Origin: a virus
Lineage: Duplodnaviria > Caudoviricetes
Length of the DNA: 64,000 nt
Strand: one strand, 5' to 3'
IMG/VR virus record: IMGVR_UViG_3300042453_002018
Coordinates: 1 to 64,000 of that record
Shown here: positions 1-64,000 of the stretch, one piece after another
Position numbering within the stretch: position 1 is the first letter of the stretch
Layout of the letters: the number at the start of each line of letters is the position of its first letter
Notes under the pieces: generated by a model
Database searches by the model: none
What the model saw: only the letters and a program-made list of their open reading frames with translations
What the model was told of the DNA's origin: nothing
Made by a program: the position numbers and the translations under genes

Positions 1-13
1 TTGTCAAGTAAGT

Positions 14-70
14 CGTGATGCCTTCGGGGTCACGCAATTTTAACTTGCTTATTCAAGGAGAATAACTATG
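14..70 (+). promoter_or_regulatory. structured hsp20 5' leader (UUCG hairpin plus ROSE-like anti-SD motif)
   Basis: CGTGAtgcCTTCGGggTCACG hairpin, then CTTGCT directly upstream of the AAGGAG SD and ATG68. Confidence 0.55.
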
Positions 71-553
71 ACATTAACTCGTATTAGTCCTTTACTACAT
101 CAAACTCTTGGGTTTGACCGCTTCTTTGATGATATTGAAAAAGTATTGAATATGACACCATCACAACAAAATGGTTCATCATATCCATATCATAATATTA
201 TCAAAGTGGATGAAAATCGATACATTGTTGAACTTGCAGTTGCAGGATTTAGCAAAGACGATATTGAAATCACAAGAGAAAAAAATACTCTTGTAATTAA
301 AGGCAGCAAAACTGCTGAAGATATGGGTAATGCACAATATCTGTTCCAAGGTATTGCTGCACGTAACTTCACAAAAACAATTACCATTGCTGATACTATT
401 GAAGTACATAGTTCAGAACTCAAAGATGGTATTTTGCGTGTGGGTCTTATCAATATTATCCCAGAGCATCAAAAGCCAAAACGCATTGAGATTGGTAATG
501 AATTGAAATTCTTTGAGCCTACTCTTCTACAAGAAGAAAAGAAAGCTGCGTAA
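68..553 (+). CDS. hsp20: small heat shock protein (Hsp20/IbpA family)
   Basis: GFDRFF, YP(Y/P)HNI, ELAVAGF, GIAARNF, LKDGIL motifs. Confidence 0.95.
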   Translation: MTLTRISPLLHQTLGFDRFFDDIEKVLNMTPSQQNGSSYPYHNIIKVDENRYIVELAVAGFSKDDIEITREKNTLVIKGSKTAEDMGNAQYLFQGIAARNFTKTITIADTIEVHSSELKDGILRVGLINIIPEHQKPKRIEIGNELKFFEPTLLQEEKKAA

Positions 554-555
554 CC

Positions 556-579
556 AATGGGGGCTTGTCCCCCATTTTT
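556..579 (+). terminator. intrinsic terminator
   Basis: ATGGGGG-cttgt-CCCCCAT stem followed by T run. Confidence 0.75.
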
Positions 580-592
580 GACCGTTTAGATT

Positions 593-757
593 ATGAAAAG
601 AACCTCAAACTTTAAAATGCCTAAGTCTTTGAAGATCGCATTGATCAACATGGACAAATCACTACGCAAAGAATATAAAGATCGTTCTATTGCTGCCATT
701 CTTGAACCTACCATAGAATTCAAGAAAAAGAAAAGAGAAGAAAAATCTGATGAGTGA
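593..757 (+). CDS. small basic hypothetical protein (54 aa)
   Basis: Translated by eye (MKRTSNFKMPK...); overlaps start of next gene. Confidence 0.55.
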   Translation: MKRTSNFKMPKSLKIALINMDKSLRKEYKDRSIAAILEPTIEFKKKKREEKSDE

Positions 758-1595
758 CATTTTGATGTTAAGTCACTTTCATAGTGATTTTCCTTTTAAT
801 CCTCTTTCATCTTGGATAAAAGTGTCACATGCGGGTGATGTTGAATTTCAACAACCTCTGTTAAGTCAAATTTCAATCAACACTTCTTTAGAAGATGATC
901 GAATTCAGACATATCAAAAGTATTATCCTGATATTTCCGAAAAAGATTTTTTGAAAGCAATGGGACAACAGTCAACAGAATATTGGTTGTGGAAACATTG
1001 TGAAGCTGATTATATCGGTTGCACGACTTATCGCAGATATCTCATGATCTTCAACAATGAGTCGGAAGATGTTGCTAAAATTGTCTATCCAACTGATTAC
1101 GAGTTGGTTAACTTTCTTTCATCCGATCTACACAAAGAAAAAGCACTTGAGTATTTGAAAGATTATGATATAATCACTAATGTACGATCCGCTATTCCAT
1201 GGTCTGTTGAGAGGCAATATCTTGCATCTGAACCTAGAGAATATTGGGATTTATTCATGCAAGGTATTGTTGAGTTGATACCAGAATATAGAAAACATAT
1301 GCATTGGTTTCAAGGCAGCGTAGTAAACTTTGAAACAACGTATGTCATGCGTAAAGAGTTTTTTAAAAAATACGTTAGCGAATATTTTGCAATAATGGAA
1401 TATGTCTGGCAGAATACAGACAACACATACCCATCACATGAGTATCTGGTGCAAAACAACAAAGAAGTTGGCTGGTGGAATCCACAAGGTAATCCCTGGC
1501 GTTATCCTGGTTTTTTAGGCGAAAGATTCTTTCCGTTTTTTATTTACGCTAACAATATGAATGCGAAATATGTTCCCTTAGTTTTACTCACTTGA
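750..1595 (+). CDS. DUF4422-like putative glycosyltransferase
   Basis: DYIGCTTYRRY and RYPGFLGERF motifs. Confidence 0.65.
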   Translation: MSDILMLSHFHSDFPFNPLSSWIKVSHAGDVEFQQPLLSQISINTSLEDDRIQTYQKYYPDISEKDFLKAMGQQSTEYWLWKHCEADYIGCTTYRRYLMIFNNESEDVAKIVYPTDYELVNFLSSDLHKEKALEYLKDYDIITNVRSAIPWSVERQYLASEPREYWDLFMQGIVELIPEYRKHMHWFQGSVVNFETTYVMRKEFFKKYVSEYFAIMEYVWQNTDNTYPSHEYLVQNNKEVGWWNPQGNPWRYPGFLGERFFPFFIYANNMNAKYVPLVLLT

Positions 1596-1658
1596 TTTGA
1601 AAAAACTTCGGATGCATTTTTTCGTCGTGTCCTTATATGCGAGTGAGTGCTTACTTCT

Positions 1659-2156
1659 ATGCAGCAAAAATACATTAAAGCCCATATGAAAACAGCAAGT
1701 GTTTATGCTGAACTGTCTTCGGCAGTCAGACTACATGTAGGTTGTGTAATCGTCAAAGACAACACAATTATTGGTATTGGTTACAATGGTATGCCATCTG
1801 GTTGGGACAACAGTTGTGAAGAACTTGAATATGTATTAAAATCGGAGTGTCCAGAGAATGACGAATGGATGATACGAAACGGTTTTAATGAAACTGCACA
1901 TGGTTGGTCAAAATTGAAATCCAAACCAGAGGTGCTTCATGCTGAAACAAATGCAATTGCAAAAGTTTCTCGGTCAACAAATTCTAGCGATGGTGCAAGT
2001 CTCTTTGTTACCCACGCACCATGCTTAGAATGTGCTAAAATAATACATCAAGCAGGAATCAAGGAGGTCTATTACAAGAACGATTACAGAAGTGATGCAG
2101 GAATTAATTTTCTAAAAAAATGTGAAATTCAAGTTATTAAGTGTGACGAGGAGTAA
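1659..2156 (+). CDS. cd: dCMP deaminase
   Basis: GYNG, HAETNAI, PCLEC zinc-deaminase motifs; start at ATG1659 or GTG1647. Confidence 0.93.
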   Translation: MQQKYIKAHMKTASVYAELSSAVRLHVGCVIVKDNTIIGIGYNGMPSGWDNSCEELEYVLKSECPENDEWMIRNGFNETAHGWSKLKSKPEVLHAETNAIAKVSRSTNSSDGASLFVTHAPCLECAKIIHQAGIKEVYYKNDYRSDAGINFLKKCEIQVIKCDEE

Positions 2157-2158
2157 TT

Positions 2159-2389
2159 ATGAACAATATCACAAAAGTAGGAAAGCAATTGGCTGAAGCA
2201 AATGCCAAACTTCCTAAAGCATACAAGTATGATCTTGTAATGCGTGAGTTCGACAACAAAGTTGAACTAATTGGTCTTGTTGATGACCCAACATACAGCA
2301 TCGACGACTTTCGCGGTCGTGAGATGTTATTTCCCAAAAAATGGGTAACACTAGAAGTTTTTGAACCAACTAAAGAGGTAATTATATGA
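2159..2389 (+). CDS. hypothetical protein
   Basis: ORF with GAGGAG SD, tightly packed. Confidence 0.7.
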   Translation: MNNITKVGKQLAEANAKLPKAYKYDLVMREFDNKVELIGLVDDPTYSIDDFRGREMLFPKKWVTLEVFEPTKEVII

Positions 2390-2694
2390 ACGAAGTAAAA
2401 TGTTTCACTTTTAAAACACACCAAACTATCATGGGTGAGGTAACTGATGATGGTGATGTCGGCTTCACACTCAAAAATCCAATGCAAGTAGTTGCTGTAC
2501 CACCACGTTCCGCAAACGATCCAGGTGGTGTTGGTTTTGCACCGTATCTTGCATTTGTTGAAGAGTTTGACAAAGGAATTAATTTCAAGTATGATGATAT
2601 TTTGACAGTCAACACACCTGTTTCTGATTTACTAGAACAATATCGCAGAATGTTTAGTTCCATTGAAATCGCACCAGCTGGCTTAAAAATTTAA
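2386..2694 (+). CDS. hypothetical protein upstream of DNA polymerase
   Basis: ATGA overlap, GAGG SD. Confidence 0.75.
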   Translation: MNEVKCFTFKTHQTIMGEVTDDGDVGFTLKNPMQVVAVPPRSANDPGGVGFAPYLAFVEEFDKGINFKYDDILTVNTPVSDLLEQYRRMFSSIEIAPAGLKI

Positions 2695-5225
2695 TGAGTA
2701 AATATTATACGAATGTTTGTGTTCATGGCAATCACATTCTTTTTCGTGGTGTAAACAATGGTCGGAGAGTAAAGAGCAAAGTCAAATACTCTCCGACTTT
2801 GTTTTTACAGTCAAACAAACCGTCACAATGGCGTTCATTATTCAATGAGCCATTGGAACCTATGACATTTGATACTATTCGGGAGGCACGTGATTTCGTC
2901 AAACGCTATGAAGAAGTTGCAAACTTTAAAATCTACGGTAATTCACGCTATGAATACGCATTCATTGCTGATACTTTTAGAGGCATTGTTGATTGGGACA
3001 TTTCTCATCTCAGTATTGCTTTCATAGACATTGAAGTTGGCTCAGAGAACGGATTTCCTGATCCATACAGAGCAACTGAACCTATTACTGCAATTGCCAT
3101 TCATCAATTGAATGGCGGCACTACAGTTTATGGGTATGGTTCTTACGAAAATAATGATGAGAGCGTGACTTATGTTCTTTGTGAAGATGAAATCGATTTG
3201 TGTGAACGGTTTCTTGCTGATTGGGCAAGCAATCATCCTGACGTTCTTACTGGTTGGAATATCAAGTTTTTTGATGTTCCTTATATTGTCAATCGTTTCA
3301 CACGCATTCTAGGCGAAGACGATACAAAGAAACTTTCGCCTTGGGAAGTTTTATCACAGAGAAAAACTACATTTAAGGGCAAAGAACAAACGATCTATGA
3401 TTTAGTCGGTGTTTCTGTACTGGACTATTTTGAGTTGTATCAATGGTACGCACCTGGTGGTAGAAACATTGAGAACTATCGCCTCGATACAGTTGCAAGC
3501 GTTGAACTTGACGAGAGAAAATTATCGTATGATGAATATGACAGTCTACATCAATTGTACAAGTTAGATTATCAAAAGTTTATCGACTATAACATCAAAG
3601 ATGTGAGATTGGTTCTTAAACTTGAAGATAAGTTGAAGTTGATCGAACTTGCATTAACTCTGGCTTATGATACAAAAACTAATTATGACGATGTTTTTGC
3701 ACAAACCAGAATGTGGGATGCTCTGATTTACAATTATTTGCTTGATAAAAAAATTGTTGTGCCGCCACGTCGAGTATCGAAGAAAAATGAAGCGTTTGAG
3801 GGTGCATACGTTAAAGATCCACAGATCGGATTACACCATTGGGTTGCATCATTTGACTTGAATAGTCTGTACCCACACTTAATCATGCAATACAACATTT
3901 CGCCAGAAACACTTGTAGAGACTTCAGAATACACCAATGACATGCGTGATCTTGCAATTAACGCATCCGTTGAAAATCTGCTTAATCGTAAACTAGATAC
4001 AAGCGTTTTAAAAAATGTGACTATCACACCAAACGGACAATTCTTTCGTACTGATAAACAAGGTTTTCTTCCTGCGATGATGATTGAAATGTATGATGAT
4101 CGTAAAAAGTTCAAGAAAGAGATGCTGAAAGCACAACAAGAATATGAAAATGAAAAAGATCCAGCAAAACGAAAAGAAATCGAAAAATTAATTGCACGAT
4201 ATAATAATCTACAACTTGCAAAGAAAGTCTCATTGAACTCAGCTTATGGCGCAATGGGTTCTCAGTATTTCAGATTTTATGATTTGCGCCAAGCACTTGC
4301 TGTTACACAAGCAGGTCAATTGTCTATTCGTTGGATTGAAAACAAACTTAACGAATATCTGAATAAAGTATTGAAAACTGAGAGAGATTATGTTATTGCT
4401 TCAGATACAGATTCGATTTATCTCAATCTTGGTCCATTGGTTGATTCTGTGTATCAACAGAAGCCAGATGCTACGAAAATTATCTCCTTCATGGACAAAA
4501 TCTGTGAAGAGAAAATTCAACCTTATATTGACGAAAGTTATCAGAAGCTTGCTGAATATGTTCACGCATTCGATCAAAAAATGCAAATGAAGCGTGAAGG
4601 TCTTTCTGATAAAGGTATTTGGACTGCGAAGAAAAGATACATTTTGAATGTATACAACAATGAAGGTGTGCAATATGCCAAACCAAAGCTCAAAGTCATG
4701 GGTCTAGAAATGGTCAAGTCATCAACACCTGTTGTTGTTCGTGATAAAATGTATAAACTTGTTGATCTGATTGTGAATACCGATGAAGAGACTGTACAGA
4801 AGTTTGTGGCTGATTTCCGAGAAGAATTTCGTAGATTGCCTGTTGAAGATATTTCTTTTCCACGAGGCTGTAATGGCTTGAAAGAATATGCGGATTCTGT
4901 TACAATATACAAGAAGGGTACACCGATTCATGTAAAAGGTGCAATTCTATATAATCACTTTCTCAAGCAACACAATTTGACAAACAAGTATCCTTCAATA
5001 AAAGAAGGTGAGAAACTGAAGTTTACTTATCTCAAGACACCAAATCCGTTCAGAGATATGGTAGTTTCATTTCCAACTAGATTGCCGAAAGAATTTGAAT
5101 TACAGAAATACATTGACTATGAAACACAATTTGAAAAAACTTTTCTTGAACCAATTAAATTAATTCTTGATTGTATCGATTGGAAAACAGAAAAGCAATC
5201 CACATTAGAGAGTTTCTTTTCATGA
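2694..5225 (+). CDS. 43: family B DNA polymerase (T4 gp43-like)
   Basis: DIEV exonuclease, SFDLNSLYP, KVSLNSAYG, SDTDS, KKRY motifs; no intein evident. Confidence 0.98.
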   Translation: MSKYYTNVCVHGNHILFRGVNNGRRVKSKVKYSPTLFLQSNKPSQWRSLFNEPLEPMTFDTIREARDFVKRYEEVANFKIYGNSRYEYAFIADTFRGIVDWDISHLSIAFIDIEVGSENGFPDPYRATEPITAIAIHQLNGGTTVYGYGSYENNDESVTYVLCEDEIDLCERFLADWASNHPDVLTGWNIKFFDVPYIVNRFTRILGEDDTKKLSPWEVLSQRKTTFKGKEQTIYDLVGVSVLDYFELYQWYAPGGRNIENYRLDTVASVELDERKLSYDEYDSLHQLYKLDYQKFIDYNIKDVRLVLKLEDKLKLIELALTLAYDTKTNYDDVFAQTRMWDALIYNYLLDKKIVVPPRRVSKKNEAFEGAYVKDPQIGLHHWVASFDLNSLYPHLIMQYNISPETLVETSEYTNDMRDLAINASVENLLNRKLDTSVLKNVTITPNGQFFRTDKQGFLPAMMIEMYDDRKKFKKEMLKAQQEYENEKDPAKRKEIEKLIARYNNLQLAKKVSLNSAYGAMGSQYFRFYDLRQALAVTQAGQLSIRWIENKLNEYLNKVLKTERDYVIASDTDSIYLNLGPLVDSVYQQKPDATKIISFMDKICEEKIQPYIDESYQKLAEYVHAFDQKMQMKREGLSDKGIWTAKKRYILNVYNNEGVQYAKPKLKVMGLEMVKSSTPVVVRDKMYKLVDLIVNTDEETVQKFVADFREEFRRLPVEDISFPRGCNGLKEYADSVTIYKKGTPIHVKGAILYNHFLKQHNLTNKYPSIKEGEKLKFTYLKTPNPFRDMVVSFPTRLPKEFELQKYIDYETQFEKTFLEPIKLILDCIDWKTEKQSTLESFFS

Positions 5226-5767
5226 AAAATATACGAGTCATTAAAACTGGAATTAATGTTTCTAAGATAGTTAAACAGTTAAATGAAAATCCTGGAGACT
5301 GGAACTATCAACAGAAACTTCCTGAAAGTAAAGTTTTAGATCCGCATGTTTACATTAGTGAAGCTGCGGTTCTTCAGCTTGTTATCGGCACAATAGAAAA
5401 TCCTGATGAATATGTTTTTGACGCGGAAGGATGCATGCCAGCACCAGCCTATTACAGACACACGGCTGCTGTTGCCTTCTTAAAAAGACACTTCAAAGAT
5501 TTTAAACGCGCAGGATTTCTTGCGTTGCCTCCAGGTGGTGTGACTGGAAAACATATTGACTTTGGAAACTATTATTTGACCAAAGATAGATATCATCTAT
5601 CAATTCAAGGTACATATGAATACAATGTAGAAGATGAATCAATTATTGTTGAGCCGGGCACATTGTTTTGGTTTGATAATAAGAAAGAACATTCAGCGAA
5701 AAATATAGGAAACGTGGATAGAATCACATTAGTATTTGATGTGCCACATTCTAAAGACAATCCATGA
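5222..5767 (+). CDS. Asp/Asn beta-hydroxylase-like 2OG-Fe(II) oxygenase
   Basis: HID...RYHLSI...WFDNKKEH...RITLVFD; start MKNIRVIK. Confidence 0.8.
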   Translation: MKNIRVIKTGINVSKIVKQLNENPGDWNYQQKLPESKVLDPHVYISEAAVLQLVIGTIENPDEYVFDAEGCMPAPAYYRHTAAVAFLKRHFKDFKRAGFLALPPGGVTGKHIDFGNYYLTKDRYHLSIQGTYEYNVEDESIIVEPGTLFWFDNKKEHSAKNIGNVDRITLVFDVPHSKDNP

Positions 5768-6681
5768 TACATGTAATACTGCCATTTATAACTGCACTTG
5801 CGCTGTCTGGTATTGCAGCGTATTACTCAGTTATTGGTCTTGCACAAATCTTTCCCGGTTCATACTGGCCAATTATTATCATGGGCACAGTATTAGAAGC
5901 AGCAAAACTGGTAACTGTATCATGGGTGTATAATCATTGGAAAACAACATTCTCTGCACTCAAACTTTATTTTCTGATTGCAGTCGTGTTGTTGATGGGT
6001 ATTACATCGATGGGCATATTTGGTTATCTGTCAAAAGCACACATTGAACATTCAAGCACAATAGCACCACAAGCGGCAAAGGTAGAAATCTATGATGAAA
6101 AGATCAAAGTTATTCAATCGCAAATTGAGAGGAACAACAAAAACCTTAGTCAGTATGATGAGGCTGTCGATCAAATTATGGGCCGCTCGAAAGATGAGAA
6201 AGGTGCCGAGAGGGCGAACCAAGTTCGTAAAGCCCAACAGAAAGACCGTGAGAGAATCATTGCTGAGACTAAGAGGCTTCAAAAAGAGATACAGACACTC
6301 ACAGAGGAAAAGCTCCCTTTATCCTTGGAAGTTAAAAAGGCTGAATCGGATTTGGGACCTATAAAATATGTGGCTGAAGTTGTTTATGGTACACATGATC
6401 GTGACTTGATAGACAAAGCAGTTAGACTGGTAATCTTTATCATTATCATTGTATTTGACCCACTGGCTGTGTTATTATTGATAGCAGCAAATCAGACATA
6501 TAAACGACACAAAGAGAATGATACCGAAAAACAAGTCATCAAAAAGAAAAAGAATGATATTGTAAAAAGTAAATGGACAGCACCGAGTAGAAGTTTGGAA
6601 TCGTTCTTTGTAGACGATAAGCATGAAGTAATACCTAAAGACAAAATTGCAGATATTGGAGAAATGAATGAGCGTACTTGA
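5764..6681 (+). CDS. membrane protein with coiled-coil domain
   Basis: Three N-terminal TM segments, coiled coil, C-terminal TM with VFDPLAV. Confidence 0.8.
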   Translation: MIHVILPFITALALSGIAAYYSVIGLAQIFPGSYWPIIIMGTVLEAAKLVTVSWVYNHWKTTFSALKLYFLIAVVLLMGITSMGIFGYLSKAHIEHSSTIAPQAAKVEIYDEKIKVIQSQIERNNKNLSQYDEAVDQIMGRSKDEKGAERANQVRKAQQKDRERIIAETKRLQKEIQTLTEEKLPLSLEVKKAESDLGPIKYVAEVVYGTHDRDLIDKAVRLVIFIIIIVFDPLAVLLLIAANQTYKRHKENDTEKQVIKKKKNDIVKSKWTAPSRSLESFFVDDKHEVIPKDKIADIGEMNERT

Positions 6682-7732
6682 TAAATTAAAAAAAGCTTCA
6701 ACGATTAAAGACAGTTCAATACTTTCTAAGTCAAAGTTTTTTACCGAAAAAGATATGATACAAACGGATGTACCAATGATAAATGTGGCACTTTCTGGTT
6801 CACTTGATGGTGGTATCACACCAGGTCTGACGATGTTCGCTGGTCCATCAAAGCACTTTAAGACTGCGTTTGCCTTATTGATGGCATCTGCATACATGAA
6901 AAAATATCCTGATGCTGCTGTTCTATTCTACGATTCTGAATTTGGCACACCACAAAAATATTTTGAAACATTTAACATCAATATGGACAATGTACTACAT
7001 ACACCTATTACTGATGTTGAACAGTTGAAACATGATATCATGAGTCAGTTACAAAATGTTGAGAAAGGTGATCGTGTTATCATCGTACTTGATTCAATTG
7101 GTAATCTAGCATCAAAGAAAGAAGTTGAAGATGCGATTGAAGGTAAGTCTGTTGCTGATATGTCACGCGCAAAACAGATCAAGAGTTTGTTCCGAATGAT
7201 TACACCACACCTGACACTCAAAGATATACCGATGGTTGTTGTGAATCACACATATAAAGAAATTGGTATGTTCCCTAAAGACATCGTTGGCGGCGGTACA
7301 GGTTCTTATTACTCAGCAGACACAATCTGGATTCTCGGTCGTCAACAAGAAAAAACCGGCACAGAGTTGACTGGTTATAACTTTATCATCAATGTAGAAA
7401 AATCAAGATATGTCCGTGAAAAATCTAAAATACCTGTTACTGTATCTTTTGATGGTGGCATCAATAAGTGGTCTGGTCTATTGGATATTGCACTCGAAAG
7501 CAATTTCGTAACAAAACCAAGCAACGGTTGGTATGCTAAAGTTGATCAAGAAACTGGTGAAGTGTTAGATAAAAAACGATTTGATGATACTCAAACTGAA
7601 GAATTCTGGAAAGACATTCTTGCGGATGAAAGATTCAGAGAGTTCGTAAGGAAAAAATATGAAATCACTTATAGCTCCATTATGGGAGAAGATGTCGTTT
7701 TGGAACAAGAAGATGAAGAAGCCTCAGCATGA
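6668..7732 (+). CDS. uvsX: RecA-like recombinase UvsX
   Basis: AGPSKHFKT Walker A, YDSEFG, DSIGNLAS. Confidence 0.97.
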   Translation: MSVLDKLKKASTIKDSSILSKSKFFTEKDMIQTDVPMINVALSGSLDGGITPGLTMFAGPSKHFKTAFALLMASAYMKKYPDAAVLFYDSEFGTPQKYFETFNINMDNVLHTPITDVEQLKHDIMSQLQNVEKGDRVIIVLDSIGNLASKKEVEDAIEGKSVADMSRAKQIKSLFRMITPHLTLKDIPMVVVNHTYKEIGMFPKDIVGGGTGSYYSADTIWILGRQQEKTGTELTGYNFIINVEKSRYVREKSKIPVTVSFDGGINKWSGLLDIALESNFVTKPSNGWYAKVDQETGEVLDKKRFDDTQTEEFWKDILADERFREFVRKKYEITYSSIMGEDVVLEQEDEEASA

Positions 7733-8033
7733 GATTGATTATGTCCTTATAGATTCTGATGATAAGACAAAAACTGGCATCGGAATCAAAACAGGTAAAT
7801 TTGCTGGAGTATTATACCACTACGGAAAAGCAAGAATTACTGAAGAAGAAACTCACGCTAAGATGAGTTTCAGCTACACAATCATTTCTTCACCCGTAAT
7901 ACCTATCAACGAACTCATACAGAGCGAAGAATTTCATACGTTGATAGGAGATATTTTAACAGAAATTTTAATGAGTCAGGCAAGGGCAAATGAAGAGATT
8001 AGAATCAATAATACTGAAGAATTTGATATTTAA
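7713..8033 (+). CDS. gp40-like head vertex assembly chaperone (positional call)
   Basis: Lies between uvsX and gp41 as in T4; similar size. Confidence 0.5.
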   Translation: MKKPQHEIDYVLIDSDDKTKTGIGIKTGKFAGVLYHYGKARITEEETHAKMSFSYTIISSPVIPINELIQSEEFHTLIGDILTEILMSQARANEEIRINNTEEFDI

Positions 8034-9402
8034 TGAAGACTATGCCAGAAAAATACTTCCATTCATAAAAACAGAATATTTCACAGACAGTACAGAAAAA
8101 AACCTGTTTGAAGAAATCGATACGCATATTCATCAATTCAAACATCTTCCTACCTACGAATCACTTGTAATTAATTTTACAGAATCTAAGAATCTGACAG
8201 ATGATCAGGTTCGAAGTGCTGTTCAAATGATTCGTGAAATCAACGCCGACAAAGAAGAACCCACAGATACAGAGTGGCTCATCAAACAAACTGAAAAGTT
8301 TTGTCAAGATAGAGCAATCTACAATGCTATCATGAAATCTGTCAAAATTCTTGATGACAAGAATCATAAAGAAGACAAGGGCATGATACCAAAACTATTG
8401 AGTGATGCACTTGGTGTGTCGTTCGATAGGTCTGTTGGTCATGATTATATTGATGATTCTGATACTCGGTTTGATTTTTATCACAGACACGAAACAAAAA
8501 TACCTTTCGATCTAGACTTGTTCAACAAGATTACAAAAGGTGGTTTGCCAAAGAAGACTTTGAATATCGCACTTGCTGGTACGGGTGTTGGTAAATCTTT
8601 GTTTATGTGTCATGTTGCAGGTTCTTGTTTATCTCAAGGTCTGAATGTTTTGTATATCACAATGGAAATGGCAGAAGAGAGAATTGCTGAACGTATTGAT
8701 GCAAATTTACTGAACATTGACATTGCCGATCTAAATGCAATTTCAAAGCAAGATTATGACCGAAAGTTTTCCGCACTCAAAGTCAACACACAGGGTAAGC
8801 TTATCATCAAAGAATATCCTACCGCAGCAGCATCAGCATTGCATTTTCGCGCATTGTTAAATGAATTGCAACTTAAAAAGAGTTTTCAACCCGACATCAT
8901 TTTCATTGACTATCTTAATATTTGTGCAAGTGCTAGAATCAAGCCTGGTGCTAACGTAAATAGTTATTCTTATATTAAGGCTATTGCAGAAGAACTGAGG
9001 GGTCTGGCCGTTGAGTTTGATGTACCGATAGTATCTGCCACTCAGACTACCCGAAGCGGCTTCACCTCCAGCGATCCTGGGCTTGAGGATACGTCAGAAT
9101 CATTTGGTCTTCCAGCTACAGCAGACTTTATGTTTGCTCTGATAAGTACCGAAGAGTTGCAACAATTGAATCAGATAATGATTAAGCAACTAAAGAACAG
9201 ATACAATGATCCTAGCTATTTCAAACGATTTGTGGTAGGTATTGACAGAGCCAAGATGAAACTGTATGATGTAGAACAGTCAGCACAAGATGATCTGGTA
9301 GACTCAGGACAAAGTTATCAGGATGATAAGCCACTCAATACATTCGGTGATCGTGAGCGTCAATCTGGAACGAAAAACAAGTTCGGAGGCTTTAAAGTAT
9401 AA
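7990..9402 (+). CDS. 41: replicative DnaB-like helicase (T4 gp41)
   Basis: AGTGVGKS, TMEMAEE, IDYLNIC, SATQTTR, SESFGLPATAD. Confidence 0.97.
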   Translation: MKRLESIILKNLIFNEDYARKILPFIKTEYFTDSTEKNLFEEIDTHIHQFKHLPTYESLVINFTESKNLTDDQVRSAVQMIREINADKEEPTDTEWLIKQTEKFCQDRAIYNAIMKSVKILDDKNHKEDKGMIPKLLSDALGVSFDRSVGHDYIDDSDTRFDFYHRHETKIPFDLDLFNKITKGGLPKKTLNIALAGTGVGKSLFMCHVAGSCLSQGLNVLYITMEMAEERIAERIDANLLNIDIADLNAISKQDYDRKFSALKVNTQGKLIIKEYPTAAASALHFRALLNELQLKKSFQPDIIFIDYLNICASARIKPGANVNSYSYIKAIAEELRGLAVEFDVPIVSATQTTRSGFTSSDPGLEDTSESFGLPATADFMFALISTEELQQLNQIMIKQLKNRYNDPSYFKRFVVGIDRAKMKLYDVEQSAQDDLVDSGQSYQDDKPLNTFGDRERQSGTKNKFGGFKV

Positions 9403-9405
9403 ATA
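9398..9405 (+). promoter_or_regulatory. T4-type late promoter TATAAATA
   Basis: Exact T4 late consensus upstream of ATG9427. Confidence 0.75.
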
Positions 9406-9426
9406 CTCTAATAAACTGGAGGATTT

Positions 9427-10182
9427 ATGGCGGCACAACAAGGCTTTTTATATGAAAAAAATGCAGCAATGGAACTGAAAAAATTTGGTCTTGTTCCTAA
9501 GTCTTTTGTTCCAGCAGGAGCAGGACATGATCAACCAGATTTGATGTTAGAATACAAAAAGAAAAAGGCAGGTTGTGAATTAAAAATTACAGCAGCATCA
9601 GCAGGTTCTCTTGTCATGAAATATGATAGAGAAGATAAAAAAAATCCTTGGAAATTTGGCGACATCAAAAAAGATGACGATGAAAAATTGTTCATTAAAG
9701 ATTTAGCATATGAAGTAGGATTATTTGACATTATCAGTAAACAATGGAAACAAGTCCCATATAAAAGGGAAAAAGACGATAAGTGGGAAGCAACTGCAGG
9801 TAAATTAACACCACAACAACGATATGAACGTGACCGTGATACATTCAAAGATATTCGTGGAGAAATACCTGCATCAAAAATTGAACAGTATTATAACAAA
9901 AAAGACACCTATTATGTAAATGTTGGAACACATGGTTTTTATTTGATGGGTTCAAAAAATCCATTGAAACTTGCAGATGTGCCGATGTTTGGTAAATCCG
10001 CAAAAGCAAGTTACAGAGCAAGAGTTCAATATAAAGGAAGTGGTAATTATCAATTTACGTTTGAAATGCAATTTTCAATTCCCGCAAATAGAAAATCTCC
10101 ATACAATATTGCTCCCGTAAATGGCAAAAATGTTACAATAATAAAAAAAGACCTCAATCTAAGTTGTTTTCCCGAACTATGA
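9427..10182 (+). CDS. putative PD-(D/E)XK nuclease-fold protein
   Basis: GFLYE...PDLML...ELK spacing. Confidence 0.5.
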   Translation: MAAQQGFLYEKNAAMELKKFGLVPKSFVPAGAGHDQPDLMLEYKKKKAGCELKITAASAGSLVMKYDREDKKNPWKFGDIKKDDDEKLFIKDLAYEVGLFDIISKQWKQVPYKREKDDKWEATAGKLTPQQRYERDRDTFKDIRGEIPASKIEQYYNKKDTYYVNVGTHGFYLMGSKNPLKLADVPMFGKSAKASYRARVQYKGSGNYQFTFEMQFSIPANRKSPYNIAPVNGKNVTIIKKDLNLSCFPEL

Positions 10183-11402
10183 AATTCATGGATTATCTAA
10201 GAGAAAGTAAAGAAGGAAAGAATGTTCATTTGGAACATTTGGAAGATAATGTACTGAACGCTGGCGTATCTGGTGCGCGTGAAGCAATTGAGTTTCTCCG
10301 TTCTTTGCGTAATATGCTTGCTGGTCATACTGGCTCAAAAATAAATGTGACCACAAAATGGGATGGCGCACCTGCTATCTTTGCTGGCACAAATCCAGAG
10401 AATGGTAAATTTTTTGTTGGTACTAAATCAGTATTTGCAAAAAATGCAAAATTGAATTATACTGACGAAGACATCGATGAAAATCATCCGAGTGGTGGTT
10501 TGAATGAAAAACTCAAACTTGCCCTAGCGTTCTTGCCTAAGTTGGGCATCAAAGGTGTGCTACAAGGCGACATGATGTTTTCAAAAGGAGATATTCAAAC
10601 CGAAACAATTGAGGGTGAAGATTATATTACATTTCAACCAAATACAATCGTGTATGCTGTGCCAACCAAATCAAAGTTAGCACAAACGATGCTTACTGCA
10701 CAAATTGGTGTTGTGTTTCACACATCGTATTCGGGTAAAACATTAGAAACGATGAAAGCATCATTTAATATTGATATCGGACATTTGAAGCCAACAAAAG
10801 ACGTTTGGTTTCGTGATGCTGCGTTTACTGACGCATCTGGTTCAGCAACATTCACACAAGAAGAAACAGCAGCAATTACATCAATTTTGTCTAACGCGGG
10901 TCGTGTGTTTCAATCGATACCTGCATTGACATTAAATCGTATTGCTGCGTCGGATGTTTTCTTGACACAAATCAAAACATTCAATAACACAAAAGTTCGT
11001 GAAGGCAAAAAGATTGCTGACACAAGAGTTCACACACAAGAACTCATCAATTATGTTGAGGCAAAGCTAAACAAAGAAATACTAGCAGCAAAGAAAGATG
11101 ACACAAAACAGAAACGCATCAAAGAGAAAAATGAAGTGATGCGTTTTTATCGGTCAAATGCCATTCAGTTGAAACAAATATTTGATTTGATGAATCTGAT
11201 TGTCGATGCAAAGTTGATGATCATTCGTAAGTTGGAAACAATTAAAAACATAGGCACATTTGTTCGTACAGAAGATGGATTCAAGATTACGGCACCAGAA
11301 GGATTCGTCGCAGTTGATCATGTAGGCAAAGCGTTGAAACTAGTAGATAGACTAGAATTCAGTCACAAGAATTTTACAGCACAAAAGGCATGGGACAAAT
11401 AA
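10179..11402 (+). CDS. conserved T4-like phage protein (DUF6267-like) with ligase-type nucleotidyltransferase motifs
   Basis: HLEHLED; TTKWDG, QGDMM, EGFVAVD, LKLVD; N-terminus MKFMDYLRE. Confidence 0.65.
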   Translation: MKFMDYLRESKEGKNVHLEHLEDNVLNAGVSGAREAIEFLRSLRNMLAGHTGSKINVTTKWDGAPAIFAGTNPENGKFFVGTKSVFAKNAKLNYTDEDIDENHPSGGLNEKLKLALAFLPKLGIKGVLQGDMMFSKGDIQTETIEGEDYITFQPNTIVYAVPTKSKLAQTMLTAQIGVVFHTSYSGKTLETMKASFNIDIGHLKPTKDVWFRDAAFTDASGSATFTQEETAAITSILSNAGRVFQSIPALTLNRIAASDVFLTQIKTFNNTKVREGKKIADTRVHTQELINYVEAKLNKEILAAKKDDTKQKRIKEKNEVMRFYRSNAIQLKQIFDLMNLIVDAKLMIIRKLETIKNIGTFVRTEDGFKITAPEGFVAVDHVGKALKLVDRLEFSHKNFTAQKAWDK

Positions 11403-11674
11403 TGGAATACGATATTAATAAAATTTTAGCAGAATATGCAGACGATGATTTTGGTTTTAGTACCGTAGATGAGGTAGAATATCAAGCAGTCATTGCAGAG
11501 AAAGATGAAACTGTTGAAGAATACAAAGCACGACTTCAGCAAGTAGAAAAAATTATCATGCCATTTTTGACGAATCTGTATAAAACTGCAAGTCAACCAT
11601 ACATTCATTGGCCAAATCGTGGACCAATCATTGAAAAACAAATGCAAAAAATTCTGACATTGACGAGGGGATAA
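11402..11674 (+). CDS. hypothetical protein
   Basis: DDFGFS...YIHWPNR; abuts neighbours. Confidence 0.7.
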
Positions 11675-11997
11675 TGATTACGATATCAGCTTCAGCACTA
11701 AAGAAAATCAAATCAATCATCAACGAAGAAAGTCCTGATCTAAAATTGAGGGTGTTCGTTCAGGGCGGTGGTTGTTCTGGATTTCAATATGGATTTACAT
11801 TAGAAGAATTGCCTGCGGCAGACGATGACTTTACTTTTGAAAAAGATGGTGTTGGTGTTGTTGTTGACAGTATGAGTATGCAATATATGAATGAAGCTGA
11901 AATTGATTATAAAGAAGATTTGATGGGCGCATCATTCACAATCAAAAATCCAAATGTAACTGCAACGTGTGGTTGTGGTTCATCATTCACGATATGA
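11674..11997 (+). CDS. erpA: Fe-S cluster insertion protein ErpA/IscA (HesB family)
   Basis: [15 protein letters not shown] and NPN...CGCGSSF. Confidence 0.93.
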
Positions 11998-12179
11998 GAA
12001 CTTTCAAAGACTTTTTAAAGGCAAACAAAGATCAAAGACAGGAGTTTGTGTCTAAAGCTGGTGCTGGAGAATGGGGAAGACCAGAACTGACTACTAAATA
12101 TCTTGATGATACGCCTGGTCAGAGTCAACAACAATATAAAAAATACACAGGAAACTGGGCAACGACGGACATAAAATAA
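11994..12179 (+). CDS. small protein with capsid-targeting-like N-terminus
   Basis: MRTFKDFLK...GAGEWG...TPGQ. Confidence 0.6.
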
Positions 12180-12194
12180 ATTACTGGAGATATT

Positions 12195-13034
12195 ATGAAG
12201 GACTGTATTGTGGGTTGTTCGACCAATTATGACTGGTCGAAACTAAAATATTGGGTAAATTCAATCAACGCATCAGGCTTTGAAGGCGACAAAGTTCTGA
12301 TTCTAATGAACTGCGACAAAGAGACTACAGAAAAAGTAACTGACGCAGGCTTTTCAATTATAGCATTTAATCAAGATGCTGAAGGCAATCTTTTGTATGA
12401 ATCAAATGTAATGGTTCATGTGGAAAGATTTATTCACATCAACAGACTTCTAGCACAAAATGATTACCGTTATGTAATCACAACAGACGTTAGAGATGTA
12501 ATTTTCCAAAAGAATCCTATCACTTGGATTGAAGAGAATCTTCACGAAAATGAAGATTTAATTTTTTCTTCAGAAAGTATAAAATATAAAGATGAACCAT
12601 GGGGTCGTGAAAACATATCACAATGCTATGGACTAGGAATTTATGAGCAGTATAAAAATAATACAATTTTCAATGTCGGTGTGATTGCTGGTCGTGGTCA
12701 TGCGATGAGAGACTTAGCTTTACAAATTTTTCTAAACAGCATTAATCGACCGATTCCAATCGTGGATCAAGCTGTGTTTAACGTGATGATTTCAAGACAT
12801 CCATATTTGAAGAATTCTTTATACACTAAATCGGAAGATGGATGGGCGTGTCAATTGGGCACAACCGCTGATCCAAGCAAAGTTCATTTATTCAGACCCG
12901 ATCTTTTAGAACCATCACCAAAATTAGAGAACGATAAAGTTGTAACTTCAACAGGAATAGAGTATACTATTGTACATCAGTATGATCGTGTGCCAGAGTG
13001 GCGTAACGTGATAGAGGCAAAATATGACAAATAA
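12195..13034 (+). CDS. putative glycosyltransferase
   Basis: TDVRDVIFQ (DxD-like), NVGVIAG, DQAVFN, IVHQYDR. Confidence 0.65.
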   Translation: MKDCIVGCSTNYDWSKLKYWVNSINASGFEGDKVLILMNCDKETTEKVTDAGFSIIAFNQDAEGNLLYESNVMVHVERFIHINRLLAQNDYRYVITTDVRDVIFQKNPITWIEENLHENEDLIFSSESIKYKDEPWGRENISQCYGLGIYEQYKNNTIFNVGVIAGRGHAMRDLALQIFLNSINRPIPIVDQAVFNVMISRHPYLKNSLYTKSEDGWACQLGTTADPSKVHLFRPDLLEPSPKLENDKVVTSTGIEYTIVHQYDRVPEWRNVIEAKYDK

Positions 13035-13701
13035 AATTAAAGAATTATTCTGGGAACTTGGAAAGCAGTCCACTAAATGGTCAGGTTATTTTGATGTATA
13101 TGAGAGACATCTTAGTAAATTTGTAGGCAAAAAGCCAAGAATCTTAGAGATTGGTATTCTTGGTGGTGGCTCAATAGAGTTGTGGTTAAAATATTTTGGT
13201 GAAGGCACAAGTGTTGTAGGACTAGATATTGAGCCTAAATCTTTAGAACACAAATATGATGGAAATGTAATAATCGTTATTGGTGATCAAAGTGATCCAG
13301 TTTTTTGGGATCAGTTTCTTCCTACACAAGAAAAATTTGACATTGTAATTGATGATGGTTCTCATATTATGAATCATCAAATTCTCACATCAAATAAAAT
13401 ATTTCCACACATAAAAGAAGGTGGTGTTTTTATCTGTGAGGATACACATACAAGTTATTGGCCACACCATTGGGGCGGATCATTCAGAGGTGCTGGAACT
13501 TTCATTGAACACTCAAAGCGTGTTACTGATATTGTCAATCATCAACATTTTCAAGGTTCACCTATCTCAAATGAAGCACTAGAGGTGTATAAAAATCTTT
13601 ACTCAGTATCATTCTATAATAGTATGGTCGTTATGGAAAAAGAAGAATTGAAGCCGTTTGGTATTACTGATAACAAAGCAAACATTGGACGTGATCTATG
13701 A
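13024..13701 (+). CDS. class I SAM-dependent methyltransferase
   Basis: ILEIGILGGGS, GDQS, DIVIDDGSH, ICED. Confidence 0.88.
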   Translation: MTNKIKELFWELGKQSTKWSGYFDVYERHLSKFVGKKPRILEIGILGGGSIELWLKYFGEGTSVVGLDIEPKSLEHKYDGNVIIVIGDQSDPVFWDQFLPTQEKFDIVIDDGSHIMNHQILTSNKIFPHIKEGGVFICEDTHTSYWPHHWGGSFRGAGTFIEHSKRVTDIVNHQHFQGSPISNEALEVYKNLYSVSFYNSMVVMEKEELKPFGITDNKANIGRDL

Positions 13702-14411
13702 GAATAGCATTGTGTATTTCTGGTCAACCACGAATGTGGGAAAAAGGATTTGAGTATCATTATAAAAATATTATCAGCGGAAATGATGTAACGGTATTTT
13801 TACATTCTTGGGAAATGCCAGGAACACAAATCCATGAGATATCTGAAAAATATGGTGCTTATAGTTTTGTAACATCACCTAATCCAACAGTTGATTTATC
13901 AAAATATAAAAACACTCCAGCGCCATCGATAAACTGGAAAGTAAAAGATGGCCGCATGTCAACGTATGCACAGTTATATGCTATCAAAGAGTGTATGCAG
14001 AGTAAATGTGAATATGAAAAATACACAAATATGAAATTTGATTGGGTTGTTCGTTCACGTTTTGATTTTGCTGTTAATATTCGCATACCGTTCGACACTT
14101 TAAATCCTAACAAATTATACGTACCGAATTGTCGTGTGACACCGAATCGTGATTTTGGTAATGATCAATTTGCGTTTTCTTCTTCCGAAAACATGGACAA
14201 GTATGCAGATGCATATAATCATATTGATGAGTTCTATAATTGTGGTGTGCCTTATATGATGGAAGATTTCATGAGTGCTAATTGGAAATTACATGGTCTT
14301 GTTGGTAAAAATCTTGTATATTGTGACTTTAATCATCCGTTTCCACCAGGACCATACAACAGCACATGGCATTCATTACTCAGAGAAGACTTTGAAGAGT
14401 GGCTAAAATGA
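13698..14411 (+). CDS. putative glycosyltransferase-like protein
   Basis: IALCISGQPR, FLHSW, VVRSRFD, NDQFA motifs typical of glycosylation islands. Confidence 0.55.
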   Translation: MRIALCISGQPRMWEKGFEYHYKNIISGNDVTVFLHSWEMPGTQIHEISEKYGAYSFVTSPNPTVDLSKYKNTPAPSINWKVKDGRMSTYAQLYAIKECMQSKCEYEKYTNMKFDWVVRSRFDFAVNIRIPFDTLNPNKLYVPNCRVTPNRDFGNDQFAFSSSENMDKYADAYNHIDEFYNCGVPYMMEDFMSANWKLHGLVGKNLVYCDFNHPFPPGPYNSTWHSLLREDFEEWLK

Positions 14412-15130
14412 ATCTGATAATTTGCATGGCAGGTTATAACACACGTTTTCACGATGTGGGTTTTGATATACCCAAATATCTTTTGCCATGGAATGACAAG
14501 ACAATCATATATGAGATTTTAAAAAATCTTGGTTGGGTTACGCAACTTATCCTTGTGGCAAACAAAAGAGATGTTTACTTCAAAGATCAACTTGAAGAGG
14601 CAATCAAACCACTAGGCTGGAATGAAAGTAACATTTTGTATATTGGCGATACAAAAGGTCAAGCACACACAGCAGCGATTGGTATTGAACAACTCAACAA
14701 CAAAAATTTACCAACATTCGTTCACAATGCAGATACCATCATCAAAGGTCGTCGTATAGATTTTATTGCTGACGATTTGACTGCAAAGTATGATGCATAC
14801 ATTGATGTATTTGTGGGCAACTCACCAAAGTATTCTTACGTTCGTGCATATGAAAATATAATTACGGAAATTGTAGAGAAAAAACAAATATCACCATATG
14901 CATCATCTGGTTTTTACGGCTTTTTAACAGGACATCTTTACCTAGAATACTACAACAAATTAATTCAAACTGATGGTGAATTGTATATTGCAAATGTGAT
15001 TCAAAGTATGATAGAATCTAATAAACAAGTGTTTATGAATCCTCTAGGTAACAACCAAGAGACTATTGTATTAGGCAGTCCACAAGAATATGGCATAGAG
15101 ATAGCAAGACAAGCATTGGGTGCAAAATGA
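14408..15130 (+). CDS. sugar-phosphate nucleotidyltransferase (NTP_transferase-like)
   Basis: ICMAGYNTRF...PKYLL, TKGQAHT, HNAD, GELYI, LGSPQE. Confidence 0.8.
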   Translation: MNLIICMAGYNTRFHDVGFDIPKYLLPWNDKTIIYEILKNLGWVTQLILVANKRDVYFKDQLEEAIKPLGWNESNILYIGDTKGQAHTAAIGIEQLNNKNLPTFVHNADTIIKGRRIDFIADDLTAKYDAYIDVFVGNSPKYSYVRAYENIITEIVEKKQISPYASSGFYGFLTGHLYLEYYNKLIQTDGELYIANVIQSMIESNKQVFMNPLGNNQETIVLGSPQEYGIEIARQALGAK

Positions 15131-16080
15131 AATCGATATCATTAAAAGGAGGTTCACTTAGCAAGACTTATTGGATGCCAAGTGAAAAAATTGTTCGTAA
15201 AGAAGTTTCAAGAATACAGAATCGTGAGTACGGTTTCATGCGTTGGTACTCACAATTGAAAAAGTTACAAGAATACAATACTCTGTATCCTGGATTGTTT
15301 CCTAAAGTTGTGAATGTTGGTTCTGATGCGAAGACTGCATGGTTCGATCTTGAATATCTTGAAGGTTTTCGTGATATCAAAAGCATTCTCAGTAAAGACA
15401 TATTAAACGAAGAGCAAATCTTCAAAATGAGTAAGGCAGTTTGGAAAGGACTGAACACAATTCATTCAGTCAAAAAAGAACCAATTAAAGGTGCGCCAAG
15501 TTTATATTTCGAAGAAGAGATACAACAAAAGATTGATGATGCAATTAAGATACCTTCATTCCAAGAATTTTTTTATCGTGGCTCATATGGCCTAAACAAC
15601 AAAGTTGTAATTGGAATTGCTGGTTATTTGTATGATCTTCATAACTACTTCAATGAACTAGAAAATGATGAAGAGTGCAACATACATGGCAATCCAACAC
15701 TTGAAAACATCATGTATTCATTCGAAGAAGACCGTGTGGTTTTTATTGACACATATGATGAGAGTATGTGGAACACCAAGTATCTTGATTACGCACAGGT
15801 GTTGCAATGCTCACGCAGTCACTATGGTTTTATTAATGACCGCGATGTTCGTGTGACGGGTATCGATTTCTTCAATCCAAATAGAGGTACAGAACACTTC
15901 GATACATTCAATAAACACTTTATCTCTGAGTTGCCAGAAGATAAAATGAAACTCATAGATATATTAGAAGCATCACAGTTTATTCGTATGCTGCCATTCA
16001 AGTTAATTGCTGGCGACATCAACAAAGCAAAATATTTTTATGTTCATGCATGTGAATTGTTTGGTAAGGTAATGAGATGA
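15127..16080 (+). CDS. APH/choline kinase-like phosphotransferase
   Basis: LKGGSLS N-lobe loop, HGNPTLEN catalytic loop (canonical D is N), FID. Confidence 0.7.
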   Translation: MKSISLKGGSLSKTYWMPSEKIVRKEVSRIQNREYGFMRWYSQLKKLQEYNTLYPGLFPKVVNVGSDAKTAWFDLEYLEGFRDIKSILSKDILNEEQIFKMSKAVWKGLNTIHSVKKEPIKGAPSLYFEEEIQQKIDDAIKIPSFQEFFYRGSYGLNNKVVIGIAGYLYDLHNYFNELENDEECNIHGNPTLENIMYSFEEDRVVFIDTYDESMWNTKYLDYAQVLQCSRSHYGFINDRDVRVTGIDFFNPNRGTEHFDTFNKHFISELPEDKMKLIDILEASQFIRMLPFKLIAGDINKAKYFYVHACELFGKVMR

Positions 16081-17213
16081 GTTTAGACTTTATGATGGAT
16101 TATGACAAGTTCAAACGAACTTGGTCGGTAAAAACAGAACTACCTGTAGAATTCAAACTTACATATTCTGCTGATATCTTTAGCCCAGGTAATCAAGATA
16201 TTGTAAACATCACGAATAGTGAACGTAGAATTATCGTCATTGATTCTGAAGTACATGATTTATACAAAGACAGTATCGCAGCATATTTTGGTGCAGTCAA
16301 ATTGAGTTGTAAGATATTATGTGTAGACTGTAAAGAAGAAAACAAGAATTGGAAAAATGTTGATCGTATTTTGGACTTTTTTGAACAATATGGAGTATTG
16401 CGCCGTGAACCTATTATCGCAATTGGCGGAGGTGTTCTGCTGGACATTGTTGGTTTTGCTTGTAGCATATACCGTCGTGGAATTCCCTACGTTAAGATTC
16501 CCACAACACTTCTTGCCATCGTTGACGCTTCTGTAGGCTCTAAAGTCGGAGTCAATCATATAGGTAGACGCAATCGTATTGGTGCATACTATCCACCACT
16601 TGCGACATACATTGATAAAAAGTTTATTAAGACGCAAAGTGAACGAGAAATCATCAATGGTATTGCAGAAATATTCAAACTTGCAGTCATCAAATCGCCA
16701 GAATTGTTTCATCTACTAGAAGAGAACGCAGAGATATTAATTGATGAAAAGTTTCAATATGGTGCTGTGCCAGTTCGTGTAATCAATCTTGCTATTACAG
16801 ACATGATTGCAGAGTTAGGACCAAATCTGTGGGAAAAACGATTAGATCGCTGTGTAGATTTTGGTCACACATTCAGTCCTATAATTGAGATGGCCAATAT
16901 ACCAGAGTTGTTGCATGGTGAAGCAGTAGCATTGGATTGTTTGTATAGTTCGTGCATTTCATTCATTCGTGGTTATATCGATACAGTTCAATTGAAACGA
17001 ATTTTTGATGTTGCAAAGAGATTGAAACTAAAAACATTTCATAAAGATTTTACCAACATGAAGTATTTGTTAGAGAGTCTGCGTGACGCAACTAAACATC
17101 GTAATGGTAATCAGTATGCACCATTGCCTATTGCAATTGGTAATTACAAAATTGTGAATGATCTTACTGAAGGTGAAATGAAACTTGCGATTGATGTTTT
17201 TGAGGAGATGTGA
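16077..17213 (+). CDS. sedoheptulose 7-phosphate cyclase, 2-epi-5-epi-valiolone synthase (EEVS)-like
   Basis: IGGGVLLD, YRRG, PTTLL, DASVG, MIAELGPNLWE, RCVDFGHTFSP, LLHGEAV. Confidence 0.85.
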   Translation: MSLDFMMDYDKFKRTWSVKTELPVEFKLTYSADIFSPGNQDIVNITNSERRIIVIDSEVHDLYKDSIAAYFGAVKLSCKILCVDCKEENKNWKNVDRILDFFEQYGVLRREPIIAIGGGVLLDIVGFACSIYRRGIPYVKIPTTLLAIVDASVGSKVGVNHIGRRNRIGAYYPPLATYIDKKFIKTQSEREIINGIAEIFKLAVIKSPELFHLLEENAEILIDEKFQYGAVPVRVINLAITDMIAELGPNLWEKRLDRCVDFGHTFSPIIEMANIPELLHGEAVALDCLYSSCISFIRGYIDTVQLKRIFDVAKRLKLKTFHKDFTNMKYLLESLRDATKHRNGNQYAPLPIAIGNYKIVNDLTEGEMKLAIDVFEEM

Positions 17214-17887
17214 TGCGTAAAGTTGCTGTGGTGACTGGTTGTAGTTATGGTCTTGGTTATGATATTGCAAACAGATTGATTGATGAAGGTTACTTTGTAT
17301 ACGGTATTTCACGCTCAGAGCCATCGCCGAATCTTTCGGCATATCCAGATACATTTCAATGGATAGAATGTGATATCTCAAACGCACAAGAAGTTAATAT
17401 GGCATTTAGAGAAATTGGCACATACATTGATGTTCTCGTAAATAATGCTGGTGTATATGGTTGGGGCGTATTTAAAACTGATTCCACAGTTAAGATGATT
17501 GATAACATAATTGATTTGAATGTCAAAGGCACGATGTATGTGACAAGAGAAGCTCTCCAACTCATGAACAAAGGTAGCGATATAATTTTTATTAACTCCG
17601 TTGCAGGTCTTGCTGAAATGGAATTGGAAGCAATTTACTCTGCATCTAAACACGCAATTACCGCTTTTGCTGGTGCATTAGGTGCAGAATTACACACTCA
17701 AATGGATGAAATTCGTGTTACAAGTATTCACCCCGGAGGTATAAAAACACCAATGCAGGATCATCACGCATATAAAGACAAATTTATGCATCCAGAAGAA
17801 GTAACAGACGCTCTAATACATGTACTCAATTCAAAAGCAACATATAAAACAATTAAATTATTTTCGGAGTTTGAATGGCATCAATAA
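17210..17887 (+). CDS. short-chain dehydrogenase/reductase
   Basis: TGCSYGLG, NNAG, YSASK, HPG. Confidence 0.92.
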   Translation: MMRKVAVVTGCSYGLGYDIANRLIDEGYFVYGISRSEPSPNLSAYPDTFQWIECDISNAQEVNMAFREIGTYIDVLVNNAGVYGWGVFKTDSTVKMIDNIIDLNVKGTMYVTREALQLMNKGSDIIFINSVAGLAEMELEAIYSASKHAITAFAGALGAELHTQMDEIRVTSIHPGGIKTPMQDHHAYKDKFMHPEEVTDALIHVLNSKATYKTIKLFSEFEWHQ

Positions 17888-18585
17888 TACCTGATCAAAA
17901 ATTATTCATCGTAACCTCGGCGCTGAATGCAACACTAGGTAACATTACACACGAAGAGAGATTAGAACAAACCATTCAAGGACTCAAAAAACTGAGAGAG
18001 TCTGTTCCAGATTGTATTGTATTGTTTGTCGATGGATCACCTCAGAAAATTGAAAAAGAAAAGATTTTGGAAATTTCAAATTTGGTAGACTTTGTTGCTG
18101 ATTTTTCAACAGATGAAATTGTCAATAGATTTGCAAAACAAAAGAAGAAGAGTGAAGCTGAGTGTGCTTTACTCATAAAAACTTTACTGCTTTTGAAGCA
18201 AGAACCTAGCATGATGAGAGTCCTACATTCAGTAAATCGCATTTTCAAAATATCCGCAAGAACCGATCTTTTGGAAGATTTTAACGTGTATGAACACGAT
18301 AGATGGGGTAAATATGTGTTCAAAAAACGCATTCCGACTTGGATATCAGACAGTAGAAATGAGTTTGCTACCGATCTTTTAATCACAAGAATGTTTTCTT
18401 TTTGTCCATCTTTAATAGACGATTATATAAGAACTCTTGGTGCCAACATCAATATCATCACACAAACGGAAATTGATACAGAACACGCTCATTTTTTGAA
18501 CATAAACAAAGAATTATTGGTGGAATTAGACCAGATTCATTGTCAAGGTACCGTAGCCACCACAAAAACGCTAGAAGTTTACTAA
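17875..18585 (+). CDS. hypothetical protein (glycosylation-island type)
   Basis: FIVTSA, FKISAR; last ORF of the cluster. Confidence 0.6.
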   Translation: MASIIPDQKLFIVTSALNATLGNITHEERLEQTIQGLKKLRESVPDCIVLFVDGSPQKIEKEKILEISNLVDFVADFSTDEIVNRFAKQKKKSEAECALLIKTLLLLKQEPSMMRVLHSVNRIFKISARTDLLEDFNVYEHDRWGKYVFKKRIPTWISDSRNEFATDLLITRMFSFCPSLIDDYIRTLGANINIITQTEIDTEHAHFLNINKELLVELDQIHCQGTVATTKTLEVY

Positions 18586-18595
18586 ATACTAAATA
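18581..18595 (+). promoter_or_regulatory. tandem late-promoter-like motifs ACTAAATA
   Basis: ACTAAATACTAAATA upstream of ATG18628. Confidence 0.6.
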
Positions 18596-18627
18596 ACATA
18601 AAACAACTGCTGTAGAGGCGGAAACAT

Positions 18628-21387
18628 ATGAAATTTAGCGATTTTCTGCGTGAGCAGAAAGAAAAACATGCTGTCCTAGCATTTGGACGCATGAATCCGA
18701 TTACAAACGGTCACGAAAAAGTAGTTAAAACCGTTAAAAAACTTGCCAAACAAGTTGGCGGTTCACATCATATTGTCCTGTCACACTCACAGGATGCAAA
18801 GAAAAATCCCCTTACAGTAGAACAAAAGATCAAACATGCTAAACATGCGTTTGCCGACACAAACTTTGTAGCAGCATCCAAAGAATCGCCTACATTCTTT
18901 GATTATGCAGAAAAACTATACAAACAAGGCGTAACTCATCTTCACATGGTTGCTGGTTCTGATCGTGCTGTTGAATATGTAAAATTACTTCAAAAATATA
19001 ATGGCACACATAAAGGTGCCCGTTTCAATTTCAAATATGTTGGTGTAGAATCCGCTGGTGAACGTGATCCAGATGCAGAAGGTGCAGAAGGAATTTCTGC
19101 ATCAAAGATGCGTGACGCTGCAAAGAACGGAGACTTTGATACTTTCAAAAAAGGTGCGCCATCAACAATGTCAGTTGCTCAAGTCAAACAAATGTATAAC
19201 GATGTTCGTAAAGGTATGAGACTTCATGAAGAAATACTTCGTGAAGGTGTTCATGACAAAGGTATTTTCAAAGCAGTATTTCTAGGTGGTGGTCCCGGTT
19301 CAGGTAAAGACTATGTGTTAAGCAAAACACTTGATGGTCATGGTCTGACAGAAATCAATTCTGACAAAGCACTTGAGTATTTGATGGACAAAGAAGGTCT
19401 TGATAAGAAGATGCCTGATGATGAAGAAGCACAACGTAATGCAGTTCGCAAGAGAGCAAAAAATGTAACGGAATTACGTCAGCGCCTTGCACTTCATGGA
19501 CGTAATGGATTAATTATCAATGGTACAGGTGATGATCCAGAAAAGTATGCAAAACTTAAAGACATGCTTGAAAAGTTAGGCTATGAAACACAGATGATCA
19601 TGGTCAACACAGCAGACGAGGTTTCAAAAGAAAGAAACATCGAACGTGGTCAGCGCGGTGGTCGTACTGTACCAGAAAACATTCGTAAAGAAAAATGGGA
19701 TTCTGTGCAAGCAGCACGACCAATGTTTGGTAAAATATTTCGTGACAATTACATTGAGTTTGATAATTCAGAAGATTTGCGTACCGCATCTCCAGATGTT
19801 GTGGAAGCAAAGACCAAAGAATTAGACGGCATTTTTAAGAGCGTACAAAAATTTGTTGCAAAACCACCTAAGAATGATGATGCAAAAGGCTGGATTGCTA
19901 CTGAACTCGGCAAGAAAGATACCGCACCGATTCGTACCGACATGAAACCACACGCTGATGCAGGCACACATGATGACATGAACACGATGGGACTTGAATA
20001 CTATGGTTTTGGTCGTTATGGTAAAGATGGTAAAGTAACACACCGTTCTGTACACGGCAGTCTTGTGCCAGTTGAGAAGATTGCAAAAACTGTTGAAACA
20101 CATCAAAAGAAAATGTCAAAAGTAAATGAGGCATTTGATAAACTCATCAATGAAGCAGTTACAGTTTCGATTACTGGCGACACAGTAGAAGAAGTTACTA
20201 AAACAATTCGTTTGCTGAAAACGGACGAAGAAGAAATGACTGAGGAAGAAGAAGTGAATACAATGTCTGATCCTGGTGCATACAATCTACTGACACTCGG
20301 TACAGGCATGATCAAAGAAGATTTGCGTAATTGGTTTAATCCAAAACATCCAGAGGGTGGTTGGAAACGAATCAATTCTAAAGGTGAAGCAATAGGTCCT
20401 TGTGCAAGAGAAGAGGGTGAACCAAAGCCAAAATGCATGTCAAATGCAAAGAGAGCAATGCTTTCTAAAAAAGAACGCGCATCAGCAGTTGCATCAAAAC
20501 GCCGTCATGATCCAAATCCAGAACGCAAGGGCGAACCAATTAATGTGTCAAGTTTTGGTAAAGGCAAAATTAGTGAAGCCGCATACGAGGGCAACATTGG
20601 CATGATGGAAGTTATGAAGTTCCATCAGAAAGCCACACCAGAACAAAAGAAAAAGTTCAAAGAACATCTTGCAAACAAAAATCACAAAGAAGCATGGAAA
20701 ATGATTCAACATGTTTCTGGTACAAAGTTGATCGGTAAACAATTTGAAGAAACCGAAAAGAAGCAAAAACTGTTGACAGATAAAAATGGTAAACCAAGAT
20801 TGTTTTTCATTCGTGGTTCAGCAGCAAAAGAAGCACATCAAAAAAATGGTACAGTAGCAAAAGTTGGTAAAAGATATGTCGTTAAACTAAAAGAGGACTT
20901 ATATGAAGTACATTCACCTAATAATTCTGCGATTGAAGCAGTTTATGGACAGAATAACTCCACCCCGTCAGCCGAGCAACTTGGAAAAGTCAGAGCCAGT
21001 ACTGGAAGAAAAGAACGACCAGCCCTCGACAAACCCGTTGCCGAAGGAAGAAGAACAATCAGTCTTGCCAGCATCAAAGAAAACTGGCAGAAAAAAATCC
21101 AAGAGTCAATAGACAAAGGAATAGAACCAGGCATTTCAATGGCAGGTGCTGGTGAAAGCCCTGCAAGAGATATGGGTGAGAAACCAGATCGTGATGGTAA
21201 AGCAACACAAGTTACATGCAATGGTACAGGCGCAGGTGCAATATGTCCTAAACACGGAATGAAAAATTGCAGGCTTGCAGAATTAACTGGTGATGAAACA
21301 ACAGCAAGTATCGGCGATCAAAAAGAAGATGAATTGAAGAAAAAAGGTATATCACTCACAACATTCAAGAAAAAAAATTACATATGA
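18628..21387 (+). CDS. multidomain protein: cytidylyltransferase-like domain, P-loop (zeta/AAA_33-like) kinase and small modules
   Basis: FGRMNPITNGH...VAGSDR...ISASKMR; GGGPGSGKD; further modules after xxE junctions. Confidence 0.8.
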   Translation: MKFSDFLREQKEKHAVLAFGRMNPITNGHEKVVKTVKKLAKQVGGSHHIVLSHSQDAKKNPLTVEQKIKHAKHAFADTNFVAASKESPTFFDYAEKLYKQGVTHLHMVAGSDRAVEYVKLLQKYNGTHKGARFNFKYVGVESAGERDPDAEGAEGISASKMRDAAKNGDFDTFKKGAPSTMSVAQVKQMYNDVRKGMRLHEEILREGVHDKGIFKAVFLGGGPGSGKDYVLSKTLDGHGLTEINSDKALEYLMDKEGLDKKMPDDEEAQRNAVRKRAKNVTELRQRLALHGRNGLIINGTGDDPEKYAKLKDMLEKLGYETQMIMVNTADEVSKERNIERGQRGGRTVPENIRKEKWDSVQAARPMFGKIFRDNYIEFDNSEDLRTASPDVVEAKTKELDGIFKSVQKFVAKPPKNDDAKGWIATELGKKDTAPIRTDMKPHADAGTHDDMNTMGLEYYGFGRYGKDGKVTHRSVHGSLVPVEKIAKTVETHQKKMSKVNEAFDKLINEAVTVSITGDTVEEVTKTIRLLKTDEEEMTEEEEVNTMSDPGAYNLLTLGTGMIKEDLRNWFNPKHPEGGWKRINSKGEAIGPCAREEGEPKPKCMSNAKRAMLSKKERASAVASKRRHDPNPERKGEPINVSSFGKGKISEAAYEGNIGMMEVMKFHQKATPEQKKKFKEHLANKNHKEAWKMIQHVSGTKLIGKQFEETEKKQKLLTDKNGKPRLFFIRGSAAKEAHQKNGTVAKVGKRYVVKLKEDLYEVHSPNNSAIEAVYGQNNSTPSAEQLGKVRASTGRKERPALDKPVAEGRRTISLASIKENWQKKIQESIDKGIEPGISMAGAGESPARDMGEKPDRDGKATQVTCNGTGAGAICPKHGMKNCRLAELTGDETTASIGDQKEDELKKKGISLTTFKKKNYI

Positions 21388-22166
21388 AAACTTTCAAACA
21401 AATGATAGATGAGAGATGTTGGCCTGGGTACAAGCCTGTGCCAGGTAAAAAACCGTATTCATTAGGTTCTTGTCAAAAAGAAGAGATTGAAGAATTGGAA
21501 GAAAAAGGTCCTGGTTTGTGGGCAAATATTCGTGCAAAGAAAGCACGAGGTGAGCGTATGAGAAAGCCAGGAGAAGAAGGTGCACCAACTGATGCTCAAA
21601 TCAAATCAATTAGAGCAAGTGAAGAAGTGGAACTAAGTGAATTGTCTAAATCAACTTTAGGTTCTTATCTGGTTAAAGCAAGTACAAATGCAAGACAATT
21701 AGAAGGAAGTAGAGTGCGTGGTGGAACACAAAGAGGAAAGTTTCTTGCTTATAAAAAAATAAAAAAAGATATATCAAACAGATACGCTGGCATGGACCGT
21801 GCTATTTCAAAATTCCATTCAAAGTTAAATAAAGAAGAGTATGAACAAGATGATGGCGCATTGACTGAAGATCAACTAGAACAAATGAGAGAAGCAGCAG
21901 CATGGGAACGCGCAGAAGGTAAAAACCCAGAAGGCGGTTTGAATCGAAAAGGTATTGAATCATACCGTCGTGAGAATCCAGGTTCAAAGTTATCAATGGC
22001 AGTAACAACAAAACCTTCTAAGCTTGACCCAGATTCTAAAGCAGCAAAGCGCCGCAAATCATTTTGTGCAAGAATGGGTGGAATGAAAAAAAGATTAACA
22101 TCAGCAAAGACTGCAAAAGATCCAGATTCACGCATTAACAAAGCATTGAGAAAGTGGAACTGCTGA
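21384..22166 (+). CDS. modular basic protein (DUF6321-like C-terminal module)
   Basis: MKTFKQMIDE, CWPGY, GLWANIRAK, GKNPEGGLN...RKSFCARM...RKWNC. Confidence 0.75.
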   Translation: MKTFKQMIDERCWPGYKPVPGKKPYSLGSCQKEEIEELEEKGPGLWANIRAKKARGERMRKPGEEGAPTDAQIKSIRASEEVELSELSKSTLGSYLVKASTNARQLEGSRVRGGTQRGKFLAYKKIKKDISNRYAGMDRAISKFHSKLNKEEYEQDDGALTEDQLEQMREAAAWERAEGKNPEGGLNRKGIESYRRENPGSKLSMAVTTKPSKLDPDSKAAKRRKSFCARMGGMKKRLTSAKTAKDPDSRINKALRKWNC

Positions 22167-22393
22167 TGAAAACATTTAAGTCCTTCATAGTTGAAGAAAA
22201 GAAAGCAACAATAACTAAGAAAGAAAGTTATCGTGGCAGAACAACAGCCGATGTTGAATATAATGTACATGATGAAAATGGCCGTCATATTAGAACCACA
22301 AAAACTAAAAAAGAAGCAAAAATGTGGAAAGATATGCATGAACTATCAAGGGAAGAAATGCATAAAAAATATCCGGAGTTAAAGCCAAAATAA
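22166..22393 (+). CDS. small protein with capsid-targeting-like N-terminus
   Basis: MKTFKSFIVEE. Confidence 0.7.
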   Translation: MKTFKSFIVEEKKATITKKESYRGRTTADVEYNVHDENGRHIRTTKTKKEAKMWKDMHELSREEMHKKYPELKPK

Positions 22394-22410
22394 GAAAATG
22401 GAACTGCTAA

Positions 22411-23721
22411 GTGGCACAGTTTAGAACAGACCTACACAAGATAGATTCGGGACAAGTATTCACTCGGTATGAAGTGAATATGATGTCTGATCGTCTTACA
22501 CCATCTGGCACAATTACGGATGCGTTTGGTCGTCTTCGTCTATCACAACCATTTACTCTTTTTGATAGCACACATCGCTTTGCTGACAACGGACTGTGGT
22601 CAACATCAAATACAGCAGGAAATAGTTCTTATAATTTTGTAACGAATAAAAGTCTCATTGAAATGACTGTAGGAACTACAGCAAATGCTGAAGTCATTCG
22701 TGAAACAACAAGAGTGTTTTCATATCAACCAGGTAAGTCTTTGTTAATGATGTCGTCATTTGCTATGGAAACACCTAAAGCAAATGTTCGTCAAAGAGTT
22801 GGTTATTATGGTGCTGAGAATGGTATCTATCTTGAGAATGATGGAACGACTAATTATTTCGTGTTGAGAAGCAATACAACAGGTACGATTACAGAAACAA
22901 AAGTTGCACAAACAGATTGGAGTATAGACAAGTTTGACGGCACGGGTTATTCATCTCAAAGTGGTGGTGCTGAACATACTGATGGCATTGATATAAGTAA
23001 AACAAATATTCTCTGGATGGATGTTGAATGGCTTGGCGTTGGTGATGTTCGTTGTGGATTTGTGGTTGATGGTAAAATGGTTCCTGCCCACATATTTCAC
23101 AATGATAATAAGAATTTGGTTCCTTATATGACAACGGCATCTTTACCGTTGCGTTATGAAATCAAGAACACAGGTATTACAACAAGTAATTCCACACTCA
23201 AACAGATTTGTTCAACCGTTATGTCTGAAGGTGGATATGAATTGCTTGGATCGCAGCAAGCCGTAGGCACACCAGTTACTAGCCCAATTGATTTGGCCGC
23301 TGCTGGAACATATTATAATCTCATTTCTTTGAGATTGAAATCGGATAAATTAGATGCGATTGTCATTATTACTGCACTATCTTTATTAGCCTTAACTAAC
23401 AACTCATATTATAACTGGCAACTCAGGGCAGGTGGCACAACAACAGGTGGAACTTGGGTTAGTGCAGGAGATAATTCGTCTGTTGAATATAAATTAGATG
23501 CCGCAACAATTTCAGGTGGAAGAATATTAGCATCGGGCTTTACAACTTCTACTACACAAAGCTCTATACCAGTGGATATTCTTAGAGAAGCACTATTCAA
23601 ATTTCAATTAGAAAGAAATGGATTGACCAATACACCCTTCGAACTCACATTATGCGTAGCAGCATCAGTTAATGGTTCTGATATCTACGCATCGATGGAT
23701 TGGGAAGAAGTCACAAGATAA
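22411..23721 (+). CDS. putative virion structural protein (beta-rich)
   Basis: DAFGRLR, YQPGKS, WLGVG; Thr/Ser/Gly-rich. Confidence 0.6.
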   Translation: MAQFRTDLHKIDSGQVFTRYEVNMMSDRLTPSGTITDAFGRLRLSQPFTLFDSTHRFADNGLWSTSNTAGNSSYNFVTNKSLIEMTVGTTANAEVIRETTRVFSYQPGKSLLMMSSFAMETPKANVRQRVGYYGAENGIYLENDGTTNYFVLRSNTTGTITETKVAQTDWSIDKFDGTGYSSQSGGAEHTDGIDISKTNILWMDVEWLGVGDVRCGFVVDGKMVPAHIFHNDNKNLVPYMTTASLPLRYEIKNTGITTSNSTLKQICSTVMSEGGYELLGSQQAVGTPVTSPIDLAAAGTYYNLISLRLKSDKLDAIVIITALSLLALTNNSYYNWQLRAGGTTTGGTWVSAGDNSSVEYKLDAATISGGRILASGFTTSTTQSSIPVDILREALFKFQLERNGLTNTPFELTLCVAASVNGSDIYASMDWEEVTR

Positions 23722-23746
23722 CAAAAACTAAATCAGGAGAACAAAA

Positions 23747-25261
23747 ATGTCAATTTTTCATGACAAAAATCTAAAAAGTGTTGCGGAAGCAGCAGCAAAG
23801 ATCATGGCTGAAACAAGTCATGAATTAAAGGGCAACCAACATAAAATTGACGCCAATAAAAATGGCAAAATTGATGCTCACGACTTTAAGCTTCTGCGTG
23901 GTAAGAAAGACACAAAGAAAGACATGCAAGAAGGTGTTAAAGGTGCAGCAGTTGGTGGTGCATTAGGTGCTATGGCAGGTGGTCCAGTTGGCGCAGCAGT
24001 TGGTGGTGCATTAGGTCATGCGGCTGGTGAGGTTCTTTCAAGCGCAAAAAATAAAGCAAAAACAATGGGTCGTGTTGCTGTGGGTCCTTCAATGGCCGAT
24101 AGCAAAATGAAGAAAGAAGAGATTGAGCAACTTGATGAAGTTGGTGATACACCATCAGGTAGAAAAACACTAAGCTCATATGTCAACAAAGCAATTGGTG
24201 ACAAATCAAAAGATCGCTCAAAAGGTTTGCGTAAAGCAACATCACGCCTCTACAAAGACAACTTCTACGGCAAAAAAACAAATGAAGAAGTTGAACAGAT
24301 TGATGAGATCAGTTTAGATTTAGCAAAAAGAGCCAGAGATAAAGCCGAGCATATGGTTGATGCGGATCATGACGATATGAGAGATAAACCATATGGTTAT
24401 AGTGAAAAGCAAAGAGTCAAGTTTCAAAAATACGTTGACAAAAAAGAGTCAAAGAAAAACGTAAAAGAAGAAGTTGAACTTGATGAAGCATTTCCAACTG
24501 TAGCAGATGCAAAGAAGCGTATGGATGCAGGTAAAACAGCAACAGGTTCAGTCACAAAAACTGCAACAGGTCTTGTTCATAAGCGTGACTACAAAGATGA
24601 TGATAATGATGAAGCACCAAAAAAATCAACAGGTTATGGCGCGCGTCAAAACTACAAGCGTTCAACCCGTGTCAATGAGGCAGCATCATTTACAGAAATG
24701 CTTGAACTGTACAATGAGCATGGTCTGAAAGTGTTAGCACCAATTGAAACAGAAGAGATGGACATTGATGGCACGATGATTGAAGTTATTGATGCAGATC
24801 AAGTGAACGGTTTCGTTCAAACTGAAATTGAGGAAGGCATCATGGACGTTGCAAAAGGTGCGGTAGGTGTAGTAAAAAATGTCATTTCAAAAGAAAAAGA
24901 GTATCAAGCACAAAAGCAGAAAAAAGCAGGCGAAGTTTTGAGAAAACTTCGTAAAGAAGAATCACTATCAGAAGAACCAACAAATGATGAGTTCACAAAA
25001 GAATATGAAGACCAAAAAGCAAGTTTTGAAGGTAAAAAGAAACAACCAAAAGTTGCTGCTGGTAAAACAACTGGTGTAAAAGAAATGCCTGAGAGTTATC
25101 AGCAAATTGATGAGCGTGAACTATCAACTGGTGAAGCCAAGAAAAAAGAAGAATATGTCAAAGGCATGAAGAAGGGTCTTTCTGGCTTTAAACAGCGTTA
25201 TGGTGAACGTGCTAAATCTGTAATGTATGCAACGGCTACAAAAATGGCTAAAAAGGACTAA
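23747..25261 (+). CDS. modular protein with acidic linkers (putative internal head polyprotein)
   Basis: IDANKNGKIDAHDF EF-hand-like loop, glycine zipper, repeated EE(I/V)EQ(L/I)DE, C-terminal VMYATATKMAK. Confidence 0.75.
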   Translation: MSIFHDKNLKSVAEAAAKIMAETSHELKGNQHKIDANKNGKIDAHDFKLLRGKKDTKKDMQEGVKGAAVGGALGAMAGGPVGAAVGGALGHAAGEVLSSAKNKAKTMGRVAVGPSMADSKMKKEEIEQLDEVGDTPSGRKTLSSYVNKAIGDKSKDRSKGLRKATSRLYKDNFYGKKTNEEVEQIDEISLDLAKRARDKAEHMVDADHDDMRDKPYGYSEKQRVKFQKYVDKKESKKNVKEEVELDEAFPTVADAKKRMDAGKTATGSVTKTATGLVHKRDYKDDDNDEAPKKSTGYGARQNYKRSTRVNEAASFTEMLELYNEHGLKVLAPIETEEMDIDGTMIEVIDADQVNGFVQTEIEEGIMDVAKGAVGVVKNVISKEKEYQAQKQKKAGEVLRKLRKEESLSEEPTNDEFTKEYEDQKASFEGKKKQPKVAAGKTTGVKEMPESYQQIDERELSTGEAKKKEEYVKGMKKGLSGFKQRYGERAKSVMYATATKMAKKD

Positions 25262-25263
25262 TT

Positions 25264-26520
25264 ATGTCAGTCGCAGATAAATTACATCAACGACAAATGG
25301 CTCTGCGTAAGAAGTCGGGACTACCACATCCCGACTATTACAAAGAGTTGGGGCATTCATACAATATTTCTGATGATAACGAAAGACTTGCGAAGCAGGC
25401 TGAAATCAAAAAGAAATATAAAGTTGAAGAAGTTGAACAACTTGATGAGATGCCAGAGTCAAGCATGAAGACACGCGATGTTCATGCACATTTAAAAAAG
25501 TCTGGCTGGTCACTCAAACGCACAGGTGGTGGTCATGATGTTTATGCTCACCCCAAATCAGAGAAACATATTGCTGTGCCAAGACATAAACAACTCAAAG
25601 CACCATTAATTCGTGGTATTATGAAAGCATCAAGAGTTTCTGAAGAAACCGAAATTGATGAGCAACTTCACAAGAAAGGAAAGTTTGTGTCAGGTCCAGT
25701 TAAAAAACCATACAAATCACCTACCGTGGTTTCACCAATTAGAGAAGCAAAAGATTCGCGTGAGTATGATTACGAAGGCGATATGGCAATGTCACAACTT
25801 CGGTCGTTAGTTTTTAATGCAGAAGATTTGATGGAAATGATGGATGAAAACACAAATCTTCCTGAGTGGGTGCAATCAAAAATTACACTTGCTGAAGATT
25901 ATATCTCTACAGCAGCAAACTATCTGCGTGGTGAATTATCGGAGTCGGTTAGTTTGAATGAAGGTCGTCCATCACAGCGTCATCCACTAGAGGGTCATGA
26001 GTATCACAAAAAATCTAATGCCGAGTTGATTGGTATTGCTAAAGATGCACACGCTGCTGCTGAAGCAATGAAAGGACACAGTCCACGGGCAGAGAACAAA
26101 TATCGTGATCAAGCAAACGATTCTGCAACAGTAAGATATTTCCGTCAAAAGAGTGGCATGCCCGACTGGTACAAGAAGAAGTATGGACATGTCAAGGAAG
26201 AAGTTGAACAGTTGGAAGAAAAGAATGTACCAACTTCACCTGAGAAGTGGGCGCAGGCTAAAGCACAAGCAAAGCAAAAGTTTGATGTATATCCTTCAGC
26301 ATATGCAAATGGTTGGGCTGCAAAGAAATACAAAGAAATGGGTGGTGGTTGGAAGTCTGTAAACGAAGACACGGATGATCCAAGCGCAGCAGCAAGAACT
26401 CTGTCACGTAAAGCACAAATCGTGAGAGATGCCGCAAAAGGAAAAAAGCAAGAACAAGAACAGGCATCGGACAAGTTTCAAAAAGACCCCGAATTGTCTA
26501 GCGATATGCAGAAAACATAA
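25264..26520 (+). CDS. modular protein containing a HicA-like domain and other small modules
   Basis: GW...GGHDVYAHP...IAVPRH...IMK; EGDMAMSQL...LPEWVQSKIT; KFDVYPSAYANGW; EEVEQL(D/E)E linkers. Confidence 0.8.
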   Translation: MSVADKLHQRQMALRKKSGLPHPDYYKELGHSYNISDDNERLAKQAEIKKKYKVEEVEQLDEMPESSMKTRDVHAHLKKSGWSLKRTGGGHDVYAHPKSEKHIAVPRHKQLKAPLIRGIMKASRVSEETEIDEQLHKKGKFVSGPVKKPYKSPTVVSPIREAKDSREYDYEGDMAMSQLRSLVFNAEDLMEMMDENTNLPEWVQSKITLAEDYISTAANYLRGELSESVSLNEGRPSQRHPLEGHEYHKKSNAELIGIAKDAHAAAEAMKGHSPRAENKYRDQANDSATVRYFRQKSGMPDWYKKKYGHVKEEVEQLEEKNVPTSPEKWAQAKAQAKQKFDVYPSAYANGWAAKKYKEMGGGWKSVNEDTDDPSAAARTLSRKAQIVRDAAKGKKQEQEQASDKFQKDPELSSDMQKT

Positions 26521-26523
26521 ATA
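26516..26523 (+). promoter_or_regulatory. late promoter CATAAATA
   Basis: Upstream of AGGAG SD and ATG26552. Confidence 0.6.
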
Positions 26524-26551
26524 AACAATCAAAGATTTATAGGAGAAAAAC

Positions 26552-27130
26552 ATGCCACTTTGGGGAAATGTAGACGCATCTAACAATGCTCCAAACTTTT
26601 CGGGTTTAACTGGTTACGACACATCAACTACAGGTGAAAGTCTAGCCAACTCAGAAACATCATCAGTATTTTCAAATACTTACATGAGCGCAACCCGTAC
26701 AAATGTAGAGTTTGGTGTATTTGGTATAGATACAACAGAAGAAGGACTGATTACCGATGGTCAACCAACACACGCTGGTTGGGTAGCCCGCACTAAAGGT
26801 GCTGGTCCTGTCGTATCAGTTTCGGCAAATACCGATGCTGTAGGTCCAGCAGCATCAGCCTGCACATATACACTGGTGCTTTCAGGTGGTGGTACAAACA
26901 ATACCTCTGCACAAGTCAGCGTAACTACCGCTGATACTGGTAGAGTTACAGCAGTCACAGTTACAAATGCTGGATTGTACACGGGCACACCAACAGCAAA
27001 CACATTTGGTAATACAGCATTTACCTTCACAATGGGCGGTCGTAATGGACGCACCACATTTGAAACTTTAGTAGCAATGGGTTCAATGACTGGTGATGCA
27101 TCCGATGACGCTATCGCACCTGATTCTTAA
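26552..27130 (+). CDS. putative virion structural/decoration protein
   Basis: MPLWG, HAGWV, ETLVAM; late promoter and strong SD. Confidence 0.6.
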   Translation: MPLWGNVDASNNAPNFSGLTGYDTSTTGESLANSETSSVFSNTYMSATRTNVEFGVFGIDTTEEGLITDGQPTHAGWVARTKGAGPVVSVSANTDAVGPAASACTYTLVLSGGGTNNTSAQVSVTTADTGRVTAVTVTNAGLYTGTPTANTFGNTAFTFTMGGRNGRTTFETLVAMGSMTGDASDDAIAPDS

Positions 27131-27138
27131 TTGAAATG

Positions 27139-27160
27139 GCGGCTGCTTTTGGGCAGCCGC
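27139..27160 (+). terminator. GC-rich hairpin (terminator or mRNA stabiliser)
   Basis: GCGGCTGC-ttttgg-GCAGCCGC; no clear U tract. Confidence 0.45.
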
Positions 27161-27167
27161 ATTCATT

Positions 27168-27560
27168 ATGTCCTTTGAAAATCTGACTGAAGATAATATC
27201 ATGTTGTATGCTGCAAAAGCGTATGATAAACCTAACTGTATCATGAGTGAATTTACTGAAGATATGAAACGTCTGAATTATCTTAAACGATTGTTCAGAC
27301 GTTATCATAAACATGGTGAGATGCGTGAGCGGTTGATACTCAATCATATCGTCGTTTTATACAACCTTTTTGGACCTGAAGCGGTTGCAAGAATACTCTT
27401 CTACAACACAAGCAAAAGTGATTATAGTGCATTAAAAACTTATCTAACTTTTTTAAATCTAATGCCAGAAAAAATTCGTGGAATTAACGGAAAAGATATA
27501 CTGTCATCGGATATTTTAATTGACATGAAAATTGCAGACGTTTTAAGAAATCTAAAATGA
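27168..27560 (+). CDS. conserved T4-like phage hypothetical protein
   Basis: AAKAYDKP...YLKRL...RLILNHIVVLYNLFG. Confidence 0.75.
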   Translation: MSFENLTEDNIMLYAAKAYDKPNCIMSEFTEDMKRLNYLKRLFRRYHKHGEMRERLILNHIVVLYNLFGPEAVARILFYNTSKSDYSALKTYLTFLNLMPEKIRGINGKDILSSDILIDMKIADVLRNLK

Positions 27561-28276
27561 TTATCGGACAAGGAGTATCAGTTGGTGGAGGAATTTATGT
27601 TGATGCGAAAAGTGATAATTTTCCACCAGAAGGTGTAAATAAATTGTATTATGGAGATTTAGGCAATCTTTTTGATGCTTCAACATATAGCGGAAGCGGC
27701 AATCAATGGATTGATACTCAGAGTGGTAACATTGCAACGCTGATTAATTCTCCAACGTACAGTACAGATTTTACAGGGTATTTCGAATTTAACGGCATCA
27801 ATCAAAGAGCAACTGTTTCCGGAACGCCTTTAAATCCTGTAAGTTATACTAAGTGTGCTTGGTTTTATCTCAACGGGACTCAGGCAAATCATTTGATCAG
27901 TTTTAATGACGGTACTGGAACTGGTCACTACATGGCGTTTAATAACACAAACAAATTATATTGTGGACATACTTCATGGCCAGGGTTTCCACTTTCGTTT
28001 GAGTCCGTAACAACTTTCGATAATTTTGTTTGGTATTTTGTTGCAGTAACTTTTGACACAATTTCAGGAATGACGCTTTTTGTAAATGGAAGAGAAGATA
28101 GTAAATTTACCCTATATAAAACTCCTCCTGTTGCAAGTCAAATAGGTATCGCAAGCTATGACAATTTTGGACATTTCAAAGGAAGAATCGGCAGAGTTTA
28201 TATCTATAACCGTGCATTGACCGCTGAAGAAGTGCGCTGGACTTTTAATGGAACCAGATATATTTACTCAATTTAA
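27557..28276 (+). CDS. LamG/concanavalin A-like lectin domain protein
   Basis: WYFVAVT, LFVNG, FKGRIGRVYIYNRALT. Confidence 0.85.
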   Translation: MIIGQGVSVGGGIYVDAKSDNFPPEGVNKLYYGDLGNLFDASTYSGSGNQWIDTQSGNIATLINSPTYSTDFTGYFEFNGINQRATVSGTPLNPVSYTKCAWFYLNGTQANHLISFNDGTGTGHYMAFNNTNKLYCGHTSWPGFPLSFESVTTFDNFVWYFVAVTFDTISGMTLFVNGREDSKFTLYKTPPVASQIGIASYDNFGHFKGRIGRVYIYNRALTAEEVRWTFNGTRYIYSI

Positions 28277-28288
28277 CTAAATAGAACT

Positions 28289-28621
28289 ATGTCTAACGAA
28301 TTCAAAAAAGAATGTGGTAAAGGATACTATTGGTGCAGTACAGATAAAGTCTGTAAGCCACTACAAGAATCTATGGAAACTACAAAGTTTTGTCCTGCAT
28401 GTAATAAAACAGAAAAACGCTCTGAGTGTGCATTTGGTCCAGAGTATTTTGATAAAAATGCAAGAAGCATGAAAGAAGATATGGGAGCACCAGCAAATGC
28501 GGTTGGTGGTGGTGCTATTGCTGGTCTTGGCGTTGGACAGCAAGGTGAACCTGGTGTAAAGAAACGCAAAACTGCAACATTCATTTCATTTATAAAGAGA
28601 AAGTCAAATGTGGCTTCTTAG
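28289..28621 (+). CDS. hypothetical protein with Cys motifs
   Basis: Preceded by ACTAAATA (28276-28283); CGKGYYWC, CPAC. Confidence 0.65.
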   Translation: MSNEFKKECGKGYYWCSTDKVCKPLQESMETTKFCPACNKTEKRSECAFGPEYFDKNARSMKEDMGAPANAVGGGAIAGLGVGQQGEPGVKKRKTATFISFIKRKSNVAS

Positions 28622-29045
28622 TTTTTTGCCCAGTGGATTTCTTTTATTCATTATCAATACAGTTTTAATTTGCGGTGCTGTCGGTGCCGTAATTGGTTTT
28701 TTAGGTAGTAGGCTGCCAGTTGTTGGCAACTATGCAAACGTAATTAAATATGTTTCCATAGTATTACTCTGTATCGGCATATATTGGAAAGGAGGCTATA
28801 GCGTAGAGCAAGAGTGGCGTCAACGAGTGGCTGAATTAGAGGAGAAAGTGAAAGATGCAGAAGCGAAATCACAGCAGACAAATGTTGTTATTGAAACGAA
28901 AGTCAGAGAGAGAGTTAAGAGAGTCGTTGAAAAACGAGAGGTCGTTGTTGAGAAGATTAAAGAAGTGGAAAAAGTTATCGATGCAAAATGTGAACTTGAT
29001 CCAAGCGTAGTAAACCTTTTGAATGAAGCAGCCAAAAAGCCATGA
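28608..29045 (+). CDS. putative inner-membrane spanin (Rz-like)
   Basis: N-terminal TMs plus coiled coil, C-terminal Cys; overlaps a lipoprotein gene. Confidence 0.7.
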   Translation: MWLLSFLPSGFLLFIINTVLICGAVGAVIGFLGSRLPVVGNYANVIKYVSIVLLCIGIYWKGGYSVEQEWRQRVAELEEKVKDAEAKSQQTNVVIETKVRERVKRVVEKREVVVEKIKEVEKVIDAKCELDPSVVNLLNEAAKKP

Positions 29046-29302
29046 AAAAATTACTTATAGTTTTATTGCTTACTGGTTGTAGTACAACTGTGCCAGTGGC
29101 GCGTAAATTTCCTGAAATCCCAGATTCATTCAAGAATTCTTGTGCGCCACTGGCACAAATAAAAGAAGGCACAACCAAACTGAGTGAAGTGATTACGGTT
29201 GTTGCCGATAACTATACAGAGTATCACCTGTGTAGTGATAAAGTTGACATGTGGATAGAATGGTATAGATTACAAAAAGAGAATTTTGATTCTGTAAAAT
29301 AA
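29042..29302 (+). CDS. putative outer-membrane spanin lipoprotein (Rz1-like)
   Basis: LLTGC lipobox, Pro-rich, two further Cys. Confidence 0.75.
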   Translation: MKKLLIVLLLTGCSTTVPVARKFPEIPDSFKNSCAPLAQIKEGTTKLSEVITVVADNYTEYHLCSDKVDMWIEWYRLQKENFDSVK

Positions 29303-29317
29303 AACCTGAGGATACAC

Positions 29318-29935
29318 ATGGAACTTACAAAAGAACAACTAAAACAATTACTACCAAAGAATCCATATATTGACCAGTGGTACAAAGCATTAAGTCAATT
29401 GCTTCCTGATTATGAAATCAATACACCACAGCGCATTGCATCGTTTATTGCACAATGCGCTCACGAATCTGGTAATTTTGTTTTTCTTACTGAAAACTTG
29501 AATTACAAAGCGGAAAGTCTGATGAAGACATTTCCAAAATACTTCAAAGATTTAGCTACAGCAAAAGCTTACGAAAAGCAACCACAAAAAATTGCGAATA
29601 AAATCTATGCAGATCGCATGGGTAACGGTAACGAAGCATCTGGTGACGGATGGAAATATCGTGGTCGTGGATTAATTCAACTGACTGGCAAAACAAACTA
29701 TACTTGGTTTGCAGCATCACTCGAAATCAGCTCAGAAGAAGCAGCGGAATATACACAAACATTTGAAGGTGCTGCACAATCAGCATGTTGGTTCTGGGAA
29801 ACAAACAAACTGAATCAATATGCGGACACAGGTGACATTCTTACAATGACGAAGAGAATTAATGGTGGGACCATAGGACTTGAGGATCGCAAGAAACATT
29901 ATGCACATGCTCTTCACGTTCTAGGAGTCCACTAA
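29318..29935 (+). CDS. glycoside hydrolase family 19 endolysin
   Basis: FIAQCAHES, YRGRGLIQLTG, TKRINGG. Confidence 0.93.
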   Translation: MELTKEQLKQLLPKNPYIDQWYKALSQLLPDYEINTPQRIASFIAQCAHESGNFVFLTENLNYKAESLMKTFPKYFKDLATAKAYEKQPQKIANKIYADRMGNGNEASGDGWKYRGRGLIQLTGKTNYTWFAASLEISSEEAAEYTQTFEGAAQSACWFWETNKLNQYADTGDILTMTKRINGGTIGLEDRKKHYAHALHVLGVH

Positions 29936-30159
29936 TGAAATATCTAGCACTTCTATTATTACCATTATTAGTAGCGTGTGAAGAAAACTATCGTTATCCT
30001 TGTCAAGACCCAGAAAACTGGGATACAAAACAATGTAAAAAACCATACTGTAGCGCAAACGGAACTTGTCCTGAAGATTTGACACATTACGAAAAGAATA
30101 AAGCAGGTCAACCTTCACCACAATTTCAACAGGTTCCAAGTAAAGGAGAATGTAAATGA
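29935..30159 (+). CDS. small lipoprotein
   Basis: LLVAC lipobox, RYPCQDP, Cys-rich. Confidence 0.75.
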   Translation: MKYLALLLLPLLVACEENYRYPCQDPENWDTKQCKKPYCSANGTCPEDLTHYEKNKAGQPSPQFQQVPSKGECK

Positions 30160-30629
30160 TTAAAGATTTATGGTCAGGAGAAAGATATACAACAGAAGAA
30201 CTCAATGCACGACTGAAGTTTTTTATCGGCATTGTTTTGGGATTAACACTATTCGGTATTGTCTTTGTTGTTCTTTATAGTTTGATTTTTGTTACTCAAC
30301 CGATGAACGGTATGAGTCCTGTTGACAACAAGTTTTTTGAACTTATCATTCCTATTGCCACATTCTTGACAGGTACATTGTCAGGTATCATGCTTGCAGG
30401 TGACGATAAAGATTTGAGAGCAAAAGCACTTGATGCAGCAAACAAACCATATGTGCCACCGCCACCACCTCCAGTTGTGTCTGCGCCAGTTAGCACAGGT
30501 TTCGGAGCAACACCATCAGCAAGTCCATTTGATACTGTGGTAGATGCATTCTCATCATTTGCACCAACAGTTGCATCAGGTTTTGGTGGCAAAGATGCAC
30601 CCGCACAGCCTCCGCATCCTGAAAAATGA
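30156..30629 (+). CDS. two-TM membrane protein with Pro-rich tail (holin candidate)
   Basis: Two hydrophobic helices; within lysis cassette. Confidence 0.55.
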   Translation: MIKDLWSGERYTTEELNARLKFFIGIVLGLTLFGIVFVVLYSLIFVTQPMNGMSPVDNKFFELIIPIATFLTGTLSGIMLAGDDKDLRAKALDAANKPYVPPPPPPVVSAPVSTGFGATPSASPFDTVVDAFSSFAPTVASGFGGKDAPAQPPHPEK

Positions 30630-30853
30630 AAAAGTTTTTGATGCAAATGCTTACCGCTGAAGGTGAGCAACAACCTTCCAGCAAGAGAGTAATTACCTTT
30701 TTGGCTTTTATTCTACTTGCTGTTGGGTTTATTGCCGAATTGTTTTTTGAAAGAAAGTTGAATCCATCGACGTTTGATGTTATGATGTATATTGTGCTAG
30801 GTGGATTAGGATTTACCGCATCTGAAAAGTTTACCTCAAAGGAAGAAAAATGA
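30626..30853 (+). CDS. small two-TM protein (holin candidate)
   Basis: SSKRV...TM...TM...EKF. Confidence 0.55.
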   Translation: MKKFLMQMLTAEGEQQPSSKRVITFLAFILLAVGFIAELFFERKLNPSTFDVMMYIVLGGLGFTASEKFTSKEEK

Positions 30854-31047
30854 AAAAAGAAATTGCATTGATGTCGATGATTTTGGCTCTGCTTTTTGTA
30901 CCACTTAGCAAAGGCGCTTTTGCTGCTGAAGAAAAGAAAGTGTGCGTCAAAGAGTATGACAATAAAACTAAAAAAGAAAAAGAAGTGTGCAAGACTATCA
31001 AAGTCCATAAGAAGTTAGAAGGCACAAAGATTCCAGAGAAGAAGTAA
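30850..31047 (+). CDS. small secreted protein
   Basis: Signal peptide ending AFA, two Cys, Lys-rich. Confidence 0.65.
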   Translation: MKKEIALMSMILALLFVPLSKGAFAAEEKKVCVKEYDNKTKKEKEVCKTIKVHKKLEGTKIPEKK

Positions 31048-31050
31048 GAA

Positions 31051-31479
31051 ATGGACGGAGAAGTAGCACTTAAAGTAGAGGTTGGCGTTCTCAAAGAGAA
31101 AGTCTATACCCTTGTAGACCTTTGTGAGAAGATGGATCGCGTTATCGAAAAACTTACTGATAACAACACAACAGTAGTCAACCAGATTTATAACGACATG
31201 GAAAAAAGAAGAGAAGATACCGCAAGTGATATCAAAGAACTTCATTCAAGAATAACTACCGTGGACAGAAATCTTTCAGATAAGATTGAGTTGACTGAGC
31301 GTAGAATTATGGATGAAATAAAATCACTACGCGATCATATTACTGAACATAATCAAAAAGAAGAAGATGATTTACAATCACTCATGAAATGGAAATGGAT
31401 GGTTGCCGGTGGTGTAGTTGTAGTTGCATGGATTGTATCTAACCTTAAATTTGAACATTTGGCAAAGTTTTTTGGATAA
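31051..31479 (+). CDS. coiled-coil protein with C-terminal TM
   Basis: WKWMVAGG TM. Confidence 0.75.
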   Translation: MDGEVALKVEVGVLKEKVYTLVDLCEKMDRVIEKLTDNNTTVVNQIYNDMEKRREDTASDIKELHSRITTVDRNLSDKIELTERRIMDEIKSLRDHITEHNQKEEDDLQSLMKWKWMVAGGVVVVAWIVSNLKFEHLAKFFG

Positions 31480-31514
31480 TTGATTTTTGTGAGCAGTAGT
31501 GTTATAATGATTGT

Positions 31515-32561
31515 ATGGCTATATACATTGATTCAAAATATGTGAGATTGGTTTCTTCACGCTTGCGTAACTTCAAGCAGAAAAACACCAATCTTTGGAA
31601 CTTCTCATGCCCATATTGCGGAGATTCCCAGACAAACAAACTCAAAGCCCGAGGCTATGTTTATGCTAAGGGCAATGATTTATTCTATCGCTGTCACAAC
31701 TGTGGAGTAGGAACAAATGCAGCCAATTTCATCAAACATGTCGACCCATCACTACATGGAGAATATGTACTTGAGAAATACAAATCAGGTACAGGAACAG
31801 CGAACACATATCACAGAAAAAGTAGTGATACACCAAGAATCATTACCCAACCACCCAAATTTGGTCACATCAAAAAGCGCAGTATATTTGAACATGGGGA
31901 GTGGCTCAGTAATTTACCAAGTGGACATTTTTGTCTAAATTATGCACAGAATCGTTTGATACCTGAAGAACATTATGATAAGTTGTTGTTCACTTCAAAT
32001 TATAAGATATTCTGTGACACACTAATTCCCAATCACGATAAAAAACTCATTGAAGATGCTAGGCTTGTTATACCCTTCTTCAATTATCAGAATGAATTAG
32101 TTGCAGTAAGTGGTCGTGCATTAGAAACAAGTGATCGCACACTACGTTATGTTACATTGCGTACAAATGATTCGGAGAATAAACTTATCTATGGCATGGA
32201 TCGTGTAAATTTAGATGAACGTGTTTATCTTGTTGAAGGTCCGATCGACAGTTTGTTTTTGAAAAATTGTGTAGCATCTGGTGATGCAAATCTTGCGTTA
32301 ACGGTGAAAAATATTCAAGCAAAAAAAATTACGCTTGTATTTGACAATGAGCCAAGAAATAAAGAAGTATGTAAGTTGATTGAAAATGCAATCAAATCGA
32401 ATCACAATGTCGTAATTTGGCCAGATAACATTGAAGGTAAAGATATTAATGAGATGATTCTCAATGGTTTTTCATCTGGCGAAATTCAAGAGATTATAGA
32501 TAGTAATACATTTTATGGACTTGAGGCTATAGCCAAATTTACATTTTGGAAGAAATTATGA
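31515..32561 (+). CDS. 61: DNA primase (T4 gp61-like)
   Basis: CPYCGDS...CHNC zinc finger, VEGPIDSLF, FDNEPRN, KDINEM. Confidence 0.96.
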   Translation: MAIYIDSKYVRLVSSRLRNFKQKNTNLWNFSCPYCGDSQTNKLKARGYVYAKGNDLFYRCHNCGVGTNAANFIKHVDPSLHGEYVLEKYKSGTGTANTYHRKSSDTPRIITQPPKFGHIKKRSIFEHGEWLSNLPSGHFCLNYAQNRLIPEEHYDKLLFTSNYKIFCDTLIPNHDKKLIEDARLVIPFFNYQNELVAVSGRALETSDRTLRYVTLRTNDSENKLIYGMDRVNLDERVYLVEGPIDSLFLKNCVASGDANLALTVKNIQAKKITLVFDNEPRNKEVCKLIENAIKSNHNVVIWPDNIEGKDINEMILNGFSSGEIQEIIDSNTFYGLEAIAKFTFWKKL

Positions 32562-32797
32562 ACGAACGAATTAAAGAATGTATGTTCAGCGCTGGTTTGA
32601 ATTCTAACTACGTCGAAGGATTCGACAGCATTTATTCGAATCAACTGGAAAAGTTTGCCAATTTGATTGTTAAGGAATGTATGCGTATGTGTGAAGTTAC
32701 AGAGATGAGTTTTGTGACCCATGACTGTGATGTGGAAGCATCTGGTGCAATTACTGTAAAACAGTTTATTGCAGAACATTTTGAAATTGAAGAATAA
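32558..32797 (+). CDS. small protein of the repeated MNERI...EKFA family
   Basis: MNERIKEC...LEKFANLIVKEC...IAEHF. Confidence 0.7.
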   Translation: MNERIKECMFSAGLNSNYVEGFDSIYSNQLEKFANLIVKECMRMCEVTEMSFVTHDCDVEASGAITVKQFIAEHFEIEE

Positions 32798-32839
32798 AAA
32801 ACACTAAATAACATTGTCACTCAAAAGGAGTCCAGTGTT

Positions 32840-33412
32840 ATGTCTAAAAAGTATGTAAAAATATGGGAAGATTATAATGGTCAAAAGTTGCCAGAAAACA
32901 TGGAAATTCATCATATAGATGGCAATCACGACAACAATGATCCAAACAATCTATTGGCAGTAACAATAGAACAACATTTAGAAATACATCAAAAGCAAAA
33001 AGATTATGGAGCAGTACAGGCTATTTTGATGAGAATCAATAGAAGTGAAAGTGACACAAAATTGCTTACCGAATGTGCATCCAAGCATCAAAAGAAATTA
33101 CTCTCTGAGGGTAGGCACAATTTTCAATTGATGACTGAAGAAAGACGCAAAGAAATAAGTTATAAAGTAGGTAATCTTACCAAAGAAAAACAAATAGGAT
33201 TACATAGAATAAATGCTGATCCTATTCTATCAAAACAAAATGCAACAAAAGCAGGTTTGACATCTAAAGAAAAAAAAGCAGGTTGGCACGATCCAGAAAA
33301 AAGTGGTAGTAATTATGTAAAGAATACATTTTGGTGGACTAATAGCATTACAGGTGAAAGAAAAAGAAGTCAGGATTGTCCTGGTAATAATTGGAATAAA
33401 GGAATGAAATAA
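32840..33412 (+). mobile_element. free-standing HNH homing endonuclease
   Basis: EIHHIDGNHDNNDPNNL...H...H; late promoter ACTAAATA 32803-32810; inserted between primase region and thyX. Confidence 0.85.
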
Positions 33413-34065
33413 TGAGTGTGAAATTGATTGGTGTAACAGCACCTTTTGCTGGACACAATTCGGCAGAAGATATGATTGTTTATATGGCCAGAGTATCCAA
33501 TCCAAAAAATCAAGACATGGTTCGAGGTAATGAGAAATTGATTAGGTATTGTATAAAAAATCAGCATTGGTCAATTTTTGAAATGGTCAACGTTGTTATG
33601 GAAATAAGTACAACAAGAGACATCGCAAGACAAATCTTGCGACACCGCAGTTTCTCTTTTCAAGAGTTTAGCCAACGATATGCTGACCCGACGAAAGATT
33701 TGGGATTTGATTTGCGTGAAGCAAGATTACAAGATACAAAGAATCGTCAAAACAGTATTGAAACTGATAATTATGCTCTAAAGACCTTATGGGAAGAGCA
33801 ACAGCGTTTTATTATTGATTCTGCAAAGAGTGCATATGATTGGGCAATTGAGAATGGTATTGCAAAAGAACAAGCAAGAGCAGTATTGCCAGAGGGTAAC
33901 ACACAATCGCGCATGTACATGAATGGTACCTTGCGTAGTTGGATCCACTATTGCCAGTTGCGTATGTCAAATGGCACACAAAAAGAACACGCAGAGATAG
34001 CAATAGAATGTTGGAAAATCATTTCAGAAAAATTTCCAAACGTAGCGGTAGCATTAGAACAATAA
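33412..34065 (+). CDS. thyX: FAD-dependent thymidylate synthase
   Basis: HWSIFE, QILRHRSFSFQEFSQRY, EQARAVLP. Confidence 0.97.
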   Translation: MSVKLIGVTAPFAGHNSAEDMIVYMARVSNPKNQDMVRGNEKLIRYCIKNQHWSIFEMVNVVMEISTTRDIARQILRHRSFSFQEFSQRYADPTKDLGFDLREARLQDTKNRQNSIETDNYALKTLWEEQQRFIIDSAKSAYDWAIENGIAKEQARAVLPEGNTQSRMYMNGTLRSWIHYCQLRMSNGTQKEHAEIAIECWKIISEKFPNVAVALEQ

Positions 34066-34078
34066 CAATGGAGAAGAA

Positions 34079-35872
34079 ATGGTAGATATTAGCAGCATTA
34101 AAATAGACCTAGAGAGAGATAAATTATTCGATGAACTCGGAACCAAAAGACTTAAAGAATCATACATGCGAGAAACTGAATCAAGTCCTCAAGAAAGATT
34201 CGCATTCGTATCCGCAGCCTTTGCATCCAATCCTGATCATGCTCAAAGGCTTTACGATTATTCTAGTAAGCACTGGCTTTCTTATTCTACTCCTATTTTA
34301 TCTTTTGGCCGTAGTAAGCGTGGTTTGCCTATCAGTTGTTTTTTACCCTATTTGGATGATTCAGCAGAAGGTTTGGTCAATACTTTATCGGAAGTAAACT
34401 GGTTATCAATGTTAGGAGGTGGTGTTGGAATTGGATTGGGAATTCGTTCTGCTGATGATAAGTCCGTTGGTATCATGCCTCATCTTCGGACTTATGATGC
34501 ATCTTCATTGGCGTATAGGCAAGGTCGTACAAGGCGTGGCTCTTATGCTGCCTATCTTGATATCAGTCATCCTGATATTATTTCTTTCTTAGAGATGCGT
34601 AAGCCTACTGGTGATCCAAATTTACGCACATTAAATCTACACCACGGTATTAACATCACAGATGATTTTATGCAGTTGATTGAAAAATGTATGTTAGACC
34701 ACGATGCAGATGATACATGGGAACTCAAAGATCCGCATAGCGGTGAAGTTAAAGACAGAGTATCGGCGCGTGAATTGTGGCAGCGCATCCTAGAAACACG
34801 CATGTTGACTGGCGAACCATACATTCACTTTATTGATACAAGTAATCGGTTGATGCCAGAATTTCAAAAACAAAAAGGTCTGAGTATCAAACAATCTAAT
34901 TTGTGTTCTGAAATTATTTTACCTACAGACAAACAACGCACAGCCGTATGTTGCCTGTCGTCTGTAAATTTGGAGTATTATGATGATTGGAAAGATAATA
35001 AACTTTTTCTGCGGGACGTGGCGGAAATGCTTGATAATGTACTTCAGTATTTTATTGACAATGCTCCTGATGTTATACACAGAGCCAGGTTCTCTGCTCA
35101 ACAAGAGCGCAGCATTGGTGTGGGGGCTCTTGGCTATCACGCTCTTCTTCAGAAAAAAAATATTGCGTTCGAATCTGCGGTAGCAAAGTCATTCAATAAT
35201 CAAGTATTCAAACATATCAGAGAGAAACTAGACAATGCAAATCTTGAACTCGGTAAAATTCGTGGTGAGGCTCCTGACGCTGCTGGTACTGGCAAACGCT
35301 TTTCTCATCTCATGGCTATTGCACCCAATGCTTCTTCTTCTATTATTATGGGCAATACTTCTCCTAGCGTGGAGCCGTACCGTGCAAACGCCTACAGACA
35401 AGACACACTCTCAGGAGCATACCTGAACAAAAATAAATTCTTGGATAAAATCATCAAGGAGAAATGTGATGCAGACAGCAAATTGGACTATCAAGAAATC
35501 TGGTCATCTATCATTGCAAATGACGGTTCCGTTCAACATTTGGACTTCTTGGATGACTATACCAAAGATGTCTACAAAACTGGAATGGAAATTGACCAAA
35601 GATGGGTTGTGGACCACGCCGCTGACAGACAACATTACGTTGACCAAGCGCAATCCATTAACCTCTTTTTTAGACCTGATGTAAATGTTAAATATCTTCA
35701 TGCAGTACATTTTCAAGCATGGAAACAAGGACTGAAAACATTATATTACTGCCGTTCAGAGAAACTAGCAAAGGCCGATAAAGTATCCAAGAAAATTGAA
35801 CGTGAGATTATACAAGAGATTGATTTGAAACAATTGGCTACTGAGGAGGTCTGTTTAGCATGTGAGGGCTAA
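34079..35872 (+). CDS. nrdA: ribonucleotide reductase class I alpha subunit (no ATP cone)
   Basis: PISCF, SNLCSEI, APNASSS, TLYYCR, C-terminal CLACEG. Confidence 0.97.
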   Translation: MVDISSIKIDLERDKLFDELGTKRLKESYMRETESSPQERFAFVSAAFASNPDHAQRLYDYSSKHWLSYSTPILSFGRSKRGLPISCFLPYLDDSAEGLVNTLSEVNWLSMLGGGVGIGLGIRSADDKSVGIMPHLRTYDASSLAYRQGRTRRGSYAAYLDISHPDIISFLEMRKPTGDPNLRTLNLHHGINITDDFMQLIEKCMLDHDADDTWELKDPHSGEVKDRVSARELWQRILETRMLTGEPYIHFIDTSNRLMPEFQKQKGLSIKQSNLCSEIILPTDKQRTAVCCLSSVNLEYYDDWKDNKLFLRDVAEMLDNVLQYFIDNAPDVIHRARFSAQQERSIGVGALGYHALLQKKNIAFESAVAKSFNNQVFKHIREKLDNANLELGKIRGEAPDAAGTGKRFSHLMAIAPNASSSIIMGNTSPSVEPYRANAYRQDTLSGAYLNKNKFLDKIIKEKCDADSKLDYQEIWSSIIANDGSVQHLDFLDDYTKDVYKTGMEIDQRWVVDHAADRQHYVDQAQSINLFFRPDVNVKYLHAVHFQAWKQGLKTLYYCRSEKLAKADKVSKKIEREIIQEIDLKQLATEEVCLACEG

Positions 35873-35994
35873 ATGTCATTCGAACTAAATCCAAAGAAAC
35901 CAAAACCACATCCAAAGCGACCGATATACAAAGAAAAAACTCCTGCTCCGTCAAAAGAGCAGGAGAAAAAAGACAATGACAAGAACAAACAAAA

Positions 35995-36633
35995 GTGAAA
36001 ACCCTAGCACTATTTTTACATCAGCCGAAATGCTCTATTCAATCTGGTAACGGAATTATAAAAGCATTACACCCATTCTATAAATTTAAAATATTCACTA
36101 AACATGAAGTTGAAGACGATTTCTTTGATGACGTTGACATGGTTGTATTTCCTGGAGGTGTTGGTGATGCTGATTCTTGGGATTCTCTTCTCAAGTTTCA
36201 TAAATCCAGAATACAGAAGTTTGTTGCAAACGGTGGACGCTATCTGGGAATATGCATGGGTGCCTATTGGGCTGATCACACTTATTTTGGGCTATCTTCA
36301 GACTTCAGAGTCGATCAATACATTACAAGACCAAACACCGATACCAAAAGACCCCATGCAAAACAAATGAAAGTTACTTGGGATAATAAACCCGAAGAAC
36401 TTTTCTTTTATGATGGGTGTGCAATTTTTGGTGATGAAACAAAATATGATGTCATAGCACGATATCCTAATGGTGATGCAATGGCAGTTATACAGAATAG
36501 AATCGGTTTGATCGGCTGTCATCCAGAAGCAGAGCAACATTGGTATGAAGATTATACATGGATGAGAAAACGATGGAACGGCAGCAAAAACTATTTGCTG
36601 CTTGATTTTGTAAACAGATTAATGGAGAAGTAA
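35995..36633 (+). CDS. BPL_N / class I glutamine amidotransferase-like protein
   Basis: FPGG, YLGICMGAY, HPE triad. Confidence 0.8.
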   Translation: MKTLALFLHQPKCSIQSGNGIIKALHPFYKFKIFTKHEVEDDFFDDVDMVVFPGGVGDADSWDSLLKFHKSRIQKFVANGGRYLGICMGAYWADHTYFGLSSDFRVDQYITRPNTDTKRPHAKQMKVTWDNKPEELFFYDGCAIFGDETKYDVIARYPNGDAMAVIQNRIGLIGCHPEAEQHWYEDYTWMRKRWNGSKNYLLLDFVNRLMEK

Positions 36634-36935
36634 CATGATAGGTGAAATTATTATGTGGGGTTTCTTTTCTGCATGGGGCTGGTTTGGTGCAACATACATT
36701 AAAGAAAAAATATGGCCAGAAAAACCACCAATAGTACAAGAAGAAAAAAAGGAAACAAAGAATGAACAAAAATAAAGATTACAGCAATTTTGAAACACAA
36801 AAAGAAATACTGTTAGACTACTTACAAGTAATGATTGCGATTGAAGATTGGCATGGCGTATCAGATGTGGCAAATGATTTGCGCGAATTAGAAGCAAAGC
36901 AAAATTCAAACTACAAAAGCAAATAAGGAGATATT

Positions 36936-37070
36936 ATGGCAAAGCAAACTGGTGTATCTAAACACAAAAAAGTACATAAACTGACTAAGCAAGGTGGACA
37001 TAATAAAACATCTAGCATGAGTAAAACTGAAAAACGCTCATTTAAAAAGTACAGAGGACAAGGAAAATGA
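36936..37070 (+). CDS. small basic protein (44 aa, ends KKYRGQGK)
   Basis: Translated by eye; AAGGAG SD; ATGA overlap with thioredoxin. Confidence 0.7.
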   Translation: MAKQTGVSKHKKVHKLTKQGGHNKTSSMSKTEKRSFKKYRGQGK

Positions 37071-37312
37071 AGAAGATAGTTCGATTTACAGCATCGTGGT
37101 GTGGTCCCTGTAAAATGCTGGCTAAAACACTAGAAGAAGTGGACTCAAAACTACCAATTGAAGTTGTGGATATCGATATACATCCAGAAGTTGCAGCAGA
37201 ATTTGGCATTCGTGGTGTACCCACATTGGTGATTGTTGAAGATAATATACCATCAAAAAGATTAGTAGGAAATAAAACAAAACAAGAAATAGAGGCATTC
37301 ATCAATGATTAA
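37067..37312 (+). CDS. thioredoxin
   Basis: WCGPC, IRGVPT. Confidence 0.95.
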   Translation: MKKIVRFTASWCGPCKMLAKTLEEVDSKLPIEVVDIDIHPEVAAEFGIRGVPTLVIVEDNIPSKRLVGNKTKQEIEAFIND

Positions 37313-38297
37313 AAAGCACGACACAAAACTAACAGACGAAAGAACAGCGTTCAAGCCTTTCGCATATCCATGGGCATATGAAAGTTGGCTCAAACATGAA
37401 CAGAGTCATTGGCTTCATACTGAAGTACCTATGCTTGAAGATGTAAAAGATTGGAAGAATAAACTCACACAAGATGAGAAGAATTTTCTCACACACATTT
37501 TTAGATTTTTCACACAGGGTGATATTGACGTAGCTGGTGGTTATGTAAAGAATTATCTGCCATATTTTCCACAACCAGAAGTTCGTATGATGTTGTTGGG
37601 CTTTGCGGCGCGTGAAGCATTACACATTGCAGCATATTCACATTTGATTGAAACACTTGGTATGCCAGATACCACATATACGGAGTTTTTAGAATATGAA
37701 GAGATGCGTTCAAAACATGATTATGTTCTTGGTATTAGCACACAAAATGGCGATAGGGCTTCTACTGCTGCTCACATTGCAGTATTCTCTGCTTTTACCG
37801 AAGGAATGCAATTATTCAGTTCCTTTATCATGTTACTTAATTTTCCACGCACAGGCAAAATGAGAGGTATGGGACAAATCATTACGTGGTCAATCGTAGA
37901 TGAAACACAACACGCAGAGTCTATGATTAAATTGTTCCGTACATATATCGAAGAGAACAAAGAAATTTGGAACGATGATCTGAAAAGTAAAATTTATACC
38001 ATTGCAGAGAAAATGGTTGAACTTGAGGATAAGTTTATTGATTTGGCTTTTAACATGGGTGAGATGACTGGTCTAACAGCGGCAGATGTGAAGCAATACA
38101 TTCGTTATATTGCAGATCGTAGACTGATTTCACTTGGACTCAAAGGTGTATTCAAAGTTAAAAAGAATCCACTACCATGGGTAGAAGAAATGATTAATGC
38201 ACCAACACACACCAACTTTTTTGAAAATCGCGCAACAGATTATTCAAAGGGTGCATTGACAGGTAATTGGGAAACTGTATGGGGTAAGGCAGCGTAA
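37305..38297 (+). CDS. nrdB: ribonucleotide reductase class I beta subunit
   Basis: REALH, FTEGMQLFSSF, DETQH, NFFENRATDY. Confidence 0.97.
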   Translation: MIKKHDTKLTDERTAFKPFAYPWAYESWLKHEQSHWLHTEVPMLEDVKDWKNKLTQDEKNFLTHIFRFFTQGDIDVAGGYVKNYLPYFPQPEVRMMLLGFAAREALHIAAYSHLIETLGMPDTTYTEFLEYEEMRSKHDYVLGISTQNGDRASTAAHIAVFSAFTEGMQLFSSFIMLLNFPRTGKMRGMGQIITWSIVDETQHAESMIKLFRTYIEENKEIWNDDLKSKIYTIAEKMVELEDKFIDLAFNMGEMTGLTAADVKQYIRYIADRRLISLGLKGVFKVKKNPLPWVEEMINAPTHTNFFENRATDYSKGALTGNWETVWGKAA

Positions 38298-38411
38298 TAC
38301 TAAATATAAAGTCTGATTGTCTTCGGCGATTGGACTATTAAAAAAAATTCCAAATTGTGACGGTTCCGTTACAGCAGAATAATTTTAGTAGTCTAACTCA
38401 AAGGAGATAAT

Positions 38412-39434
38412 ATGAAGAAGTTTTTAGTATCATTGTTACTTTTCACAGGAGTCGCATCCGCAGCAGAATTAACTGGCGCTGGTGCGACTTTTCCATTTCC
38501 AATCTATGCTAAATGGGCTGAAGCATACAAGGCAGCAACAGGCATAGGTCTGAATTATCAATCAATTGGTTCCGGTGGCGGCATCAAACAAATCAAAGCA
38601 AAGACAGTTGATTTTGGTGCAAGTGATATGCCATTGAAGCCTGAAGAATTAGACAAAGAAGGTCTAATTCAATTTCCAGCAGTAATTGGCGGTGTAGTGC
38701 CAGTATTCAATCTTGATGGTATATCAGCAGGTCAATTAAAATTAACACCAGAAGTTATTGCAAACATTCATCTTGGTAAAATCACAAAATGGAATGATAA
38801 ATCAATCGTTGATTTGAATCCTGGTGTCAATCTACCATCATTAGCAATCACAGTTGTTCATCGTGCAGACGGTTCAGGTACTACATTTATTTGGACAAAC
38901 TTTTTAGGTAAAGCAAATGCAGAGTTTGCGAAAACTGTTGGTGAAGGCACAGCAGTAAAATGGCCAGTTGGTGTAGGTGGTAAGGGTAATGAAGGTGTTG
39001 CTGTTCAAGTGCAACGTATCAAAGGTGCATTTGGTTATGTTGAATATGCATACGCAAAAAGAAACAAAATTGCACACGCACAATTAAAGAATCGTGATGG
39101 TGTTTTTGTACAACCAAGCGATGATTCATTCAAAGCCGCAGCAGCAAATGCAGATTGGAATAACGCACCAGGAATGTATTTGTTACTCACATGGCAAACA
39201 GGTAAAGAAGCGTGGCCAGCAACAGGCGCAAGTTTTATTCTCATGCATAAACAACAAGCAGATAGTTTAACAGGTCGTGCAGTTTTGAAATTCTTTGATT
39301 GGAGTTGGAAGAATGGCGCCAAGATGAGTGAAGAACTAGAATACGTTCATTTACCACAATCAGTCATCAAATTAAACCAAGACAATTGGAAAAAAGACTT
39401 AAAAGGTCCTGACAACAACCCAATTTGGAAATAA
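38412..39434 (+). CDS. pstS: phosphate ABC transporter substrate-binding protein
   Basis: Signal peptide, GAGATFP, YQSIGSGGG, DFGASD, RADGSGTT. Confidence 0.97.
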   Translation: MKKFLVSLLLFTGVASAAELTGAGATFPFPIYAKWAEAYKAATGIGLNYQSIGSGGGIKQIKAKTVDFGASDMPLKPEELDKEGLIQFPAVIGGVVPVFNLDGISAGQLKLTPEVIANIHLGKITKWNDKSIVDLNPGVNLPSLAITVVHRADGSGTTFIWTNFLGKANAEFAKTVGEGTAVKWPVGVGGKGNEGVAVQVQRIKGAFGYVEYAYAKRNKIAHAQLKNRDGVFVQPSDDSFKAAAANADWNNAPGMYLLLTWQTGKEAWPATGASFILMHKQQADSLTGRAVLKFFDWSWKNGAKMSEELEYVHLPQSVIKLNQDNWKKDLKGPDNNPIWK

Positions 39435-39443
39435 GGATAAATT

Positions 39444-40850
39444 ATGAAACTATTTAAAAAATTATCTATCGTAGTTGCACTTGCAGCAGTAATTCCTGCA
39501 TATGCTGATGAGTATAAAGATACATTGAATATTCTAAGAGAGAAGAATATAATCACTCAAAAAGAATATGAATCAAAACTCAATGCATATGAAGAAAAAG
39601 AAGAAAACAAAAAGTTTGCAGAACAAAGAATCGATAAAGATGTTAGTGATTCGGTCAAATATAGACAAGCAAGAGCAAACGACGGTTCAGTCACAGAAAA
39701 TGGACTTGGACTCAAATCAAAAGATGGTAACAATACGGCGCAGTTTACAGGTCGAATTCACATGGACTATCGACACTACACACCAGATTACGGTGTCGGT
39801 CAAACCACGGATTCGTATCAGAACTTAGCAGAAGTTCGTCGTGCAAGATTTGGTGTTCGTGGCCAGTTTGCAAAAGACTTCAAATATCAATTACTAGCAA
39901 ACTTTGGTGCAAGTGATGGCTTTAGTTCTACATCATCAACAGCAGATGAGATGTGGGTAAACTATGCAGCAAATCCAGAAATGCAATTTCAATTTGGTTT
40001 ATTCAAGATGCCATTTAGTCTTGAACAAATGACAAGTTCAAACAATCTAGATTTTATGGAACGTAGTTTGATTGGTCAGAATGATACTGAATTTATTCCT
40101 GCAAAAGAAACTGGTTTCATGTTACATGGTGTGCCAAAAGCTGGTCTTACATATGCTATAGCAGCAAGTAGAGGCAAATCCAATAAGAGCGCAGAGTTCG
40201 ATGGACTTGATTATATTGGTCGTGTAACAACTAATATTGCTGAACTAACAGGCAGCAAAGCATATACTGCACACTTGGGTGCAGCATACAGCACAGGTGA
40301 AATTAAGAGTGGTGTTGCACCAGCCAGTGGTAGAACAGAATCTCGTATGCAGTCTGGTTGGTTTACCGGTCCTGCATTGGGTGGTGCTACTACAAGAACA
40401 CGACAGGGACTTGAAGCAGCATTTGCATATAACGGTTTAAAAGTTCAAGGCGAACAGTTCAATTTTAAATATGATGCTGCAACAGGTAGTGACCAAGAAA
40501 TCAAAGGGTACTATGTACAAGCAGTTTATAATTTAACTGGTGAATCACATGCATACAAAGATGGTGCGTTTGGTTGGATTAAACCAAATAATCCAATCGA
40601 CAAAGGTGGTCGTGGTGCATGGCAAGTTGGTGTGCGTATGAGTGAGTTTGATGCAAGTGATGTATCCGTTGCAACAGGCAAATCAAATCGTGCTACTGCT
40701 ATGACATATGGCATCACCTGGTTCTGTACCGACAATCTACGTTTCATGTTAAACTATGTTGATACTAAGTTTGATGCGTTAGTTGGTTCTTCAGGTAGTC
40801 GTGTAACAGGTGATAAAGCAATTATGTTTAGAAGTCAATTAAGCTTCTAA
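39444..40850 (+). CDS. phosphate-selective porin (OprO/OprP family)
   Basis: Signal peptide, GRIHMDY, RRARFG, FKMPFSLEQMTSSN, FMERS, C-terminal Phe. Confidence 0.9.
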   Translation: MKLFKKLSIVVALAAVIPAYADEYKDTLNILREKNIITQKEYESKLNAYEEKEENKKFAEQRIDKDVSDSVKYRQARANDGSVTENGLGLKSKDGNNTAQFTGRIHMDYRHYTPDYGVGQTTDSYQNLAEVRRARFGVRGQFAKDFKYQLLANFGASDGFSSTSSTADEMWVNYAANPEMQFQFGLFKMPFSLEQMTSSNNLDFMERSLIGQNDTEFIPAKETGFMLHGVPKAGLTYAIAASRGKSNKSAEFDGLDYIGRVTTNIAELTGSKAYTAHLGAAYSTGEIKSGVAPASGRTESRMQSGWFTGPALGGATTRTRQGLEAAFAYNGLKVQGEQFNFKYDAATGSDQEIKGYYVQAVYNLTGESHAYKDGAFGWIKPNNPIDKGGRGAWQVGVRMSEFDASDVSVATGKSNRATAMTYGITWFCTDNLRFMLNYVDTKFDALVGSSGSRVTGDKAIMFRSQLSF

Positions 40851-40885
40851 ATTTTCACTCTAAATAGGTATTTCAAGGAGGTATT

Positions 40886-41338
40886 ATGAAATACCTATTT
40901 TCCTTTATAATTGCCGCATTTTTGACTATTTCTGCATTTGCGGCAAATCAATTTGAACTCAGATTTGAAGGTAACAAAGTCATTCATCAAGATTCCGACT
41001 GGGAATTTCTAATGCATGAACATGGCTACAATTTCTCAATGAGTAAAAAAATTGATATGCTAGATAAAGATAGTTTTATCGTGCATTCATTTATTGAGTT
41101 TGATTATCCTTATACATATAGTATGTTTAATGAGCCTACGCATAAAATATATACAATGGGTGTTATAAGTTGCTCAAGAAAAGCGATTATGTTATTACGA
41201 CAGATTTATGTCAAAACGGATAGTGAGATACAAATAATTCAACCAATTCAACCAAACGAGTACGTTTCTGAACTTGAGATGCCAGACACCGCAAGACATC
41301 AAATGTACCTTAGAGTATGCTCAGGAGAAATAGTATGA
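40886..41338 (+). CDS. secreted hypothetical protein
   Basis: Signal peptide; late promoter and RBS hairpin upstream. Confidence 0.7.
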   Translation: MKYLFSFIIAAFLTISAFAANQFELRFEGNKVIHQDSDWEFLMHEHGYNFSMSKKIDMLDKDSFIVHSFIEFDYPYTYSMFNEPTHKIYTMGVISCSRKAIMLLRQIYVKTDSEIQIIQPIQPNEYVSELEMPDTARHQMYLRVCSGEIV

Positions 41339-41778
41339 AAAAACTTTATGCAGCAGTAGGATTTTTATTCCTATGTTTATTTTTACCGACACAAGCAAAA
41401 ACACCAGAAGGTGTGATGTATGATGCACAAATTGTCCGTGTCAATGATGGTGACACAGTAGTGATTGCAGCACCATTTTTACCAAAGCCATTAAAGCCAG
41501 AACTGGCAGTTCGTATTTATGGAGTAGACACACCAGAGAAAGGTTTTCGTGCAAAATGTCCACAGGAAGATGAACGGGGTAAGTTGGCTACAAAATTTAC
41601 AACCAATGCAGTCGCAAAATCCTCTAAGCGCCAAGTTGTACTTTACGACTGGGATAAATTTGGTGGTCGTGTATTGGGTGATATCGTTTTAGATGGACAA
41701 AGTCTTCGTGCTATGCTCATTCAAAATGGTTTTGCGCGTGAATACTTTGGTGAAGCTAAACAATCATGGTGTAATTAA
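41335..41778 (+). CDS. thermonuclease (SNase-like) with signal peptide
   Basis: VNDGDT, RIYGVDTPE, DKFGGRVLG. Confidence 0.9.
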   Translation: MKKLYAAVGFLFLCLFLPTQAKTPEGVMYDAQIVRVNDGDTVVIAAPFLPKPLKPELAVRIYGVDTPEKGFRAKCPQEDERGKLATKFTTNAVAKSSKRQVVLYDWDKFGGRVLGDIVLDGQSLRAMLIQNGFAREYFGEAKQSWCN

Positions 41779-41780
41779 TC

Positions 41781-41939
41781 ATGAGGATACAACACGAATG
41801 TACCGCGTGTGGATCGGAGTTTACGATTTCTTATAACGAAATGCAAACCGAAACAGATCCAACCCATTGTCCTTTTTGTGGTGAATATTTGATACTTGAT
41901 GATGAGAGTTTTGATGATGAAGACGACGAGCCTTTATGA
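41781..41939 (+). CDS. small zinc-ribbon protein with acidic tail
   Basis: CTAC...CPFC, translated by eye. Confidence 0.7.
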   Translation: MRIQHECTACGSEFTISYNEMQTETDPTHCPFCGEYLILDDESFDDEDDEPL

Positions 41940-42355
41940 CATGGTACTACGATAGTGCTCCATATCAATATGATGAGGTGCCTTTTGGCTTTGTGTATCT
42001 GATAGAAAATCTTCTCACAGGAAAAAAATATATTGGACGCAAATACTTTACATGTGCTGGCTACAAGCAAGTCAACGGCAAGAAAAAAAAGATACGAAAA
42101 CCTTCAGACTGGCAAACATATTGGGGTTCCAATGAGACACTCAAAAGAGAAATCGCAGAATCTGGAGAAAGTAACTACAGGCGAATAATTCTTCATTTAT
42201 GTAAAAGTAAGTCTGAGTGTGCATATTGGGAAACGTATGAGATACTATCACGACATGCACTATTAAGTGAGAATTATTACAACGACTGGGTTACGGCAAA
42301 AATACGCAAAGACCATCTTAAATCTATTGTGCAGAGCAGCAAAAATACTATATAA
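41936..42355 (+). CDS. GIY-YIG family endonuclease
   Basis: GFVYLIEN...KKYIGRK...YWGS...E...N. Confidence 0.85.
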   Translation: MTWYYDSAPYQYDEVPFGFVYLIENLLTGKKYIGRKYFTCAGYKQVNGKKKKIRKPSDWQTYWGSNETLKREIAESGESNYRRIILHLCKSKSECAYWETYEILSRHALLSENYYNDWVTAKIRKDHLKSIVQSSKNTI

Positions 42356-42403
42356 TAGTAGAACGGTGCCTAATGGGCCGTTTAACTTTTACAGGAGAAA
42401 ATT

Positions 42404-42655
42404 ATGCTTTGGAATACACAACCTCAATTTCCTACATTTTACACATGGAATGACATTCAACGTAAAGCTGAAGAGATGACGATTAAGACTATTGACTTTA
42501 ATAAAGTTGTGGTCGATCACACTATTGCCTATTTTGACAGCGTTACAGATAATCATTTTACTACATATACAAAGAAAGTAGTAAACTTGAATAAGAATGT
42601 AGCAGAGGATGCAAAAAAAATCATTAAGTCTGAAATCAAGGAAGCTAAAGCTTGA
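42404..42655 (+). CDS. hypothetical protein
   Basis: AGGAG SD. Confidence 0.65.
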   Translation: MLWNTQPQFPTFYTWNDIQRKAEEMTIKTIDFNKVVVDHTIAYFDSVTDNHFTTYTKKVVNLNKNVAEDAKKIIKSEIKEAKA

Positions 42656-42877
42656 TATAGAGGGCAAGACAAAATTTTTTGATTCGGTAACTAGAGGTGG
42701 GTGGTGGATTAAGTTCTCCACCTACCGTGATCATTATATCTTACTAATGATTATATCAAAATATACAGGTCAAACAATTATTCGATATTACGCAGAAGAA
42801 CAAGACGCAGTAGCCTTTATAAATTTTATTACTACATGTAACGCACAAAATACATTTCATTCAGTATAGGAGTTGTT

Positions 42878-43498
42878 ATGAACATTTATGAGTCTTTGAA
42901 GAATACCCGCACTATGATTGATTCTTTACTGATAGACGCACCTCTTGAGTTCAATTCTATTCCCATTCCCAATCCAATAGAGCAAGTCAAACTTGCAGCC
43001 GATGCTTGTGTGAAAGCATTGAATGCAGGTAACAAGATATTCTTTATGGGTAATGGTGGTTCAGCAGCCGAAGCACAGCACCTTGCTGGTGAACTTGTTT
43101 CATTTTTTATGCAGAAAAGTAAACCGTATGCAGCAATCGCATTAAACACGGACACTTCGGTTATGACGGCAATTGCAAATGATTTGGGTTATCAGCATGT
43201 ATTTTCACGCCAAATCGAGGCGTTAGGAAAACCAGGTGATATAGCAATTTATTTGTCCACATCAGGTCTCTCTAAAAATATTTTAGAAGCGATGGGAGTT
43301 GCAAAAAACATGGGCATAATTAATATTGCGTTTACGGGTATGAAGACTAGATACATGAATAATTATTCAGATTATTACATTGCAATACCATCCACATCAA
43401 CGCCTTTAATACAAGAAGGTCATTTGATTTTGGGGCATATATTATGTGAAATGATTGAGGAAAGTATAGAATCCAAAACACTTCACGACAATTTCTAA
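42878..43498 (+). CDS. gmhA: D-sedoheptulose 7-phosphate isomerase
   Basis: GNGGSAAEAQH, TAIAND, STSG, IQEGH. Confidence 0.93.
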   Translation: MNIYESLKNTRTMIDSLLIDAPLEFNSIPIPNPIEQVKLAADACVKALNAGNKIFFMGNGGSAAEAQHLAGELVSFFMQKSKPYAAIALNTDTSVMTAIANDLGYQHVFSRQIEALGKPGDIAIYLSTSGLSKNILEAMGVAKNMGIINIAFTGMKTRYMNNYSDYYIAIPSTSTPLIQEGHLILGHILCEMIEESIESKTLHDNF

Positions 43499-43501
43499 TG
43501 C

Positions 43502-43816
43502 ATGCCTACACAGAAAACTTGTCCTAGATGTGGTGTAACACACAATAAACGTGGACCATATTGTTCCCGCTCATGTGGTAATGTGCGTGAGCATACTGAA
43601 GAAGACAAGGCAATTAGATCCGTTAAACTAACCGAGTATCATTTAACACCAGAAGGTGCAGCAACACGCGAAAAATCATCCCGAATGATATCAGCAAAAA
43701 ATAGCGGGAAAGATTGGGAAGAAGTGGGAGTTGAAGACTTTGCAGTAAACATTCCAGATGTTACAGATTATGTGGCTGAGTATGATGAAACATGGAACAG
43801 AGCAGAGAGGTGGTAA
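43502..43816 (+). CDS. zinc-finger hypothetical protein
   Basis: CPRC...YCSRSC. Confidence 0.65.
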   Translation: MPTQKTCPRCGVTHNKRGPYCSRSCGNVREHTEEDKAIRSVKLTEYHLTPEGAATREKSSRMISAKNSGKDWEEVGVEDFAVNIPDVTDYVAEYDETWNRAERW

Positions 43817-43954
43817 AATGAAAGCATTTATCATAATATTATTTACCGTATTCATGGTAATGGCAATGAATACTGGTGATTGGCTTGCTTATGTACTAGT
43901 AATGATTGGATTTGCGGTCATGATGTACTACATGGATGAGTTAGAGTGAAATCG

Positions 43955-43983
43955 TTGACAATTACGATATATCGCTATATAAT
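43955..43983 (+). promoter_or_regulatory. sigma70-type early promoter
   Basis: TTGACA-17-TATAAT; ATG43991 follows with no SD (possibly leaderless). Confidence 0.85.
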
Positions 43984-44160
43984 TTGATATATGGCAGAGA
44001 TATATACATTTACACCGAAACAAAAACCTAAAGAAGGCAACAACAATGAGTTGAGCCGTCTTAGGGCAAAGTTGCTTGAATTACATGAAGTCCGAGATGC
44101 ACTTAACAAAGAAATAAGATATACAAAAGATGCAATTAACCTGCTCGAAAAAGGCGAAAA

Positions 44161-44400
44161 ATGACAGAAGATCCTGACGATTTTGATGATGAAATTGATG
44201 AGGTAAGTGTCATTGATAAAATAGACATCTTGATAACACTTATAGAAAATGGTCCAAAAGATAGGTACAAAGCTTTGGCAGTCGTACTACATGAAGCAAA
44301 ATTTCAATTACTACATGCGTGGAATGAAGTCCAATACTATATGGAGCTATGTGAAAGTTATGAAAGAGCAATCAAACAAATAGGCGATAAGTTGAAATAA
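44161..44400 (+). CDS. hypothetical protein
   Basis: ORF track, tightly packed. Confidence 0.6.
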   Translation: MTEDPDDFDDEIDEVSVIDKIDILITLIENGPKDRYKALAVVLHEAKFQLLHAWNEVQYYMELCESYERAIKQIGDKLK

Positions 44401-44426
44401 CAATTCATCGCCTAAGGAGAAAGGCG

Positions 44427-44519
44427 ATGAATATACTTTTCAGATATCTACTAATCTATATCATAGTATTTTTTACTGTGGTGTCAACACCGTACATTTT
44501 TTCGGTTCTAATCAAATGA
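44427..44519 (+). CDS. 30-aa hydrophobic peptide
   Basis: AAGGAG SD, MNILFRYLLIYIIVFFTVVSTPYIFSVLIK, ATGA overlap with next gene. Confidence 0.55.
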   Translation: MNILFRYLLIYIIVFFTVVSTPYIFSVLIK

Positions 44520-45418
44520 ATAAACACTTCACACTTATAGAGTGGTTTGTTGTTTTTTCCGTTTTGTTTTTTCTTGTAATTCAATCGGCCGATGCAAGAA
44601 ACAAACACAAACACAAACCACATCGAAAACAAACAACCAAGTCACAAGCCGTTCGTGAATACGTTCCAGATACTCTGTCCGTAATGGTAACAAATGTGAC
44701 TGATAATGTAATCATTCGTTCACAACACATTGATCAGATACGTCCATTGGCCAGCATGACAAAGTTGATGACCGCAATGGTGGCATTAGATTATGATGCA
44801 GATATGAGTCGTAAGCTTACATTAAGTCGATTAGCAGGCAGCAGAATGCCTAAACGCGAATACACACGCGGTGAGTTGTTTCATATGTTATTAATCAAGA
44901 GTGATAATGCGGCAGCCGAGACATTAGCAAATGATTATCCAGGTGGTCGTGAAAAGTTTATTACCGACATGAACATCCGTGCGATGATGCTAACGATGTA
45001 CAGTACAAAGTTTGATGACCCGTCAGGTCTGAGTCCAAACAATGTTAGTACCGCAAGTGATGTAACACAAATGGTTGTAGCAGCCTCAAACTTTGGAGAG
45101 ATAAGAGATATATCTACCAAGAAAACGGCTACGATTGAAATCGATGGGCGTAGAAAAAGCAGAGTTACCATACTACATAACACAAATCACGCAATACTTT
45201 CACAGGTAAACGGTGTGCAAGTGAGTAAAACTGGTTATACAAATCCAGCTGGTTTTTGTGTGGCTATATTGGTACACAAACAAAATGGCGACAAAGAATA
45301 TCATGAGGTAATCGTAGTAATGGGCGCAAGAAATCCTTCACAAAGAGTTGACACCGTGAAGAAGGTCGCATATAATAAAATGATAGGAGGCGTTTATGAC
45401 ACGACGAGCCGAATTTGA
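44516..45418 (+). CDS. D-alanyl-D-alanine endo/carboxypeptidase (peptidase S11, PBP7-like)
   Basis: Signal/TM, SMTK (SxxK), SDN (SxN), KTG. Confidence 0.92.
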   Translation: MNKHFTLIEWFVVFSVLFFLVIQSADARNKHKHKPHRKQTTKSQAVREYVPDTLSVMVTNVTDNVIIRSQHIDQIRPLASMTKLMTAMVALDYDADMSRKLTLSRLAGSRMPKREYTRGELFHMLLIKSDNAAAETLANDYPGGREKFITDMNIRAMMLTMYSTKFDDPSGLSPNNVSTASDVTQMVVAASNFGEIRDISTKKTATIEIDGRRKSRVTILHNTNHAILSQVNGVQVSKTGYTNPAGFCVAILVHKQNGDKEYHEVIVVMGARNPSQRVDTVKKVAYNKMIGGVYDTTSRI

Positions 45419-45926
45419 AGCAGTAATGAATCGAATTAAAAATTTAACCGAATATGAAGTACAAATAACGGTACCAGAAGATTTTCAATTTGAAGGTCCC
45501 GTACCATATGATATGTCAATATCAGGAGATACCGCATGGGTAAAAGTAGTTGCAGCTTCCTTAGAGGAAGCAACGATAAAAGCGAATGAATACTTTGAGT
45601 GCAAATACAAATAAGCCTTGGATGGCACCAGAGTATGATATACCTGTGATGGAAAATGAAGAAATGTGGTCACAGCGTGTGATTGATGAAACCGCACGAT
45701 ATCTATGGTTAGAACTTGACCGAGAAGGGGATAGCAATGTGGGTTCTAATAATTAGTTTATACATGTTACAGTCAAATACGGAGTTGGTACAGAGTAAAG
45801 GCGTAATACAAGCACCACAACGCAGTATTGAACAATGCATAAAAGAGCGCGACCGAGTGAAAGAACAATGGCACATGGATGGATATCGAATAAGTCCGAG
45901 ATGTGTTTATATTAAATATTATTAAT

Positions 45927-46013
45927 GCGACTATGGTGAAACAGGTATACACAGCAGACTTAAAATCTGCCGCTCGAAAGGGCATGCCAGTTCGATTCTG
46001 GCTAGTCGCACCA
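45927..46013 (+). tRNA. tRNA-Leu(TAA)
   Basis: Cloverleaf, GCAGA-ctTAAaa-TCTGC, long variable arm, CCA. Confidence 0.93.
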
Positions 46014-46018
46014 ATTTC

Positions 46019-46095
46019 GGGCTGTTAGCTTAAATGGTCAAAGCAGCCGACTCATAATCGGTTGAGTGCGGGTTCAAGTCCTGCACAGCCCACCA
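46019..46095 (+). tRNA. tRNA-CAT (probably Ile2, lysidine type; Met not excluded)
   Basis: GCCGA-ctCATaa-TCGGT, CCA. Confidence 0.85.
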
Positions 46096-46101
46096 AACAA
46101 C

Positions 46102-46176
46102 GCGGCTATCGTATAATGGATAATACAGGGGATTTCTACTCCCTAAATGTGGGTTCGATTCCTGCTAGCCGTGCCA
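46102..46176 (+). tRNA. tRNA-Arg(TCT)
   Basis: GGGGA-ttTCTac-TCCCT, CCA. Confidence 0.85.
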
Positions 46177-46195
46177 ATTTTATTGTGGAGACATA

Positions 46196-46621
46196 ATGGC
46201 TATTACAAACAATCCTCATGGATTTGCACCCACTTTTGATGTTGATCCGTATCATGATCCCAGACTAGATTCATCATTAAATTCTGGTACATTTAAAATA
46301 GATTCAAGGGGTGTGGGTAAAATTTCAGCACATGACATTACAGGTATCAATAACGGTAATTTTACACTTCAACCATTTGATACATATCAAGGACAAATGA
46401 TTACAGCCACACTAGAAATTGATGAATTTCAAATGAGTAGAATGGATGATGTTGACATGAAAAACAAAGTTTTAAACTCATTGGTCAATGAGTTACTCTC
46501 TGCAAAATGCATAGAGTTTACAAAACAGCATGATGTTGCAACAAATACAATGAAAGTTCGTGCAAGAATCTTTGCGACACCAGATAGTCAAATAAGAGTT
46601 ATTCGACAGACGGTAAAGTGA
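46196..46621 (+). CDS. hypothetical protein
   Basis: GGAG SD. Confidence 0.65.
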   Translation: MAITNNPHGFAPTFDVDPYHDPRLDSSLNSGTFKIDSRGVGKISAHDITGINNGNFTLQPFDTYQGQMITATLEIDEFQMSRMDDVDMKNKVLNSLVNELLSAKCIEFTKQHDVATNTMKVRARIFATPDSQIRVIRQTVK

Positions 46622-46625
46622 TGTA

Positions 46626-47279
46626 ATGGATTTGGCAAGAATTTTAGCTCAAAATATTCATTCGGGATCAGGTAATCACGGTTTGTCTGAAGAAGAGTTG
46701 TACACTATACTCCAACAATGTACCGACATCGATAAATTTGCGTATTCATTATTTAAATGTGCAGAGATAAGTGGCAAATCTGCATTTACTACACAATTAA
46801 TTACTCAAAATAAACCCGACGTAAAAAATTTCACAAGATGGCACCACATCAAAGAGTCGTATAATGAGACATGGGGTTTTGCAAAAAATACTCCAGGTTG
46901 TTACGTTTATGGATTATTTGAAGATGGTCCAAATGATGAATCTGCCGACTTTTTAGACCCTAATGTTTTTTACATAGGCGAAAGCAGAGCGACATCCAGA
47001 GGATGCATGTTAGGCAGACGAGCGGATTTCTATTACGGAGTTATTAATAATTGGGTAAGTCCAATGGGAAACAGTCAGAGATTCGTTGAGAGATTCGGTG
47101 AAGAAAAAATTAAATATGTTTATCAAGCCTACTTGCCGATGCATCCATCATTTTGTAAGTTGACCGAATTAGAGTTATTAAAAGAGTATTATCTAAAATA
47201 TAACGAAATACCTGTTTGTAATCATAAGTCAGATCGTTCCAAAATAAACAAGTTAATCAAAAGTAAATCACAAATATGA
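46626..47279 (+). CDS. putative GIY-YIG-like nuclease
   Basis: PGCYVY...FYIGES...R...E...PVCN. Confidence 0.5.
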   Translation: MDLARILAQNIHSGSGNHGLSEEELYTILQQCTDIDKFAYSLFKCAEISGKSAFTTQLITQNKPDVKNFTRWHHIKESYNETWGFAKNTPGCYVYGLFEDGPNDESADFLDPNVFYIGESRATSRGCMLGRRADFYYGVINNWVSPMGNSQRFVERFGEEKIKYVYQAYLPMHPSFCKLTELELLKEYYLKYNEIPVCNHKSDRSKINKLIKSKSQI

Positions 47280-47341
47280 CAGAAAAAGTTATCAAAAAGA
47301 AATCACTCTGGCGAAAAAGGCAGGCACCTAGCAGATAATGC

Positions 47342-47370
47342 TTGACAATCTTACCGCTTTCGGATATACT
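47342..47370 (+). promoter_or_regulatory. sigma70-type early promoter
   Basis: TTGACA-17-TATACT. Confidence 0.85.
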
Positions 47371-47398
47371 GTAAATGTGATGAGAAAGTGAGTAAGAA

Positions 47399-47671
47399 AT
47401 GGTTAAGAAAGTTGATAAGTTTGATTTGAGTGAAGCGTGTGGATGGATCGGTATGTTGTTGATTCATGCTGCTACTCTTCCTACTAGTTTGGGTGTGATT
47501 CTTGGATATAGCGATAAGTTACCACCTCTAAGTATGGTGTTGATGGTCTGGAGCGGTTTGTTTCTGTTTCTAGTTCGTGCATTAGGTCGTAATGATAAGT
47601 TATACATAATTAGTAACGCCGTTGGTTTCTTTTTCAATAGTATTCTGTTGGCTCTGATTGTGTTTAAATAA
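47399..47671 (+). CDS. three-TM membrane protein
   Basis: Three hydrophobic helices. Confidence 0.7.
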   Translation: MVKKVDKFDLSEACGWIGMLLIHAATLPTSLGVILGYSDKLPPLSMVLMVWSGLFLFLVRALGRNDKLYIISNAVGFFFNSILLALIVFK

Positions 47672-48364
47672 TGGAGAATGTGATGAATTACGGAATGTTT
47701 ACAGAGAATGGCAATCGTGTAATTGACGGGATTGTGATTGTTGCAAAAGAGTTTCATTATTCTTGGAATTGTGTAAGTGATATACTTACTAAAATTTCAG
47801 AGATAGAGGGCTTCGAAGAAGCAAATGATACTGCGGTTCGTGAGAGTGTATATTTGGCAATGGAGGGTGTGTGATGAATAACTTAGTGAATGTAGCGACA
47901 CAAAGAAAATGGGAATATCAGGCTTACGGTGGCTACAAAGATGAAATTGTAGATTCTGTAAGAGATTCACTTACTTTTAAACTTTCAGGTCCAGGTATGG
48001 TAATAGCAAGTTATCTGTCCGATGCACAAGAGTTGATTGCTGTAAACGATGGTGAGCGGGCTCGTCAATATATCAATATCGCAAAGATGTTGTTGATGGA
48101 ATTTGAATTAGGGTTTGAAAGCCGTGCTGCGGCATAAGATGGACCCGCTATTCATCGTAGCGGGTAACCGAGAAGAGTTTGACGATTATGTCATTCGCAA
48201 AAGAATGATGGGACATGATTATGATTTTAGATTTGTCTATAGTCCTGATGTACTGCGTGGCCTCAATACTATTCGTGGGTTCTACGTTGGTAGCTATCGA
48301 GAACGCCCCGACTGGTCTGAGATTGATACCGTTATCAAAGTGATAAAATCCCGCGGTGGATGAC

Positions 48365-48393
48365 TTGACAAAGTTTTCATTTGTTGATATACT
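48365..48393 (+). promoter_or_regulatory. sigma70-type early promoter
   Basis: TTGACA-17-TATACT, then TGGAGATT SD. Confidence 0.85.
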
Positions 48394-49455
48394 ATTATTT
48401 CTTGAGTTGATGTGGAGATTGTGATGATTACCCCGGATGTTGAAGATGTTTTGATTGCTGAACTGGCCCGTGCTATTGCTGAGGCTACCTTGACTGATTA
48501 TACTGAAGAAGAGTGTGAGGCTGCGCTTGATGAGATGTTTGCAGAACATCAAGCCTTGATGTATGCTGCACAATCGTGGGACAATGACGCGGTAGCATAT
48601 GGTGAGATGTAATGAAATTATGTAAAGATTGTAAATACTTTGCCGAAGCCTCTGATAAAGAGGCTTTTTGCTTACATGAACAAGCGGTAAAGTATGATGA
48701 TCCAGTCTATGGCAATCATAGTAAAAGAACTTGCATTGATATGCGATTAGGCGGTCCTGATCGTACCGCATTATGTGGAAAAGTTGGTAAGTTGTGGACT
48801 GCAAAGCCAGGCTTTTCAGTAGGATCATACAACCCACTATGAAATATTACACTATAGTTTATCCTGATGTGACTGAATCTGGTCAAGAATATGACCATTG
48901 GGAAACATTATCAGAAAAGGAAATACTGAATCAATATTGGATATATTGGTTCACGAAAATGATTCAAGCCAAACGCCCTGATTTTGAGTTGACATCCGAA
49001 AATTGTATCAATGACTGGTGTATTGTGCATTGGGCACAACGAAATTGCTGGCGTGAGATGAAAGACAATTATGAGTGATGTTGAAGATAATGTTGCCAAG
49101 AGCAAAGCGGCCATATTTGATTTGATTGAACATAATGAAATGTTGGACGAAGATGGTTATCCAACTGATGCTGCGTTGGATGTTATTCGATTATGGCATT
49201 ACTCTGATGCACGTGGTTGGTTCAAGTTTATTGAGAACTTATGGCACTTTCGTACTTTTGGTTGGAAAGAAACTGACGAGCCGCACGAATACAGAGATAA
49301 AATCGTACACAAATATTATATCTCAACCTGTGGCTGGTCAGGTAACGAGAGTATTATTCGGGCTATGCAACAAAATGAAAATATGTTGTGGACACTAAAC
49401 TGGGAACAATCACGCCGTGGTGGTCATTATATTTTTGAGTTGAGGGAGTTTAAGA

Positions 49456-49659
49456 ATGAATAAACGAATTGGAGAACTGGCAGAACAAGCTGCACTACTA
49501 GGTCCCGGTAGTAGAATTGGTAATGCCCATGAAGCCACAGAAAAGTTTGCCCAGTTGATTCTGAAAGAATGTATTACCATTTGTGAAGATGGTAAAGACA
49601 CACAAATGACATCCATAGGTGCTGCTGATAGAATACGAACGACATTCGGTATAAAATAA
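49456..49659 (+). CDS. MNERI...EKFA family small protein
   Basis: MNKRIGELAEQA...EKFAQLILKEC...FG. Confidence 0.7.
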   Translation: MNKRIGELAEQAALLGPGSRIGNAHEATEKFAQLILKECITICEDGKDTQMTSIGAADRIRTTFGIK

Positions 49660-50379
49660 ATACTGCTATGATTTGGTGATAATCCAATCAAAGCAGAAAA
49701 TGTCCGACGATACAGAAGACCCAAGAGAAAAACTTAAAAAGTTTAAACCCAAAAAGAAAAAACTAGTTGTACCACAAGAATTTCTAGATAGTGCGAAATC
49801 CTATGATGAAAAGCTTATGTTGGTAAGGCATCTAACGGAAAGAGAAAAAGGTCGTGTTTTATTGATTATCCGTAGTATGTTGTCTGATGCAATTAAGAAT
49901 AAAGGCAAAGTGAAGTGAAACAGTTATTGGAAATATTACCAAGACTATTGAGCGCGATGCCTGAAATAGTCAAGTATATTAAATATATTCCAATACTAAT
50001 GATACTGGCTGGCATAGGTTATGGTGTATATTATGCCACGCTACATTACAAAGATCCCTATATGTGCTATAATAATCAGTTGTATGCACAAAAGTCTATG
50101 TTTTCAAATGTGTATATTTTTATTGGTGATATCTGTGTAAGTGGAAATGAGAATGAAAATCAGCCTCCTGTTACGGAAAATTAATTGGGAATATGTGGTT
50201 CTGTATGCATTCTATGGGTGCTGTTTTCTCATAGCAGCCACAGCCTATCATACAATCCGTAGTCAGTTTCAAGCCGCAGAAGAAGCTTGTCAAAATCGCA
50301 ACGGTGTCCTGTTGCAAGAAAAACAAGGAAATTTCATCTGTATCAAACGCAAGTCCGTAATACCCATCGAAGAAACCTC

Positions 50380-50408
50380 TTGACAAACCTCAGCACTCCT
50401 GTGATAAT
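50380..50408 (+). promoter_or_regulatory. sigma70-type early promoter
   Basis: TTGACA-17-GATAAT, then TGTGATGA...TGGAGAT. Confidence 0.75.
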
Positions 50409-51173
50409 GATTCTGTGATGAATTGATTTGGAGATGCAAAATGTACAATAATCTAATGGCTGAAGTTGAGTATATTCGAACCGCACGTGGTTACGGTATT
50501 CTAGAGGCAATTGCTTTTATTCTAGAATATGAGGCTGAGTTTCCCTCTGAGGTACGCCGTGAGTTGCGCGATTTTATGGACGAGGGTGCGCGGATGTTTG
50601 CGCCGCGTGAAGAGTATGAACTGGTGAGTTCAGACGGTACTGTGATTGACACTTTTACGATGGAGGCTGTATGATCGGCGAATCTTTTCTTGACGGTAAA
50701 CGAATCGTCGGTATGTACATGGGTGAATATCCTGTATCAGGTATCGTGCGGTTGAGTCGTATAAAATATGGTGGTGGTATGTCTCATCATGTTACACTTA
50801 ATCGACCAATCAGCGTGTATGGTGCGGTACGTGATTCGGTTATTCTTGATGCAAAAGAGATAGCGGGAGTTTTATAATGTATGTTGCAAAAGACTTTGGC
50901 ACGGTGCGTATCGTGCATGACGGTAGCCCCTTTGATGTCCTGTATGATATTAAAGTTGAACGGCTAGTCAACGGTGAATGGAAATTCTATGACGGCTACA
51001 ATAGCTTGTCAAATGATTATGCATTCTCTGAAGCAAATAATGCTGCTGCCCGAGCGTTAAAATTGAATTAAACCAGTCAAAAATGCATAAAAAATGAAAT
51101 TTGACCACTTCTGGTACATAGGTTTTGTGCTATGCATTTGTATATGCCTGTACATATTTCACAAGACACCACT

Positions 51174-51365
51174 ATGACCGAACGAATTAAAGAGTTAGCA
51201 ATTGAGGCTGGATATCTTCCAGACTCATTCGGTGTAGGGCATTGGGATATGCCAGAGTGTAAGAAGTTTGCTGAGTTAATTGTAAAAGAGGTTGAGTCGT
51301 ATATTGAGGAAGCTGAGGGTGATATAGATTTAGTACAATTTCTTATTGACAGGTATTTGAAATGA
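51174..51365 (+). CDS. MNERI...EKFA family small protein
   Basis: MTERIKELAIEA...KKFAELIVKE. Confidence 0.7.
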   Translation: MTERIKELAIEAGYLPDSFGVGHWDMPECKKFAELIVKEVESYIEEAEGDIDLVQFLIDRYLK

Positions 51366-51634
51366 ACGAACGAATTCGAGAACTTTCTGAACAGGCTGAA
51401 AAATATGCTGATGATAACTTTAGAGGCGAGCCTACCTGGTCGGAAGCATTTGAGTTAAAATTTGCCGAGTTGATAATACAAGAATGTGCCGCTTGCTGTG
51501 GTTCACAAGCCGATAAGCGAAACATTCGAAAGCGTTTTGGACTTTCAGTTGAGTCCAATGTACAATACGAAGCACCACCAATTTACGGCTCAGTAACCAG
51601 CCAATACACCCGAGAGTATAATATACCAAAATGA
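51362..51634 (+). CDS. MNERI...EKFA family small protein
   Basis: MNERIRELSEQA...KFAELIIQEC. Confidence 0.7.
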   Translation: MNERIRELSEQAEKYADDNFRGEPTWSEAFELKFAELIIQECAACCGSQADKRNIRKRFGLSVESNVQYEAPPIYGSVTSQYTREYNIPK

Positions 51635-51849
51635 ACGAACGAATAAGAGAATTAGGCAGGCAGGTTGGATTCTACATGGAAAATATGCATCCTGGTGGTT
51701 TTCCTAATGAAAATTTATTGGCGATAGAAAAGTTTGCTGAGTTGATTATACAGGAATGTGCTAATCTTTTTCCGTTGACATTTACGGACGAACAGTACCA
51801 GCGTAGAATTGATAAGACTATACTAAAACATTTCGGAGTTGATCAATGA
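51631..51849 (+). CDS. MNERI...EKFA family small protein
   Basis: MNERIRELGRQ...EKFAELIIQEC...KHFGV. Confidence 0.7.
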   Translation: MNERIRELGRQVGFYMENMHPGGFPNENLLAIEKFAELIIQECANLFPLTFTDEQYQRRIDKTILKHFGVDQ

Positions 51850-52016
51850 ACGAAAATGATATAGTTTACCGATTGCGAAAACGAGCAGAGATTCGCCGTC
51901 AAATACCTGACCGCAAGTCTGTGCAAGAAAACAAGCCCGACAGGATAGCAGACCTGTTAGAAGAGGCTGCGAATGAAATAGACCGTCTGCGTGAATATAA
52001 GGACCTAACTAAATGA
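51846..52016 (+). CDS. small hypothetical protein
   Basis: Translated by eye: VYRLRKRAEIRRQI...ADLLEEAANEI; ATGA overlaps at both ends. Confidence 0.65.
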   Translation: MNENDIVYRLRKRAEIRRQIPDRKSVQENKPDRIADLLEEAANEIDRLREYKDLTK

Positions 52017-52427
52017 TGGATATTTTCGTACCCGTTCTCTGGATTTGTATTAATGCGAACTGTGAATTTATGCAGGCTGAACAACACTATACCAGAGAGT
52101 CCGAGTGTAAACAACAAATTGACAAGCAAAAAGTTAAGATTAAAAAACTAGCCAGAGAAGCCAGAAGTCAAGTTGATACCCTTGAGGGTACCTGTATTTC
52201 CGTATCTATTCGAAAGAGTATGATATGAATACAAAAGATGAAGATAAGTGTATCAAAGCGGTTCGTGATGGAATGAAAGAAGGTATTATACCCATGTCGC
52301 TGACACCCGAGATGGAAAAATTGTTTAGGCTGGTGTATCGGCTAGGGTATAAACAAAGCACGATTGACCGTATGGAAAAAGAACTGAAACCCGACTTAGG
52401 TTATAGCCGCGTGGGATTAGAAAACGC

Positions 52428-52676
52428 ATGAACACAACAACAGAAATTCTGACAATCCTTCAAGAAGAGGCTGCTGAGGTAATCCAGGTAGCATCCAAGA
52501 TACACCGCTTTGGACACCGCCCTGACAATATGAAAAAACTAGCAGAGGAACTAGGTGATCTCCAATGTATGATCGACCTGTGTATAGAACACCAGCTAGT
52601 TGATGAAGCGATGCTCCAGATATATGCAAAAGACAAGCGCCATAAACTCAAAACATGGAGTAATATACCTGTATGA
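52428..52676 (+). CDS. MazG-like NTP pyrophosphohydrolase
   Basis: LQEEAAEVIQ...EELGDL. Confidence 0.75.
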   Translation: MNTTTEILTILQEEAAEVIQVASKIHRFGHRPDNMKKLAEELGDLQCMIDLCIEHQLVDEAMLQIYAKDKRHKLKTWSNIPV

Positions 52677-52801
52677 GAGCGATACTTCTACTGCTACTCC
52701 TCACCAGCTGTACACCAAAAACTACAATGATCCGCGTATTGCCAGAAACACAAAATCTCAACCATTGTCTAAAGAACAACAAAATAGTCTGTAATTAAGG
52801 C

Positions 52802-52830
52802 TTGACAATTCTACCATTTCCAGCTATCAT
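52802..52830 (+). promoter_or_regulatory. sigma70-type early promoter
   Basis: TTGACA-17-TATCAT. Confidence 0.8.
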
Positions 52831-53228
52831 AATCCTGTAATGAATGAATAAGGAGTTAGTTATTATGAAAGTTGTGAATTCTTCGGTGTATCTAGATTCG
52901 GTTCGTGCATATTTGACAATGCCTAAAGATATAGGTTTTGACTATATGGAAACACTAGTCGAAGAAATTTCTGATGCTGAGTGTATAACATGGACTGAAG
53001 CTTATGAGTTTTTCGGTGCTATGTGTGACAAAGTTATAATGGAAAAGTGGTGATCAAAATGACCAAAGTCTTTATTGTTGTTGATATGTCAGAAGGTATG
53101 TCACCAGGGACAGTCCTGCGTGTATTTGCAAAGTATGATGATGCCCTAGTATATGGCGAAGATTTGCTGTTTGACGGTGTGGTGAACGAGTTTGACATAT
53201 ATGAGCGTGAGGTGTACTAAATGTGTGG

Positions 53229-53268
53229 GTGTGAAAAAGTGTGAAATTGTGTGAAATTGTGTGATGCA
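53229..53268. repeat. 10-bp tandem repeat GTGTGAAATT (4 copies, 2 degenerate)
   Basis: GTGTGAAAAA GTGTGAAATT GTGTGAAATT GTGTGATGCA. Confidence 0.8.
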
Positions 53269-53401
53269 AACGCACTAGTGATGGGATACCAAAAATGCGT
53301 GTATTTATGTGTGCCTAAATCCATCACCTAAGCGCCGATGATCCGCAGAGTCGTGCGAAAATAGCAACACACCGCGCCGCACACAAAACGCAAAATACCG
53401 C

Positions 53402-53430
53402 TTGACAATTGCCGCAATGCCAGTTACCAT
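53402..53430 (+). promoter_or_regulatory. sigma70-type early promoter
   Basis: TTGACA-17-TACCAT, then TGTGATGA...TGGAGATT. Confidence 0.75.
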
Positions 53431-54123
53431 TTGTCTGTGATGAGATGAATTGGAGATTGAGATGATTGCGATTTTTGTACTGTTTGCTGTGATTGCTGTG
53501 TGGGGTGTTCTGGCTGCTGCCCCTGGTGCTGTTACTACTCTAGGTTAATAAAATGGAAACGATTGAAATTGTGTTCTGTATAGCCGCTCTGGTGGGTGGT
53601 GTGTATATTGTCATTGATGCAATGATTGATAGAGGTGAACTGTAATGAGAACGAAAACTCTGGTACCTGGAATGAAAAATACTGATAATATCCGCATTCG
53701 GTTCTGTGATGCTGATATCTCTGTGTATATGACGGTAAAGCAAGCGTTGGAAGGGTTCGGTAAAGTGGCGCATAGTATAGCGGTGGAGTCTGCGTTGAAG
53801 GCTCTAGGCGCTGCCAGGCGTGATCCTGGTGCTGCTGGAGTGGCTGCTGTGGGTCTAGCAGGTAACTGGCATGGCGTGGCACTACAAGTTGATTACTACG
53901 CATAAGGAAAATTGTATGTTTACAGAAAAACAACTAGCCGCTGCTTACAAGAAATTCAAAGGTAAAGTCGTAGTTGCTGAAATGGAAAAACCCAGACCCT
54001 CTGAGAAAACTTTCCGAAATAACAAGTATTCCGTCTTTAACCGTGGACGTATGGCCAGTCAATTCGGAAAAGGTGGTACGTATTCCTTCGTCGAAAAAAT
54101 CTAATGATTACCGCAGAAAAAGC

Positions 54124-54152
54124 TTGACAGAATTCTGCGGTTTTTGTATAAT
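54124..54152 (+). promoter_or_regulatory. sigma70-type early promoter overlapping an inverted repeat
   Basis: TTGACA-17-TATAAT; ACCGCAGAA...TTCTGCGGT brackets the -35. Confidence 0.85.
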
Positions 54153-55060
54153 GCTTTTGTGCTGATGATATGGAGATTGTGATGTATACCTGTGATGGAA
54201 GAAAATTCAAGACGCTGAGAGCCGCTGTTGCGTATGCTACAAAAACATTCGTTAAGACGGGTGTTAAGACTTTTACCATTGAGCCTGTGGTGGTATTGAA
54301 CAAGACACCTGGTTATATTGCTTATCTTGCAAATGGGATGAAATTATGATTATCCGACGTGAAACGATTAATGAGATTGCTACTCTGAAGTACCTTGGCT
54401 ACCCTGTGTGGCGTATTGCAGAGTTGATGAAAATTCCTGTAGCAGATATTACTGCTGCGATTAAAGCATGGAGACTGTAATGAAATATGCACAAGCACTA
54501 TTTACTGATGCTGATGTAGCCGAAGCGACACATGGTATGGGTGCGACCGTACTGAAACCGCGTAAAGCAAAACGTACCGCAATGCGCGTAAAGTCCAGTA
54601 AGGGCTTTGTAAAAGGTACGAGTGGGTTTGCAATGGGATATCCGCGTAAGACGTTTGTATAAGTGAAAACCGACTTTTGTATAATGGGATATCCGAGCAA
54701 AAAATTTGACTAAAAATGACTAAAAAAACGACCTTTTCAAATACAGATATAGCAAGTGCAGTTGATGCATTTACCGCAAACTGCACCACCGTGACCAGAG
54801 TGATGCCTGGCACAAGCAAGCATGGAGTAATTACTGAGTTGGTGCTACCTGGTACCACTCCACGTGAGTACACACCTAAACTAATACCCGAAAAGGACTA
54901 CAATGGGCCAGATGAAAAATATAGTAATTGATATCCTAGAGATGTATCAGAGAGGGTATAGCATATATGAAATTGCAAACTACCACGAAATGCGGCAAGA
55001 GTCCGTTGTAAGTGTGATTGAGACTTACGGTGGATATGCGGCGGAAGGGCTGTTCTTTGC

Positions 55061-55089
55061 TTGACAAAGTGGTGCACCCATGATACACT
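55061..55089 (+). promoter_or_regulatory. sigma70-type promoter upstream of candidate ncRNA
   Basis: TTGACA-17-TACACT. Confidence 0.75.
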
Positions 55090-55094
55090 AGAGA

Positions 55095-55236
55095 GGTGCT
55101 ACCGGGCAGTCTAAGTCGATAATTGCGCGTCACGTTACTTGCGCTCTAGTGTGGCAAAAGCTACAATCAAAGGAACATGCTATTCGGAAGCAACCTTATC
55201 GAACGAAAAGTCGAATTGCTCTATTCGGTCGCACCA
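55095..55236 (+). ncRNA. candidate rod-shaped structured RNA (~140 nt)
   Basis: Nested complementarity of 5' and 3' halves, own promoter, T run downstream. Confidence 0.5.
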
Positions 55237-55720
55237 AAATTTTTTTTCTGGCCAAAAACTGCACAATACTATGCCTGTCGTATACAACACACCTCTGATG
55301 GACACCGCGGCTGCACCAGCTGCTTCGGAAGTAAAGCCTGCTGATTCGCTGGATGCAAATGAGGTTATCGTACCAGCTCCCGCACTTATCAGCACGACAC
55401 CGAAGTTAGAAATCTTCGAAGGCTTTCCAGACATAAAGATTCCATCACTAGAGCATGGAAATGGTGATGCAAGTTTCGGCACAACACTCATTGCAATTCT
55501 GATATGTTTGTGGATTGCAAAGTTGATTTTGGGGCTGATACCGCGGTTTCTGCTGATTGGTATCGGAATTGCAATACTGTACACATTCATGCAATGATTC
55601 TCATATTCTATATTCTTGTCTTTTTAGCAATCAATCTGTGCATCACGGTACTGCTGCGACACATTGGCGGTAACGATGGATGGATGGAGTGGTATCGGAG
55701 AAAATCGCTTAGGGAACCTC

Positions 55721-55749
55721 TTGACAAAGGTAATTGATTCGCTTATAAT
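55721..55749 (+). promoter_or_regulatory. sigma70-type early promoter
   Basis: TTGACA-17-TATAAT. Confidence 0.85.
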
Positions 55750-56296
55750 GAAGTCTGTTGAGAGTGAATGGAGAAAGAAATGAAAGCAATTATTCTTACG
55801 CAAGTTTATGAGAACTATGCGATCCGTGAAGACGGCACGGTTGGTAAGGGTGCAGATGCGTACTTCAAACCCAAGGGTGGCGATGAGTATGTGGTGCGGA
55901 ATGTGACCGAAGATCAGGCATTCGAAATTCTCGAAAGAGTCGCTGGTCAAATTGAGAAATCGAATGACTACTATCAAGAGTTTATTGTCGATGTAAAGAT
56001 TGTCGAGGATGACTTTCTGACTGAGTATGAGTTGAATCAGTTGGAATGGGAAGGTAAGATTGTTTATCCACCGAAAGAAATTGAACTGGAGTTTGCATGA
56101 TGGATGCTGCGGACTTTCTGGATCGCGCTGAAAGATATGCCGCGGCGCGTGGTGATGAGAACTGGTTCAAAGAAGTGTACACTCGGTATCGTGAGTGGTA
56201 CAATGTGTCGGACTCGGTATGGTGTGCGCTGACATGGCTGTACGATGAAGATTCAGCTCGGATGCTGAAATACAAATATTGTGATGCAAGAATATA

Positions 56297-56626
56297 ATGG
56301 AGAAGAAAATGGTAAATGCTGACTTGGCTACTGCGCTGATTGGTTATAAAGATAACATCGTCGCAAATTATGTGAAATGGTGTGAAGATGCTGGCATCGC
56401 TGATATTGGTAAGTTTGGTATTGAGTTTGAGCCAGGGTCGAAGTACGTGAAAGTCGTGAAAGTTTCCTCTGGTGGTTCCCGCTCGGTACACTCTTTTGTC
56501 GAGAAAGAAAATGGTGCGATTTGGAAAGCAGCCAGCTGGAAAGCACCTGCGAAAAACTTCATTCGCGGTAATGTGTATGATGCATCGTCGTATACCAATC
56601 GCCTTTCATGGACAGGTGTAGCATAA
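56297..56626 (+). CDS. conserved phage early hypothetical protein
   Basis: KYVKVV...SVHSFV...KAASWKAPAK...RGNV. Confidence 0.75.
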   Translation: MEKKMVNADLATALIGYKDNIVANYVKWCEDAGIADIGKFGIEFEPGSKYVKVVKVSSGGSRSVHSFVEKENGAIWKAASWKAPAKNFIRGNVYDASSYTNRLSWTGVA

Positions 56627-57248
56627 TGATTGAAACATTCACACGTAAATCAAAGTTTACGGATCTCAAGCCCTATTGCCATTTTACCACAGATGATACC
56701 GATTTTATGGAACTCTGTGAGTGGAACAATGGTGAAGGGTTTGATTTGATTATGGCTCTTGGTAAACGACTTCAAACATTTTCAATGACTTGGGGACAGT
56801 TTGAAGCACTCCAAGCACTAGCAGCCTATAGGGAATAATATGAACTATTCGTTTGTGGTAAAATGCACCGAGTGTGATGATGAACACTTGACATCCGAAG
56901 TGAAGTTTGATAATATAGAAGAAAACTTTTATGGAGAAGATGTGGCTTATTTTACCTGCCCTGTGACTGAAGCGGCTACACAAAGCCGCGTGTATCGCCT
57001 ATGAGAGAATTCAAGTGGGAACGATACGGTGACAAATACTATTACTACGATTCGCTGACTGGTAAGATTGTCGGTGCAGTCAACAAGATAGCACTCCAAG
57101 AAGTTTGGATTGCTTTGGTCTATACGGGTGAATACTCTTTTACGATTCAAGATGAAAAACATCTGGGTCAGTATATCAATATGGATTTCGCAAAACGTGC
57201 AGCCGAGTTCTTTTGGGAACGTGAGAGTCGCACACTATTGGAATAAAT

Positions 57249-57659
57249 ATGAGTCCTAAACTTGATGCCGATCTGTGTGAGCATTATCCACAAATTATGA
57301 TTGAACGACACCTCGGTGCAATGCAGACTGTAATGTGTTGGGGTTTTGAACATTCTGACGGATGGTACAATCTCCTTGATACTGCTATGCGGCTGGTTCA
57401 ATCGCACATTGAAATGGAAAAACGCCGTGGTCATGAAATTGAGCAAGTGGTATTTGAACAAGTCAAAGAAAAGTTTGGTATGCTGACCATCTATCATCGT
57501 GGTGGTGATGACTACACAAATGGTGTGCTCCGCATGGCAGAAGAGATGAGCCGTCACACATGTGAAGAATGTGGTAACGTAGGCTATCCAACAAAGACTG
57601 GTTGGATACGAACTCTGTGTGACAAGCACCACGGAGAACATGAAGAAAGAACCAAATGA
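57249..57659 (+). CDS. conserved phage hypothetical protein with zinc ribbon
   Basis: DGW, QVKEKFG, CEECG, WIRTLC. Confidence 0.75.
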   Translation: MSPKLDADLCEHYPQIMIERHLGAMQTVMCWGFEHSDGWYNLLDTAMRLVQSHIEMEKRRGHEIEQVVFEQVKEKFGMLTIYHRGGDDYTNGVLRMAEEMSRHTCEECGNVGYPTKTGWIRTLCDKHHGEHEERTK

Positions 57660-58974
57660 TAATGTTTATCATTAATTTATTTTTTATAGTTATATTCTGG
57701 AACATGGCCACTATAGCCGCTGACGAAGGTCGTGTGGGTTGGGCATGGGTATATTTGATTTTGTCTGCACTAAATGGTGCAGCATTGTGTGCATCTATTT
57801 TTTAGGAGAAACGTATGAAAGAAGGAATTGTAGCGGGAATTGTATTTCTGTTGTTTTTTGCCATGATGTTTTCTGCAATGATCTATAGTGACACCATGAG
57901 AGTTCAATGCAGAGAAGCAGCAATCGCAAAAAATTATAGCGCAGTTGAAATTCAAGCAATCTGTCGCTGGTAAATAAGGAGAACAAAATGGCACAATGGA
58001 TTATTCACCCAAGTTGGAAGAAGTCGCTGATTGAACGCCAGTATTATCACAAAGGTGATAATACGTTTATGACAGAAACTGGATGGCGTTGGGGTAGTTT
58101 TGAAGTAGAAACTGAAGACGAAAACGTACCAAACATTACTGCTGGTGATAATCTGTGGGACTGCGGCTATTCTGTTGAATTACTTGAAACGACCGATGGT
58201 TGTTGGGAAAGTCATGATATGGATGATTGTGATGAAGAAACTCAACAAATGCTTGAGGAGTTTTTTGAAGAGGGCAATAGTGCATACGATTTGGAAGAAC
58301 GAGAAGATTGGGTGCAAGGTGATAGTGAGATGATCATTGATTGTGATCCTATCTTTGAACGTGTCGATGGTCCAAACGCTGGCAAACGCTATGATGTTGA
58401 TGGTAACGAAATCGTTGAAGGTCAGGAAAATTAATTATGGTCACTATTGTAAAGCATGAATGGCATCAAGTCGATGAACAGTATGCATTTGATCTGGATG
58501 AAGAAACACTTAGCAATATCTATCCTGACCTAGATGTCGGTGAAATTGTTTCTTTGATGGTGCGAATAGAAAATGGTGAAGTCTCAATTGAAGAAATTCT
58601 CGATGATGCATACAATAATGACGTAGAGATAGAATGGGATCACCAGTATTCGGACTGTTGGACTGCACGAAAAGGTGGCTATGATGTTACTTATGAGTTG
58701 GGTGATGAAGACAGTTGGGTAGCACCAGAGAAAGAACCAGAGCCTACTCACAAGTGTACAAAATGTAAGTGGACTGGTCAAAGTTATGATGCTGAATGGT
58801 CTTGGGAAGACAAAGAAGGCAATGAACTGGAAGATCCATTAAAGATTTGTCCATACTGTGAAAGTGATGTAGTATTGACTGAACATGGTATGCAAAAAGA
58901 AAAGAAAGAAGAAGAGTTACGTAAAAAATGGGAAGAAGAAAGTCAACGAGAGTTAGAAGAAGAAATAAGGAAAC

Positions 58975-59349
58975 ATGATGAGTAATTATGGTATACATTC
59001 AAATCGATTTCAGGGTGACTACAAACGTGTGTTAACGGTTTGTTCTGCTAACATGTTACGTAGCCCTACAATAGCACATATTCTTTCCGCAGACCCATAC
59101 AATTTCAATACTCGGTCAGCAGGTACAGAACCATATGCCTTGATTCCTGTTACTGAAGATTTGCTAATGTGGTGTGATGAGGTCGTGTGTGCTGATACTG
59201 AACACGCAATGTGGGTTCGCAACAAGATGATGGAGTGGATGCTAGACAAGCCTATCATTGATTTGCAGATTGATGATATCTATGAGTATCGCAATCCTGA
59301 ATTAATTGAACTTATCAAGGAGCGTTATGGACAACGAACTGCTGGATAA
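58975..59349 (+). CDS. low-molecular-weight protein tyrosine phosphatase-like protein
   Basis: VCSANMLRS (CX5R), SAGT. Confidence 0.85.
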   Translation: MMSNYGIHSNRFQGDYKRVLTVCSANMLRSPTIAHILSADPYNFNTRSAGTEPYALIPVTEDLLMWCDEVVCADTEHAMWVRNKMMEWMLDKPIIDLQIDDIYEYRNPELIELIKERYGQRTAG

Positions 59350-59562
59350 ACTAGCCCTGAGAACTGGCGGTAGTCTTTTCCCTGAAGTCTTTCAATATTA
59401 TCAAAAACAATATGTAATGCAACTGTTGTCAGAAATACATCAAGTGTTTCAAAAACAGCAATTTGACGGATATGCAATAGACTTCTGGGATGACATTGTA
59501 AAGCATTTCCAGCTTGACCATTATGAAATTGAAAAGTTGCATAAAAACAACAAAGAATCCGC

Positions 59563-59591
59563 TTGACAGATTACCACACTTCGGATATAAT
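59563..59591 (+). promoter_or_regulatory. sigma70-type early promoter
   Basis: TTGACA-17-TATAAT, then TGGAGATT SD. Confidence 0.85.
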
Positions 59592-59624
59592 GATTCATGT
59601 TGATTGATTACATGGAGATTTGTC

Positions 59625-60014
59625 ATGGCTTATGTTTCTCAAGAATTGAAGTCTAAGTTAGCCCCTAAGATTAAAGCGATTTGCAAAAAGCATGGCGTGA
59701 AGGCTAGCCTTGCGGTTCGCAATCATTCTACGCTGGTGCTGAATGTAAAATCTGGTAAAGTCGATTTTATCAGCGACTATGGTAATAGTCCTGAAACACG
59801 TGCCGATGCTGAGAAATTTGGAATTCAAGTAAATCCTTATCATTACAAAAGTCATTTTAATGGCGATGCGTATTTCTTTTTGTCCGAAGTGATTCCTGCG
59901 ATGAATGACGGTAATTGGGATAAGTCTGATATTCAAGTCGATTACTTTAATGTTGGTTGGTACATTGATGTAAATATCGGTAAGTGGAATAAACCTTACG
60001 TTTTGGAGGCTTAA
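59625..60014 (+). CDS. conserved phage early hypothetical protein
   Basis: MAYVSQE...DKSDIQVDYF...IGKWNKPY. Confidence 0.75.
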   Translation: MAYVSQELKSKLAPKIKAICKKHGVKASLAVRNHSTLVLNVKSGKVDFISDYGNSPETRADAEKFGIQVNPYHYKSHFNGDAYFFLSEVIPAMNDGNWDKSDIQVDYFNVGWYIDVNIGKWNKPYVLEA

Positions 60015-60015
60015 T

Positions 60016-60186
60016 ATGGATCAGATAGATAAAATTATGGCTTTTGAATCTGGTGAACTAGATTTTGATGCTACTGTCGAATTGTTTCAAGACTTGATTG
60101 ATTCTGGTCTAGCGTGGCAATTGCAAGGTTCGTATGGTCGTATGGCAAGTGCATTGATTGAGAATGGATATTGTGACCGATGGTAG
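60016..60186 (+). CDS. small hypothetical protein
   Basis: GGAGG SD; FQDLIDSGLAWQLQGSYGR. Confidence 0.7.
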   Translation: MDQIDKIMAFESGELDFDATVELFQDLIDSGLAWQLQGSYGRMASALIENGYCDRW

Positions 60187-60566
60187 GCAACGAAAAAATT
60201 GTAGCCAATCGAATTCGGACACCTGATGGTACGATTCTTGAATCAATGCATCGGCATGATTATGTAACTTATCTTGATGCAAATGGTAAAGAATATATGG
60301 TCGATGGTGGTCTAGACTATCTGCGCCGCAATGTACATGATGATGCACCGTATCAAGAATTATCGGTGTATGCTGATGACCTTCACATTGAAATCCGCAA
60401 TGTATTCAAGTGGGGTACACGTGGTAAAGACGGCAAACAACCTTTGACATATGTACCACTCAAAGACTTGACAACAGAACACATTGAAGCTATACTAGAT
60501 ACTCAATCACATATTCAAGAACACATTCGAAAAATATTTTTGAATGAATTGAGTTTTCGGGGTTAA
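60180..60566 (+). CDS. hypothetical protein
   Basis: SMHRHDY...VDGGLDYLRR, WGTRGKDG. Confidence 0.75.
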   Translation: MVGNEKIVANRIRTPDGTILESMHRHDYVTYLDANGKEYMVDGGLDYLRRNVHDDAPYQELSVYADDLHIEIRNVFKWGTRGKDGKQPLTYVPLKDLTTEHIEAILDTQSHIQEHIRKIFLNELSFRG

Positions 60567-60584
60567 AGTTTTATATATAGAGAT

Positions 60585-60680
60585 ATGAACAAAATTGTAC
60601 ACATTACGAAGGATTGCCAAGAGTATCGCACATTTAGCGATAATAACTCATGGGCACCCGCATCGGAGGTTTGTGTATAG
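60585..60680 (+). CDS. putative attenuator leader peptide (31 aa) upstream of tRNA cluster
   Basis: MNKIVHITKDCQEYRTFSDNNSWAPASEVCV*; 3' end complementary to the 5' arm of the terminator. Confidence 0.6.
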   Translation: MNKIVHITKDCQEYRTFSDNNSWAPASEVCV

Positions 60681-60706
60681 ATTGTAGTTTAGTTCAGACT
60701 GTATAC

Positions 60707-60745
60707 AAACCCCAAAGCCCACAAAGTTTTGGGGTTTTTTGTTTT
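60707..60745 (+). terminator. intrinsic terminator (attenuator) directly before tRNA-Pro
   Basis: AAACCCCAAAGC-ccacaaa-GTTTTGGGGTTT followed by TTTGTTTT. Confidence 0.85.
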
Positions 60746-60749
60746 ATAA

Positions 60750-60828
60750 CTGGGTGTATTGTCAGCCTGGTCAGACGGCTCGCCTTGGAAGTGAGAGGAC
60801 GCAGGTTCAAATCCTGCCACCCAGACCA
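60750..60828 (+). tRNA. tRNA-Pro(TGG)
   Basis: CTCGC-ctTGGaa-GTGAG, CCA. Confidence 0.92.
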
Positions 60829-60840
60829 AAAAAAAAGTAG

Positions 60841-60869
60841 TTGACAGAGTTTTGGTTGTTGTGTAGAAT
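60841..60869 (+). promoter_or_regulatory. sigma70-type promoter of tRNA operon
   Basis: A tract, TTGACA-17-TAGAAT. Confidence 0.85.
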
Positions 60870-60886
60870 GATGTTTGTTGATTGAT

Positions 60887-60898
60887 TGTTCTTTAAAA
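60887..60898 (+). promoter_or_regulatory. boxA-like antitermination site
   Basis: TGTTCTTTAAAA versus rrn boxA TGCTCTTTAACA. Confidence 0.7.
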
Positions 60899-60910
60899 AA
60901 TTTGTGACAT

Positions 60911-60985
60911 GCACCGTTCGTCTATCGGTTAGGACATTGCCCTTTCACGGCAGTAAGAGGAGTTCGATTCTCCTACGGTGTACCA
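60911..60985 (+). tRNA. tRNA-Glu(TTC)
   Basis: TTGCC-ctTTCac-GGCAG, CCA. Confidence 0.93.
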
Positions 60986-60995
60986 ATTATAGTAT

Positions 60996-61072
60996 GGGTG
61001 TGTAACTCAGTTGGTTAGAGTATCAGACTTTTAATCTGAGAGTCGTGAGTTCGAATCTCACCACACCTACCA
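60996..61072 (+). tRNA. tRNA-Lys(TTT)
   Basis: TCAGA-ctTTTaa-TCTGA, CCA. Confidence 0.95.
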
Positions 61073-61135
61073 TATTGAAGCACATTGGCTTGTAAAGCGG
61101 TGAAGTATTCGTAAAGTTAGTGTGTTTCAATATGG
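61070..61135 (+). repeat. CCATATTGAAG...TTCAATATGG hairpin element 1
   Basis: Long terminal inverted repeat shared with two other copies. Confidence 0.75.
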
Positions 61136-61210
61136 CACTTTAGTTCAGTTGGTCAGAACGCTGCCCTGTCACGGCAGAGGTCAGGGATTCGAATTCCCTA
61201 AGTGTCGCCA
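61134..61210 (+). tRNA. tRNA-Asp(GTC)
   Basis: CTGCC-ctGTCac-GGCAG, CCA. Confidence 0.93.
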
Positions 61211-61216
61211 GAATAT

Positions 61217-61292
61217 TGACCGAAACGCACAACGGTGTGCGGCCAGACTGTTAATCTGTGTGAGACAGGTTCGATCCCTGTTCGGTCAGCCA
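61217..61292 (+). tRNA. tRNA-Asn(GTT), atypical D arm
   Basis: CAGA-ctGTTaa-TCTG, TTCGA T loop, CCA. Confidence 0.8.
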
Positions 61293-61293
61293 A

Positions 61294-61478
61294 GTTCCGG
61301 TTACTACTTTCCTGAAAGTAGCGTGTAACGACGATAATTGTTCGGTGGCTATGGCACCGTTAGCGCAGTCGAATGCAGACAACATAGCAGCGTGGACACT
61401 ACGTAGCAAAGTGCTTTTAGTGTTCGGACAGGGAAACAACTCCAGCATAGGGGCGACCGTGGAAAGCGTGGCCTAAGC
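61294..61478 (+). ncRNA. candidate structured ncRNA within tRNA cluster
   Basis: GC-elevated non-coding stretch with several hairpins. Confidence 0.45.
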
Positions 61479-61604
61479 AATATTAAATTTGCAGTTTGTA
61501 AGCCATGGGCTTGATCATGCCTGAGTAACTATGTACACACACGGTAAGTCCAGCTGGCAATTCCGTTGAGCATAGCAAATAGTGCAGACTGCAATTCTAA
61601 TATT
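61479..61604 (+). ncRNA. candidate stem-closed ncRNA within tRNA cluster
   Basis: TTGCAGTTTGTA/TGCAGACTGCAA closing stem flanked by AATATT. Confidence 0.5.
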
Positions 61605-61606
61605 GT

Positions 61607-61680
61607 TGGGGATTGGTGAAATGGTATCACACTGGATTTTGATTCCAAGGTCGTAAGTTCGATTCTTACATCCCCTGCCA
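61607..61680 (+). tRNA. tRNA-Gln(TTG)
   Basis: TGGA-ttTTGat-TCCA, CCA. Confidence 0.9.
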
Positions 61681-61687
61681 GTATTAT

Positions 61688-61771
61688 GGGTAACGAGCAG
61701 CATTGGTGACTGCACCTGACTGTAAATCAGACGCTTCGGCATACTTGGTTCGACTCCGAGGTTACCCACCA
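61688..61771 (+). tRNA. tRNA-Tyr(GTA)
   Basis: CTGA-ctGTAaa-TCAG, variable arm, CCA. Confidence 0.92.
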
Positions 61772-61772
61772 A

Positions 61773-61848
61773 CGGTCTTTAGTAAAATGGATTATTACGG
61801 TGGGCTACGGACCCGCAGGTGGGAGTTCGATTCTCTCAAGACCGTCCA
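61773..61848 (+). tRNA. tRNA-Arg(ACG)
   Basis: GTGGG-ctACGga-CCCGC, CCA. Confidence 0.9.
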
Positions 61849-61922
61849 TATTGAAGTGTACTCTTTGAGGTCTTGGTCGTTACCAGCGTAGCAAAAACGG
61901 CGACAGAGTACACTTCAATGTG
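61846..61922 (+). repeat. CCATATTGAAG...TTCAATGTG hairpin element 2
   Basis: CATATTGAAGTGTACTCT/AGAGTACACTTCAATGTG stem. Confidence 0.8.
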
Positions 61923-61927
61923 AGAGT

Positions 61928-62024
61928 CCATATTGAAGTGTTGTTTAGGGTGGCATGTAAAAGTTTAACAAGACTTTGAGGGCTGGAATTCCCGATCTGT
62001 GAACAGCAGAACACTTCAATATGG
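61928..62024 (+). repeat. CCATATTGAAG...CTTCAATATGG hairpin element 3
   Basis: CCATATTGAAGTGTT/AACACTTCAATATGG perfect 15-bp stem. Confidence 0.8.
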
Positions 62025-62098
62025 GGGATTGGTGCTAATTGGGAACACATGTGCTTTGCAAGCATGAGTAAGCAGTTCGAATCTGCTATCCTCCACCA
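62023..62098 (+). tRNA. tRNA-Ala(TGC)
   Basis: TGTGC-ttTGCaa-GCATG, G3:U70, CCA. Confidence 0.9.
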
Positions 62099-62108
62099 AA
62101 GTTTTATT

Positions 62109-62184
62109 GCCGATTTAGCTCATCTGGTAGAGCAGGCGCCTTGTAAGCGTCAGGTGGTGGGTTCAAGTCCTGCAATCGGCACCA
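62109..62184 (+). tRNA. tRNA-Thr(TGT)
   Basis: GGCGC-ctTGTaa-GCGTC, CCA. Confidence 0.94.
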
Positions 62185-62190
62185 GACTAT

Positions 62191-62266
62191 CGCAGAGTAT
62201 GGAAGTGGTCATCCGCTTGGTCTCATAAGCCGAGAATCGCAGGTTCGAATCCTGCCTCTGCAACCA
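62191..62266 (+). tRNA. initiator-type tRNA-fMet(CAT)
   Basis: C1:A72 mismatch, ctCATaa loop, CCA. Confidence 0.85.
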
Positions 62267-62279
62267 TTATAGGTGAATC

Positions 62280-62747
62280 ATGAAAAAAGAAATTGATGTG
62301 AACGAAGTGGCTGCATTTCTTGATACGTGTGGTCCTGATACGAAAGTTTATATTGGTGCTGATTCTGAGCGTTTTCAAGTAAACGGTGAATGGTATGCTG
62401 ATTACATTCTTGCTGTTGTTGTTCATATCGATGGTCGTCATGGTTGCAAGATATTTGGTGCAGTCCAGCGTGAGCGTGATTTTGAACAAAAGAAAAATCG
62501 TCCACGTTTTCGTTTGATGAATGAAGTATACAAAGTAGCTGATTTATATTTGAAATTGTATGAAGCAATACCACATGATATTCAAGTGCATTTAGATATT
62601 AATCCAAGTGAGATGCATGGTAGTTCGTGCGTAGTAAACGAAGCAATTGGTTATATCAAAGGTACTTGTAATGTCGTACCATTGATCAAGCCAAAAGCTT
62701 TTGCTGCAAGTTATGCAGCCGATAGATTTAAAAGTTTAGTAGCGTAA
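62280..62747 (+). CDS. RNase H-like YkuK family protein
   Basis: VYIGADS, RLMNEV, VHLDIN, ASYAAD. Confidence 0.8.
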   Translation: MKKEIDVNEVAAFLDTCGPDTKVYIGADSERFQVNGEWYADYILAVVVHIDGRHGCKIFGAVQRERDFEQKKNRPRFRLMNEVYKVADLYLKLYEAIPHDIQVHLDINPSEMHGSSCVVNEAIGYIKGTCNVVPLIKPKAFAASYAADRFKSLVA

Positions 62748-62748
62748 T

Positions 62749-62822
62749 CTCGGTGTAGTTTAATGGCAGAACCACGGTCTCCAAAACCGTATGTGGGAGT
62801 TCGATTCTCTCCACCGAGGCCA
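62749..62822 (+). tRNA. tRNA-Trp(CCA)
   Basis: ACGGT-ctCCAaa-ACCGT, CCA. Confidence 0.93.
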
Positions 62823-62824
62823 AT

Positions 62825-62899
62825 GGTGTCTATGGTGTAGTGGTAGCATTACTCTCTGTGAAAGAGTAGGTACGGGGTCGGTACCCGTTAGACACCCCA
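62825..62899 (+). tRNA. tRNA-His(GTG), atypical T loop
   Basis: G-1:C73, ACTCT-ctGTGaa-AGAGT, T loop GTCGGTA, CCA. Confidence 0.85.
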
Positions 62900-62903
62900 A
62901 TTT

Positions 62904-62977
62904 TGTCCTGTAGTTAAATGGTATAACTGTCGATTGATAATCGACCATTACAAGTTCAATTCTTGTCGGGACAACCA
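62904..62977 (+). tRNA. tRNA-Ile(GAT)
   Basis: GTCGA-ttGATaa-TCGAC, CCA. Confidence 0.9.
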
Positions 62978-62979
62978 AT

Positions 62980-63054
62980 GGTAGTGTAGCATAACGGTAG
63001 TGCGCCACCTTCATACGGTGTCAGGTGTAAGTTCGAATCTTACCACTACTACCA
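62980..63054 (+). tRNA. tRNA-Met(CAT), elongator
   Basis: CACC-ttCATac-GGTG, CCA. Confidence 0.88.
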
Positions 63055-63055
63055 T

Positions 63056-63131
63056 GCGCTGGTGACGGAACGGTATACGTGTTGGTCTTAGAAACCAAAT
63101 TTTGAGAGTTCGAATCTCTCCTAGCGCACCA
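63056..63131 (+). tRNA. tRNA-Leu(TAG) with short variable loop
   Basis: TTGGT-ctTAGaa-ACCAA, 5-nt variable loop, A73, CCA. Confidence 0.85.
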
Positions 63132-63155
63132 TATAAGTATCGCGTGTGAGGCTGT

Positions 63156-63230
63156 GCATCGTTAGTTCAGCGGTAGAATCCCTGCCTTACAAGCAGGTTG
63201 TCGGTGGTTCGAATCCATCACGATGCACCA
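63156..63230 (+). tRNA. tRNA-Val(TAC)
   Basis: CCTGC-ctTACaa-GCAGG, CCA. Confidence 0.94.
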
Positions 63231-63235
63231 ATTAT

Positions 63236-63313
63236 GCAACGGTGGCAGAGTGGCCCAATGCAAGAGTCTGCAAAACTCTAAAACCGTCGGTTCAAATCCG
63301 ACCCGTTGCTCCA
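63236..63313 (+). tRNA. tRNA-Cys(GCA)
   Basis: AGAGT-ctGCAaa-ACTCT, U73, CCA. Confidence 0.93.
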
Positions 63314-63318
63314 GTTAG

Positions 63319-63406
63319 GGAAGTGTGGATGAGTGGTTTAAATCAGCAGTCTTGAAAACTGCCGATCAGAAATGATCCGTGAGTTCGAATCTCACCGCTT
63401 CCGCCA
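63319..63406 (+). tRNA. tRNA-Ser(TGA)
   Basis: GCAGT-ctTGAaa-ACTGC, long variable arm, CCA. Confidence 0.94.
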
Positions 63407-63421
63407 TTTAAAGGAAAAATT

Positions 63422-63826
63422 ATGTTAGAATGTTTAATTGTTGGTGATAGCATCGGTGTTGGTGTGAGTCAAGTTCGTAGGGAGTGTGTTGCATATGTGA
63501 AGAGTGGTATCAATTCACATAATTGGAATAAAATCTATATGAATAAACTACAACCGACAAAAACTTTGATTATCAGTCTTGGTGCAAATGATTTAGGTAT
63601 CAACACAGAAGGAAATATTCGGTCATTACGAACAAATGCACAAGCACAAAAAGTTTTTTGGCTTTTACCGAGTCAAAAATTGAAGCCAAAACAAGTAGAA
63701 GCAGTAAAACAAGTCGCAGCAGAGTTTGGAGATGTAGTAATTTCTCGACCAGAGAGTGATATTAGTGCGGATGGTGTACATCCTACTGGAAAAGGTTACA
63801 AAAAACTTGCGGATCAGACACGGTAA
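63422..63826 (+). CDS. SGNH/GDSL hydrolase
   Basis: VGDSI, G, LGAND, DGVHP. Confidence 0.88.
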   Translation: MLECLIVGDSIGVGVSQVRRECVAYVKSGINSHNWNKIYMNKLQPTKTLIISLGANDLGINTEGNIRSLRTNAQAQKVFWLLPSQKLKPKQVEAVKQVAAEFGDVVISRPESDISADGVHPTGKGYKKLADQTR

Positions 63827-63913
63827 GTTGGATGAGAGGCTTAAATCAGCGGTTTGCTAAACCGTCGAGCGTAGAAATACGTTCCGTGGGTTCAAATCCC
63901 ACACTTACCGCCA
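63822..63913 (+). tRNA. tRNA-Ser(GCT)
   Basis: GCGGT-ttGCTaa-ACCGT, long variable arm, CCA; overlaps SGNH stop codon. Confidence 0.93.
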
Positions 63914-63919
63914 TTATAA

Positions 63920-63948
63920 TTGACAAAATTTGAGTTTTCTGACATAAT
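63920..63948 (+). promoter_or_regulatory. sigma70-type promoter for an ORF running off the window (ATG63959)
   Basis: TTGACA-17-CATAAT. Confidence 0.7.
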
Positions 63949-64000
63949 AGAGTCTATCATGAGTACGAAAAACACGAAAAAATTGCAAAAGCCGCGAAAT

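Follow-up and report, generated by a model that had tools for sequence, protein, structure and literature searches.

Leader-peptide attenuators are known from the enterobacterial trp, his, leu, thr, ilvGMEDA and pheA operons and from pheST, and the classical ones need codon runs for their sensitivity. Some attenuators are multivalent: the thr leader senses Thr and Ile, and that of ilvGMEDA senses Leu, Val and Ile. At the pyrBI and pyrE attenuators the signal is UTP-dependent pausing, and a close ribosome prevents the terminator hairpin. T-box riboswitches bind one uncharged tRNA directly, without an ORF. The toiL upstream ORF (uORF) of the E. coli topAI-yjhQ locus has been linked to Rho. To our knowledge, the control of phage tRNA arrays is hardly known, and a text search of the literature returned no paper on a leader-peptide attenuator before tRNA genes or on an all-amino-acid leader. 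The available text of two papers discusses such arrays as a counter to host tRNA loss or to tRNA-cleaving defences (PMC10264068; PMC11555353).

Here, we describe the anatomy, the conservation and the unusual composition of a leader element in an uncultured lake-water phage, in which a tiny conserved gene lies directly upstream of tRNA genes. All coordinates refer to the plus strand of the 64,000-nucleotide stretch analyzed, hereafter the window. In common with the trp/his-type attenuators, the element has a short ORF on a leader transcript with a dedicated promoter, overlapping 1:2, 2:3 (antiterminator) and 3:4 (intrinsic terminator) pairings, and an ORF end at region 2, where a finished ribosome would favour termination. 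It differs from them in having no codon run for a single amino acid (residues occur 1-3 times and most members carry all 20), in preceding tRNA genes in a phage, and in showing no Shine-Dalgarno sequence, no Rfam leader match and an extra promoter after the first tRNA(s). As in multivalent attenuators, a single leader would answer to more than one amino acid, but these read two or three amino acids from clustered codons, whereas the phage leader would read 19-20 from single codons scattered along the ORF. As in pyrBI and pyrE, the element would sense how far apart ribosome and polymerase are, and not a cognate amino acid, but with the opposite outcome, since a ribosome keeping pace would here favour termination. 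Terminator read-through would be tied to tRNA state as in T-box riboswitches, which however have no ORF; a search of 58000-64000 gave no T-box match. According to the available text of its description, toiL responds to ribosome-targeting antibiotics and is likewise a short ORF serving as a general ribosome-stalling sensor and not as a sensor of one metabolite, but it belongs to a chromosomal toxin-antitoxin locus, and that text describes neither a terminator/antiterminator pair nor an all-amino-acid composition (PMC12121999). With somewhat more confidence than doubt, we read the phage element as a transcription attenuator of the ribosome-dependent, leader-peptide kind, in which the leader would sample the tRNA pool as a whole.

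Organization of the leader locus

A sigma-70-type promoter, TTGACA-17-TATACT (60468-60496, 11/12 consensus matches), lies within the 3' portion of the 128-aa gene that precedes the leader, with a predicted transcription start at about 60503, some 80 nt upstream of the leader ATG. The leader ORF (60585-60680) has 31 codons plus TAG and encodes the peptide MNKIVHITKDCQEYRTFSDNNSWAPASEVCV; translation gave it as described in an earlier note on this DNA, with 18 distinct amino acids (no Gly or Leu) and 25 distinct codons. No Shine-Dalgarno sequence is visible in the sequence upstream of the ATG (AAAGTTTTATATATAGA), and our inspection agrees here with the earlier note, which had seen no good one; by a crude test, such a sequence precedes just 38 of the 78 long ORFs of the window. 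Alignments reveal an A/T box at 60572-60580 (TATATATAG in the window, TATAAATAA in one clade), present in 31/33 aligned sequences and ending 5 nt upstream of the ATG. This box may enhance translation as an A/U-rich element, or be a -10-like or late-promoter-like element that would make the mRNA leaderless. Enrichment gave no support for T4-type late promoters: by chance about 4 copies of TATAAATA would be expected in the window, which has one, and about 2 of a second motif, ATATATAG, also present once.

Region 1 (GTACACA, codons 5-7, 60597-60603) is complementary to 60672-60678 in region 2 and is a candidate anti-antiterminator partner of that region. Inside codons 14-20, the hairpin TATCGC-ACATTTA-GCGATA (60624-60642), nearly invariant in the alignment, is a possible pause or structural element. 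Pairing analysis delimited region 2, the antiterminator 5' arm made of the last five codons and the stop (GGAGGTTTGTGTATAG, 60665-60680), and region 3, the antiterminator 3' arm (CTGTATACAAACCCC, 60699-60713), whose last 7 nt (60707-60713) double as the outer 5' arm of the terminator. The 13 pairs (two of them G:U) proposed earlier between 60668-60680 and 60699-60711 are present, but the hairpin is longer: with A60667 bulged, G60665 and G60666 pair with C60713 and C60712, and all four C of the terminator 5' arm are sequestered. The intrinsic terminator (60707-60745), identified by a hairpin-plus-T-run test, lies where the earlier note had placed it, with its stem at 60707-60737, a T-run to 60745 and tRNA-Pro 4 nt later. 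Its stem has 12 pairs, including 5 G-C, and a 7-nt loop, and the T-run (TTTTTTGTTTT) follows directly; convincing intrinsic terminators are too scarce in the window to provide a baseline.

The tRNA-Pro(UGG) gene (60750-60828; Rfam tRNA model, 39.9 bits) is the sole gene here with no promoter between itself and the terminator. Together with 19 more genes it forms the run of 20 tRNAs that had been reported, which covers 18 amino acids, of which 17 also occur in the peptide. The second promoter was also recovered, as TTGACA-17-TAGAAT (60841-60869, 11/12 consensus matches); it would serve tRNA-Glu and the genes after it irrespective of the leader. Rfam covariance models (cmscan, E up to 1, 58000-64000) matched only tRNAs, apart from weak chance matches elsewhere, and no leader or riboswitch family, T-box included, matched in 60503-60749. 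The G+C content of the window is 38%, so that the genome, previously called AT-rich, is only moderately so. The PHROGs found in the genome include a family B DNA polymerase, a DnaB-like helicase and a ribonucleotide reductase. In metatranscriptomes, a small share of words was matched in six runs; in four runs, for contigs only, parts of tRNA-Pro and tRNA-Glu were covered and the leader was not, which speaks neither for nor against expression.

Pairing and folding of the leader RNA

The 2:3 helix of the window has a dG of -18.8 kcal/mol (z -4.3) with 4/4 C paired, and across 33 homologues dG ranges from -13.7 to -19.8 and z from -2.7 to -5.3. The 7-nt overlap between antiterminator and terminator, including the C-run, was observed in 33/33 homologues, with at least 3 C paired in 31/33. 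Region 3 is conserved although it is non-coding, and the adjoining loop is divergent. Covariation was observed in the 2:3 helix at alignment pair 112-142 (UA:19, UG:4, CG:2). For the terminator, 97.2% of the alignment cells are paired and compensatory changes occur in 3 pairs; for 1:2, 96.5% are paired and one pair varies as AU:29, GC:2, GU:2. Two homologues, L122 and L124, show a three-way change across the pairings. The internal hairpin is 99.5% paired with almost no variation and thus provides no covariation evidence. RNAalifold, applied to the whole transcript, recovered this hairpin and the terminator, together with an invariant helix rich in G:U (CATGGGC with GTTTGTG). It did not return the 2:3 helix, on which it is uninformative because the 3' arm is misaligned between clades.

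Staged folding gave 1:2 in 31/33 homologues, next 2:3 in 32/33 and finally the terminator in 33/33, so that almost every homologue is predicted to alternate in a trp-like manner (1:2 / 2:3 / 3:4). With a ribosome mask at the stop, the terminator formed with P = 1.00 in 33/33 homologues. A mid-ORF mask weakened the terminator (P at or below 0.4) in about half of them; P stayed at about 1 in the L082, L090, L093, L116, L124, L088, L091, L100 group, and the G-run was mostly still paired in the mask folding. When region 1 was removed, the terminator state was still the minimum free energy (MFE) structure in 13/33 homologues, and the barrier for refolding from antiterminator to terminator was 2.8-5.3 kcal/mol (about 4). 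The trp/his-type geometry claimed earlier stands as regards the stop inside region 2 and the overlapping pairings, but there is no codon run, and the antiterminator appears only marginally competitive in these thermodynamic models.

For 1:2 as a specific pairing the modelling gives only moderate support, because shuffled upstream sequence also often shifts the balance to the terminator. The fold of the leader region is strongly stable (z -4.7). In the plain MFE structure of 60567-60749, hairpin 2:3 is absent and 1:2-type pairing coexists with the full terminator; the long-range closing in the MFE of 60574-60580 with 60699-60705 was rejected, as it is not conserved in the TATAAATA clade.

Conservation of the leader ORF

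A conserved ORF and antiterminator in homologous loci, on which the earlier note had made its proposal depend, were both found, the ORF in 41/41 loci and the overlap in 33/33. The ORF is open in all 41 complete homologues, with 29-31 codons and invariant ATG and stop positions. Indels inside it are only of 3 and 6 nt (two in-frame indel events), and gaps of other lengths than multiples of three occur in the 3' non-coding part. At least 67 substitution events produced no stop (P about 0.03), and ORF retention alone is moderately significant (P 0.03 to 0.10); the other two frames are closed by stops in 30/33 and 33/33 sequences. The variable columns per codon position number 14, 16 and 20, a weak coding signature with a small third-position excess.

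In leaders of the type found in the window (type A), sixteen residues are invariant, including Y14-N20, S22-A24 and V29-V31, with a nearly invariant core YRTFSDN.SW. This core is also invariant at third codon positions and synonymous sites, which indicates RNA constraint; to judge from the alignments, constraint at the RNA level would explain much of the conservation of the leader. A profile search among 1.84 billion representatives revealed no wider protein family (1 true match). In public phage genomes, blastn with 60000-61000 matched the tRNA-Pro part alone. By tblastn, the upstream 128-aa protein had matches in 15 records, all below 60% identity; in one of them, Vibrio phage Pontus, tRNA-Pro stands mid-array and a similar leader is absent.

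Amino-acid and codon composition of the leader

Taken alone, the diversity of the window leader is hardly above chance. At least 18 distinct residues were observed in 2.8% of the 31-residue windows in the long ORFs of the window and in 4.9% of random stop-free frames, giving P about 0.04 for its 18 amino acids. At least 25 distinct codons occur in 30% of random frames (P about 0.3), and given the peptide the probability of 25 codons is 0.51. The earlier observation that the leader samples nearly all amino acids is therefore unremarkable for the window, and far stronger among its relatives: among 30 unique ORFs, the full set of 20 amino acids is found in 18, and the others have 19 (7 ORFs), 18 (4) or 17 (1), compared to a random mean of about 15 (null for 20/20, P = 3.3e-4). 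The number of distinct codons in these ORFs has its mode at 29 (null for at least 29, P = 2e-4), and two ORFs reach 31/31. In addition, 10/30 have 19 distinct residues among the first 24 (null P = 1.25e-4). Comparison with shuffled controls, also envisaged in the earlier note, bore out the diversity: column shuffling lowered the mean number of distinct residues from 19.36 to 18.97 (P = 0.0004) and the all-20 fraction from 0.57 to 0.28.

A regulatory codon run for one amino acid is absent, with a maximum of 3 occurrences per residue in the consensus (1-3 each), and nearly each amino acid is used once or twice, mostly by different codons. Just one residue of the window leader is confined to its last codons, Pro at codon 25, as Val is found at codon 5 too; in most relatives the residue so confined is Val. 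The amino acids missing are G and L in the window, A, L and P in L123, and K and L in L112. Co-variation between leader and array was examined and rejected, as the amino-acid losses of the leaders mismatch the tRNA losses of the arrays. In the window the leader lacks Gly and the array lacks tRNA-Gly(gcc), yet tRNA-Gly(tcc) is found at genome position 65129, beyond the window. The array of the window also lacks tRNA-Phe, and Phe is kept in the leader; tRNA-Leu(tag) is missing in four relatives, and Leu is kept in their leaders.

Other leader types

Searching with the 3' RNA module alone, we found two further leader types, B and D, with the stop inside the antiterminator arm and a terminator, at the head of other phage tRNA arrays. 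The type B leader has 32 aa, 20 of them distinct (P 5e-4), and the type D leader 35 aa with 19 distinct (P 0.02). Positions identical with the type A peptide number 9 in type B and 6 in type D, and the nucleotide sequence upstream of region 2 differs in both. As a control, three ORF-bearing matches without the antiterminator have 18, 15 and 15 distinct residues; the comparison of design with diversity thus sets 3 types with the stop-in-antiterminator design against 3 without it, and types A, B and D are not fully independent because the 3' module is common to all. In type B, three tRNAs follow the terminator with no promoter between. In type D, a TTGACA-17-TAGAAT promoter precedes the ORF and tRNA-Glu follows the terminator. 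As to leaderless-mRNA geometry, the full promoter of type D ends 6 nt before the ATG, and the window has only an A/T box 5 nt away. Arm-pair pattern scans for further leader types returned only known members and unrelated palindromes without tRNAs, and the exact-pattern scan for type B matched type B alone.

Promoters and tRNA context

The leader promoter, with identical hexamers and spacing, is present in 25/32 homologous loci, with 86-89 nt between the end of its -10 and the leader ATG. It is missing in 7, four with the upstream gene kept (L104, L106, L108, L109) and three with a different one (L110, L123, L114). The tRNA neighbourhood is kept even in the latter three, and wherever the flank is long enough, the next downstream gene is a tRNA (26/30; 29/29 in a second survey). 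A promoter scoring at least 10/12 follows the terminator in 29/29 loci: in 23 it lies beyond tRNA-Pro, and in the other 6, where the leader element persists, it comes immediately behind the terminator. In 23/29 loci tRNA-Pro begins 1-5 nt past the T-run, without its own promoter. Because a strong promoter follows the element in every one of the 29 loci, most of the array is transcribed independently of it. The idea of the earlier note that the element gates the tRNA cluster was therefore overstated, as tRNA-Pro alone is strictly dependent on read-through here. The second tRNA cluster, at 45927, has ordinary ORFs upstream and no such leader. The early region of the window is rich in promoter-small ORF units with consensus promoters.

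Discussion

If the element is an attenuator, its early-type strong promoter (60468-60496) would produce a short transcript with the 31-codon ORF, whose last five codons and stop would form the 5' arm of the long 2:3 hairpin, and the 3' arm of this hairpin holds AAACCCC, which would also be needed by the terminator (3:4). A ribosome at the ORF end before the polymerase makes region 4 would occupy region 2, the terminator would form and transcription would stop at 60745. A delay of the ribosome within the first ~24 codons would let 2:3 hold the C-run, weakening the terminator and allowing read-through to tRNA-Pro and the array. With the ribosome absent, region 1 could pair with region 2, and termination would again be favoured. 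Slower reading by the ribosome would thus probably result in more transcription into the tRNA genes. We infer here that the leader is translated, that ribosome and polymerase race and that a physiological trigger slows the ribosome. Since nearly every amino acid is used once or twice, mostly by different codons, the leader would time translation across the whole aminoacyl-tRNA pool and not for one repeated amino acid. The slowdown may come from starvation, from host tRNA decay during infection or from anticodon-nuclease cleavage; the link to anticodon-nuclease defence, drawn in the earlier note, is purely conjectural. More tentatively, and with less belief than we give to attenuation as such, the leader could be a translation speedometer reading almost every tRNA once, in which slow decoding at any codon would keep the antiterminator over the C-run and raise phage tRNA transcription. 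It would then form a viral feedback loop from the aminoacyl-tRNA pool to tRNA supply, conserved by composition, not by sequence, in at least 3 leader types.

The strongest of the competing explanations, though an improbable one in our judgement, treats the unit as a small early gene of the ordinary kind, or as a dual-function small RNA, whose promoter is its own and whose terminator works normally. The hairpin over the stop would then do no more than stabilise the 3' end, and constitutive leakage would account for expression of tRNA-Pro. The abundance of promoter-small ORF units in the early region would fit, as would the terminator state that is preferred or equal in many homologues with a low barrier, the retention of the element in the 6/29 loci with a promoter directly after it, and a core, YRTFSDN.SW, that may function as a motif of the peptide or of the RNA. 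What such a gene leaves unexplained is the all-20 composition in 18/30 unique ORFs and its recurrence in the dissimilar types B and D, the hairpin that always reaches over the terminator C-run, and the position of the unit beside the tRNA array despite a changed upstream gene. The substitution pattern is moreover unlike that of a protein under purifying selection, and only 1 true match among the 1.84 billion representatives argues against a wider protein family.

We consider it less probable still that the region is an untranslated structured RNA (terminator plus accessory hairpin, processing signal, or insulator separating the array promoter from the early operon) in which the open frame is incidental. 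Such an RNA would account for the absent Shine-Dalgarno sequence, the nucleotide-level conservation with only a small third-position excess and the very stable fold (z -4.7), and ORF retention alone (P 0.03 to 0.10, with the two in-frame indel events) is compatible with it. However, it does not account for the frame-specific all-20 composition and near-maximal codon diversity (P about 3e-4), seen again in types B and D, nor for an ATG and a stop fixed in 41/41 homologues, and the region has no Rfam family. Least probable, and in our view quite unlikely, is a sequence-specific nascent-peptide arrest or a trans-acting leader peptide, with TnaC and SecM as examples, where the conserved core, and not codon supply, would stall the ribosome or bind a target. 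The sixteen invariant type A residues would, from the inferred geometry, lie in the exit tunnel with the ribosome at the stop, but the core is missing from types B and D, whose RNA design is identical, it is invariant at synonymous sites too, and there is no wider peptide family.

If the attenuator reading is true, a textbook mechanism would be widened in two respects. Attenuation would respond to the decoding capacity as a whole, with tRNA genes as the answer, instead of to one amino acid for one biosynthetic operon, and the amino-acid composition of a peptide, not its sequence, would be under selection. The element could also be used as a compact reporter of how fast the cell translates overall.

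Organization of the leader locus

The window, with a G+C content of 38%, belongs to an 82-kb viral record whose completeness is estimated at ~50%, and encodes a family B DNA polymerase, a DnaB-like helicase and a ribonucleotide reductase. All the elements described in the earlier note were recovered at the locus. The 31-codon leader ORF (60585-60680, + strand; peptide MNKIVHITKDCQEYRTFSDNNSWAPASEVCV) begins 18 nt past the stop codon of a gene encoding a 128-aa protein, and its own stop is covered by a pairing of 60668-60680 with 60699-60711 (13 pairs, 2 G:U). A terminator-like stem (60707-60737), with a T-run reaching 60745, is followed by tRNA-Pro, which starts at 60750, and by 19 more tRNAs; an array promoter scoring 11/12 lies at 60841-60869.

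Other features were observed around the leader. It is in frame with the 128-aa gene, TAA and six codons lying between them (60564-60587); this shared frame is probably incidental, the spacing differing among relatives. A mini-ORF, ATG-AAT-TGA (60544-60552), in what is predicted to be the 5' UTR of the leader transcript may merely reflect the overlapping protein code, and comparable ATG-NNN-TGA triplets also occur in relatives. The TGGGC of codons 23-24 (60652-60657) has its complement, GCCCA, in the terminator loop (60717-60721), a motif found in many relatives, not all. Elsewhere in the window, 43955-56916 (+) is dense in perfect or near-perfect TTGACA-17-TATAAT promoters (four 12/12, several 11/12) and resembles an early region with numerous small transcription units, and 25264-26517 encodes a 418-aa protein of which residues 66-124 match a PHROG labelled 'toxin' (phrog_353, E 2e-12), the remainder being unannotated.

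Conservation of the leader frame

Homologues were collected through the upstream 128-aa protein (80 loci in IMG/VR), a 17-nt pattern (11 true loci and 2 chance hits) and a peptide-profile scan of metagenome contigs, which added 30. A nucleotide profile run over all loci collected found the leader in only 6 of the 80 IMG/VR loci with the 128-aa protein. The ORF is complete in 41 of 42 sequences, the other (L121) being cut off by the contig end. The conserved ORF on which the earlier proposal depended was present at these homologous loci: the 41 complete ORFs are all open, start with ATG, span 29-31 codons and stop at the same place with TAG (TAA in three). Two indel events within the ORF measure 3 and 6 nt, and gaps that are not multiples of three are located in the non-coding 3' part. 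At least 67 substitution events introduced no stop (P ~0.03, or 0.10 counting variable columns only), and the alternative frames carry stops in 30/33 and 33/33 sequences. Based on these open ORFs, in-frame indels, stop-free substitutions and closed other frames, the conservation of the frame is real, yet only moderately significant by itself.

The variable columns at codon positions 1, 2 and 3 (14, 16 and 20) do not follow a protein-like pattern, and a ten-codon core is nearly invariant, third positions included. Among 1.84 billion protein representatives, a search with the leader profile returned only one true relative, and no Rfam family matched the leader region. The leader resembles a regulatory ORF carried within an RNA under constraint, not a protein family.

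Amino-acid and codon diversity

The diversity that the earlier note saw in the window peptide is unremarkable when this peptide is taken alone: 2.8% of 31-residue stretches from long ORFs of the phage itself, and 4.9% of random open frames, reach at least 18 distinct residues, 30% of random frames reach at least 25 distinct codons, and the codon diversity of the leader given its peptide is not above the synonymous null (P 0.51). The property is much stronger among the relatives. Of 30 unique leader ORFs, 18 have the complete set of 20 amino acids, 7 have 19, 4 have 18 and one has 17; the number of distinct codons per ORF is 22-31 (mode 29), two ORFs using 31 different codons over 31 positions. 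Under the phage's own codon usage, the probability is 3.3e-4 for a full set of 20 amino acids over 31 codons, 2e-4 for at least 29 distinct codons and 2e-6 for 31; 19 distinct residues within the first 24 codons, observed in 10/30 ORFs, has a probability of 1.25e-4. Most members tested use more diverse codons than the synonymous null expects for their peptides (P 0.001 to 0.22).

Natural leaders also exceeded shuffled controls, a comparison proposed in the earlier note. When residues were shuffled within alignment columns, leaders averaged 18.97 distinct residues instead of 19.36 (P 0.0004), and the fraction with all 20 fell from 0.57 to 0.28. Gln shifts among positions 10, 12 and 13, loss of Leu4 is accompanied by gain of Leu27, and loss of Ala24 by gain of Ala31. 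The shuffling result agrees with compensation among leader positions; shared descent could contribute. The leader uses codons otherwise avoided by the phage (CAI-like score at the 5th percentile; GC3 0.42-0.48 vs 0.29 in long genes), and its amino acids do not mirror the tRNA content of the array.

Other leader types upstream of phage tRNAs

A related complete phage genome (G001) carries 24 tRNAs and lacks the core of the window-like leaders (type A). Directly 5' of its first tRNA lies a 32-codon ORF, MNKILSTISKQHTPMTNWSEGYCARSFDGGFV, with all 20 amino acids, whose stop codon is within a 13-bp perfect arm with a partner arm overlapping a terminator. Scanning IMG/VR with the 3' RNA module alone returned at least 12 further matches followed by a tRNA, and the listed ones comprise six distinct elements. 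The antiterminator design is present in type B (32 aa, 20 distinct residues, null P 5e-4) and type D (35 aa, 19 residues, P 0.02). It is absent from type C (at least 7 copies; 31 aa, 18 residues, P 0.04), L148 (28 aa, 15 residues, P 0.5), L206 (33 aa, 15 residues, P 0.8) and L197, where no ORF ends. Among these listed elements, a small sample, high diversity accompanies the antiterminator design.

Type A shares 9 identical peptide positions with type B (z 2.3) and 6 with type D (z 0.1); the peptide sequence has therefore drifted almost completely with amino-acid completeness retained. This combination, together with the association of high diversity and antiterminator design, is the strongest argument that leader composition itself is selected. 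Types A, B and D are related elements sharing a 3' module, not independent inventions. In type C (L151 and six near-identical loci), TTTATAAAC lies upstream of the ORF, which is followed by a terminator and tRNA-Gln, and the stop codon is in a separate hairpin without terminator overlap; type C may be a relative that has decayed or is wired differently.

Predicted RNA switch

The antiterminator helix pairs region 2 (60665-60680), over the leader stop, with region 3 (60699-60713); region 1 (60597-60603) can also pair with region 2. In 33 sequences, the isolated 2:3 helix has a dG of -13.7 to -19.8 kcal/mol (z -2.7 to -5.3). The overlap with the terminator described in the earlier note is present. 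It spans the whole G-C core of the terminator 5' arm, not 2-5 nt, since a bulged A lets the helix reach the terminator C-run, of which at least 3 C are paired in 31/33. The 3' arm of the antiterminator is kept within non-coding sequence and its loop has diverged. Covariation within each of the alternative structures was detected: across the homologue alignment the terminator is 97.2% paired with 3 compensated pairs, 1:2 is 96.5% paired with 1, and 2:3 is 85.9% paired as aligned with 2, its register being shifted by a bulge in one clade. Three coordinated changes in L122 and L124 (A to G in region 1, T to C in region 2, A to G in region 3) preserve both 1:2 and 2:3, and other members show wobble intermediates.

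When folding of the growing transcript was modelled, region 2 paired with region 1 at the early stage (31/33), with region 3 once the C-run was made (32/33), and the final stage held 1:2 plus the terminator (33/33). With a ribosome masking the stop codon, the predicted terminator probability was 1.00 in 33/33, as the earlier note expected for a blocked stop region. Other predictions argue against a robust switch. A mid-ORF mask brought the terminator probability to 0.4 or below in no more than about half the homologues and left it near 1 in L082, L090, L093, L116, L124, L088, L091 and L100. With region 1 absent, the MFE was the antiterminator state in 20/33 and the terminator state in 13. The estimated refolding barrier of 2.8-5.3 kcal/mol is too low for the antiterminator to act as a long-lived trap. 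The terminator is often favoured with shuffled upstream sequence too, the natural sequence being in the top 10% for 6/12 tested. Differences of 2-4 kcal/mol are beyond what the nearest-neighbour model can resolve; the predicted architecture is compatible with a switch.

Promoters and tRNA context

A TTGACA-17-TATACT promoter within the upstream gene is conserved letter for letter in 25/32 loci (window 60468-60496 and 24 others), its -10 ending 86-89 nt before the leader ATG. The other seven loci have either the gene minus the promoter or a different upstream gene; the leader remains beside the tRNAs despite the changed gene. Codons neighbouring the embedded promoter vary synonymously with the promoter letters fixed, and one clade (L104, L106, L108, L109) retains the 128-aa protein, not the promoter letters.

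Downstream, tRNA-Pro starts 1-5 nt past the T-run without its own promoter in 23/29 loci, and the remaining 6 have a promoter directly 3' of the terminator. A promoter scoring 10-12 of 12 precedes tRNA-Glu in 29/29 loci, and the earlier idea of an element gating the cluster is too strong for the window. Three tRNAs (Ser, Ser and Cys) stand between the type B terminator and two 12/12 promoters. The type D promoter ends 6 nt before the ATG, so that its transcript would be a leaderless mRNA; the type D terminator leads into tRNA-Glu, and the 245 nt available show no further promoter. The element would directly control one to three tRNAs and add read-through to the array, which for the most part has a promoter of its own.

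The tRNA-Pro(UGG) (60750-60828) and those of L084, L090 and L095 represent at least three quite different sequence versions despite near-identical leaders, as if this post-terminator tRNA were swapped among relatives; in L083 it is located later in the array. A boxA-like TTCTTTAA (60887-60898) lies between the array promoter and tRNA-Glu, and the similar GATCTTTAACAA between the terminator and tRNA-Glu of type D (L249). Inside the array, a 155-aa ORF (62280-62747) matches PHROG 11311, of unknown function (E 4e-52). Two tRNAs of relatives are missing from the window, tRNA-Gly(gcc) after the gap holding this ORF and tRNA-Phe(gaa) between His and Ile.

Interpretation of the leader element

Overall, we lean towards a trp-style ribosome-dependent attenuator whose leader is selected to contain nearly every amino acid. 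Translation of the leader would be timed over the whole tRNA pool, and this timing would set read-through into the tRNA genes. An ordinary small gene or small RNA followed by a leaky terminator is unlikely, though worth keeping in mind; it would leave unexplained the composition shared by types A, B and D. An untranslated structured element would account for the constrained RNA and has to be set beside the conserved open frame; its probability is low. A sequence-specific regulatory peptide, to be read next to the nearly invariant core of type A and the drift between types, appears very improbable.

No published description of an all-amino-acid leader ahead of tRNAs was found within the limited literature collection searched. 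The proposed attenuator shares its ribosome-dependent mechanism class, which is known, with trp-type attenuators, and differs from them in its sensing logic and in its target genes, the tRNAs; these two features and a conservation by composition are what is new.
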